Part shown: positions 1 to 64,000 of the stretch, in pieces | Position numbering within the stretch: position 1 is the stretch's first letter | Layout of the letters: each line of letters starts with the position of its first letter | Source of the DNA: Balanoglossus misakiensis | Lineage: Eukaryota > Animalia > Hemichordata | Length of the DNA stretch: 64,000 nucleotides | Direction: 5' to 3' | Assembly (NCBI GenBank): GCA_040954595.2 | Contig: CM082587.2 | Coordinates: forward strand, 8,933,403-8,997,402 | Made by a program: the position numbers and the translations under genes | Notes under the pieces: generated by a model | Databases searched by the model: none | Told to the model about the DNA's origin: nothing | Seen by the model: only the letters and a program-made list of their open reading frames with translations

Positions 1-1251
1 TGGGCACATTGCACTTCTTAAATTGTGTCTTAGAATAACTTAAAAACATTTGCGAATGCGGTAATTTTTAGTCACGGAAAAATAAAAAACAACAACACAA
101 GGCTGAGTTTCCCTAGGATGTCGACGTGGAGTAGACGTGGACAAGCATTCATTGACCCCCCGGAAATGGTGGCGTTTTTGGGTTAAAAACCCATTTTTTA
201 TATTATGTCATTGAATTGAAATTAGGTAAAAAAGTTGACCATGCATCATGCATCTTAATATATCATTCGAAACTAGAGTAAACGTCACGGTGCAAAAAAA
301 AACGAAAATTTTGTTTTGCGTTATCTGCTTCCATTGAGGAGAAACAGCGTTTGAAACTTAGATTTTTAGAAAATTTGATCAAATTCACGATGAGTTGTAT
401 TGAATCAGAGTTTATTCCCGCCAGGGACACTTTATCGACTAAATTTTTTTTCGTTTTGTTAGATGGGTCATACACAATCCCCTGTTAAAATTTGAGCAAA
501 TTCGGCCAACGCAGAGCGAAGCTAAATTCTTCTGAAGTTGTCAAAAGCAGCGAACATGCAAACTAAGAAAAACGGCCATTTGCATTGTTGACACCTATTT
601 CTTAAGCTGACTCATTCAGAAAAGTGCTATTTTTGGGTGATTATGCACCATTTCCGCCAAGACGCATTTGTCAGAATGTGGATCAGTATTATATATATAT
701 ATAGGGCGTATGGTTCTACAGTAGCGTCCGAAAAGGAAGCTAATTTGTGGCTTCGCCCGTAAAGACTAGGCCAAGTGTGACGTGAGAAAACTATTAAAAC
801 AAGAATCATTTTCAAACTTGGTTCAAACAGAAGCTAGTAATTGTCAGTGTGACAGACTCAAGGCATGCCTGTGGATCTAAACCTTGGTAGTTAAAATCAA
901 GCACTTACATATACATAGGCCCAATGATCGACTTAATCAATATCAGTTCCGCAAAGGACGAGCTTCATGTAGATATCGTGCCAGTAGAGGTCGCTGTGAC
1001 ACAGAAAAGACAAACCACATTTTGAATAGTAATCGAAAAATGCAAATTGCATTCATATCCTCAAATGCACAAAACGATCGCTAGAGGTCGCTATTAGTAT
1101 TGCGGGATTGAAATATGCACCCTTCCCCACAACTCTACCACATAGGCATTTCTTCACTCAGGTGCATTTAAAAAAAAGATGTCAACATTAACATTTTTGG
1201 ACCTTCCTTGTTTTCCAGACACAATGGAACGGAAGAGGGTGGCACAAGTAT

Positions 1252-1365
1252 CAGGAGACTAAACCAGTTCAGTCTCCCGATGAGTGAGTCCAGTGACTCA
1301 CGAAACAACGTTGTAGAGATTATAACGCCGATAGTCTCTCAAGCTACCCTTATTATATGTATGTA

Positions 1366-1400
<35 letters not shown>

Positions 1401-1549
1401 ATGTACATGTATGTATGTATGTATGTATGTATGTATGTATGTATGTATGTATGTATGTATGTATGTATGACTGTATGTATGTATGTATGTGTGTATGTAT
1501 GTATGTATGCATGTATGTATGTATGTATGTATGTATGTATGTATGTACA
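1252..1549 (+). repeat. Dispersed ~100-bp element with an attached (TGTA)n microsatellite
   Basis: 1252-1357 is a close match (one ~15-bp indel) to the reverse complement of 36390-36482, and both copies run directly into (TGTA/TACA)n tracts. Confidence 0.85.
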
Positions 1550-2713
1550 TGTACCACTCAGTAGCCTAAGATGTGTGTAGCCTAAGTTAGTAAAATAGTT
1601 CTTTACATATTGGCCTAAGTGATATTGAAAGGACATTGATAACATTCTTCTGGTAGTTGAAATTAAAAGCTTATCTCCCATATTCTGTATGGTTGGATAA
1701 ATTTTTTATTTCACCTCAGTCAATGGTTTGCAAATACAACATAATTCAAGTCAAGCAGTACTTCTAAGATCTGGTCAATTCTTAAAAGATCAACATTGCA
1801 CATTTCAGAATGGAATTCAGATGGTCGCCACGCTAGTACGGCAAAGCATCAGTCTGTGCGTCCTGTAACCACAGTAACTGAATTGAACGCTAAAAAAACC
1901 CAATGATTTTGTACCCTGAGATTGTGTATTGGCTTTTTTCACAGGCCATGTAGGCCAGTTAAATTTGACCTCTGACTGAGAACACACTTCCCCACAGCTT
2001 AAAGGATCGTCTTTTATTTGGTTATCGTTGTGATACATAGCGATACCAGTGGAATAGTCTGTGGTTGTACGTGTATGGTGAAATCCACAGATACAACGAC
2101 CAAAGTCGAAAACATAATTTTCACGGTTTTCTCCAGTTTATGCAACTAATGAATGTGTATCAAATTAGGGTTTTGAAATTTGACATATCTAATTTGCATA
2201 TCAATGGCGTCACAATCGTGCAGATTTTCAACTAGTTAACAGCCGCTTGTTAAGACTCTGAAAACTTTTTGGTTCAAAGCAGGGTGAAGATTCCCAAAAT
2301 GGCCCCTAGCAACATTTCAGGGCAGAACAATTCTAGAATTTCAAACTAAAATTAAATTTGCCATATAACATATTTACCATTAAAAATCTTGTTATACAGT
2401 TAAAAGTAGCATGATGGAGGTTTATAAAAACATTAATTGTTAACATAAAAAGACTCAGCTGCTTAATCCTATTTTTGGTTGTTGTTCGCATATTTATGTT
2501 TTGCAACATAATTGTGTGAGAATTATAAAAAAAGTGATAAATCAGGTGGTAGGGCTGCTCATGGCTTCAGTTAGGAACTTAATGGAAACACCCAGATTTC
2601 CTGTGGGAAGTATTTGATTAGCTACAATTGTTGGCTGTTGGATAAAAATGGATGAATTTGGATATTTGCACTTTGTAGAAGTTGGTCCAGTTGATGTGGG
2701 CGTTATTGATGTC

Positions 2714-12584
<9,871 letters not shown>

Positions 12585-13589
12585 ATCCCCTTCTTTCACG
12601 AACCGCAACGCCACAGACAGCACCGCACTTTGCACTCTGATCCTGTATATTATAGTGCGTTTACATAAATAAACTTTGACCTGTTATTAAAATAAGGTTG
12701 GAATGATTAACAAAGATCCAGGTCAAACGGGGCGCGGCTGGTGGGCCGCTAGGGGCACACCCATATGGCATTTAGGAGAGGGGCTGGAGGAAATGGGTAC
12801 GGAACAAGTTCTTTTTCAACCGTGGTGACAGCAATTTTGCCAAGCGTTACGTCGAAGCAATTTTTTTGTCGATGCAAAACAAATTTTAAAAGCGTCTCAC
12901 TATATACATACAATTACATTCACTTGGATTAGACATAAAATGAACGCCTCGCACAAACATTCCAATAATGAAAAAGACATAAATTAAAAGTACTTTGCAA
13001 TAAGCACAAAACCAACAAAAATCTTGGGAAATTTAGAGAATACTGAGGGTCACTTAATTGTTTTGAAACTTGCCAAAGGGTTCACCATGTTTTGGTTTAT
13101 TTTTTGATGGAGGAGCAGATTGACACCTTCCTCCCCGGGGTTAAAAATGACCGGCCCCTTAAATGTGCTGCTGTTTCTATTGTGATCTCGTAGCTAAAGA
13201 GAGCGCACGAAATGTTCCATGAACATTTTTACACGCAAACTGGCCCCACTGATATATTTTACACAGGTTGCTTTTTGCAGTACATGGACTGTTTAAAATA
13301 CATTGTCCAAATAGCAGAGGGAGGGCACGCATGCTCAGAATAAACATTAGTCACTACTGTCCTCAATTTGTTGTCGACGTCATCATTTTATGCTGCTTGT
13401 CAACTCAAACACTGACCCACACACAGCGAGTAGTGTTAGCTGCTCCACCAAAATCACACAACTTGGGGTTTCTAGGAAATAGCGCAACGATCGGCGGAGT
13501 TGTTCAATAATTTGACCACATACATATCGCATTTCGCGGCTGATCGATCGAGCGGGCGAACGCAGTGATCAAGATCGTAATTACCGAAA
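12585..13589. promoter_or_regulatory. Divergent (head-to-head) promoter region between the ALDH3A2-like and Ras genes
   Basis: The start codons at 12584 (-) and 13590 (+) are about 1 kb apart. CpG/GC-richer patches lie at ~12720-12790 and ~13480-13570. Confidence 0.55.
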
Positions 13590-18684
<5,095 letters not shown>

Positions 18685-18893
18685 TATAAGACTGTTGTAT
18701 GAACATCTGAAGACAAAAAAACAGTTGCTGCGTTGCATGTGCTTCCTTGATACTGTAAGACACATTGAATATAATTAGCTGCAGGTTTTTTTCAGTGAAT
18801 TTGATATTTCAATCAATCAGCAGGTTTTTAAATTAGCTAAAAAAAAAATACACCCTAACCATAGTGCATATTGGGAATTTTGTGTATTAGCAA

Positions 18894-19066
18894 TACACCC
18901 TTTTCATAAATCTAGCGCCCTCAGACAGCTATCATGAATTTGAACTGAAAGCGAGGCCAATGGGGTTACAGGCTTGATGTGATTGGTCAACTCTCCCCAT
19001 CGGCCTTGTTGTGAGTTCAAATCCATGATGTCCGCGTGAGGGCACTAGACTTATGAAAAGGGTGTA
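18894..19066. mobile_element. TA-flanked foldback MITE just downstream of the Ras stop
   Basis: TACACCCTTTTCATAA.TCTAG.GCCCTCA ... TGAGGGCACTAGACTTATGAAAAGGGTGTA, with ~75-bp imperfect arms. Confidence 0.8.
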
Positions 19067-20362
19067 GTATTAATAGCAATTAAAGCATGCTAGGTAAAAA
19101 GATGTGTTTTACAGTATTAAATGTTGTGTTGGCATCCACCAAAGTGATTTTTTTTAAAACTCCACTGATGGCAACACAGAGTTTATCAGACAAGTTGATT
19201 GTCCATCATTGTCTGTCACCAGTTGACATCTCAGAAATTGCTGGTCATACAACCCAACCAAGTTTGGAACAGTGTCAAAATTCCAGGGATAAGAGCGCAG
19301 GGTCTTTTTGTGTCAGCTGTATCATTACATCATTATTTAATTGTGATGCCACAACAGTCATTCAGCAAGGTACGTCACAGTTTGTTGAAATGGGGGAGGG
19401 CTGGCTCATGTAAACGTACACTTTGGTTATCTTCACTATAAAAAGAAAAGAAATGCATGAAGAAAATTTTACTAATATGGACAATAATCATAACCTAATC
19501 TTATTTTCTTGTATAGCGCATGATAGGACTGTCCCGGTCTGGTATAAGATATTAAAATTTATATTTTTCTTGTCTGCTGCATGACTGTCCCAATTAAATT
19601 CTGAAATTGGCTTCCAAGAAAGCAAAATATTCGAAAGCCTGTTGAAACCAAACTGTGGAATTATTATTGTCTGGTGGTGGAGAGTTGCACAGAGGAAGAG
19701 AATTCTGTTGCTGCAGTGTTTTAAAGGACATGGGTGCTAATGAAGAACCTGGGGGAAATACTTTGCTCATAAGTGGCATAAAGTTGCCAGAAAATCAACG
19801 GTTCATCAAATAACTCTCCTGAAACTGGAAACAGTATCATAAGTTGATAAAAAAGCAAATGCACAAAGAAAGCCTTGCATTGAATGTTGTCTGTGAAAAA
19901 TTGTCATAATCCAGATTAGCCGTGTGCTGAGAAGCAACAGACCATCGGTTTCATACAAATGCTTATAAACTGTGTGATAAATCCAGAGAAAACTCTTAAT
20001 GTGTGAAAACTCTACCATAACAAGAAAGCATGCTTATCAGCGATTCACAGTGAAGGGATATGGCTTACACGCAAGAATACATTGACAACTTTGTCCCAAT
20101 GCATTTATGTAACATTACTGATGAATGTGAAGTTCACTCACAGGTTGTTGGCGCTCAGACCTATCGTCTCACGTTATTTACATGTTCTTGAGTGATGTGT
20201 TGAATTATTGTGTTATGCAGAAAGTCCAAAAATGACACTGACCTCGCTAATGGTTGTAAACAATTTGTTACATCAAGCATTAAACATTGCAAGAGCATCC
20301 AACACAGCAACATTTTTCACCAAAGCTAGTTCGTGGTGCTAACACACACATTTGCAAGCTAG

Positions 20363-20702
20363 TAATTCTGGCTACCTTAAACAGGTTTTCAATTTGTGCT
20401 AAGGGGTCAAATCACATTACCCAGAATGATAACTCATTGTACTAAAAGATAAAGGAAATGATATAGTGACTGTATTTCAGGACTTCTGTGGATCAAAAAT
20501 TTCTGTCTTTGTAGTTAGCATATTAAACTCATTCAACTGTTTTCACATTTTGTTATTTTTTCTGTAACAAAGTTTCAGAATGACCAAATATCACTTTATA
20601 TTATGAACTTCCATTTCTGAAACTTGGCAAAAATCGGCCATCTTGAAATGGATTTTTATCACTCACCTAGGTAGCAAAAACCTATTTAAAGTAGGGAGAA
20701 TT
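20363..20702. mobile_element. ~340-bp TIR element; second direct copy at ~46330-46699
   Basis: AATTCTGGCT.CCTTAAA.AGGTTTT ... AAAACCTATTTAA.GTAGGGAGAATT in both copies, with similar interiors. Confidence 0.75.
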
Positions 20703-22371
20703 AGACTGGCAGTGTGATAATTTCACAGCAAAGGTGGTTAGTCCAACATAAAGTGCATAAGTGACCCCCCCCCCCCCCAATTCCACTAGCACTAAATGAA
20801 CCTTATAGTGGCACCACAGTCAACTCTGTTGACAGGGGAACCTCCATGATTCATGACACTGTTCCAAAATTGGTAACGCAGCTTTGATGAATGTTGTGCA
20901 CTTAGTTTCTTGGGATGATCCAAGTCAGATTTTGTTCAAATTGCAAAGTTTAGCAGTGTTCTACTCTGGAGCAATTTTGCCATTTTTTGACAAGAAACCT
21001 TGGGCAGTTTTGTAATTTGCTTTGAAAAAAAAAGTGTACAAGGGTCTCTAGGGATGGCCAAATTTGTGATGAAATCTGCATGACAGTGTTTGGGGGCATT
21101 TTTGGTCAACTTTCCTTTCAAGAAACTGGACATTAGCTTTTAAAATATTGTCAGTATCTGCTTCCCCAAGACTTTTGAAACTAAACTCATCCAGCAGAAT
21201 TATTGAAATTAATTGGGTAATTTTATATTTTGGCAGTTTTGATTAATTTCTGTAAAAAACTAGTAATTCAACTGTGATATTTGGTACAATTCTTGGCTAA
21301 CAGCTTTCTCATGTTTTTATGTCAAATTTCACAGCAGAGTTGTGTTGGCTGATTGGCCGCTAAATGTTAACAGTGGCACCTATAACCTTACACATGTTGT
21401 ATATTGTATATTCTTATTGACCCAAGGTCAAGTTGTTACCATAAGATGACCACTTTTTGAGTTCGTTTTTCAGCATGGTGAGCAAGTGTCTCTTACTGGA
21501 CATGTTCATCAATATTTTTTTCTGGAATTATGATTAACATTCATATCAGTCCTCCAAGAATAGTTTTCTATCTGGGACTCATACAATGTAGGTTGCTTTC
21601 TTTTCCCAAAGCTGTTTGTTTAGAGCCATTTCTAAAATATGCTTATTTTAGTGAATATAACTCATAGTTAAAACCCCAAGACCTGCTATTTTTAGCATAT
21701 TTTTAATCAATGAAATACATGTACTCTCCTTATCATGAATTGACAAGAGCAACATTTTGAATCTCTGGAGATTCTACCATCCATGTGTGCACTCTCCTGA
21801 TGGGAAGTTGTATAAAAACTTGCGGCAACTTATTTATATTTTCATGTATAGCCACAATTAGGGGTTAATAATATGTTTGTGTATACCAAACATTTATGGA
21901 CCATTCTAAGTTTATAAGTGAAATCATGAGAATAATTCAAAAATCGGCAGCTTTGGGGACTTATATGAAAACAGGCAATTCACTGTAAAATGGAATTGTA
22001 TTTCTTGATTCAATTCATCGGTTAGACTTGAGGCCACTTTGGTTTATGCCTGGAATCTGATAAAAATATCTGCATTGCTTAATTTGACCTCACCAGTCAC
22101 ATTACTTTGGCAGCCTTTTTTTCAATTTCAATCACATACTAAACAACAACATGCAACACAACACAACCTATTGTTAATTAACATTTGGGCATTTCAAGGT
22201 TTCACACACAGCAGTCTTCTAATTGAAGTTGCTCAATTTATTGATTTTGTTTAATGTCATGTCTTTGACATGTTTGAATTTATTTCCTTGACAGTAGTTT
22301 TTACTTGTGATGATATTTACACATTTTGTCAATTTCACATGTCAAAACCATTGTACACACACATAGTTTTA

Positions 22372-22714
22372 TTAAAGGGACAAAGTCTCTCTCTTGCTGC
22401 CCCTTTTCCATTGTTTGATGCAAGACATCGTTCATTTGGATATATACTCAAGCAACATTCGCCCACACACACCTTCCATCCCACTTGTAGACACGAGAGT
22501 GAAAAACTCGACAAAATAAATAATCGGTGTTTATCATTTATTCATTTTGGCGAGATTTTTACTCTCATATCCTACAAATGGGATGGAAGTTGTGTGTGGT
22601 CGAACGTTGATTCACTATATATCCACATGTAGAATAACATAAACAGTGTCTTGTATCAAACATAATTACATGTAATGGAAAAAGGGCAGCGAGAGAGAGA
22701 CTTTGGCCCTTTAA
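22372..22714. mobile_element. Palindromic TTAA MITE, copy 2
   Basis: TTAAAGGGACAAAGTCTCTCTC ... GAGAGAGACTTTGGCCCTTTAA, with high identity to copy 1. Confidence 0.88.
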
Positions 22715-24263
22715 AGTTGAATTTCACTGTGCTATGCTCTGGAGTAAACCAAGGAGTAATCCATACATAGAACTGAAATGTGAAAATTGTCAAAAGTAAT
22801 GTCTAAAAATACATGAGTTACACTTGCATGTCATATCCAATTAGTGAGGACTGATATAATGTCATTCATAAATATTTGTTGAAGTCTTAAAATTAAAAGA
22901 AAACAAAATAACAAGTTATAGAGGATTTTAGTAGATGGAAAGTGATGCTGTCAAAAAATCTTTTGTATTTTGAATTCAGAAATATGCACAAGTCATATCT
23001 TGGTATGTTACAATTTTATATGACCCAACAATAACAAACATAAGATGTAGAATTTATAAGTATGTCTAACAACAAAAGAATGTCTGTTAAATGTATTGAT
23101 GACTGACAAATGAAGCACAAATGAAGATTTAGCAGGGCAAATAATTTGTATAAAAACCAAACAGACATAGGATCATTTTATTTAAAACTCATTGCTAAAG
23201 CAAGATGACAGTAGCACAGTAGCAATTCTTTTATTGGAAAAGGTGTGTATGTGTGTGTATTACTGTAAATTTGCAACATGAGATTAAAAGCATTTTTTTC
23301 ACACATTCCAAATAAAGTTTTTGAAAATGCATGACTTTTCCACCATTTCTTCAACATTCGGTCATTGAATTGTTTTGTACATGTAGATATCTGTTGTCAC
23401 TCTATGGCTGATGTTTGCTTTGTCATTATTACAGTTTCTGAACGACTGGCATATAACAGGATCTCAAACCAAACTGATTTGATGACTATTTAGCTTTGCT
23501 CCTGTCTTTGAAAATTACAGGTAACTTTACCACTGTACTGAGACCCATATACTGAGTCGTACAGTAATTTAATACAGTAAAACCTGTCTAAACCGAACCC
23601 TGTCTAATCTGGAAACCTTTCTATACTGAACACCCTTTCCAGTCCCCTTCACATAGAACCACATGTTACAAGAACCTCTATAAACCAGACACCTCTGCAA
23701 ACTGAACAATATTTTCAGTCCCTTTGCTTTGGACAGGTTTTACTATACCTAAGTTTCAGGTTTGGGACAATAATTTTTCAGACAAATTTACATATTTATA
23801 ATAGTCTAAGATTAATAGATTTTGTAGTCATGATATTTTTCTGTTTTGTCATCACTAAAATTTATGCTACTCATTAATAAAAACAAAATATAAAAGGTGA
23901 GATACATGGCTTTCGGGGCATTTTCAATATTTTTTTCTTTCTTTCACAATTACATTTGTACATTGTATGTCTTCCTGGGATTAGGATTTTTGAACACCGA
24001 AAGCCACAGTCCCAGTGTCCAATGTTTCTGTCTCTTCAACTCCCGTCAATAGACACATCTGTTCTGATACATATATTTAAACTTGGCCAAATGTCCTGCA
24101 GTCTGTTACATAGCATTTCCATAAGAAAATCTAAATGTCATTAGATTAGATAGGCGTGATTTTTATAATTAAGAATAATTAATAGTCCATATCTCCAGAG
24201 TTGATCAAACTGCACGAAACTTTGCAGGCACTGCGAGTAGGCCATTACAGAAACTAACCACAT

Positions 24264-24364
24264 CAATCTGATTAAAATCAGATGTAGGGAACGGCGACGT
24301 GGTTTTTTTATGCGACAGCACAAAAAAAAGTCGCCGTTCCCTACATCTGATTTTAATCAGATTG
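24264..24364. mobile_element. 101-bp foldback with perfect 35-bp TIRs and a 9-bp TSD (TAACCACAT)
   Basis: CAATCTGATTAAAATCAGATGTAGGGAACGGCGAC and its exact reverse complement. TSD at 24255-24263 and 24365-24373. Confidence 0.88.
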
Positions 24365-24821
24365 TAACCACATGTGACTGATCAGACTTCTCATATATAC
24401 TCATATATAAAATATAATATGGTTCATCCTGCATTAGGGACACAGATACCCTTCAGTTAAATAAAGTTCACCTAAGATGATCTATACAGAATATCAAGTT
24501 CTTTGGAAGACAAATTTTGACAAAAAATAAATAAAAATATTCTGAAAAAAATTGAGTCAAAATTTCAAGTTGTCTGAATGACTTTATCCCCACTAACCTG
24601 AAGACCAATATCACATGTGTGGTACCCTTTGGAGAATGATGATTTGACCCAAATAGCAAAAATTGCCTGAATCATAATTTTTCTGAAATTGTACAAAAAT
24701 CCCAGGTTGCCTTCATATAAATACCAAAACGCTTTCCAGCCCATGAACAAGATGTTTTCAGTTTGGGTGAGAATTCATTTATATTTGTTAAATTCATTCT
24801 TTTCTGTTGATTCAATTTCAT

Positions 24822-27800
24822 CTATACTTGAGTGTTTGTTTCCACGGAAACACCACTGGCAGTAGGGTCTGAAAACTGAGGAAGTTTTTCTCGTAAGCGT
24901 GCTTCTTTAAGTTCCATTTGAAGTTGTGTTTTTCTTCTAATAGCGCTGTTGAGACGACTAGATCCCCACATCCACAGCCACTCAGGAAGCATTGAGGATA
25001 TTAACAACTACGAAATAAACAGAATTGTCATTATTAGTTTCTGGTCAATTAAAATTATACATATTTTATGTGCTTTCCTTCGCTATAAGCACACATATAT
25101 GCACACACACATTACGATAGGAAATTTAAGTGATCATATCTTTAAAACAGCATCAAATGACACTACACCAAGCCTGGAAAACTGCAGGTCAGATAAAACA
25201 TTTTCTCGGAAATTCTACGTTGGAATGGAATCAAACACTCCTTGGTGCTGGAAATGCATGGTTGATTCGGAAGTTCCTGGTCATGGTTAATAACGTTACC
25301 TGAATAGAGTGAGGCCAATATCCTGCTGTCCTGGAAGAAACTCCAAGTGTCGACACCGCATGTCTGGCATAAACACCAGCAGATGGAATCAGTAAACTGG
25401 CAGTAGTGTCTGTGAACTGGGTCATTCTTGTTGCAACATAAGATGGCATTAGACTCTGTACTACAATCCCTCTATCCTTGTATTCGTATTGTAATGCCCT
25501 TGATAGGAAATCCAGGTAAGTCTGAAAAAGGAAATAAAATGTTGATTGCTGCCTTGACAAAAGACTATACATGTAGTTGTCAATTTCACACAATATGGTG
25601 GCACGGAACACATATGTATATTTGTGTGCTGTGTCCTAAATACTGAGCTTCTCATACCAATGTTTGATATAAGAATGTAGACACACTATACCCAAGAATG
25701 TCAAATATGTCTCTTTGCACAGGAATACTCAGAATTTGTTACAAAACCTGTCGTCATTATGAATGCTCTGGCATCAGTGGGAAATAATGCACACAGCAGT
25801 TTTTACTGTTATTTCTAAATGTACTGTATATGACTACCGTTCACAAAGCCCTCAGACTACATGTACCTGGGTAGACATTGCCCACAAATATCTAAACAAT
25901 GGGAAAACCCCACATGTATTTTAAATGGCATTTCCCTAATTATTTTCATTTGCGTTGATATACACGTTGCTATCTGCAAATGTTCCATTCGTAAGGATAT
26001 CAGTACGAGACCCTTAGGCGTCTTCCAGTGCCTTGTTCGTAACCGTACAGGAAGTGACTGACAGACGAATAGTTATTATTTGTTGAGGAAGTGAATTTTC
26101 AACCATTGTTTGTGTGCTTTGAAGTTTTTTGAATGATTGAGAGTGAACGTAGTTTGAATCGATGTAAACAAATGACATCATAGTAATATCACGCCACTCA
26201 GCTGTTGACGATGCAGATATGACAGAGAATTCACAATATCACGCTTAATTTCCATCAAAAATGTCAAAAGTTATCATTTTACTTAATATTAATGACGATA
26301 ATAGGGTATATGATAAAACCTTTAGGTTCCTGATACAGGATTTGTTGACCTCTCTCCGGTCGGGCACTTTCGCCATACAACTTCGGTTTTCAAATTCCAT
26401 ATTAGGACTGTAAAGATTAGGATCCTTTTCAAGCTTTACAGCCGACTTTCCAAGTTTCATTTTGCTGAAATTCTGTTTCAGTCTGCTATTACCGTTTGCA
26501 ATGAGCATTTCTGAACAGCGAACAAAGCAAACCAGAGGAAGCAATGGGAACTCTGCAAGGATCTCACCTTAGTAGCAGCATACACAGCATTTTGTGGTGT
26601 TGGATGTAAGGCTGTGTTAGACGCTATATTAACTACAGCTCCTTTGTGTCTGTCCAGCATCTGAGGTAACACAAGACGAGTCATCTAGACACAAATTAAA
26701 ACACAAAGATGTGACTTGTAATTTAAAAGGAAAAATGGCTAAAGGCTGAAAAAAATGTGTATATGATTTGATGAGCTGGTATGGGTAGCCATAGACTCTC
26801 TCACAGCCCCTCTCGCCGTCCATGCAGGCTTCTAGTCTGACTGCATGTGTTGCCCAGTGAGAGGGGCTTCTCCTTTGCTGAACGGTTGAGGGCGCGTCAG
26901 TGAAGAGCATAACTTAAGCATTTAGAAATAGTTGTCATAGAAACAGTTGCAAACAGCAATACTCACAGCAGTTGCAGCTCCTATGTTAATATGAATAAGT
27001 TGCCACAATTTATCCATAGAGACATCAGTGAAATATTGAGGGTAGTCATACACACCAACATTATTCACTGAAAATAACCACAATATTTAATTGTTTTTTT
27101 AAAAAAACGAAATTTCTTGCACACCTTGCTTAGAAAGCACTTATAATAAATAGTTGTAACATGTGTTTCTCCTCATTGCAGCACAGGGGAATGAAAAATT
27201 TAGAAAAAAAATGTGATGAGTTTGAAAATAACTCTTGGTACTTTGCTTGCCCATATCATGGCAAATTGGCCAAACAACACCAGTGAAAATTTGAACACAT
27301 TATGAATATGCAGCATAAGAATTACTGCATCTGATACATAATCAATGCCAAAATTCAAACATGTATATTCCAACCCTAAACATTAGATGTTGCGGTCGTT
27401 TCATTTTCAACTATTAATCCTTCACTGTGACATTTAAACTCATATTTCAACCAGTGGAGGCTTATATTATTTTGAAGTTGCTTTCTGTGCTACGTGCTCT
27501 TATGGAAATTATTTATAATTCACTCACCAAGAATACCAACTTCTTTTCCTTGTAATTGTTGACTGATATATTCATAGATTTCACCACCTTTGCTGAAATC
27601 AGCTTTTATGGTATGAGTCTCAACATGAAAAGCTGTTTCTGAAAGACATAATTATTGCAATGAAACAGTAATCAGCGTATCTTCCACAAATTCTAGTCTC
27701 CTTAGTCAAATTTCAGAATGTATTGTGGAAATGGTTAATCAAGCCTGTATCATTAAAAGTTGAATGAAATAAAACAAAAATATTTTATTAATCTTGAGAT

Positions 27801-29659
27801 TGCTTAAGTCCCGGGGTGTATCATTCTAGTCAGTCAGTACAGTAGAATGTAGTATATGATTGATGTTTTTGTTAATGGCAATACCCAGGTAAATGTCATC
27901 ACTGCGTCTCACGTATGTCATGCCACAGGCTTGTGTTTTAATGGTAGAATGTGCGTGGGCTACAGTTTCATAGTTTTGTCTGGTGTGACACTCCCTATAA
28001 CTCTTCAAAGTTGATGAATGTAAACACGAGCGGCCGGGATCGAGTATTAAACATGAAGCAGATGACAAAAAGTGACAAGACAGCCATTGCGCATGACAAA
28101 GTCCCAAAAATTCCCACAGAGCGGTTCAAAAATTAAATGTCCGTACATACATGTACAACAATATCTCTATTATATTTATTTGGCTTAACCCCAAATTTTT
28201 CCCTGTTGCATGCTAGTTCAGGGGCCACTATTAGCAGTGCATTATTGAGTATTATATTATACCAGTATATTGATGGTGTAAATCACGCTATTTGATTGGT
28301 CGAGACACGACACGTGACCGTGATATATTAGCCATATACCACAGTCATATATCATAGTCAAAGAAAATGCCTTTTTAAAATGTTTTATGCAAAGTTTCAA
28401 TATACTGGCATAATATAATAGCAATAAAACACCCCCAGCCATGGTATATCACTCGATTTTGACCAGTTCAACTCCATATACGCACTCGCTATCGCTCGTG
28501 CGTATATGTCGTGAACTGGTCAAAATCTCGTGGTATACCATGGCTGGGGGTGTTTTATTGCTTAATTTTAGCAGCGCTGGATCGAGCTCTCATCCAATCA
28601 GAATGGCGGATGGTAGCATGATATAATATAATATGCTTTTGCAATCATTTTAAAACATTACGTGAATACTATACAGAGTTATTCACAAAATGCAGCCATG
28701 AATCATTGACAAGGGCTGAGCGGTGTGTGTGATCTAATGGACAAGCTGTAGCGTAATTATCACACACTATCATACCTTTATGTTCATTTCACTTCATTTT
28801 GGGGAACATTTGAAGAGTGGCGAGCTACAGGCTATGAATCAAAAGCAGACATAAAAATTGAATAAAATTGTTACAAAATTTGGCAAATGGATTTGCCAAG
28901 TTTCAGTCACTTTAGTACCCAGGGACATACACATGAATCTAACTGCCATATTGAGGTTGTATACAATGAAAACCAGAAATGCATAAAGGTGTAGAATACT
29001 CCAGCTTTGCATGTGATTAAATCTATATGCTGTTAAAATACAATCTATAAAATTGATAAGGATATTTTAATACTCACCAAGATCTCTAGCTGTTTTCTTG
29101 AGTTTTTCATTAGATCTACTGATAAGAATGATGTTAACTCCTTTGCTTGCTAACTCCTGAGCATAAGCTTTTCCTATTCCATCAGTTGAACCAGTAACCA
29201 CTACAGTGAACAAAAAAGTACTAGACAAGTTATTTTCAATGACATTTAGTCCCCACTTGAACATGAGAAGAAAGCACTGAAAGACATTCGTGTTCAATAT
29301 GTAGTATGCACCGTGTAGGACCCACTGTACATGGTGTTGCTGCAATTTTGTAGCCCCGCGACTATACCCCGCCTATACCCGTCAAAAACAAAAATCGTCA
29401 AGGCTATATTCGCGGGGCTACAAAACTGCAACAATACATGGTGTACGTACCTACCTGCCCAAGGTCCAAAACAAGCAACAAGATCCCGTCGTACTCTTGA
29501 GGAAAGATGGAACCTGACTGTATCACATAGATGAACCGCAGTATTCACAGCTTTCTTGGCGACATAAAATGCTCCAAAAAATGCCAAAAAGTCATTGTAA
29601 GTTGTCACTGTTTTAGTGATTTCCCCCAGCAGAAAGTCGAACCTGTCTACCACTGCCAT
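24822..29659 (-). CDS. HSDL1: Hydroxysteroid dehydrogenase-like 1 (SDR, 17beta-HSD3/12 group), 7 coding exons, ~354 aa
   Basis: Exons 29659-29455, 29200-29078, 27638-27528, 27067-26967, 26684-26568, 25521-25300, 25007-24822 (1065 nt). N-terminus [11 protein letters not shown], cofactor motif [46 protein letters not shown] and PEWLWMWG all match HSDL1 as I recall it. Confidence 0.92.
28256..28627. mobile_element. Non-autonomous element with a strong internal hairpin (28421-28561); its terminal segment recurs inverted at ~43065-43110
   Basis: GCAATAAAACACCCCCAGCCATGGTATA ... TATACCATGGCTGGGGGTGTTTTATTGC. 28585-28627 is a close reverse-complement match to ~43065-43107. Confidence 0.7.
29337..29434. 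mobile_element. 98-bp MITE with a 9-bp TSD (TACATGGTG), in HSDL1 intron 1
   Basis: TTGCTGCAATTTTGTAGCCCCGCGA ... TCGCGGGGCTACAAAACTGCAACAA. TSD at 29328-29336 and 29435-29443. Confidence 0.8.
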
Positions 29660-31039
29660 TTTCCTTTGACCTCAGGTGACCTGGCTTTGACCCAGCTTTG
29701 ACCTAACTTATACGCGCAGGGCATTCCGCGTTGAGGGCGCCCACAAGTTACATTCATCTATCTCATAAGCAGATAAGAAAATACGTCGCCGTACTCTATA
29801 TTTGGTGGTAGCAATCCTTCACGTCCAGATATATGTCCATGCGAAGAGACTGTGTGAACTCAATTTCAGACGAATATACAAACCAAGTCTGCAAGAAGCA
29901 GTCGAGTCGCATCGATGACTTAGGAGTTGCTAGCATTTGCCCAGCCATGGGCCTAGATGTGAATTAACCCAGGCCTGGCATAACCAACATTCTCATAACA
30001 TTTGTGCATTTTGCGATAAAAGTTTAACAAGTAAAGCTCAGTTGCATGGTTACGTTTATTATTCGTTATCTTTTCTATATTTATTCGTTTCCCCGTGAAT
30101 TCCAGATTTAGTCAACTCAGGGGGAAAAACGGCGTCTAGTTTCTAAACCTTATAAACTGATCTGACCAGATTACTTGTTGAATTTAGTGCAACATCTAGC
30201 TTTTCTATTTTATCTTCATCAAATGATTCATGCAAATAAAGAATCACTTCCCTATGAAATGGCGACAGAAAGCCAGTATCAGGACAGTCGACAGTTGTTA
30301 AAGTTACTATAGAAACTAACTATGCCTACTAGGTTGCATTATACATAGGTAGATGTTAGAAATCAATATCAAAATCGGTTTCGAACTATTCATCCAATAC
30401 TTGTCATCGGAAAGCGTGTTTGCTAAGTCTCTTGAAGTACTTTGTCTTGCACAAGATATCGATAATTTTAATCCCATCATGATGATAGTCAGCAGTTATC
30501 ATTGGAACCCCAAAAATTCTGAGAATAAAATGATATAGTCAAAATAAGCTTCTAAACACCACAAGTCTTCAGGGTCACAATTTGTTTTGCAAAGAGTAAG
30601 ATTTTGCTTAATCCATGCTATTAAATGGAATGAAGCTTTTCTGTAATGTCTCTTGCAGTTAGATCTTTACACATTGAGATATTAGAATGAAAGTACATCC
30701 CAAGTGACTTGTTGGGAGCATCGGGCCACCTAATCCCAGAAAATTGCAATCAGATCTGCTTTTCCATTTACCAATCTAAGCCCAACTATTTGTGTATTAT
30801 TTAGTTGGGTTGGGTTATTTATTTAGTTATTTCTACATATTTTTGACAATATTAATACATGATGAACACTATTCTCGACAAATAAAATAATGGTGTGTTT
30901 GGAATCATAGACACCATTTATCTTTTGGTCAACTCTGATAACAGTCGTCAAAATTGCTATGACAATCAACAAATGAAGTGCTGACAGGGGAGAGCCATGT
31001 CAGATCCCATTGGATGGAGGCGGAAGAGAAGATTCATCA

Positions 31040-31632
31040 CCTGTGCCCCCACTCTGACAACCTTTCTGGTACGACCGAGGTTTACTTGTGACCACTGTCC
31101 GACCGCGTTAGTTCTTGAACACCAAGCTTGAAGAAGTCCATCTTGATAAAAATTTAGTCTACCTTGGTAAGGCATGAATTTTGCATCGAAAAAGCTACTG
31201 GCTGTCATCTTTGAATTTGGAATGCACCACTCTCTACACCGGCGGCAGTGTACTTTACACACTGGATAGAAAACAAGACCTCAGGTTTAACTCGAGATGT
31301 GGGTTCGAGTCAAACATCTATATCAGACGAGACCTCGATCCGGTCGTGGTCAAGCAGACAATCAACTTGAAGGCATATAGGCCTAGATCAATCTGGTCTC
31401 CTATTTCGGTATCGACAGTAATTACTCTCTGGAAAAATATCATTCGGACATTTCATTTCCCACCCACTTGTCTTGGCAAGCAAACAGTTGCGTTGGTAGG
31501 CTAATTAACCAAGGCTCGCGGGAGTTGGCAAAAAGAGGAAAATCAGGTGTTCCATCTTCCAACTTCCAACTTCCATCCTTTTCAATGTCAGTAGCTCTAA
31601 TCCACAGATTTCTGTTAAATAGCATGTACCCT
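31040..31632 (-). pseudogene. Degenerate C-type lectin domain fragment followed by an F5/8 type C (discoidin) domain fragment
   Basis: 31630-31440 reads LWIRATDIEKDGSWKLEDGTP...EPW (CTLD WIG..D...EG.W.W.DG-like) and ends in a premature stop. 31260-31040 reads AGVESG/[frameshift]/IPNSKMTASSFFDAKFMPYQGRLN...AWCSRTNAVGQWSQVNLGRTRKVVRVGAQ (F5/8 pattern). A 1-nt frameshift lies near 31225. Confidence 0.65.
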
Positions 31633-31707
31633 GAAAAGTTAGAAATCGATTTACTAAAAGACGGTGACTGGCGAACACGGATAAGGGTACACAGGCGTGG
31701 TGGTAAA

Positions 31708-31889
<182 letters not shown>

Positions 31890-33348
31890 ACAAAACAAAC
31901 AAAGAAACAAACAAACAAAGCTACATTTTTCTCGTCAAATGTATGTAATGTTTTGTGCTACATTGCTGTGGTAACCCCAACGACCAATTGTGGTTTAAAA
32001 TTACCGGACTGTCATTTACAAACTGAACACGAGGCCCTCTAGGCCCTCAGGTCACATTTGCATTATTGTACCCTAATACCAGCGCTGCCTACTCGACGGA
32101 CTGGTTGAGGTAAGCCAGGTAGAAATTGAATGATGGATTGCTACCGTTTTATGAACAAATGCAGAGGGACGTTTACTTTCGAGAAACTGGTATAGCAACC
32201 ATTGTCCCTGTATAGTAGTACTACAATTTGCAATCTTATTTTACCGCATTCATAGTGATTTCTGCTATACCCATGCACCAATCACAGAAATCATGGCCGA
32301 GTGATTGTGTTGGGGTCAAAGGCTGACTATTGAGATGCGTAAACGGTAGAAATGTATCAAGGCTGAAACGGGAAGACAAGAGTCGGGATTTATTTATAAA
32401 TGCCGATATTTTGTCGAGTAGAAAAATGTTGGGCTGCAATCAAATAGACCTCTCTGGGGGAGAGGGCGGATTTTTTTTTTTTTTTTGGGGGGGGGACTCG
32501 AAAATTCTGACTCCATGGGACACCTGTAAGATATTTTAAAACGCTCAGCACAATAGGTGTAGCCTACACACTCGACATATCATTTTGTTTTGTCTTGGTC
32601 AAACAATGAAACGAATACTAAAATCGTTCTATACGCCTTTTATCGGTATGCAATTATCCCAAAATACATGTAGTTCCAATCGTGTTAGTCATATCTGTAA
32701 TACATAAACAAACCAAAGTTCGATTCAGGTGACTCGGCTCGGCTGATTTCCTCATGTTACATGAGACTACTTAGTGACTGACCGAACTACATTTAGGTCA
32801 ATACATGTACTAGTATATGGAGTGCACCTCAGACTTAAATGTTATGATATTTTTATCCAGCACACTTACTGGTGCAGTGCAACCTCTGATTTTATAACAA
32901 TAACATTTTTTGTGCTTGTGTATACGTATATGTGAATTCAATATCTTCAAACTACAGCGGAAGTTTTTTTTCTGGCAAGGAGCGAGCTGTACTGGTCAAG
33001 CCAAAGGTCGCGCATTGACACATGTTGGTTTGTGGCATTCCGAGACTGATTGTGGGAAACACGGATACGCGTCGGGGGGGGGGGGGGGGAGATTTACTCA
33101 TGACCTGAATTGTATGTAAGTCAATCATGACTGGACTCTTGAATAACATGAGAGCCATTGCTGGGATGTCGTGTAATTAAAGTACCAAGAAGATTAATAA
33201 GTATCGAAGCTTTTTAACAGGTACTTGTACAAGGAAATTTTACCATAAAAGTTGAGTTTCTGTTTTTGTTTTATTGCAGAATGGTACGAAGTGAAGGGTT
33301 TTCTTCACCATACGGGCACAGTGCCAAGACTGTTATATTTATCTAAGA

Positions 33349-35712
33349 ATGACGAATACGCGGAGTTTTGTTTGCATCCTGATATTATGTTTCCTGTCAG
33401 TAGTAATTCTACGAGTGTGGATAGGTATGTATGTGATATGTAGACATTGCAGCAGTCGACGTACGATCGATCAGAATTCATTGCAGCTGTAGCCTCTCTT
33501 TTTCAATTTGAAATAAAACGCGACTTCTTAGGCTACCAGTAGGCCCACAAATTCAAGGTTTCTGAACAGAGAGAACAGAACACATTTAGTAAAATCGAGT
33601 CGGATAAAGGTCTATATGAATGGTAACAGAAATCTTGTAAGAATTTTAAGAAGTTAGATTATACATTGAACATATATTTGCCAATGAAATACCACAAACG
33701 CGGCATGGATGGCTAATGCTTCATAGGGCTTGGTGTATACACCAGCTGTTATACAATGCACTACATGGGCGAAGGTCACCTAGTCGATGCTTCCAGGCCA
33801 CGTCTTGTGAGAGAAATGTTTTGCATGACCTGAATATTACAATTAGGCCAAAATAAAAAAATATGTGCTGTTTCGATTACCCGATCTACCCTAACTTTAA
33901 CCCGCCAACCCTAAACTTTTTAGAGCTTCCTAAACTGGAAGTGGAAAAAACAATGTCAAATATACAAAATGTACGAAAATTGCTAGAATCTTGCAAGAAC
34001 TATGACGTCATTCTTCTACACTACGGCGGCCAAATATGTAAACAAAATTGCAAAATAAAAAAAAATTCCCTACCTACCTACCCTATTTTTGAAAACCATG
34101 TAATCGGAACAGCACATATTTTTTGGCCTTATGATGTAATCTGCTTGTAGGTATTCAATCACCAAAAGTTCACACACATACACATGAAGAACGCCGGGTT
34201 TATCTATCAAAGTTTCTCCTTTGGCAATAATTGTTTTTGCTTGGCCAAGTAGAATTTGCCTAATGTTTATACGTCAGCAGCGGAAATACTTTTCCTGTCG
34301 AACTTGCTGAATATTCTCTCCTTATACATGGCTTACTCTGTATGAAGAGAGACCTTTCAGTTTCTTGTCGATAAATCGCTTAGTTGCACATGTATTAAAA
34401 TTATGTAAGTGGTTAAATTTATGTGTATAACTACCAAACTAAATTCTTGTACCAAACTAAAGTCTCATACCGACCAAATAAATAGTATACATTGTACTCG
34501 AGTTCTTAATATCTCGTATTTTATTTTCAGGCTTTTCCAAGCAACGGCAATCAAACACAATCTTGAAATATGCGACAAAAGTTAATTTGAAATATGCTCC
34601 GGTAAGGATCAACACTAAGGTTACTCCACATGTTGGCAATAATTCTCTGCCCTTTCCTTTAGTAAACAATGTCAGACAGATTTCCTTCAAACATGCTACA
34701 AGAACAATGTAGTACAAGTCACCTTTCAAGGTATCAACCCTTTTGCAGACATGCCTTGACTTCATACCATGATTTCCTCCAATCAGCGTGAAACCAGCGG
34801 GGAATATGTCATCGACAATGATGTGTTGGTCGTATGTCTGGCATGCACACAGTTTTTGCGACGTGTTTATTGAACACAAACAGATCCCAGTAAAACACGT
34901 TTCTTTTACAGGCCACCTTTCCAACGCACCGTTCTCTCTTGAGCGAGATCTTTAATCAAAGAAGACATAATGTGGAACTCGGTTGCAAACATTTAATGAA
35001 CGAGGAGAACACGCGACCAAATGTAACCCTGCAAGATAAACACCTGATAGTTGACGACAAACATAAAATAATGTTCTGCATTATTGCCAAGGTCGGCACA
35101 ACCCAGTGGAGATATACGTTTTTGAAACTTGCCGGAACTTTGCGCCCGGACAAAGGAGTACATTCTCAACCTCTCAAAATGGCCCAAAGGTATATCCCGA
35201 AATACAAAAACTACACCAAGATCATGTTTGTACGACATCCATTTGAGCGGCTGCTGTCCGCTTTCCTTGATAAATTTATAGAAAAACCCCAATATAGCTT
35301 CCTGAAGGCGTATGGTAAGGAAATACGGCACGTCCCAAACCAAAATGGATCAGTAGATGATAGTTTAACCTTCGAAAAATTTGTGACCTTTTTGCTGAAA
35401 AGAAACCCCAGCAACATCCACTGGAAACCATATTCCAAAGCATGTGATCCTTGCAAAATAAGGTATGATTATATCGGAAAATTTGATAGTCTTTATGCTG
35501 ATGCGCAATACATTTTCAATGCAACAAATGTAACCGTCGAGATTAATGCAAAAGGTACTAGCCACGCGACAAATAGTTCCACCAAGATCAGAAGTTTCTA
35601 CAGGCAACTGAGCAAGAAGCAGGTTCTTGGACTATATGAGATGTATTACGAGGACTTTATATTGTTTGGGTATCCATATCCACGTTTTTATCTGGACTTA
35701 GCTGTAAACTGA
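33349..35712 (+). CDS. Golgi carbohydrate sulfotransferase (Sulfotransfer_2, CHST8-14/CHST11-like), 3 coding exons, ~315 aa
   Basis: Exons 33349-33424 (MTNTRSFVCILILCFLSVVILRVWI, type II signal anchor), 34531-34601 and 34912-35712 (948 nt, phases consistent). 5'-PSB-like motif IAKVGTTQW, 3'-PB motif FVRHPFERLLSAF, HWKP...CDPC..RYDYIGK, and Y..DF.LFGY. Confidence 0.88.
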
Positions 35713-36054
35713 ACACTTCGAGTTGTGTAAATGATATTTGTGGTGGGATTTTCGCACTTCCTCTTCTCATGGCATCTGGGTTTTTTTCCTTCGTGGGTAA
35801 CTGTTATGTATTTTTCTTGGAACGTCTAGCTACGTTGTATGTCTGTGACTAATACTTCTCTGTAATTATGGAATTTCAGCGAATTCGGACCGAATAAACT
35901 ATTTAATTTCCAAGGCGTACACGGTTAGTTGGGCCAGTGTAGAAAAATAAAATAACGCTGGCCATAGCAACGGTCATATATGCTGAACTGAAAGTGTCAT
36001 CCAGTGAAAGCGAACTTGGGTCAACAGGTCAATGGGGCACACCATAAACGTCGA

Positions 36055-36482
<428 letters not shown>

Positions 36483-37739
36483 GTGGGTGAGTCCTGGCGT
36501 CGTGTCATATAAGGGGTGGTACCTAGACAAGAGGTTAAGCTGTAACTCGGGCTCTGTTTACCCTTTGAACGATTTGATTCCACGCATTACAGTCGTACGC
36601 ACGCGCGATCATTTCCTTTTAAGTTTAATGTTCAAACGGCGTCGTCGAGGTTGAGTATTGGGCGTCTTCTGAACCCCATTTCTCGATTATACTCACTGTT
36701 CATACGAGCTACTATGATTTACACTAACGATGCTGTCTGTCAAGTTCGAGTTGGCCCTTAAGACATAGGTATGTTTTTTTTTCTTGGCATATGCATAGCA
36801 TGATGTGCGCTGAAGCACTATGGACTGGATTTTCTGTCGAGCACCACCCCAATTAACACAATCCACGATATAAGCCCTAAATACGAAACAAACTCAAGCT
36901 GTCTACACGGAAATCGATATTGCATTGGGCATTTACTCTACCAAACTGGTCAGAATGTTACAATGATATACCTTGTTGGATGCAGAATTTCATCTCCTTC
37001 AAAAATTCTCAGGTTCGGGATTCGATTGGTTCTACGGTTTTGCAGAAATCTACCATAATTCGGGACAAAATGGTACGAAACGAAACTGCAATATGGGCTA
37101 AATACAACGATTCTATTAACATAATTTATGCCTACTTTACAGAAGTTGTCGACAGACTAAGAGATTAACTTCTGCGTTCAGAGATAAATACGACGACCGT
37201 CGATTGAACCTAAACTTATAAATGAGTGACGTTCTTATAGAAAATAGGTTTAGTTAAGATCAACTGAAGATGATTAGCCGAAGCGTATGCCACGTAGCAA
37301 CTGCAAAACGTAGTAGCTCGGTCGTTGTGACGTCACACGTACGCCCATGGTTAGACCGACAATATATGCCGTGCCTTCCAGATCAGCCAGCTCTCAAAAC
37401 ATAAGCAGAAATGTCGTTCAACCAAGGAGTGGCCTCTTCTTGCGGAATTTGCCTAAAAGACGACACGATATTTTGAAAATGATATGTAATCAATTTCGGC
37501 TCAGCAATGTGATATTTGTAATAATTTACCCGTACAAGTGACAACATGAGTACACAATTAGGTCACTGACATTCCGACCTATAAACCTTTGAAATTCAAG
37601 CCATACCAGTCTATATTTACGTTTCTCGCATTTCAAATTGTGATCATTACTTGCTTAATTCCTTATCACGTTTTTTTCAATTAAACACAACTGAAAATGG
37701 GATAATAAGATCTTAAACATGTTCATGTGTTCACAGAAA

Positions 37740-39036
37740 ATGGCGGCGTTACTGGTAGCAAATGAATGGATATCAAACAACGCGATTTCCCCAGTCCCTT
37801 ACGTGAATCGACAACTGGCCATTGAGATTGCAAAGAAGACTGGATTACAAGTGCATTCGACAGTTATCGATCCCAATGTGTCTGAAGAAATAGACACGGA
37901 TGCCAGACAGTCCAACGTGACATTGATCAGACCCCACTTGACAAAAGAAATGAAAAGGCTGGATGAAAAGCCATCACGAAAATGGTTAATTCTGCATAAA
38001 GCTTATTATCCCAAAATCCAACGTTTGGAGCAACGTACCCCAGTACGCTTGGTGATTGGCCACGCGGCATGCGGGGAAGGCAACACAGCCGATGCTGCTT
38101 GCAGCATAGTTAAGCGTGTCTGTAAAGATGCTCATTTATGGATAATCATCCACATCATACCAGAACGTCTAATCTACCAGCCAAAGGAGTTTAGGCATTC
38201 CAGCGGATTACGAGAAGAGAAAGAAAAGGAAATAATGGAATATGCTGAAATGTCTGAGGTTATGGCTGCAGTTGGACAAACTGTATTTCGTCATTTCAAT
38301 AACCAATTTCGAAGTTTGGCTAGACGTGATGATCTCGTCTTCAAATGTTGTTTGCCATATCCGGATGATAAATTCTTGAGACTCTCCTTTAGGAAAGCAG
38401 AGATCCCGGTAAATGAACACTTGGAAATTCTCATGGTAGGAAACGCGGGCATTGAAAGTCCAGAGCAGTTGGGCCGGTTTGACAGTTTACTAGACGCAAT
38501 TTATGAAGCATCCAGCGGTCTTCAGTTTCCAAAGTTGAAGGTTCATCTTGAGAGCATCCCCGAAGAAGAATCAAAGTCATGTCTTATCAAAAAAATTGCC
38601 AAAAAATCGGGCCCTTCTAGTCTCAACATCGTTACCAGTTGCAATACCAAGACAGAAGCTATAGTGACTGCTGTGCAACAGTGTGCCGTGGTAGTTGACC
38701 AGGACTTGGAAAGTACCTTTTCCATCATTGGTTTAAACGCTCTTGCAGCAGGCTCGCCTTGCCTGGTCAGCAACCACTGCGGTTTGGCAGAGTTTGTCAA
38801 TCAGGATGAGACTCTCAGGCCTTATGCGGATGCAATCACGATTAACATCGGGACAGGTTATAACCGTGAATCTATGGTTGAAAAGTGGTCATGTTCACTA
38901 AAGAGGGTGCTTCATAACAACGAGAAAGAGTCTAGGAGAGCAGAGAAATTGCGTGACTTAATCCGAACTTCGGCGAGCGAGGGTCAAATTGCCAAGGCGA
39001 TGCAGATACTAATAGAACAGTGTCCTCGCGAAGAAG
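37740..39036 (+). other. Glycosyltransferase (GT-B, Glycos_transf_1/GT4-like) domain encoded by one large exon
   Basis: LLVANEW...VNRQLA, VIGH, H.IPE, A..SEVMAAVG, ILMVGN and LNALAAGSPCLVSNHCGLAE follow the pattern of invertebrate GT4-like domains. The E-x7-E motif is degenerate. Confidence 0.7.
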
Positions 39037-42000
39037 GTATGTTTTAGTGATATAGTCTTTACCTATTTAAATATATCCACCGTTGAGTGTCTTAACGTCA
39101 CTCGCCACAAAGTGCTCGTACCAGTATGGAAAATTTCGTGCACACAGCAAAAGAATAATCGTGTACGACATGATGGATGTTGCTGGAAACATCGTTTATC
39201 AATCCTTCTGATACATGTTTTTTCCATCTTATAATTCAACTCCTTAATGTGGAGTTTTGACAGAACATATACAGTGCACTGAAAATCACATGACTAAGTG
39301 AAGTTATTTGAATTTCAGCTGAGGCAGTAAATCGACCTGGCCCGTCTCCTGTCTCATCTGGAACCCGAACAGAACATGATAGAGTGCAGTCTAGCATCTC
39401 TGAAGCGCATCGCGTTCCTGGCAGTGGTGGTAATATACTTAATATGATTCTCCGCTCATTGCGAGGTCTCGCCATACTTGGTTACTTTACCGTAGCATCG
39501 GGTTGCTTGCCAAGTAATTCAGGTCAAGCTTTGTACTAAACTAGAATAGGTGCACAGTTTGATACATTTGTGTGTCGTTTTAAACGATGGGCCAGTCGTT
39601 GTTTGCCCTGTGTCGCATGAGAATGCCCGCCCATATAACTGCCCAGCCATGCAAGGTCTCGTGGAGTTCTGAAAATGGTCTATTGTCAGTTTGTTTGTGT
39701 TTATTGCAGTGCAGAATGTTTATTTATCAATAGCATAATATCATGTCCACGTAAGAAATTCCATTATTATACATCTGGCACCGAGAACAATAGAATTTAG
39801 CGTGCACTAAAAAAGCCGTACGGAACGGTACGTACGGAACGCATGTTAAATACGCCTTAAGTTTCAAGGCACCCCAACTCACTGTGTACAGGTATGCGTT
39901 GTTATGCATAATTATTCCGTGTTATATACTGTGTATGCTTATTTTCAAGTTCTTAAAAAGCTATATACTGACGATTTTCTCTTATTTACCACGCGGAGAT
40001 TTTTATCTTTTCAGGAGACGGTGCCCATAGAGGTGAACGACCTTCATCGTCAACGCATGCGCAATCGCAAGCACCACACAAATCAAAGAAGGGCACATCC
40101 AATAAGTCTGCAGCTGATGGTTCCGAAGACATAGGTAAATTTAACTATTTTAACTAAAATTTGGATCTGTCATCGTTGACGGTACAACCCATTTCTCGTT
40201 TCTTTTTACAATACTGCATATCGTTTCTTTTGGAATTGGGTGATGGGGTATACCTGGGGCCCACCCACATTCCCATGTTCAATGGGGGGGGGGGGGGGGG
40301 GGGGGTCATTCACCTTTTGATATCCACAAAATAGAATCCATCCCCAGGCTGAAGAAACTGACCAGTCCCTGAGAATCATTCTTTCCTCCCAGATATCAAG
40401 GTGACTGTACAAGATGGAATGGGTAATGAGCCTCAAGCAGAGCTTGAGCGAGCTGCCATTGACGTTATCACAAACGATGACCAATTACCAAACGTCAAGA
40501 AATATGTTCAGAGCAACGGCGCCACTATAGGCGACATTTCACATGGGCAAAGTCTCATTGTTTCTGTGAAATGTACAACGTTAGAGGGTCTGGAAAATAT
40601 CTGGTCTGACATGTGGACTGGAAAGCTGAACGATGTATTCCGGAAGGATCTGATTACAAGGAGGGTACTGACACAAGTGAAAACGACAACAATTGACCTG
40701 AAAGCGAATATCCGAACATGGGAATATAGAAGTTGCAAAGCCAACCTACAAGTTGCTCTGAGAGGTACCTTCTTGTTTTTAAGTTTTCGAGTGGGCTCTC
40801 ATGATGATTTTGCTGATACTAGCATGTCCGTTGTTCAGATTCAGTTATGTCATTATTATGTTTCCTTCAGCAAAACATCTTTACCAAACTTACATTCTTC
40901 AAGTAATAAATATGAAGAAAAACACATATTTATAATCAAATTATTTACATTTGGAACAGAGTCGAGGAAACCGTCATCCGGGATCCGCTGTAACATTAAT
41001 CTCTTGAACTTATGTACCATATGTGACCACGCAATATATAGGTCTAAACGGGTTAACCTATTGCATGGTCACATGGTATTTGTTTACAACTTAAATACTT
41101 CTGTTTTATTCATAGAACAAGAAGTCGTATCATCTAGTAAAGTTGGTGTGACCGAAGGTATAAGATCACTTCGAAGAAGGCGATCAATGAAGGTGAACAA
41201 TGTTTTCCTTGGAATAAATCAACGTTGTCATGTTTTCTAGGAAGCGCATTCTCTGTCGATGTTTAATGGGGCTATGCTTCCTGCGCCGAAAATGTGTTAC
41301 ATTGTGTGATTGTTGTTGATAAAATAATTGTCAGGGCGATGGAACAACTTTATCATTATAGCTATGCATTTAGGAAACTTTAGAAACCATCAATAGTTCA
41401 TGTGGTATTGTCAATATAGCTGACTTTATATTCTATCACCAAAGAAGCTGCACTCTTTCATCAATATAACATTGCCACAAAAAGTGTGTTTAAAGCTTCT
41501 GTTTTGAGGTTTCTAAATAAACAACCCCCCCCCCCCCCCAATGAACAGGTGTTATCTTCATCTTGGTTGTCGATCATATTACTTGTCATGAACATTTTAT
41601 GGTGGGGAAAGTAACTAAATTGTTCTATGCATCCATCACTATACAGATAATCCAAGATCCAATTCATGGTACTATCGAACTGGAGCCAGTATACACCACC
41701 ATCATCGATACACCTGAGTTTCAGCGTTTAAGGAATCTGAAAAAGATGGGTACAGTGAACTTTGTCTATCCCGGTGCAGTTCACACAAGATTCGAACATA
41801 GCATTGGGTAAGTGGTTGACTCAAATGTGAATTCAAAATTGGAACTTAGAAAAGGACAGGACTTAGTTGAATTGAGAAAGTAAAGTTTCATTACACAGTT
41901 ACAGAGGAACCGCCATTGGTTACAAGATTGTTAAGATATTTTGGATAAGGTTATGAATGCTAATGACTCAAGTTACTAACTTGTTTAGTGTCACAGAAAT

Positions 42001-45000
42001 CAGTTCAATAGGTACCAAAGTTGTATTCAAAAGTAAGCAACGATTGTATAATTGACAAACACTTGTTCATGTCAATTGGATGACTAGGACATGTCACCTT
42101 GCCCTGAAGTTAGTCAGACACTTGAAAGAGAATTATCAAGATACATTGGCGATAACAAAGGAAGAAGAACTTTGCGTTGGTCTTGCTGCACTTTGCTTCG
42201 ACTTGGGTAGGTACATGATTTGTGTGCAAGTTTTGTTGTCAGTACTACGATTACAACTGTGTTGTGCTGGTGGTGTTGTGTTGTGATGTACGTGTTCTGT
42301 TGTGTTGATATGTTGTGTTCTGTTCTGTTCTGTTGTGTTGATGTGTTGTATTGTTTTGTCCTATGTTACTTTCTTTTGTCTTCTCCTTTGCTGAGTTTTG
42401 TTGTGTTTTGCCCTTTTGTATTCATTTCTGTTGTTTATAAGAGGGGTTGCGTCACTGTGGTACGTTACCATGCATAACACAATCTTGTGCTGTTTTACGC
42501 ACTGATACGATCTCTTCCTTATCATTTAACGTTTTGTTTTGGAACAACAGGTCATGGACCATTTTCGGAGCTCTTTGAACAGCGCATAATACCATCACTT
42601 ATCGCAAATAAAACCATCAAAAATCCTGAAAACGAAGAGTGGAAAGTAAGTTGCTCATTGAAATCAACCTGGGGGTTCATTAGTGTTAAGTTCATTATTT
42701 TAAGTGACACAGTCTCATCGCCAAATATGGCCTAATACTTTCGTACCCAACCATATCAAAAATATGTAACTCTACAATAAATCATACATGCGTGAGATAC
42801 CGTCACAGTTATGTGAATTGTAACTCCCATGATGCCACATTCCTTGAGCAGTGCTGTCAAACATAATGTTGTTTATATATGCCACAGCACACACTTCTCT
42901 CTGTCAAGATTTTCGACTTGATGGTGGAAAAGTACAATCTACGAGATGTTTTTGATGAGTATGAATACCGCATGGATGACTTGCACCTCCATTTGGTAAA
43001 AGAAATGATCTACGGCCCTCTTCAGCTCGGTAAAAAAGACTATACCAAGGTAAAGTGGAAATTATATTATATCATGCTACCGTCCACCATTCTGATTAGA
43101 CGAGAGCGATGGTAAAATACTGTTTTACCACTGCTGGCAGTGGTAAAACGGGCCCCGGAACTAGCATGCAGCAGGGAAATGTGCGGTTAAACCACAGTTG
43201 TGTGGGATTAAACCAAATAAGTAACATAAAAACACTTGCTATATGTCTAGAATTGTACCAAAATCGTATGTTATTACTTAATTAATGGACCATTATTATG
43301 TTGGTTTTTTTGTGATTTTATTCGATTTTCCCCAATACATCCAAGAAAATTGGTTTTTGGTATTGAAATCTGATTTTAATACAACTGAAGCATTATTAAC
43401 TATATTTTTTTCTTCTTTTTTTAGGCTGAAACCTACGAGGCAACAAGTTCATACAGATATTTCCTGTATGAGGTAAGAAACATGATTCCAAACTATTTAA
43501 CAATATTGTACATTCATTTATTTCATTTATTCACAAGATGTCAGCATACTACGACCACGTGCATTATTCAGAACAATTAGCTTTCCAATAAATCTGTAAG
43601 ATGTAGTCATGAACTGAAAATGTGTTTACAGTCTAACTGATCATTCAAGGGTGAATGTCATGTTTGACTAGCAATCCCATTGTCAAGTTAATCTGTTTCA
43701 TATTGAACATACATGGACTTGTATGAAGAATTTCAAAATTTTAAGAGCTTACACATTATGTTCTGTAAACCACTTTATTTTCGCGAGCAATACATTTTCG
43801 CGAAATACGCGAGAGCCAAAATAGCGTGAAAATAAAAAGTCGCGTAATTTTTTTTGAAGATAACGATGAAGTGAATGAAATAAGAGAACACGAAAATTAA
43901 TGCTCGTGAAATAGTGCCTCTCTCGATATCGCGAAAATTTCAACTCGCAAAAATAAAGTGTTTTACAGTATTTGTCAACTTTAAACTGTTTGCAATAGAC
44001 TTTACTGAAGCGCTTGAAGAATGCTAATTTTACATTTTTAATGCCAACGCAGATAGTGTCGAATAGACTCAATCATTTCGACACCAAAGAATGGGACGGT
44101 TTTTCCCGTGATAGTCATCAGCTTCGCATAGTACATGAGATCGGGAACTCAATGCATGATCGATTCATCAAATTTGCAAGGGTATTGGAAGATCCTGACA
44201 CATTTAAATCTGCAAAGCGTCTGTGTTTTCGCGACAAGGTAAGGGCAGCTTTATATTGTGATCATATGAATTTTCCGAAACCAGGGACAAAGGTTATCTG
44301 ACAGACCAATAACTGATTTGCGTAATGTTGCTCATTTTTTTTATTCAAAAGAAGATATATTGTATATTTACATTGCTTGATATATTTTTGCACAATTTTT
44401 ATTTTGCGCGTTGACAGGAAGCCACCAGTACATGTGAAATGCTCCTGGCCAGAGACAGACAGAAAAACCTAACAAGTTTTCATCCAGTAAAACTTGCTAT
44501 TGATACCATGTAAGTAGATAGTAAATGATCTTTTGGCAAATGCATCTCATTTCCTTAGTGTTTAGTTTGTCAAGAGGTTGTAAACGTATATGTATATATA
44601 ATAACACATATGAGTGTTTCGTTCGGTGAAACTTCTCACATAGTGCAAATGTATGCCAGATTATAATTGTTATGTTGAATGAAGTGTGTAACAATGATGT
44701 CATGCTGTGAATATATGATTAATCATGATCTCATCTGTATGACGTCACACTTTCAGGATAACAGATGCCGTTGTTGCTGCTGTTCCTCATCTGAAACTGA
44801 GAAAGCGAAATGGGTGAGCAATTTGCCTGCCCCCCCCCCCAACAGTCTACATGACGAGAGATGGGGAGAGGGGGCAGAGAAAAAGAGGTGGATATTTGAA
44901 AGAGATAGTTGAAAGATAGTTGAGAGGTTGAGCCAGAGTGAGAGAGAGAGATGAAAAATAAGTGAGAGATATTTGAGAGGGGGGATCGAGGGAGAGGGGT

Positions 45001-48000
45001 GAAAGAGAGAGAGGAAAAATAAGTGAGAGATACTTGAGAGGCTTTGAGAGGGGGAGGGAGGGAGAGAGGGCTGAAAGAGAGAGAGGAAAAATAAGTGAGA
45101 GATACTTGAGAGGCTTTGAGAGGGGGAGGGAGGGAGAAAGGGTGAAAGAGAGAGAGGATGAGAGGCTAGAGAAAGAGAGTGAGGGAGGGCCCTCCATCTG
45201 TCGAGGGAGAGTGAGAGAGCAATTTTTTGATTACCATATGCATCATAGGTGAATTTCAGTTTGCAATTGGACAAAATCATGTCAATTTTTATAAAAGCTT
45301 ACATGAATACATAATTACAAATGTACTTGCAATGGTAGTACTAGTATTGTATTCATATACATGGCTAGATAACTTACATGTATATGCCTTCCTGCCTTCC
45401 ATCTTCCTTCTGTCCCTTGTTTGCTTATGTAGTGCAGAACTGTATGCACTTGATTTGACCGAAGCTTTGTATTGTTCAATTCAGGGAACTTGCTGACTTG
45501 TCAGAAATGCTGATTGACATGGACGTGTTCACAACCCTGGATGATAATACTATCTGGAACGAGATTCTCAAGTCATATGGTAATGAGAAGCTGGCAGAAG
45601 CCCGGTCAATACTGGAAAAGGTTCAGCGTCGTGCAATCTATAAGTTTGTGTATAGAATGGATATTCCTGACAACAAGAGCGAAAAGGTAACACTGTGTTT
45701 ACACATTATCTGTTGGTAATACACATTGCAGGCATCTCAAGTACAAGTAATTCTTGTTATAACCATGGAATTAACAGGGGCCAGGGGAAGATGCTTTGGT
45801 CCCATCAAGATTGTGGCAGTGCATTGATGGTTCAGTCGTTTACTTGAAATCCTTGCCATTACTTTTAATTAATATGCATGATGAATGCTGGGCCACCAAT
45901 GGACAGCTATATGTCCATACCATATCTCCATACCAACATGTATTTGCAAGATATGAGATTTTAGCAGACTTTGAACTAAATATGATTTTATACATGGATT
46001 TTTGTTTATGCCCAGGACATAAGAGTAGAAGACATATTGGAATGTAACGCAAATGATGGATCTTTGGGAAAAGAAGATCTGTGCTTAACGGTAAATATTC
46101 TAATTTTATATACCGGTAATACGCAGTCAATCCTGGTTCTTGTATTATGCGGAGGATTTCTCTTATTCTGATAAAACACTGGCAGTTTTCTAAACTGAAG
46201 TAACCAATCTCTCAAATGTCTGTGTATACTACTAACATACAAGTTCTACGACAGACAAAATATAGAGTGACTTGTTTTGCGGGTTTACTTCTTGAACAGT
46301 CACTGCTCATGTGAACAGAGTAGACACATAATTCTGGCTGCCTTAAATAGGTTTTCACTTTGCGCTAGGGGGTCAAATCACATTGCATTCTGGGCAAAAA
46401 GTCGACAACCCACTGTAGTAAGAGATAGAAGAAACGATATGTTTACTGTATTTCATGACTTCCTTTGGTCAAACATGTCTGTCTTTGTAGTTACCATATT
46501 AAACTCATTAAACTTTTTTTACATTTTGTTATTTTTTCTGTTAAAAAGTTTCAAAATGACCCATCATCACTTTAGCTTTAATATGAACTCCCATTTCTTA
46601 AACATGGCAAAAATCAGCCATCTTAAAAATTGTGTCGACCATATGTGATTTTCATCACTCACATAGGGAGCTTAAAACCTATTTAAGGTAGGGAGAATTG
46701 TAATGCAGCTTTTATGTTTGAAACACAGATGGTGACGAAGGATTATGGACTAGGAGATCAAAATCCATTGGATGAACTGCTTTTCTACAGCAAACAAATA
46801 CCTATTGCGAGGCACGCTCTTCCTGGGGAGGTGAGCACGCCCAGGATTTTAAAGATTTCATCTGTAAGTAAAGTCAAAATTAAAAGGGAAGTATAATGTA
46901 TTATCATCTTTTCTAGTAGGCAAACTTGACCTTGCCAATGGATAATGTAAACACAAAATTGTTGCATCTGTCTTTAAAGAGGTCTTCAGAAAATATACTC
47001 TAAAAGGTTTCAATTAGGTATTTTTCTAATCTGATTCAAACCAGATGTAGTGTTAGGTGCTGGTGATAGTTTGGGCTGTTCTGTTCTCTGTCTTGGCTGT
47101 TCTCAGATGTAGGAGCCACGCATTTTAATCACATTGGTATATTTCATGACTCTAACCTGCAGTAGTTAAGAAAGACAAATATTTTAAGTCCTGTTTCTTT
47201 ATGACATATGCTAACATTGCTTTGTATACAGTATAGCCTATCCATATTGTATAATGAATGTTTGCATTCATGATCTATGTATTGTTTGCCAGCCAATGTT
47301 TTAAATCATCTCCACAGGTATCAGATCACATGCCGAAGATATTTCAAGAACGGAAACTCTTTGTTTATGTGAAAGACCCCTCTAAGATGGATATCGCAAG
47401 ACGTGTACTAGAGGAATGGGCGGACAAAATCATTCTATCCAAGGTAATGTTGTTCATGGCCTTTATTGATCAACATAACCGACTAGCTATAAAACTAATT
47501 AAATAACTAATTACTAACCAACTTACAAACCCAAACATATTCACCAATTTATTAATTACAAATCTTGTAATTATTTGTTATTAATTAATTAATCAACCAA
47601 ATTCATCTATCAGATAATTAACCATTTACGTAATTCATTTAATACGGGGTGTGAGTTTTCCTATAAGTCAGTCAACCAATCTATCAATCAATCCTTGTGA
47701 ATGTGTAAAATTATATGTCTGATGTACACATGTGTTTGAAAAAAGATATGGAAAGAAGAGATCAGCATTCAATATAACCCTGGATAACTGTCGAACTTTA
47801 CTTGTGTCTCCCTCTCTCTCTGATTGCCTGTGTATATACCCAGCTTCAATACGTCTACCCCTCTGTATATTTTTCAAGAATATGCATATTGTCATTTTGT
47901 AGATTACCATGCCCTATGGTACAGAAGGAATTCCTATGAAGCCTGGATTGAAGCGTGAACACGGCGAAGGTTCTCAGGATGAAAGTGTTAAAAAGGTCCC

Positions 48001-48022
48001 AAAATTACATGAAAGAAATTAG
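37740..48022 (+). CDS. Chimeric protein: GT-B (GT4-like) glycosyltransferase-like domain + low-complexity linker + TRADD-N-like domain + SAMHD1-like HD/dNTPase module with a degenerate active site; 18 exons, ~1173 aa
   Basis: Exons 37740-39036, 39319-39429, 40015-40134, 40393-40764, 41116-41192, 41647-41807, 42088-42206, 42551-42645, 42888-43049, 43425-43472, 44053-44238, 44418-44509, 44757-44813, 45485-45686, 46016-46090, 46729-46830, 47318-47443, 47903-48022. All introns are GT-AG, phases chain correctly, 3522 nt with no internal stop. SAMHD1 motifs: MKIIQDPIHG, IIDTPEFQRLR, HTRFEHSIG, DLGHGPFS, FLYEIVSN, RFIKFARV, CFRDKE, DYGLGDQNP, FYSK, MPKIFQE. The join of the GT part to the HD part is inferred from splice phases. 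Confidence 0.82.
40393..40764 (+). other. TRADD-N-like domain exon (phase 1-1)
   Basis: GQSLIVSVKCTTLEGLENIWSDMWTGKLNDVFRKDLIT..VL......DLKANI...EY..CK..L matches the remembered TRADD-like N-terminal pattern GS.I..V.C.....L..LW.DY.SG.L. Confidence 0.7.
43763..43970. mobile_element. CTGTAAA...TTTACAG MITE (TA-flanked, Tc1/mariner-like); related copies at 6519-6683, ~11240-11398, ~56815-56955 and 57227-57440
   Basis: TIRs CTGTAAA.CAC.TTATTTTCGCGA / TCGCAAAAATAAAGTGTTTTACAG. 57227-57440 is a close copy. Confidence 0.8.
44851..45218 (+). repeat. Polypurine (GA-rich) tract with a ~70-bp tandem duplication
   Basis: GAAAGAGAGAGAGGAAAAATAAGTGAGAGATACTTGAGAGGCTTTGAGAGGGGGAGGGAGGGAGA is repeated. Confidence 0.85.
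46330..46699. mobile_element. Second copy of the 20363-20702 TIR element, in an intron of the chimeric gene
   Basis: Direct sequence similarity and matching TIRs. Confidence 0.75.
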
Positions 48023-48179
48023 TCTGATTTTAATATTTTAGAAGTTCACGTACTTGGCCTCTGCCCACAATCTACATGGATGTGGAAGAAATTTTATTAA
48101 GTGTTTCATTGTATTCTCTGGCAGATCTCTCACGAACCTAACAAAATATGTCTTTTTTTTCATGTTTGTTTGTTATGAG

Positions 48180-48310
48180 TGATGACGTTTCAAAAGATGG
48201 CGCGTGCGCTCAGGAACTACATCCAGAAGGACGTCATGGAGAGATGTCGGGGTAAACTGCACTACAAATTCCGCCGAGAGACGATGATTAAATATCAAAA
48301 CATGACATGA
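48180..48310 (+). pseudogene. Orphan terminal exon of a Spi/PU.1-family ETS transcription factor (recognition helix and wing)
   Basis: 48182-48310 reads [42 protein letters not shown], against PU.1 [30 protein letters not shown]. It is preceded by CTAAC (~48138), a T-rich tract and AG (48178-48179). I found no N-terminal half of the ETS domain in the window. Confidence 0.75.
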
Positions 48311-49283
48311 GCACGCAAAGTGCTTACGTAAGTTTACCAATAATGTTTATAAGGAGGCTGGTATACTATAACAATCACCAAGAATTGGTCTGCAAGTGCC
48401 ATGCAGACAACAAAATGTGAGGATCTCGCAAATAAGCTGCGTATCCTGGATTGGGCTGTTTTATACATTGTATGGTATGTACAGAGTTCCTGCGAACACG
48501 ACTTCTTTTCGCCAAACCTGTTGTACCTTAAGAACGCTCTTTGTACATTGGTATCAAACTCTGTTGTCACTTGTGTTCGTTTATTCAACCACCCGACTGC
48601 ATTTAGGCACAGACCAATCCCGTCCTGGAAGCATTGATATTTCCATGGTTACTTTTCTCAGAGTTTGTTTATCTGTATTATATGTAAATAACAAGCTTTT
48701 CACTTTTGAATTATTTGAAATATGATTGATTTCTTTTTTTTTCTGTTGTCAAGTTTTCAAGTTTTTTAGACTGTAAAAGTAAAACTTTGTCACTCTGTGA
48801 CGTTCATTTCATATGTTATGATTTTACGGGGCAATTTGACCTTAAGTATGCTGTTCCAAACCGAATGCAAAGCCAAAAAATTGCAGCACTTGTTATCTCT
48901 CTTTTTGAGAATTCATACAAGCTCCCATTCTGAGAAATATTGGATTATTAAATGGGGGTATGTTATCTGATTACCCGATATTTTCTTCGGGTTTTTGGAA
49001 GGGGTGAAGTATTTCTTTTATCGTGACGCACACAAATACAATTCGCACAAAACATTGAAGCAACATTTTAAGGGAACTGATTATTTCATTTATTGTATAC
49101 TCAATGTCAGTATATATGACAGATTTAAATGGTTTTACTGTTTTGAATTACTTCACTTTGGGGGTGTAGCACACCTGGCTTTGTGGAGATGTATATGTGT
49201 TGGTAAGTGAAAGAGAAAAAATAAAACAAAACAGCATGGTCAAAATGGTCTTTAATTCTTTCTCGCATTTTGAACTCAAAAAC

Positions 49284-49639
49284 TTAAAGGGACAAAGTCT
49301 CTCTCTCGCTGCCCTTTTTTCCATTAATTATATTTGATACAAGACACCATTTGTTATTCTACATGTGGATATATAGTGAATCAACGTTCAACCACGCACA
49401 ACTTCCATCCCTCTTATAGACAGGAGAGTGAAATAACTCGCCAAAATGAATAATCGTTCTTTACCATTTATTCATTTTGGGCGAGTTTTTACTCTCATAT
49501 CATACAAGTGGGATGGAAGTTTTGTGTGGTCGAACATTGATTCACTGTATATCCACATGTAGAATAACATAAACGGTGTCTTGTATCAAACATAATTAAT
49601 GGAAAAAAGGGCAGCGAGAGAGAGACTTTGTCCCTTTAA
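49284..49639. mobile_element. Palindromic TTAA MITE, copy 3
   Basis: TTAAAGGGACAAAGTCTCTC ... GAGAGACTTTGTCCCTTTAA. Confidence 0.88.
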
Positions 49640-50326
49640 CAATGTGTTAAGGGGGGAAGGGTCTTTCATCAAACGAAATTAGCTTCGTTTGCCGGGTTTT
49701 GTAATTAATCAGGAACTCCTATACGCCTATACCTAAGAATACTTCGCACATGGTCTTGTCATATGTGTCTTTTGACGAGAGAAAAATTTAAGTGAATAGT
49801 CGACAGTTCAAGCAGAAAGATTTTAGTGCATAAAGTCACTGTCATTAAATAAAATTTAACATTTCAAGAAAGACTGATTTCATTGGCAATACAGAACTTT
49901 GCTCGACTGTGTGCAAATTACAAAAATCCATAATTGAAATATAAGAAAAATTGCCCTTATTTTTGATACAAAATATATTTTGGCTGGCCTCGTACATTTT
50001 TAAAGAAACGAAAATAAAAAGTAACTTGTTTTTCGAATACAGCAAGCATACTTGGTTAGTGTATAGTAGTAGGCCGGGTATTATAGTCAAATGCTGACAA
50101 TGTCATGGATGGGATGGAGGTAAGGCTGGCTATGCCTTTGTTGTCATGGGAAGGTGTCATCAATCGCTGGACGGCAAAAGGTCCTTCCTGCGCAGTGTTC
50201 GTTTCTATACTTCTCAAACGCTATGTGGTTTTCATGTGTCAGTGAAAAACGCCATTTCTTTACAACCACAACGCAAAACAATGGATGGAAATTTGAAAAG
50301 CGGATTGTCATGTGACAACTTCGAGC

Positions 50327-50508
50327 TTAAAGGTATACGGTCACCTCCAATTTACATATCGCCATATATAGTTGAAATGGCGTATTTTAGTGTTCTAAAG
50401 AACACTTTATTTTCGCGTGTGCCACCCACTGAAAACCTGTGATTGGTTAGATCTCAATTTACCATGGTAACTGTGGCTAAATTTGTGTAGGTGACCGTAT
50501 ACCTTTAA
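50327..50508. mobile_element. TTAA-flanked MITE AGGTATACGGTCACCT...AGGTGACCGTATACCT
   Basis: Perfect 16-bp TIRs inside TTAA. Confidence 0.8.
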
Positions 50509-50612
50509 TTAAAGTGACGGTAGAATATCTGTGGCAGGCGTGTATTTTTGCTCAAACAGTACTGGAGTATTGTAAGAACGGACGTATCTGTGGGTAAGGC
50601 ATCTTGGTCTCT

Positions 50613-51116
50613 TTAAAGGCACATAAGCTGCAACTTTTGGGATAATTTTCATAATTTTTGTTTCAATCTGCAATACCATTAGTCCATGCAGATGAAGGCA
50701 GTGAACTATACACAAGCATTATAAACCCTAAATATGAGTGCATATGCAAGTTCTAACCAGATAAATAATAAACCTTTGCCGCAGGCGATTATGGCCGCCA
50801 CCGTAGTAAAATGCAAGAAACAATGAAAATGTTGCAATTCCGGTTAATGAAACTTCATAAACAAAACATGATCTCATCCACTTGAGCTCATGGAAGTAAA
50901 TGTACACCACTGAGATATCAGATTTTCATTACAATATTGCACTTTTTAAAAATTGCAGGAAATTCCGTTTTTCTTTAATTTTTGGCCATTTTGTCATAAA
51001 TAAGTGTTGATCTTGATATATTATCATAAAATATCATTTAATAGACATAATTAAAAGCATATATTATTTATTTAAAACTTTAATTTTTTATCCAGTTGCA
51101 GCTCATGTGCCTTTAA
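50613..51116. mobile_element. TTAA-flanked MITE AGGCACAT.AGCTGCAACT...AGTTGCAGCT.ATGTGCCT
   Basis: ~19-bp TIRs inside TTAA. Confidence 0.75.
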
Positions 51117-52469
51117 CTTGATCTCTTGACTAAATACTGTTTTCAGTGGCAAGCAAATTTGGCTCTTAAACTTGTGAAAAGTAAACGTCTGGGTACATGT
51201 AAACACACAAAATACTGTACATAAATTATAAATCATTTACAATTAAATGTTACTTGATTACAGAAAAAGGCACAACTTTTTTTTCCAGAAAACGGAAATA
51301 AACAGCGGTCAAACAAGATCCCAAACTTCTCAGACATGCGCATATTTGATTACAAATATGAGTTTGTTTGAGGTCGTGGTCTAGCTGTCAGTAGTTGTGG
51401 AATAATGTTTGCACGTCCAGCGTGCAGGGATGAAAATTTCAAGCACAATTACCACGAGCGTATTTGAACCAGACTATGTGCCAAACTCTGCCACATCTAC
51501 CCCCCCGTTTCTCACTAAAATTACACTTTCGTTCAGTGCCGAGGACGATAAAGCAATTTTATCATGGGACGGCACTCTGTAGTTTCATCTGAAATTCTTA
51601 GTCCCATGGAATTAAGCCCATGTGAAATCTCACGGTTAATTCTGCCAACCGCGACGCGAATCTTGTAACATAGTCTGTTCTTTTGGTAAATGTTCTCTTG
51701 TATTTGTAAAATACACATTCGGATAAAAACGCTCGATTATGAAATATCCGATAAGTGTATAAAAATATAATCTTAGATAATTTGTCAATAGTTCAATATC
51801 CGCACTATAAGTACAATGTACAGTCCATAGGAAAGTGCAATACATCAAATCTCCCTGATACAATACTGCATTAGATTTCGTTGGCAAGATCACAAGTGAG
51901 TTAAAACCGTGTAAAAGTTTCAACTGGCAGAGCATTACAATCTTTTTAGGAACTGCAAGCTTGTAAACATGTGAATGGTTAAATGCAACCTCTACAAATC
52001 AAGATGTTGGTATGCTTGTTTTTGTCTATATCTGTCTCTTTAAGGATCAATATAAGCATGGCAAAGCTGTTTTCAGCAACCGTACCGCGCATGCCAAAAT
52101 GCAACATTGAGTATATTTCAGTGAATCGAAACTGAAATGATCAAAATGATGTCAAAAGTGACAGATTTTATCCCTTTAAAGAGACGGTTACGATTAAAGC
52201 ATATATTACACCGTGATTGTCTCTTAATTAATACTGTAATAACTCTCGTAAATGTCAAAGCTGCTCGGCTAACTCACATTTTGACAAAACTTACAACGAG
52301 CATTAATTGGTCACCTAAGCTATTACAACACGTGGAAGTCCTTGAAGTTGTATTGTCTGATGTAAAATCTTTAAAGGCGGCTGTCATGGATGACTACTAT
52401 AGATATCATTGCTCCTTATGCCTCCTTTAATAAATTTCGCTAAAGCTATACAAATGCCGGATTTAAAAA

Positions 52470-52631
52470 TCAGGTCTTCCTCTTCTGGCCTGTCTCTGGA
52501 ACTTTGGCTGAAAAATTCCTTCTGTACTCTGTCAGCCATTGTGATGTATCTGATGGAGGCACATCGAACCGAGCCCTTTCTTTCTTCCCTCGGAGATTCT
52601 CCTGACTAAGTGCTTCCTGTTGGCGGACCAT
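52470..52631 (-). CDS. Candidate 53-aa microprotein (MVRQQEALSQENLRGKKERARFDVPPSDTSQWLTEYRRNFSAKVPETGQKRKT) in exon 2 of a small two-exon transcript
   Basis: Strong acceptor (ttttgttttgcag) ahead of 52685. The first ATG is in gaaATGG context. A putative non-coding first exon ends at a GTGAGA donor at 53574, with promoter motifs at 53660-53795. Confidence 0.4.
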   Translation of the reverse strand: MVRQQEALSQENLRGKKERARFDVPPSDTSQWLTEYRRNFSAKVPETGQKRKT

Positions 52632-53654
52632 TTCAATCTCCTGCCGTTTCTTTGCGCGCAGAGCAGCGGGATAAATATTCAGTGGCTGCAAAACAAAAAT
52701 ATGTTTTGGGTGTCACTCTTAGAAGGCATTTTATGTATAGCACAGATCAGAAGATTTCCCACTACGTCATGATGATGACGAACAATACAAGCCTGCCAGT
52801 AGTAACATATGTAGAGGTATTGTCAGTCAGCTAGCACTTGTGTATACCAATCAGTATGGTCATTCAAATGGACCATGCTAAGTTTGAAAGCAAAATCATG
52901 AAAATAATGCAAAAACTGGCAACTATTGAGGTTTTGACCCTTTCACCCCCAGCTCCCGATTTAGAGGTCCAAACGTTTTGTCTCGTCTCCTGAGCTAATT
53001 AGCAATAACCAGGCCATACAACAAGCTTTACTGTGTGTGGCTGTGACGCTACCACCAAACTTTATTACAACAATAGTTTGTTACCATAGGTAACGATGGG
53101 TTTGGACCGAACCATGCTGGTGAAAGGGTTAAAATGTCAACTTAATGTTTTTATATACTACACGATTATATAGACAGTTCCACAAATTTGACTAATCAGG
53201 TACTTGTCTGACGTATTTTCTATTCTATTAAATACAGGGCCCTGGTGACGGAAGCAAGTTGATTACCAGTTGTGGGAAATGCGATGTGATACTATATCAG
53301 CCAACGGAATTACAGCTTATCATTGCAAGGTGTGTATATTGTGAACCATTATTATGGCATATGTATTCTAAGTGGTCCGGGCAATAATAATTCTAGTATT
53401 ATTGCAAGCTCATATGCAAATGAGCATCCAGAATAATAAGATCCCCCATTTCCCCCTCAATCGAACCGGACTATATTCTGGCAAGTCATTGTATATTCCT
53501 TCCGAAATTTGTCAGAATAACAAAGCACTAAGTTGTCAGTATGTTTAGGAATGTTGTGATTGCCGATATCTCACCTAAGTGCGTCTAAAGGATACTAGTC
53601 TAAAGGTCTTTTGGAGGTCAGTCGAAGGCGTGCTGCTCAGTCTGAAGCCTCGAA

Positions 53655-53795
53655 GAAAGAGAACGAACTATTTCCGCCCAAGGGGTGGGTGGGGTCAATG
53701 ACGTCATAGGCAGATCCACAACAGGAACCTCGAAAATAGAAAATCTCTCGCTACTGCCAGTGTTCTCAAATATTACCAGTGCGATCTCGCGATCT
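53655..53795 (-). promoter_or_regulatory. Promoter-like motif cluster
   Basis: Perfect CRE TGACGTCA (53699-53706), GGGCGGAAAT (GC/ETS-like, minus strand, ~53670-53679), TCTCGCGA (~53786-53793) and a pyrimidine CTCTTTCTTC tract (minus strand, ~53652-53661). All lie just upstream of a 5' splice site. Confidence 0.45.
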
Positions 53796-54127
53796 AAGCT
53801 AAACCGCTGATGACATGAGCCGACATGGCCCTACTTTGCATGAAAAAATTTGCGTGATCTGCCCTTTTTCGTAATTAATGATACTGCATGTATATCACAT
53901 TTCAGGAATCGGCATGTGACGACGCATTCTCTGGTCCCTTTTCCTGGGTTCCGATCAAACCAGTTACTTCTTCCATCCCCGACGGCGCCTGTATGTATTC
54001 TATCTCTCACTTTGGTGAGGAGTTCTCTTACTGAACTAGATTTGTCTTTAAAGTTCATGGAATAGTCAAACTGAAGTGCATTTCATAGGAATGTAGTGGA
54101 AAATTACGCCAATAAAAGAAGGGGTCC

Positions 54128-54590
54128 GTGAAGTTTGTTACTTATTCCTTATTCCTTATTCGAATGTGAAGTTTGTTACTTATTCCTTATTCCTTATTCC
54201 TTATTCGAATGTGAAGTTTGTTACTTATTCCTTATTCCTTATTCGAATGTGAAGTTTGTTACTTATTCCTTATTCCTTATTCAAAGCTGAAGTCTGTGAC
54301 TTATTCCTTATTCCGATTCTGAAGTCTGTGACTTATTCCTTATTCGAAATCTGACGTTTCTGACTTATTCCTTATTCAAAGCTGAAGTCTGTGACTTATT
54401 CCTTATTCGGATTCTGAAGTCTGTGACTTATTCCTTGTTCAAAGCTGGAGTCTGTGACTTCTTGACTTATTCCTTATTCAAAGCTGAAGTCTGTGACTTA
54501 TTCCTTATTCGGATTCTGAAGTCTGTGACTTATTCCTTATTCAAAGCTGAAGTCTGTGACTTATTCCTTATTCAAAGCTGAAGTCTGTGA
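54128..54590. repeat. Minisatellite of ~31-45-bp units built on a TTATTCC heptamer
   Basis: About 14 units of TGAAGT(T/C)TGT(T/G)ACTTATTCC(TTATTCC)nTTATTC. Confidence 0.9.
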
Positions 54591-56029
54591 TTATTATTAT
54601 TATAAGACACTGAGTGACCGCAGTCCGTTTCACAACGCAAGTACATGTATTGCGTAACATCAGTGCAATAAGCTCCTATACGACGATCGTCTCGTTTAGG
54701 ACCTAAACATGTAATCAGCAATAAAAACATTTTCCATCCCTTCGTCACTTCTAACACGATTTGGTAAACCGTAATTGACCACTCCGGATTCAAACTTTTA
54801 AAACTGATCACTGGACTGTAACTTTCAAACCTCGACTGGCGAGATCTAAGGCCGTGCCGATTTAATAGCCAGTCGCTGTTTGAAAGTTGCAGTTCTATAA
54901 CTGGAAAATGCTTATAATCGACCCCGGTAATCGACACGATCATCGTGTCGATAGTTTGAAAATGCTTACTGCATATACATGATATACACATGCTGAAAAG
55001 TTTGCGCTCATGCGCAGTGCGTATCTCGCCGGACAGATATAATACAAGACCAAGGATTCTGCCTGAGTTTTAGCAGAAAGTTGCAACGCACTTGCGCTTC
55101 GCTATTTTGTGTATTTTGCTGATATTGGAGGCTTTTTAAAAATACATCTACATAAAGTGGTGCTCATATGACTTCCACGAAAATGCGCGAAATTTGCCGA
55201 GTATAGTCCGAAGACGCCTATGAATAAATTAATTCGCAAGTCAATTAAACAGTAGATCAAAGAACATCATCGATTCTTCTATGATTTGAATCTGTCGAAA
55301 CTGATGAGGAACTCTCACGGATTTTATTATGAAGTAAAGGTGATGGATAAAGCATTGAAGTGCTTAGGTAATCGTATTTATAAATGACAATCTACGTTTT
55401 CATGTTTTGTGGGCGTTTCATAGAATTTGTCTGTGTCTGTTATTATGGTACAGACATGTGGTCAACAAATTTCCTCTCAAATCTATCTTTGTGAAGTTTG
55501 CCGTGGTATTTGAAACTTGCAAGTAATAACCGACCATGTGGCTTTGTTCATGTATGGACACTGAGTTATATTGCTTTATTTTGTTGTATGATAATTCACC
55601 GTCGCCCCAAACAGGCCCAAGTCAGTTCTGGTGTATGTTTTGCTCATAATAAAACACACAGTCATCAATGTCTCGCTTTAATATTTCGTTGTTTTTTCTC
55701 CTCCCAGGGTAAATTAATAGTATATATATATACACAGAGACGTCGTATTGAGAAAACGAACCATAAAACTGATGTCAAGATAACTTCAAACGCGTTTGGA
55801 AACAAGTAAAGTGAAATTCATGGTGGATCTGGATGGAATTTGAAAGGTACAGAACATTGCACTATCGGAACCACTGGAACAGAAAAACATTGACTATAAG
55901 TATAACAGAAAATTGATATAACAAAGCAATTTCCACGCATACTTGAGAACTATTGTCTTCGTACCAAGGATGATGTTCATAAATTTACTACCAACTTCCT
56001 AAACTGATATCCAGGATGTCAAAACCAGA

Positions 56030-59000
56030 CTACAATAGAAATCGGGCGTCCAGTAACTCCTGTGGGATTCCAGGTAAGTCTCTCACACTAACAGTCTTCT
56101 TCTTGCGCATGTGTCGTGTGTACTCGACGTACATTGACCAATTTGATGTTCTTGAACTGAAGAAGAGTTGGGCTCCTGCAAATAGTGTACAGATTACTTA
56201 AGGCAATGTCTGTGTCAGAATTGTACAATCATATCCATATTCTAAAGTTCATTGGTCAGATATTAACATTGTCAGTTCCAACGGTCACAGAACAGAACAA
56301 TCAACAAAACACACAGAACTAACTTGAGTTCTTGAAAGAAAGATATATGGACTTCCAGCAAAAAAAGACCAGGATGTGGTGTTACTGTTGGGTGTTTCGA
56401 AAATAGTAAGCCAACCCTGCCCCATATGTTGTAGCTGCCATCTATCAATCTCTGGGGGTGAAAGGGCTAACCCTTTCCCCCCAGTTCCCTCTTTAGAGGT
56501 CCAACCTTACCACAGAAAACAATGGGTTTGGACTTAACCATGGTGGTGAAAGGGTTAAACAGGTTTAACTGTACTGGTACTTACTTTCTGCCATTTCTTG
56601 TTCAATCAAAGATAACACATAGTTGTCATGTTCATACTTCTTGAGCGATGGCACTATCTTAGTTAAGTCCTGAGCATAGTACACACGTAGATCAGTGGCA
56701 CTGAGATAGGATCCTATGGTCTTGTGACAACAACAGAATAAATTCAGGTTGAATGATAACATTTTTGCAAACTTGGCAAGAGCCCTCCCCCCCCCCCAAA
56801 AAAAAAAAAAAAAATTGCGAAAATTAATAGTTGTGAAAGGACAATGTGTACAATTAAATGTTTGTCGGAGATAGGAGAATGCACAAATTAATTGTCACGA
56901 AAAATTCGCCTCATGATATTGCGAAAATTTCCTGTTGCGAAAATTTTTCGGTTTTAAAATATCTACACTATATCTGTGGTACAGCTCTTGTCCAAATTCT
57001 GACCAATCACCATCGAGTTACCTACCTGAGCATATACAGGAGTGGCTACATACAAACATGATAATTTTTCACGCTTCATTGTGGACTCGATTTCACGTAC
57101 AATAATCGGTGCTGCTTCCTGAAGCAATTGGAGATTCTGCGGAACCTTCTTTTCTTTACAGTCCCTGGGCTTTTTTGTACATCTACATATAGTACAATAC
57201 AAATAAGAAATTAAAATGCTGTGTTATACTGTAAAACTATTTATTTTCGAAGGTAATGAATTTTCGCAAAATACGCGAGAGCCAAAATAGCGTGAAAATA
57301 AAAAGTCACGTAATTTTTTGAAGATAACGATGCAGTGAATGAAATAAGAGAACGCGAATATTAATACTTGCGAAACAGTGGCCTCTCTCGATATTGCGAA
57401 AAATTTTAACTTGCGAAAATATAGTGTTTTACATGCAGTATATCCTTGACTACAAGGCCTAATGATAACTGAAAGAATCTTGTTGACTGTTCCACTATCT
57501 GGTGGGGAGGGTGGAGCCAAGGGGTGTGAGGACGGTGACAATTGTACAGTCCAAGTACCAGTCAAATGTCATTACACTTAAAAGGATATGAATGAAGGTA
57601 TAAGACTCATATTAAATTTGATTTTTTCCTGTTAGGGAGCTTTCAGTTGTTATATGGGTGGGGGATGGGAAATGGGGAGATTACATTTTACATGTAATTT
57701 CTCATGGCCCACCCCCCTTCATAATAATTGAAATCTCCCTTATTGGGAAATTACTAGTACTCACTGTGCTGAATACTCAGCGCTCTTATTTCTCCAGTGC
57801 ATTACTGCATAGTTGCCATGGCAAAGCTTCTCTCCTCCCTCCAAGGCTAAGCGACGAATGTAGGGCGCTCGCACCAGATATTTTTCAACGAGCGCTTCTA
57901 TCTGCGTCATACACGTGTAGTTTGCGTCGGAGGTCCTGAACGCTAGACACGGTTGGGGTGGATCTCCACGAATCGCGTCCTCGCGGAAAGTGGTGTAATT
58001 TTTATGAACGTCGGGGAACGTTATATTTTTGAAATAATTGGCAATGAATTTTATTGCGGCTTTGTTTGGGAACACATCGTCCTCACACATACGCATCTGG
58101 TATTTTGTGCACAACTCGGTTTTATACTGACGTCTCGGTACGGCAGCAATGAGGTTTCCCTTCTCAATACCACCATTGCACATGTCATAGAAGTCTTCGA
58201 ATGGAAGGGTGGGTAGCAGTTCGTTTAGTGCGTCGATGTCAAATGTCTGATCAAAGCGTCTGGGCGTGTCAATGTCTGTTTCCTGGAAAGAGTGGGGTTG
58301 GAAATCATGAGTGACTATGCCGAGTCTGTTTGCAACAGCAAATTGTAAAGTCCATCGGTACATGCTGTAGAAACTGCCCGCCCCGCCCGCTTGTTTATAC
58401 GCAGGTATAACAAACTGTTGCCGGAGTTTTCCTTGTTTTCCGTCTGTCTGGAATCGCGGGAATTCTTTCACATCCTTGCAATCTGGGCTGCCCAACGGCA
58501 CATCCGGGGTAGAAGTTTCCATCTCAGAATCCAACTCTTCGTTGTCCGAACCTTGAAGTTGCGAATCAAAGTCATGTGACCGACTTGTGTTTCCAATGGT
58601 GAAGTTCTCAGTTGTCAATGACAACCCTTGTGTGCCGGAGCTATGAACATCAATATTGGACTTGACACTTTTCTGCGAAAATGGTACATATTATGGTTCT
58701 TAGATGTAGTGTACAAAGAAAATGTATAAAACTTTCTTAATTTATTACAAACTGTACTATACACCTTCAGTAGATCATGAGTTTTGTACCAAATATTTAG
58801 CTATTATGGTAGCCCGCATATGTACCAGTAACTGAACTTAAAATAGATGACTAAACAGCTGAATAACAAAAAAAACACGAAAAATAGTAATATGGTGTTT
58901 TTACCATCACCCTTTTATAATATATTTATTTTGTTCTAACATAGGAATCACCATGATGGACATACATTATTATTTGATTTTCGCGTGAACTGCTTATATC

Positions 59001-61170
59001 ATAACATAATACCGTATTGTCTCTCACCTGTGTAGTGATGGTACAGCCTTGCAAAACAACTGGATAATTCTTGTATAGTTTTCGAATTAACACAAGGTTA
59101 CAAATAAGTACAACAGTGAAGATGGCAAGGACCAAGTTAGTGTTCCTATAAATGAAACAACAACTGTATGACAGCTACTGAGCTAGGCAAATAGACTTAA
59201 ACCTGTGTTAATGGCCACCTCTATACAGTGGCCACTTTGTTACAGTATCTGTGCAATTTACATGTGCAGTGATTGACCCATCTATGAAGGCCAGTTTAGG
59301 AAAGTCCCTTGACTGGCCACTATAGACATGTTCGAGTATATTTTGTACTTTCATATTTGACATCCAATTTATGCAACTTCAGTCTGGCATGGCATTCGAT
59401 CTGTCCACCAGCATACAGCCTATACTGGCACATGTATCCTCAATCCACGCTTTCGTGATTTTAACAACGTTAGACAGGCATTGTGACCTCTAACTCAAAG
59501 GATATAACCCGTTCACCCCCAGTTCCGTCTACACAGGTCCAACTTTACTATGGTGGTGAAAGGATTACCATAGACAAAGCAGATAGACGGGCATGTAACT
59601 GACAGTGTTTTGTCTGATGCACAGCTGCAGTTTTTAATGGACCTAGTAATCCTGTTCAACAGATTACCGAAAGAGCTCAGAACCATCTGTGGCACTGACT
59701 TAGCGACCTTGTCTAAACATTTTATCTCACAGTTTCTCATATACCGTACAATATTACTAGTATTTAGTGTGTTGGCAGTGCCAAATATGGACAGTATTTT
59801 TTCACTTATTGCAAACATGGGTAACATTTTTTAAACTGTTGATTCCAATCACAGGAATCAGATGGCATATATCTTATTAATTTTCTAAGACAAGTCATTT
59901 AGGTGTGTCAGCTGAATCCGTGACACATTTCGGCCAACCAATAAACCGATTTGCAACTTCAAAAAAGGAAATTGAAAAATTGCTAAATGTCAATTTTCAA
60001 ATTGTTTCTTCATCTTAATTATTAAATTTTAGGCCTATTTTCTAATTACAAATTCTTTGTCTGAGATTGACAAATGGGAAATTGGTATATACTGCTGTGA
60101 GGATGGCACTTTGCGGCCATTCAAATTTCCCTCCGACGAACGTCATTTCCAACAATGCACTATTTCCGTTTTCCCAATTTTCAATTTACCAAAAATCTCT
60201 TTATCCTAATGTAGGGGGGGGGGGAGCTGATAGTATCAATCTTTTGCCTAGGAACATGAAATTGTTACACTTTTTTTAGTAAACGGACTTAGTTGAGCCA
60301 ATTGATTAGGCATACATGTGAAGTTAGCTAGTTTATGAAGAAGAGGAAGTTCAAATCAGTAAACTAAAACGATAACTTTTTTTCCTACCATTGAGATCCA
60401 TATTGAGTATTTAGAATCAAGTATTTCACTTTAACCCTTTCACCCCCAGTTCCCTCTTTAGAGGTCTGACTTTACCATAGAAAACAATGGGTTTGGACTG
60501 AACCATGGTGGTGAAAGGGTTAAATAATAAATGTAATAGAAAAGTGATTACAAAAAATGTACAAGGACTCTGAAGAAATTATTATGAATGTAACATGCAC
60601 GGAGAGAGAACACAAATTTTGAGGACAAGTTATTGTTGTATGGAAGTGAAAGGGTTAATTTTCAGAATCACACAGTTTAAAATATTCAACAGCATATTAG
60701 TTAAGGATGTACGTTCAGTAAAATTGAAAGTAATGTCATTTTTTTAATTGTGGATTTTTGGATTCTCCGTTGTATGTATAATGAAAATCCGCAATAAAAT
60801 TTAGGAGTCACCGCGCTTGTTTTTGAAATACAGAGCCATGAATTTGGTCGATAATAGAAGAAATCTGCTGACTCAGCATTTTTCGCCAATGGTTTGTCTA
60901 TGGGCAAATTTTTTAACGCAATTTATCTCAAAATAGAGCGCGGTGACCCCTATATTTTATTTGACCAATGAATTTATATTTGCTGGACTGAGCTATGCGT
61001 AAAATTTCGTGAAAATGACAATAGTAGAAGTTTGTTTTCTGGCGATTACCAATGTAATCCTATGGGAAAAAGACCGGGCGCGCAGTGTTTCCGGTTTATG
61101 TTCTGCGCGTACATCCTTATAAATGGTGAGACACTTGATAACAATTGGAAAGAACTTACCTTGCGGCCAT
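56030..61170 (-). CDS. GDP-fucose O-fucosyltransferase-like (O-FucT-family GT-B) type II membrane protein, 6 coding exons, ~491 aa
   Basis: Exons 61170-61160 (ccaccATGGCCGCAAG|gtaagt), 59145-59028 (TM LVLAIFTVVLICNLVLI), 58672-57765, 57182-57026, 56720-56585, 56175-56030; 1476 nt, phases consistent. Motifs FDQTFDIDAL, NYAVMHWR, LYVAT and IEQEMAERAQLFFSSRTSNWS resemble the O-FucT Y.a.HwR, lyiAT and dq.i...A..F.g...StfS motifs. Confidence 0.78.
59570..59830 (+). mobile_element. Possible decayed 3' fragment of a non-LTR retrotransposon (CR1/L2-like ORF2 end)
   Basis: The peptide LFNRLPKELRTICGTDL resembles the L(W/F)N.LP...R motif at the C-terminus of LINE ORF2; the rest is degraded. Confidence 0.35.
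60431..60523. mobile_element. piggyBac-like mini-MITE TTAA|CCCTTTCACC...GGTGAAAGGG|TTAA; related copies at 52934-53132, 56467-56558 and ~59505-59565
   Basis: TTAA TSD with CCC...GGG termini, and a shared interior TTTAGAGGTC...TGGGTTTGGAC..AACCATG.TGGTG. Confidence 0.8.
60701..61119. mobile_element. TTAA|GGATGTACG...CGTACATCC element (Kolobok-like); inverted partial copy at ~10815-11215
   Basis: Terminal inverted GGATGTACG, and ~400 bp of reverse-complement similarity to the copy in ALDH intron 1. Confidence 0.75.
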
Positions 61171-61302
61171 GGTGGTTTTAAACCTTCAAAAATAGATTCT
61201 TAACGGAGCAGTACTTGAAACGATTGTTGTATCTGGGATCCTATCCACAAACTCAAAAGAACAGGGAGTGAATTGATGCTTATAATCCCAGATAAATGAT
61301 AC

Positions 61303-61477
61303 ATAATATATTCATTTATTTCATAGTATTTTCATAATATATTCATTTATTTCATAGTATTTTCATAATATATTCATTAATTTCATAGTATTTTCACAAT
61401 ATATTCATTTATTTCATAGTATTTTCAATATATATTTTATTTATTTCATAGTATTTTCATAATATATTCATTTATTT
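61303..61477. repeat. AT-rich ~31-bp tandem repeat, about 5.5 copies
   Basis: CATAATATATTCATTTATTTCATAGTATTTT repeated. Confidence 0.9.
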
Positions 61478-62529
61478 CTCAAGAGTATTACCTTGCAGCT
61501 GTTATGCAGTTTAGCGGAAAAGGGGTTACGGCAAATCTGTCAGTTTCTGCGCCATCATTCACTCAAATCGAGAGAGAACAGTTCCGGTTTCGGGACACAC
61601 AGGCAGTTGGTCATGCGTTTGAAGAGATACCCTGAATCATTCGTGAAACAGCTACACACAAAATTCTCCATTTTAAGAAACTGCTCAAGCGAAACTTGTT
61701 TTTCTTTGGGGGGATATCATCTTTGAATATAGAGTCCGTATTCCACACGGTGCCTGTATTGCGATAACATTAACAGTCTTTCTGAATTCCAAATTGTCTG
61801 TTGTCCAGAAGGGATTTTATTTTTACCGTTCAGTGTTAGGATGGCGTCTTTGTTTACGGTTGCGCGAAATGCATCGGTAGATTTTTCCATATGGTGTAAA
61901 AGATAAAGTTTGCGCACGAGCGTGTGTTGGGTTGTTTCTGTGTAATGACGCGCGACGTCTACAGACCGTCCGGATAAACACATAGCCTGATGAACAGATG
62001 GAAGTTTTTTTTTTCATTTTCGCAATACCACCCTGTTTCATCATTTTGCTAGCCTGGTCTCCATACCCAGTGTGTTTTAGATAGACTCACACACAAGGGT
62101 CTGGCCACAGAGTCAACTATCTTCCATTTAGAAGATCTGCATGTCAATAGAGCTCAAAATGCGATGTTACGGCAACGACGTCACCGCATGGTCTTGACTC
62201 TGACGTCGTTCAAGTCAATCAAGTGACACACCACTGATTGGCCAGAGCAATGGGGGTCTCAGTCTATGCTGTGACCAGGTGTAACCTCTTTTGTTGTCCA
62301 CTTTATTGTAGCTGTATGCAGATTCTGCGCAATATGGCTGTTGCTATCGTGGTATCGATGCATCGCCAAGAGATGACAAACTGATGCAAATGCAAGTAAT
62401 ATGGCTTAATGGTGGGGATTTTAAAGGATAAGAAATATATTTTAAGTATTTTATTATGGAAAAATAAGTGAAATCTGGCAGGGGCTTTTATGCTTGAAAA
62501 TATTCGCATGGCTACAGTCCACACTAACA

Positions 62530-62725
62530 TTATACACATGATGACTGACAATGAGGGCAACAGTGTATTTTGATGACCGAGGGCGCTGCTAGTCACAACT
62601 AAAACAGTCTTGTTTTCCCAAGGGCATAGCCCGAGGGAAAACAGACTGTTTTGGTGTGACTGGCAGTCCCGAGGTCATCAAAAATAAACTGTTGCCCGAA
62701 TATGTCAGTCCTCATGTGTTATATA
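62530..62725. mobile_element. Long imperfect palindrome (foldback element)
   Basis: GGGCAACAGT.TATTTTGATGACC...AAAACAGTC.GTTTTCCC / GGGAAAACAGACTGTTTT...GGTCATCAAAAATAAACTGTTGCCC. Confidence 0.7.
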
Positions 62726-62898
62726 ACACACCAAACACGACACACACCACATCCAGGCAACAATACCGGGCAGAAACCGATTGAACTGATGCCTTAGGGA
62801 ACAGTTCGAAATGACTAAGGTCACGTGACGGCGTATTGACGAATCACGATCGAGGGTTTGCTGCATGGTGTGTTATAATAAACAGTGATGATCGGAGA

Positions 62899-63314
62899 CC
62901 GGAGACCAGGGCGTAGGGGAAAAGAAACGCCCGGGGACAGTCTCTTTTTACGCACAGAATTCTGTGCGCAGAACGACACGGGTGGTAAATCTTGCATGTA
63001 AGCTAATTGGTCACTCAATGTAAACCAAATGACTTCATCGCATTCTAAATAAGGAAATAGAGGTGGAGTCACCAAGTATGTTTTCAAAACGGGATGTGGG
63101 AGTGGTTTTGAAGGTGTATGAATATTCATAACCAAGCTTTGTTAATTATATCATCCAACCACTGGCGCCGTCAACATTTGATAGATCACTCGTTATCCAT
63201 TCGTCACTAAGCGACCCTGATCGTTGCCAGGGCTACTATCTTTCAGCTCAGCAGGACATTACGCGACTGTCCCCGGGCGTTGTATTCTAGATCGACGCCC
63301 TGGTCTCCGGGCTA
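62899..63314. mobile_element. Second, inverted copy of the 8217-8633 MITE with one end damaged
   Basis: Reverse-complement match across ~410 bp, ending GGTCTCCGGGCTA. Confidence 0.85.
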
Positions 63315-63399
63315 GGAAATCTGCCCAGAGAGGCTAGGTAAGCTGTAGTCTTGCTCCAAGACTGTGTGATACTGAACAAGAAATGCGCGTCCGCGTTGC

Positions 63400-63590
63400 G
63401 TATAGGGCTGGTTTGTCTTAACCGCCATCTTGGAAACAAGGTGCGTTGTGGGATAGAATTGGAGGGTTTTGGAGGGGTAATTATGCACATGTGCATAATG
63501 AACCCTCCAATTATCCCTCCAAAACCTTCCAATTCTATCCCACAACGCACCTTGTTTCCAAGATGGCGGTTAAGACAAACCTGCCCTATA
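63400..63590. mobile_element. Near-perfect foldback with ~75-bp arms
   Basis: TATAGGGC.GGTTTGTCTTAACCGCCATCTTGGAAACAAGGTGCGTTGTGGGATAGAATTGGA and its reverse complement. Confidence 0.8.
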
Positions 63591-64000
63591 GAACAGGACG
63601 CGACGCTAATCACACATATATGTGTGCAGAAACGTACAGTCGCTATGCCTGGCGGCGCGTCCACGTACGCTGACGCAGTTCCGAAAGTTCCATAGGCACA
63701 GCGACTGCAGTCTAGGTAAGGGCGACGTTTTTATTTTCTGTGTTTCTCATCTCCCGACCGACCGTAAATTTCAGCTCCGACATGAAAATAAAAAAAACTG
63801 TTTTATTTGCGCCGACTCTGAGCCTGAGGCGATCATCCTAGCAACAGCGCCCCCAACGGCTAATTGTGAGATTTTGCAAATATGACGTCATATTCATCAT
63901 GGCGGTCGTGTCGGACCATGCAGACGGTAGAAGTTGCAACTGGAAAATGACCTGAGGGCAGCGCTGCCCTCAGGGCAGCAGCAAATGGGTACACAACATT

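Follow-up and report, generated by a model that had tools for sequence, protein, structure and literature searches.

A hemichordate protein joining GT4-like and TRADD-N-like domains to a SAMHD1-derived module, a candidate non-enzymatic sensor-adaptor

We analyzed a 64-kb stretch of Balanoglossus misakiensis DNA (hereafter, the window), in which a forward-strand gene (37740..48022) joins a GT4-like domain, a TRADD-N-like domain, and a SAMHD1-derived HD module. Judged from their residues, both enzyme domains, the SAMHD1 module and the GT4, look dead, a feature overlooked by the first-pass annotation of this DNA. We tentatively propose, with a confidence somewhat short of an even chance, that the gene encodes one protein working as a non-enzymatic sensor-adaptor.

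The gene model proposed in that annotation, 18 GT-AG exons chained into a stop-free ORF of 1173 codons, was confirmed. All 17 introns are GT..AG, and the 18 exons join into a coding sequence of 3522 nt (1173 aa plus the stop codon) with no internal stops and no frameshifts. The claim of a single gene is also supported by the RefSeq protein XP_070560518.1 of Ptychodera flava (P0001, 1161 aa), which is 55% identical end to end in a single colinear BLAST alignment (662/1193 columns) and has residues aligned to all 18 exons. P0001 is annotated with two isoforms, and their 3-residue difference falls exactly at the TRADD-N/HD junction. Between the two species, the domains are 55–67% identical, the HD module being the highest (67%), and the linker is 27% identical. 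The weakest exons are the two of the linker, exon 2 (39319..39429), which is S/G/H-rich (7/25 aligned residues identical), and exon 3 (40015..40134; 10/40). Both are phase 1-1 and have lengths multiple of 3, so their exact use, and the boundaries of exon 2, are given by splice consensus only. At the other end, exon 18 (47903..48022) encodes the stop codon and the basic tail already noted in the first pass; its KR-(acidic spacer)-K motif, which we take to be a possible bipartite NLS on the basis of the consensus, has a KR..K spacing that recurs in 4/4 rows of the clade.

Exon 1 (37740..39036), intronless, encodes the N-terminal GT-B domain (aa 1–432). Its assignment is supported by the Pfam GT4-conflict profile PF20706, which matches residues 4–410, including both Rossmann halves, with E 8.1e-33 and 114 bits against a cut-off of 26. 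The residues expected of a working transferase are replaced: the pyrophosphate-binding Arg and Lys correspond to N235 (38442) and G245 (38472) in the window (N and A in P0001), the two glutamates of the EX7E motif to S325 (38712) and N333 (38736) (S..N in P0001 too), and the N-terminal Gly-Gly loop is lost as well. In a profile of 84 GT4-conflict references, only 22–25% identical and chosen by one motif, these positions are conserved (Arg 84/84, Lys 84/84, Glu 81/84 and 83/84). The EX7E motif binds the donor, and a change of either Glu to Ala inactivates TviE, a GT4 enzyme; in some other enzymes of GT4 the loss of one is tolerated (PMC8760489). We thus predict that the GT4-like domain is inactive as a transferase, and the earlier idea of a working glycosyltransferase effector finds no support, since neither glutamate of EX7E is present and the Arg/Lys pair is absent too. 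The stretch that replaces the original residues is itself conserved between the window and P0001 (29/36 identical), and in both GT domains a Glu lies one residue ahead of the canonical first Glu. Using the GT exon as query, no sequence match was found in the PDB or in plasmids, no near-length homologue among 7991 candidates, and no related locus in the searched metagenome or genome contigs.

Exon 4 (40393..40764, phase 1-1; aa 510–633) encodes the domain previously described as TRADD-N-like. The AlphaFold2 (AF2) model of this domain (pLDDT 85) retrieved with Foldseek the TRADD-N structures 1F2H and 1F3V at ranks 1 and 3 of 500 (prob 0.99, TM 0.51–0.52, E about 0.01). With VIA-align, TRADD-N (Z 6.1, rmsd 4.0, 102 aligned) came second, level with unrelated ferredoxin-like folds. 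By hmmscan the domain matches neither PF20694 nor PF09034, and its atlas lead (0.87) is to a cluster in which 54% of the members carry PF20694; the search of an exon-4 profile against the PDB gave a single match, judged to be due to chance. Overall, the evidence gives moderate support to a TRADD-N fold. The tripeptide ending in Ser563 (G-Q-S; 40551) matches, compared by eye, the GS of the published TRADD-N alignment, and Ser563 is likely the conserved TRADD-N serine. The domain also lies between two globular ones, and by eye its sequence would be assigned to the DEDD2-type clade. Binding to TRAF is not safe to assume, because MATH/TRAF is not a universal partner of TRADD-N (Kaur 2021, PMC8195603).

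The stretch encoded by exons 5–17 derives from SAMHD1. Residues 648–1101 of P0001 match residues 115–566 of human SAMHD1 with E 2e-86, and a PDB search run with P0001 gave a SAMHD1 match with E 8e-89. The first-pass annotation had described an entire SAMHD1 HD module, which is correct for its length and not for its catalytic residues. The absence of a SAM domain was confirmed by a profile search run on P0001, in which NACHT or other P-loop STAND domains likewise had no Pfam match at E up to 5. The protein length is accounted for by the GT4, TRADD-N, and SAMHD1-derived domains, and we rejected the membership in the NLR/STAND families.

We then followed the functional positions of human SAMHD1 along the exons by residue alignment, taking the residue lists for the allosteric sites AL1 and AL2, the metal site, and the substrate pocket from PMC7045340. 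The joint to the HD module is exon 5 (41116..41192), whose last codon is K659, the equivalent of K116. Exon 6 (41647..41807; 46/53 residues identical to P0001) keeps D137, Q142, and R145 (41707, 41722, and 41731) as well as H167, and carries Q149->K. In exon 7 (42088..42206) the HD motif is broken by H206->F (42197), with D207 kept, and in exon 8 (42551..42645) the general acid H215 is E (42568) and D218 is E. Exon 9 (42888..43049) keeps H233, which is Tyr in P0001, and exon 10 (43425..43472) is identical to P0001 at 12/16 residues. Exon 11 (44053..44238) presents D311->K (44086), K312->E, and Y315->G, and keeps R333, R352, and K354 of the dNTP site. Exon 12 (44418..44509) encodes the helix alpha13, where the tetramer-interface residues N358/D361/H364/R372 are S/E/L/L (0/4 contacts kept), together with Y374->S and Q375->F. 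The C-terminal lobe continues in exon 13 (44757..44813; 14/19 identical to P0001), exon 14 (45485..45686), which keeps the partner-chain GTP-site residues R451 (45630) and K455 (45642), exon 15 (46016..46090; 15/25), and exon 16 (46729..46830), which keeps K523 (46792). The module ends in exon 17 (47318..47443; 25/42).

The losses are concentrated in the catalytic site. The metal quartet H167/H206/D207/D311 is H/F/D/K in the window (2/4 kept) and H/L/D/S in P0001, while all four ligands and H215 are kept in 128 of the 148 scored outside HD homologues. Within the substrate pocket (Q149, L150, R164, K312, Y315, D319, R366, Y374, Q375, N380, and D383), 4/11 residues are kept. Conversely, the GTP site AL1 (K116, D137, Q142, R145, R451, and K455) is kept 6/6 in the window, in P0001, and in the P. 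flava paralogue P0026, and the dNTP site AL2 is kept 6/9, namely the phosphate and stacking residues, with N119Q, F157Y, and N358S changed. Considering the 73 columns whose conservation among 152 outside HD homologues is >=85%, the residue is retained in the window at 10/10 allosteric positions, 44/51 others, and 6/12 catalytic ones; the catalytic positions differ from all the rest (54/61 kept) with Fisher p=0.005. In human SAMHD1, H206R/D207N, D311A, and H215A each abolish catalysis, and H215A still tetramerises (sources including PMC7045340). With H206, D311, H215, Q149, K312, and Y315 lost, an active dNTPase was rejected.

The catalytic losses of both enzyme domains occur at the same positions in P0001. 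In a quick tree, the clade of dead copies lies inside a group of hemichordate SAMHD1-like genes retaining these residues (SH-aLRT 99 for the hemichordate clade). The HD tail is intron-rich (13 exons), and thus a fresh retrocopy origin was rejected; the module may rather have arisen by DNA-level duplication during the hemichordate SAMHD1-like expansion and then have been attached behind a GT4-TRADD-N cassette. Pfam found GT4 or TRADD-N in 0/34 longer HD matches and in 0/13 others (47 of 181 proteins), and among the proteins examined P. flava is the sole other case of the fusion, a count to be read knowing that Pfam misses this TRADD-N and that the library collapses relatives within 50% identity.

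The HD module of P0001 was modelled with GTP as a dimer, with a score of 0.81 (best control 0.00) and pLDDT 87; the runs agree in 100% of contacts, and the two chains each contribute AL1 residues to the interface. On eukaryotes the mark of this score is reached by 17/29 solved pairs and 0/30 single chains, and the pass may come from likeness, SAMHD1 dimers having been already solved. A single-sequence AF2 model of the full-length P0001 (pLDDT 36) was excluded from the structure searches.

The first-pass annotation had suggested that the HD module acts as a nucleotide-dependent oligomerisation switch. Since the catalytic site is selectively lost and the allosteric GTP site is intact (6/6), this idea comes out strengthened at the level of residues. 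In SAMHD1, AL1 takes a G of ssRNA or ssDNA via D137/Q142/R145, driving the formation of dimers and tetramers (PMC10312740). In the sensor-adaptor that we propose, AL1 would still bind guanine, either that of GTP or that of a G exposed on single-stranded RNA or DNA; AL2 could perhaps bind a dNTP. Binding would close the dimer, and possibly higher oligomers, as in SAMHD1, with nothing hydrolysed. Oligomerisation would in turn reconfigure the TRADD-N bridge and cluster the N-terminal GT4-like domains. The cleft of these domains, which is remodelled and conserved, would act as a surface for binding or recruitment and not as a transferase. The output could be a signal for immunity or cell death, possibly in the nucleus, the immune role being suggested by family context only. 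Some features weigh on this scheme. The four alpha13 residues and the AL2 base-reading N119/N358 are changed, and so the protein may no longer form a tetramer or sense dNTPs; residues of AL1 are also part of the dimer interface, and they may therefore be kept for structure alone. Furthermore, GTP is always present in cells, which would make AL1 alone a poor switch.

Four other explanations were considered. The dead HD module might be a regulatory subunit that co-assembles with active SAMHD1-like paralogues and tunes or damps them, or recruits them to a TRADD-N/GT4 complex, by analogy with the pseudo-caspase cFLIP. P. flava has candidate partners, paralogues keeping the catalytic residues in the covered parts, both on the same contig (P0082 and P0178/P0121) and on another one (P0029 and P0070); the dimer surface is kept in the P0001 model, and in the cyprinid proteins P0005, P0006, and P0027 a single chain carries an intact HD module together with a broken one. 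Nevertheless, we consider this explanation unlikely: the HD gene is single copy within the 64-kb window, and the conserved GT4-like cleft would be left unexplained.

Similarly to the integrated decoy domains of plant NLRs, the SAMHD1-like module could instead be bait for viral proteins that attack SAMHD1-like enzymes, with binding or damage freeing TRADD-N signalling. The module is a dead copy of an antiviral enzyme, located where GT4-TRADD-N proteins are variable, and the catalytic positions differ between the dead copies (F/L, E/S/N, and K/S), as if relaxed. However, the module is the most conserved part of the protein and not a fast-evolving one, a pure bait would not require every AL1 residue, and we know of no antagonist in hemichordate viruses, all of which makes a decoy quite improbable.

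It is less probable still that the protein is an altered enzyme, whose former active site would now fit a different nucleotide (3'-modified, cyclic, or oligomeric) or whose GT4 would still transfer sugar through a shifted motif. The shifted-motif option corresponds to the effector idea of the first-pass annotation. Coherently with a new ligand pocket, Q149K, K312E, Y315G, and Q375F are identical in the window, P0001, and P0026, H167, D207, R164, D319, R366, and D383 are kept, and the Tyr315 replaced here by Gly normally blocks 3'-substituted ligands (PMC7045340); the shifted Glu of both GT domains could be read in the same way. Against it, the SAMHD1-like module is without its general acid and two of its four metal ligands, the GT4 has lost its Arg, its Lys, the second Glu, and the Gly-Gly loop, and TviE does not survive the loss of either Glu, even if the tolerance of one loss in some GT4 enzymes softens this point.

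Finally, it is very improbable that the locus does not encode one functional protein, whether because the prediction merged two neighbouring genes or because the gene is a duplicate in decay. In favor of this, no transcript was seen for the window, with no RNA run listed over 38500-48100; an in-frame stop follows exon 1, 9 nt into intron 1; a short GT4+TRADD-N form could result from an A[AT]TAAA in intron 4 (40905); and three paralogue models of P. flava (P0026, P0031, and P0032) are without the GT4 part. Against it, no A[AT]TAAA occurs in 37681-40904, where a poly(A) signal after 39047 had been named as the sign of separate genes, all phases chain, the frame is lesion-free at 45% protein divergence, and the full-length colinear P. 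flava counterpart and its isoforms led us to reject two genes as the main reading.

The sensor-adaptor that we favor resembles known proteins in part. GT4-TRADD-N proteins of the DEDD2 clade with variable C-terminal modules are known in hemichordates, amphioxus, and cnidarians, the Saccoglossus examples ending in Bcl-2, LRR, or ankyrin (Kaur 2021, PMC8195603). Our protein shares with them the N-terminal GT4-conflict domain, the TRADD-N between two domains, and a variable C-terminal module, which is here SAMHD1-derived and intron-rich; moreover, its GT4 is without the donor-binding residues, whereas Kaur 2021 treats GT4 as an active effector. Thus, of the claim that the architecture is undescribed, the part concerning GT4 plus TRADD-N with a variable tail does not stand, and the SAMHD1 tail was not found in print, including the searched Kaur 2021 supplements (part of file 4, and exclusive of file 13). 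In a literature search with most subscription journals outside its scope, we found neither this architecture nor dead invertebrate SAMHD1 copies, and TRADD-N and SAMHD1 appear together in apparently one study, the journal version of which just names both in a list.

Compared with human SAMHD1 (PDB 4Q7H and 7UJN), the protein retains the whole HD and C-terminal lobe (E about 1e-87), 6/6 residues of AL1 and 6/9 of AL2, and, as predicted by modelling, the same dimer; it differs in the replaced H206, D311, H215, Q149, K312, Y315, Y374, Q375, and alpha13 contacts, in the absence of SAM, and in the fusion to GT4 and TRADD-N. In coral GT-NLR proteins, a nucleotide-binding switch is coupled to an effector or adaptor. 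The iSTAND modules, inactive STAND proposed as nucleic-acid receptors (Kaur 2021, PMC8195603), are comparable to these and to our protein in that a dead or switch-type nucleotide-binding module is tied to an effector or adaptor. Unlike in both, P-loop/NACHT is absent here, and the switch would be an HD-fold dimer, not a STAND ring.

A parallel in design is P0108 (675 aa), an independent protein, itself outside any described system, with a broken SAMHD1-like active site (H206->R and D311->A), D137/Q142/R145/R451 kept, and an apoptosis-type adaptor, which is a C-terminal Death domain instead of the N-terminal GT4+TRADD-N. This raises a broader scenario, which we regard as rather doubtful: that in several animal lineages the guanine site of SAMHD1 has repeatedly become a receptor of innate immunity, dead copies fused to such adaptors sensing G-containing single-stranded nucleic acid, or a virus-driven dNTP rise, and signalling by oligomerising.

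The functions of SAMHD1 that are independent of dNTP hydrolysis are debated, including nucleic-acid binding via the GTP site. The protein described here would be a natural separation-of-function SAMHD1, deprived of catalysis but not of the allosteric site, and maintained over about 45% protein divergence; it makes the role of the GTP site without catalysis directly testable. Animals have many GT4-conflict domains, which are assumed to be effector enzymes; the present case shows that some of them may be dead and serve for binding. If the protein signals through TRADD-N, it would represent a new type of sensor, an HD-fold oligomer switch, in invertebrate immunity; and if the repeated conversion were true, a new class of nucleic-acid or metabolite sensors would have been made from a restriction enzyme.

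The HD module of the gene at 37740-48022 on the forward strand (SAMHD1-derived, exons 5-17) appears, on its residues, to be catalytically broken and allosterically intact. These exons match SAMHD1 structures with an E value of about 1e-87 (searched with P0001, the Ptychodera flava protein XP_070560518.1, and transferred to the window protein by pairwise alignment), and this match anchors the human residue numbering. Six positions of the catalytic module are substituted (H206 to F, D311 to K, H215 to E, Q149 to K, K312 to E, and Y315 to G), and the same six are lost in P0001 and in P0026, another P. flava homologue. Of the entire SAMHD1 module proposed by the first-pass annotation, the homology over exons 5-17 stands and the catalytic residues do not. 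According to passages of PMC7045340 and PMC7311409, the human enzyme is catalytically inactive once H206/D207, D311 or H215 is lost. Conversely, following the residue lists in a section of PMC7045340, the window protein retains 6/6 residues of the GTP allosteric site (AL1) and 6/9 of the dNTP site (AL2). We also counted conserved columns among 152 outside homologues from 175 proteins, with clade members and short matches left out: of the 73 columns conserved at 85% or more, the window protein retains 10/10 allosteric, 44/51 other, and 6/12 catalytic ones (p = 0.005). The labels F165, H376, and H210 in this count are background assignments, beyond the cited residue lists. The alpha13 tetramer contacts (4/4) and both AL2 base readers, N119 and N358, are changed, which speaks against a simple reading. 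When the P0001 HD module was modelled as two copies together with GTP, the score was 0.81 (best control 0.00, contact agreement 100%, pLDDT 87), and AL1 residues from both chains lay in the interface; the mark used was reached by 17/29 eukaryotic solved pairs and 0/30 single chains, and this pass may be mere likeness to solved SAMHD1.

The domain encoded by exon 1 is probably broken as well. It matches Pfam GT4-conflict (E 8e-33), in agreement with the GT-B domain called previously. A motif scan gave 177 loci, 122 with the motif in frame, of which 84 were long enough to serve as references (49 from bacterial genomes, 35 from metagenomes). The pyrophosphate Arg and Lys, each present in 84/84 references, and both glutamates of the donor-binding EX7E motif (81/84 and 83/84) are replaced in the window protein and in P0001; the roles of these residues are taken from part of PMC8760489. 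Identity between the references and the query is only 22-25%, the query retains only 29/66 conserved columns overall, the invariance of the Gly-Gly loop in the references follows from the construction of the set, and one Glu of the domain lies a single residue off the canonical EX7E position, all of which qualify this result. The stretch in place of EX7E is identical at 29/36 positions between the window protein and P0001, so that remodelling of the cleft seems a better reading than decay.

Pfam gives no match for exon 4. Its predicted fold is confident (pLDDT 85). The first- and third-ranked Foldseek matches were the two TRADD-N structures (prob 0.99, E about 0.01), supporting the TRADD-N-like assignment made at first pass, and VIA-align ranked TRADD-N second, level with further ferredoxin-like folds (Z 6.1, rmsd 4.0, 102 aligned). 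By eye, the exon, including the Ser, also agrees with DEDD2-type sequences from corals and echinoderms in a published alignment.

The architecture had been put forward as possibly undescribed, which holds in part. GT4+TRADD-N proteins with variable tails are already known from hemichordates, amphioxus, and cnidarians in the portions of Kaur et al. 2021 (PMC8195603) covered here, where supplement 4 gives 149 occurrences (30 of them examined). The HD tails mentioned there are those of the NCOA6 clade (one sponge) and bacterial GT4+HD only; neither a SAMHD1 tail nor any mention of an inactive GT4 was found in the examined parts of the text and supplements 1-12. By architecture, the window protein belongs to these variable-tail proteins and would work alike, whereas its defining residues place it outside both the active SAMHD1 family and the active GT4 enzyme family.

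The reading we favour, plausible if short of probable, is that the GT4, TRADD-N, and SAMHD1 fusion is a sensor-adaptor, every step beyond the sequence pattern being one that we infer. Human SAMHD1 AL1 binds guanine in ssRNA/ssDNA (part of PMC10312740), and TRADD-N has been modelled as a bridge keeping its neighbours inactive until a signal (sections of Kaur et al., PMC8195603). Guanine at AL1, as GTP or in ssRNA/ssDNA, would close the HD dimer, closure would reconfigure the TRADD-N bridge, and the dead GT4 domain would be clustered and act as a binding module.

A quick ML tree was built from 60 HD modules (20 hand-picked plus the 40 best full-length matches, SH-aLRT only). In it, the window protein and four P. 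flava proteins form a group (support 99) nested in a clade whose 14 rows are SAMHD1-like proteins of P. flava, Saccoglossus, and Glandiceps (support 99); the remaining members of this clade retain the catalytic residues where covered. On this placement the host is likely an enteropneust, and catalysis was lost before the window gene and P0001 split. The HD module is divided among 13 exons, and each of exons 2-4 is phase 1-1, so that DNA-level duplication with joining through a phase-1 intron would fit, rather than the retro-insertion proposed for other tails in part of Kaur et al. (PMC8195603). One 47.28 Mb P. flava contig carries a local SAMHD1-like expansion (P0026, P0031, P0032, P0082, P0121, and P0178), part broken and part intact where covered, with several gene models partial in appearance. 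As rivals of the sensor-adaptor reading, a role as regulatory subunit of active SAMHD1-like paralogues is unlikely, an integrated decoy distinctly unlikely, and an altered enzyme or altered pocket less likely still.

An artefact or decaying gene is highly improbable: the gene rebuilt from sequence has 18 exons, 17/17 GT-AG introns, and a stop-free 1173-aa product, as the first-pass annotation had it, and appears to be real. P0001 was the single relative obtained with exon 1 as query (longer proteins, 6012 candidates), and is colinear with the window protein from first to last domain (662/1193 columns identical). Identity is high in the GT (55%), TRADD-N (58%), and HD (67%) regions and low in the linker (27%), which is what a maintained protein would show; the model is least secure at exons 2-3, in the linker. 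In a second isoform of P0001, three residues differ, precisely where TRADD-N joins the HD module; RNA alignments usually underlie RefSeq isoforms. The segments 41647-41807 (161 nt) and 44418-44509 (92 nt) presumably have the sizes and boundaries of human SAMHD1 exons. There may be a non-coding first exon, as suggested by a CAG that ends 4 nt 5' of the ATG, and TGACGTCA at 37327-37334, about 400 nt 5' of the ATG, is CRE-like by consensus. The reading frame of exon 4 meets no stop for about 158 further codons (40765-41240), into intron 4 and through exon 5, with A[AT]TAAA at 40905 in intron 4, making a short isoform of GT4+TRADD-N alone possible.

In the neighbourhood, the fragmentary end of an Ets domain (48197-48307, forward strand, Pfam E 0.001), 175 nt 3' of the stop codon, may be an orphan exon or gene remnant. 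The forward strand also carries a sulfotransferase (34894-35712, PF03567) and a Ras exon (15614-15700); on the reverse strand lie aldehyde-dehydrogenase-like (5911-9035) and short-chain-dehydrogenase-like exons (25163-29671), both by eye, and a 309-codon ORF (57761-58690) with nothing above the Pfam cut-off.

Loss of catalysis in SAMHD1 copies seems to be recurrent, in cyprinid fish, snail, annelid, and P0108, a 675-aa homologue. Among 147 scored HD copies, 22 lack at least two of eight catalytic residues, with AL1 mostly retained. Cyprinid (P0005, P0006, P0010, P0027, P0046, P0090, and P0168), snail (P0033, P0054, P0059, and P0112), and annelid (P0156) proteins have lost 4-5 of the eight and mostly kept AL1. 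Several of these fish proteins carry an intact and a broken HD in tandem, then a beta/gamma-crystallin tail. The SAMHD1-like module of P0108 has H206 to R, H210 to F, and D311 to A, with D137, Q142, R145, and R451 intact, and is followed by a C-terminal Death domain (E 3.6e-15); it is probably an independent fusion of a dead SAMHD1 to an adaptor. That dead SAMHD1 copies joined to apoptosis-type adaptors make up a real sensor class is a somewhat doubtful proposition. The main interest of the window protein lies in its apparent double loss of catalysis, above the fusion itself.

What the first reader, a model, noticed from the sequence alone, without database searches (positions are those of the whole stretch)
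41647..46830. SAMHD1 module is a pseudoenzyme: catalytic residues lost, allosteric sites largely kept
Aligned by eye to human SAMHD1 (numbering from memory). Catalytic and substrate positions are replaced: H206F (HD becomes FD, codon 42197-42199), D311K, H215E, Q149K, E234T, K312E, Y315G, H370K, Y374S, Q375F. H167, D207, R164, H210, H233 and R366 remain. GTP-site residues K116, D137, Q142, R145, R451 and K455 are retained, as are dNTP allosteric residues R333, F337, R352, K354, H376 and K523; N119Q, N358S and K377P differ. Losing the active site while keeping the frame, splice sites and allosteric sites argues for repurposing rather than decay. Possible roles are a GTP/dNTP pool sensor, an integrated decoy for viral SAMHD1 antagonists, or a dominant regulator of an active paralogue.
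Basis: partly seen in the sequence, partly recalled or inferred. Interest (0 to 1): 0.85.

Follow-up and report, generated by a model that had tools for sequence, protein, structure and literature searches.

The report
Dead SAMHD1 fused to immune adaptor
An acorn-worm-like animal keeps an unbroken gene in which the antiviral enzyme SAMHD1 has lost its cutting-site residues but kept its regulatory nucleotide pockets, lying in frame behind a sugar-transferase-like domain and a predicted cell-death adaptor domain, so it likely works as an immune nucleotide sensor rather than as an enzyme.

Summary
Observation confirmed: every substitution listed maps correctly. Catalytic positions are specifically eroded (4 of 14 kept in three hemichordate dead copies; 12 expected), while GTP-site residues are kept 6 of 6. 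Allosteric retention only equals or slightly exceeds fold background (13 of 15 vs 9.9, P 0.05). N119Q, N358S and K377P also occur in intact-looking sister paralogues. The module ends an 18-exon, 1173-aa frame: GT4-conflict, TRADD-N-like, dead SAMHD1. The same protein exists in Ptychodera flava (XP_070560518). Its GT4 domain has also lost the donor-binding EX7E motif. GT4-TRADD-N proteins with variable tails are a described immune family (PMC8195603); I found no SAMHD1 tail there. Dead SAMHD1 arose independently in carp-like fishes, snails, an annelid and amphioxus, there fused to a Death domain. This scan earlier noted similar dead copies in Thorarchaeota and bacteria. Best reading, untested: a GTP/dNTP-gated clustering sensor signalling through TRADD-N (0.35); rivals are nucleic-acid sensor, decoy, or paralogue regulator. 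No RNA, dN/dS or complex model was available. New variant of a known kind; interest 0.68.

The parts
37740..39036 (+). Coding exon 1: ATG and GT4-conflict glycosyltransferase domain (aa 1-432), donor-binding motifs replaced
   Evidence: PF20706 E 8.3e-33, 114 bits; 54.7% identical to P0001; motif loss
38712..38738 (+). EX7E motif position: E to S (aa 325) and E to N (aa 333); a Glu stands one residue upstream (aa 324)
   Evidence: weak PDB alignment agrees (E 1.2)
38439..38474 (+). GR...K phosphate-binding positions: R to N (aa 235), K to G (aa 245); an Arg stands at 246
39319..39429 (+). Predicted linker exon 2 (low complexity)
   Evidence: open frame, GT-AG, phase 1-1; weak homology only (linker 17 of 65 identical to P0001)
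40015..40134 (+). Predicted linker exon 3
   Evidence: open frame, GT-AG, phase 1-1; weak homology only
40393..40764 (+). TRADD-N-like domain (aa 510-633)
   Evidence: 59.8% to P0001; Atlas 0.87 to PF20694 clusters; model pLDDT 84; top hits TRADD-N 1f3v prob 0.89, E 0.036 and 1f2h Z 5.8; no Pfam hit
41116..41192 (+). Basic linker exon ending in the K116 equivalent (41190-41192)
41647..41807 (+). HD module exon: N119Q, D137, Q142, R145, Q149K, V156, R164, H167
42088..42206 (+). HD module exon: H206F (42197-42199), D207
42551..42645 (+). HD module exon: H210, H215E
42888..43049 (+). HD module exon: H233, E234T
43425..43472 (+). HD module exon
44053..44238 (+). HD module exon: D309, D311K, K312E, Y315G, D330M, R333, F337, R352, K354
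44418..44509 (+). HD module exon (helix alpha13): E355, N358S, H364L, R366, H370K, R372L, Y374S, Q375F, H376, K377P
44757..44813 (+). HD module exon
45485..45686 (+). HD module exon: R451, K455
46016..46090 (+). HD module exon
46729..46830 (+). HD module exon: K523 (46792-46794)
47318..47443 (+).
47903..48022 (+). Predicted last coding exon with stop codon
   Evidence: weak match to P0002 tail (E 0.12)

Best explanation
The gene encodes, in one open frame, a GT4 domain, a predicted TRADD-N adaptor and a SAMHD1 module that lacks two of its four metal ligands but keeps its GTP and dNTP pocket residues, so it likely acts as an immune sensor that would cluster on binding GTP/dNTP and signal through TRADD-N. 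Shown by sequence: domain order, open frame, loss of catalytic residues, retention of allosteric residues, same protein in P. flava. Predicted: intact SAMHD1 fold (on the paralogue P0002) and TRADD-N fold. Inferred: no dNTPase activity (H206 and D311 mutants of human SAMHD1 are inactive, PMC7045340); GTP binds AL1 and dimerises, dNTP binds AL2 and tetramerises; a rise in dNTPs, as during virus replication, clusters the TRADD-N domains, which recruit TRAF or death-fold partners. The GT4 domain likely transfers no sugar and serves as scaffold, brake or second sensor.
For: AL1 6 of 6 and 15 of 15 review-named allosteric positions invariant across window, P0001 and P0002, against 266 of 422 overall and 11 of 18 catalytic. 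Catalytic loss against conservation-matched columns P<1e-4. K523, H376, V156 and E355 are kept; K523, V156 and E355 contact the AL2 nucleotide (PMC7045340) and are not in the RNA-contact list of PMC10711556. P0002 model: 429 residues at pLDDT 90 or more, TM 0.86-0.92 to human SAMHD1. The C-terminal slot of GT4-TRADD-N proteins holds ankyrin, propeller, LRR, AIG-GTPase, DED or Bcl-2 modules (PMC8195603 supplement file 4). Independent pairing with a death fold: Branchiostoma lanceolatum P0248, dead HD plus Death PF00531 E 3.6e-15, not one clade with the hemichordate copies (AU p 2e-5); P. flava P0003, DED plus HD N-terminal half with D207N. Precedent: KomB, a dead nucleotide hydrolase that senses dITP (bioRxiv 2024.12.20.629578).
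Against: Allosteric retention is only marginally above fold background in the matched test: 13 of 15 vs 9.9 (P 0.05), 16 of 22 vs 13.7 (P 0.18), 21 of 22 invariant vs 17.3 (P 0.03); over nine lineages AL1 47 of 54 vs 0.81 expected, P 0.19. The canonical tetramer network is changed (D361E, H364L, R372L, N358S), though intact invertebrate enzymes vary there too (R372 in 63 of 176). The same AL1 and basic residues bind ssRNA/ssDNA. Most other dead SAMHD1s found carry no death-type adaptor (of 30 scanned proteins only P0248 had one), and P0002 is annotated without GT4. The TRADD-N match is modest (E 0.036; Z 5.8 tied within 1 with unrelated ferredoxin folds). The fusion rests on splice prediction and on a RefSeq model.
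Confidence: 0.35

Rival explanations
1. Nucleic-acid sensor: the kept AL1 pocket and basic surface bind guanines of exposed ssRNA/ssDNA, and the strand bridges dimers and clusters TRADD-N.
For: In human SAMHD1, AL1 (D137, Q142, R145) binds G in ssDNA/ssRNA and induces dimers and tetramers in which the D361/H364/R372 network is broken and the active site empty (PMC10711556 passages). The window keeps 8 of the 11 named cationic positions basic and has changed exactly that network.
Against: K332D, R371N, R372L remove three named contacts; triphosphate and deoxyribose contacts K523, V156, E355 are kept.
Confidence: 0.2
2. Integrated decoy: the dead module mimics the host's active SAMHD1 paralogues to trap pathogen antagonists, and its modification or binding fires TRADD-N.
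For: It derives from a lineage-specific expansion with intact-looking paralogues, several on the same 47 Mb contig, and sits in the variable slot of an immune family.
Against: A decoy gives no reason for all 15 allosteric positions to stay invariant; no antagonist of invertebrate SAMHD1 is known to me (recall); positive selection could not be tested.
Confidence: 0.15
3. Dominant regulator: with both enzyme domains dead, the protein joins and tunes active SAMHD1 tetramers or active GT4-TRADD-N complexes, as pseudokinases or cFLIP do.
For: Both enzyme domains lost donor or metal residues; it shares N119Q, N358S, K377P and a hydrophobic residue 372 with intact-looking sisters P0004/P0326, so interfaces could be compatible; cypriniform fishes carry active and dead modules in one chain.
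Against: Does not explain the adaptor fusion by itself; hetero-oligomers were not modelled.
Confidence: 0.15
4. Fold-only scaffold or slow decay: the HD module is kept as a spacer or protein-binding body, and allosteric residues survive only as part of the fold.
For: Allosteric retention is close to fold background.
Against: Open 1173-codon frame with 33% divergence from P0001 and no lesion; Lys/Arg positions that vary among intact enzymes (K116 74%, K455 58%, R352 78%) are kept in all three dead copies.
Confidence: 0.1
5. Altered enzyme: a remodelled pocket acts on another substrate with fewer metal ligands.
For: H167, D207, R164, D309, D319, R366 are kept in all three, and Q149K, E234T, K312E, Y315G are shared by all three.
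Against: H206, H210, H215, H233 and D311 positions differ among the three copies (F/L/L, H/H/R, E/S/N, H/Y/H, K/S/S), the signature of relaxed constraint (11 of 18 invariant vs 16.8 expected).
Confidence: 0.05

Closest known systems
SAMHD1 HD domain (human; PDB 4q7h, 7ujn, 4zwg)
   Same: Same fold and allosteric AL1/AL2 residues; P0001 matches at E 3e-87, P0002 model TM 0.86-0.92.
   Different: H206 and D311 ligands, H215, Q149, E234, K312, Y315 replaced; no SAM domain; fused behind GT4 and TRADD-N.
GT4-TRADD-N (DEDD2-clade) immune proteins of hemichordates, cephalochordates and cnidarians (Kaur et al. 2021, PMC8195603)
   Same: GT4 then TRADD-N then a variable C-terminal module, in a marine invertebrate.
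   Different: The tail is a dead SAMHD1 (term absent from main text and supplements; one file was cut when stored); the paper treats GT4 as an active effector, whereas here EX7E and the Arg are replaced.
Ptychodera flava XP_070560518.1 / XP_070560517.1 ('uncharacterized protein')
   Same: Same three-domain order and same losses in both enzyme domains; 66.6% HD, 59.8% TRADD-N, 54.7% GT4 identity.
   Different: Unannotated; orthologue or old paralogue not resolved.
KomB of the Kongming anti-phage system (bioRxiv 2024.12.20.629578)
   Same: Nucleotide-degrading enzyme turned into a catalytically dead nucleotide-binding module in immunity (works-like analogy).
   Different: HAM1 fold, binds ligand in the old active site and activates a SIR2 effector; here the active site is eroded and the allosteric sites are kept.
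Branchiostoma lanceolatum XP_066269128.1 (dead SAMHD1 plus Death domain) and cypriniform tandem SAMHD1/dead SAMHD1/crystallin proteins
   Same: Metal ligands lost, AL1 kept 6 of 6 or 5 of 6.
   Different: Independent origins, other partner domains; annotated as ordinary SAMHD1-like or uncharacterized.

Membership tests
SAMHD1-type dNTP triphosphohydrolase (active enzyme) | SAMHD1 HD-module sequence and fold | tested here: met
   (fold tested on the paralogue P0002 with an alignment mostly of intact enzymes)
SAMHD1-type dNTP triphosphohydrolase (active enzyme) | Metal ligands H167, H206, D207, D311 | tested here: not met
   H, F, D, K in the window; H, L, D, S in P0001 and P0002
SAMHD1-type dNTP triphosphohydrolase (active enzyme) | Catalytic and substrate residues H215, H233, E234, Q149, K312, Y315 | tested here: not met
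   only H233 of these six kept
SAMHD1-type dNTP triphosphohydrolase (active enzyme) | AL1 residues K116, D137, Q142, R145, R451, K455 | tested here: met
   6 of 6 in all three dead copies
SAMHD1-type dNTP triphosphohydrolase (active enzyme) | AL2 residues and alpha13 tetramer network | tested here: inconclusive
   R333, R352, K354, K523, V156, E355 kept; N119Q, N358S, H364L, R372L differ, several shared with intact-looking sisters
SAMHD1-type dNTP triphosphohydrolase (active enzyme) | GTP/dNTP-induced tetramer and dNTP hydrolysis | not testable with these tools
   needs biochemistry
GT4-TRADD-N immune proteins (Kaur 2021) | GT4-conflict domain (PF20706) | tested here: met
   114 bits vs cut-off 26; Atlas 0.98 to cnidarian PF20706 clusters
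GT4-TRADD-N immune proteins (Kaur 2021) | TRADD-N domain following GT4 | tested here: inconclusive
   three concordant but modest leads; no Pfam hit at E 1; DEDD2 clade not tested
GT4-TRADD-N immune proteins (Kaur 2021) | One transcript joining the domains | not testable with these tools
   in-frame GT-AG model and colinear RefSeq protein; no RNA available
Active GT4 glycosyltransferase | EX7E motif and basic donor-phosphate residues (PMC8760489) | tested here: not met
   S325/N333, N235, G245 in the window and equivalent losses in P0001, vs 28 of 28 bacterial rows; E324 and R246 lie one residue off and might compensate; no animal comparators
KomB-like dead nucleotide sensors (Kongming) | HAM1 fold with SIR2 partner | tested here: not met
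   HD fold, no SIR2 or HAM1 Pfam hit; analogy only

The most novel reading that the evidence does not exclude
Animals have repeatedly turned SAMHD1 into a non-catalytic receptor for GTP/dNTP pools and wired it to cell-death adaptors (TRADD-N in acorn worms, a Death domain in amphioxus): a nucleotide-pool-sensing arm of animal innate immunity that parallels bacterial dead-enzyme sensors such as KomB, here in a protein whose two enzyme domains are both dead.
Probability: 0.3. Interest if true: 0.9.

Novelty: new variant of a known kind. Interest (0 to 1): 0.68.

Why it matters
SAMHD1 is known as an enzyme that starves viruses of dNTPs, and its non-catalytic roles are debated. Natural dead copies that keep the allosteric pockets separate the two functions and give ready-made test proteins. 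If the pockets gate clustering of a death-type adaptor, animals would sense nucleotide pools directly as an infection signal, as bacteria do. The survey also shows that many database entries named 'SAMHD1-like' in fishes, snails and amphioxus cannot be active enzymes.

Tried and rejected
No whole genome is held for the window, so paralogues in the same animal and orthology were not resolved. No RNA holder was listed; this is no evidence on expression, and no reads were laid. dN/dS was not possible: no DNA of the P. flava genes could be fetched. Animal GT4 comparators were not found: the homologue search returned only P0001 among 7987 scored candidates; tblastn of plasmids gave no match; none of 458 pattern matches in prokaryote genomes was confirmed; PF20706 at E 1e-28 gave 0 of 301 genomes twice, and 51 of 401 in a third group, 3 of them strong. 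The window GT4 had no PDB sequence match as a whole. Long-protein search with the HD part found only P0001 as a GT4 fusion among 61 hits. Rejected: frameshifted pseudogene (open frame); misalignment artefact (HMMER, tblastn and MAFFT agree); one origin of all dead SAMHD1s (AU p 4e-4); N119Q/N358S/K377P as signs of AL2 decay (present in intact-looking sisters). Of 35 non-intact rows, eleven were left out of the lineage test: nine that look like broken gene models (P0129_456, P0152, P0157, P0158, P0241, P0256, P0291, P0297, P0315), plus P0249 and P0130_1; redundant cypriniform and P. flava rows were reduced to one per lineage. The 12-of-12 allosteric result (P 0.0075) used a list trimmed after seeing the data and is not relied on. 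The BREX preprint holds no SAMHD1 passage. Earlier-findings look-ups by place, by sequence and by two word sets returned nothing.
Full report
Observation. The region is an intron-containing animal gene. Thirteen GT-AG exons from 41647 to 48022 translate without a stop into a SAMHD1 HD module. The first exon matches human SAMHD1 structures at E 2e-16. Human numbering was fixed from the alignment of the closest relative, Ptychodera flava XP_070560518.1 (P0001), to PDB 4q7h and carried over by MAFFT. Unlisted changes are L150M, D330M, H364L, R371N and R372L.

Is it more than chance? Of 212 HD modules aligned, 177 keep H167/H206/D207/D311. At columns at least 90% conserved among them, the window keeps 8 of 16 catalytic, 8 of 8 allosteric and 30 of 31 other positions (Fisher p 3e-4, 0.022 and 1.0 for catalytic vs other, allosteric vs catalytic, allosteric vs other). 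Site lists follow passages of Morris and Taylor 2019 (PMC7045340), with some substrate residues recalled. Across the three hemichordate dead copies (window, P0001, P0002), 15 of 15 review-named allosteric positions are invariant, against 11 of 18 catalytic and 266 of 422 overall. With columns matched for family conservation, catalytic loss is extreme (4 of 14 kept vs 12.0, P<1e-4), but allosteric retention is only at or slightly above background: 13 of 15 vs 9.9 (P 0.05), 16 of 22 vs 13.7 (P 0.18), 21 of 22 invariant vs 17.3 (P 0.03). So the active site is selectively relaxed and the allosteric sites are held as tightly as the fold, which is compatible with, but does not prove, nucleotide binding. 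N119Q, N358S, K377P, a hydrophobic 330 and 372, and Q375F also occur in the partial, intact-looking sister paralogues P0004 and P0326, so they predate the loss. An AlphaFold2 model of P0002, built on an alignment mostly of intact enzymes, has mean pLDDT 84 and TM 0.86-0.92 to human SAMHD1.

The whole gene. tblastn with P0001 shows two more domains upstream. An 18-exon model from 37740 to 48022 gives 1173 residues, no internal stop, all introns GT-AG, and 54.7%, 59.8% and 66.6% identity to P0001 in its three domains; two linker exons and the last exon have weak homology support. Domain 1 is GT4-conflict (PF20706, E 8e-33). Domain 2 has no Pfam hit, but the Atlas places it with TRADD-like N-terminal clusters (0.87), and its model (pLDDT 84, three sequences) finds TRADD-N first by Foldseek (1f3v, probability 0.89, E 0.036) and by VIA (1f2h, Z 5.8, rmsd 3.8, 98 aligned, tied within 1 with unrelated folds). 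Nearest relatives make the source an enteropneust hemichordate related to P. flava; it was not identified further.

The GT4 domain also looks dead. Against 28 bacterial GT4 rows (28 of 30 loci passed an ORF filter; three are strong PF20706 members), the window and P0001 both replace the Arg of the GR motif, the following Lys, and both Glu of EX7E, each present in 28 of 28 rows. The first Glu and its neighbours were part of the filter and are circular; Arg, Lys and the second Glu were not. A Glu and an Arg lie one residue off and could partly compensate, and no animal comparators were obtained. EX7E and the basic residues bind the nucleotide-sugar donor (passages of PMC8760489). Two N-domain histidines are kept.

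Origin and recurrence. With catalytic columns removed, the three dead copies group together (SH-aLRT 95) inside a hemichordate clade (100) with intact-looking P. flava and Glandiceps paralogues; P0185 is a partly eroded sister that keeps D311. Other modules lacking metal ligands occur in cypriniform fishes (14 rows, often behind an intact module and before crystallin domains), in the snails Batillaria, Lymnaea, Physella and Biomphalaria, in the annelid Dimorphilus, and in Branchiostoma lanceolatum, where a Death domain follows (PF00531, E 3.6e-15). Six changes are needed on a 30-row tree, and AU tests reject one clade for all dead rows (p 4e-4) and for hemichordate plus amphioxus (p 2e-5) (quick LG+G4 trees, groups named after seeing a first tree). 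Pooled over nine lineages, AL1 is kept 47 of 54 (86% in intact rows) and non-defining catalytic residues 77 of 126 (94% in intact rows); AL1 vs matched background is not significant (P 0.19). P. flava P0003 joins a DED to an HD N-terminal half with D207N.

Mechanism. In human SAMHD1, GTP in AL1 bridges two monomers and dNTP in AL2 completes the tetramer (PMC7045340). A module that keeps these pockets but cannot hydrolyse would be a ligand-gated clustering device. In GT4-TRADD-N proteins the position after TRADD-N holds variable modules such as ankyrin, propeller, LRR, AIG-GTPase, DED or Bcl-2 (Kaur 2021, PMC8195603: passages, part 6 of 17, supplement searches), and vertebrate TRADD-N binds TRAF2 (title of 1f3v). 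I therefore favour a GTP/dNTP sensor that signals through TRADD-N, with the GT4 as scaffold or brake (0.35). The kept pocket also binds G in ssRNA/ssDNA, forming tetramers without the D361/H364/R372 network (passages of PMC10711556); the window keeps 8 of 11 named cationic positions, so a nucleic-acid sensor is the main rival (0.2). Decoy (0.15), regulator of active paralogues (0.15), fold-only scaffold (0.1) and altered enzyme (0.05) follow. KomB (passages of bioRxiv 2024.12.20.629578) is a working analogy, not a relative.

Novelty. Five literature searches (listings and abstract starts only) found no paper on dead SAMHD1 paralogues in animals or on this fusion. Kaur 2021 has no 'SAMHD1' in text or searched supplements; 'GT4+HD' occurs four times in each of two files, and the places shown were one bacterial row; supplement file 4 was cut when stored, so a match there cannot be excluded. 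A 2025 family survey mentions no dead class in its phylogeny section (PMC12042053, passages and section 25). The library lacks most subscription papers. Earlier notes of this scan describe the same pattern in Thorarchaeota and a bacterial fusion; I did not check them. Verdict: real, maintained pseudoenzyme in a described immune architecture with an undescribed tail and a second dead domain; new variant of a known kind, interest 0.68.

Noticed in passing
P0181, P0128, P0132, P0133, P0146 and kin: Cypriniform fishes carry a conserved family: intact SAMHD1 module, dead module (H206Y, D207N, D311R/H/C; AL1 kept), then beta/gamma-crystallin domains; 14 dead rows in one clade.
   Followed up: partly
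P0248 (Branchiostoma lanceolatum XP_066269128.1): Dead SAMHD1 (H206R, D311A) fused to a C-terminal Death domain, annotated as ordinary SAMHD1.
   Followed up: partly
P0003, P0004, P0185, P0326, P0237, P0180, P0002 (P. flava, 47 Mb contig): An expanded SAMHD1 cluster with intact-looking, half-eroded (P0185) and dead copies, and a DED fusion; many gene models are fragments.
   Followed up: partly
P0162-P0165, P0171, P0192, P0203, P0215, P0321, P0276: Further SAMHD1-like proteins lacking metal ligands in gastropods and an annelid; Biomphalaria copies carry a repeat insertion in the C-terminal lobe.
   Followed up: partly
window 41116-41192 and 47903-48022: Basic patches in the TRADD-N/HD linker (four Arg, aa 653-656) and in the tail; possible nuclear localisation or nucleic-acid-binding signals.
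   Followed up: no
window 34894-35712 (+): Sulfotransferase_2 exon (PF03567, E 4e-46), the upstream neighbour gene.
   Followed up: no
window about 13590-18690 (+): Ras-family (KRAS/NRAS-like) gene, recognised by eye.
   Followed up: no
window about 4540-10270 (-): Aldehyde dehydrogenase 3-like exons, recognised by eye.
   Followed up: no
window 57761-58690 (-): 309-codon open frame without a Pfam hit, probably an exon of a minus-strand gene reaching down to about 52400.
   Followed up: partly
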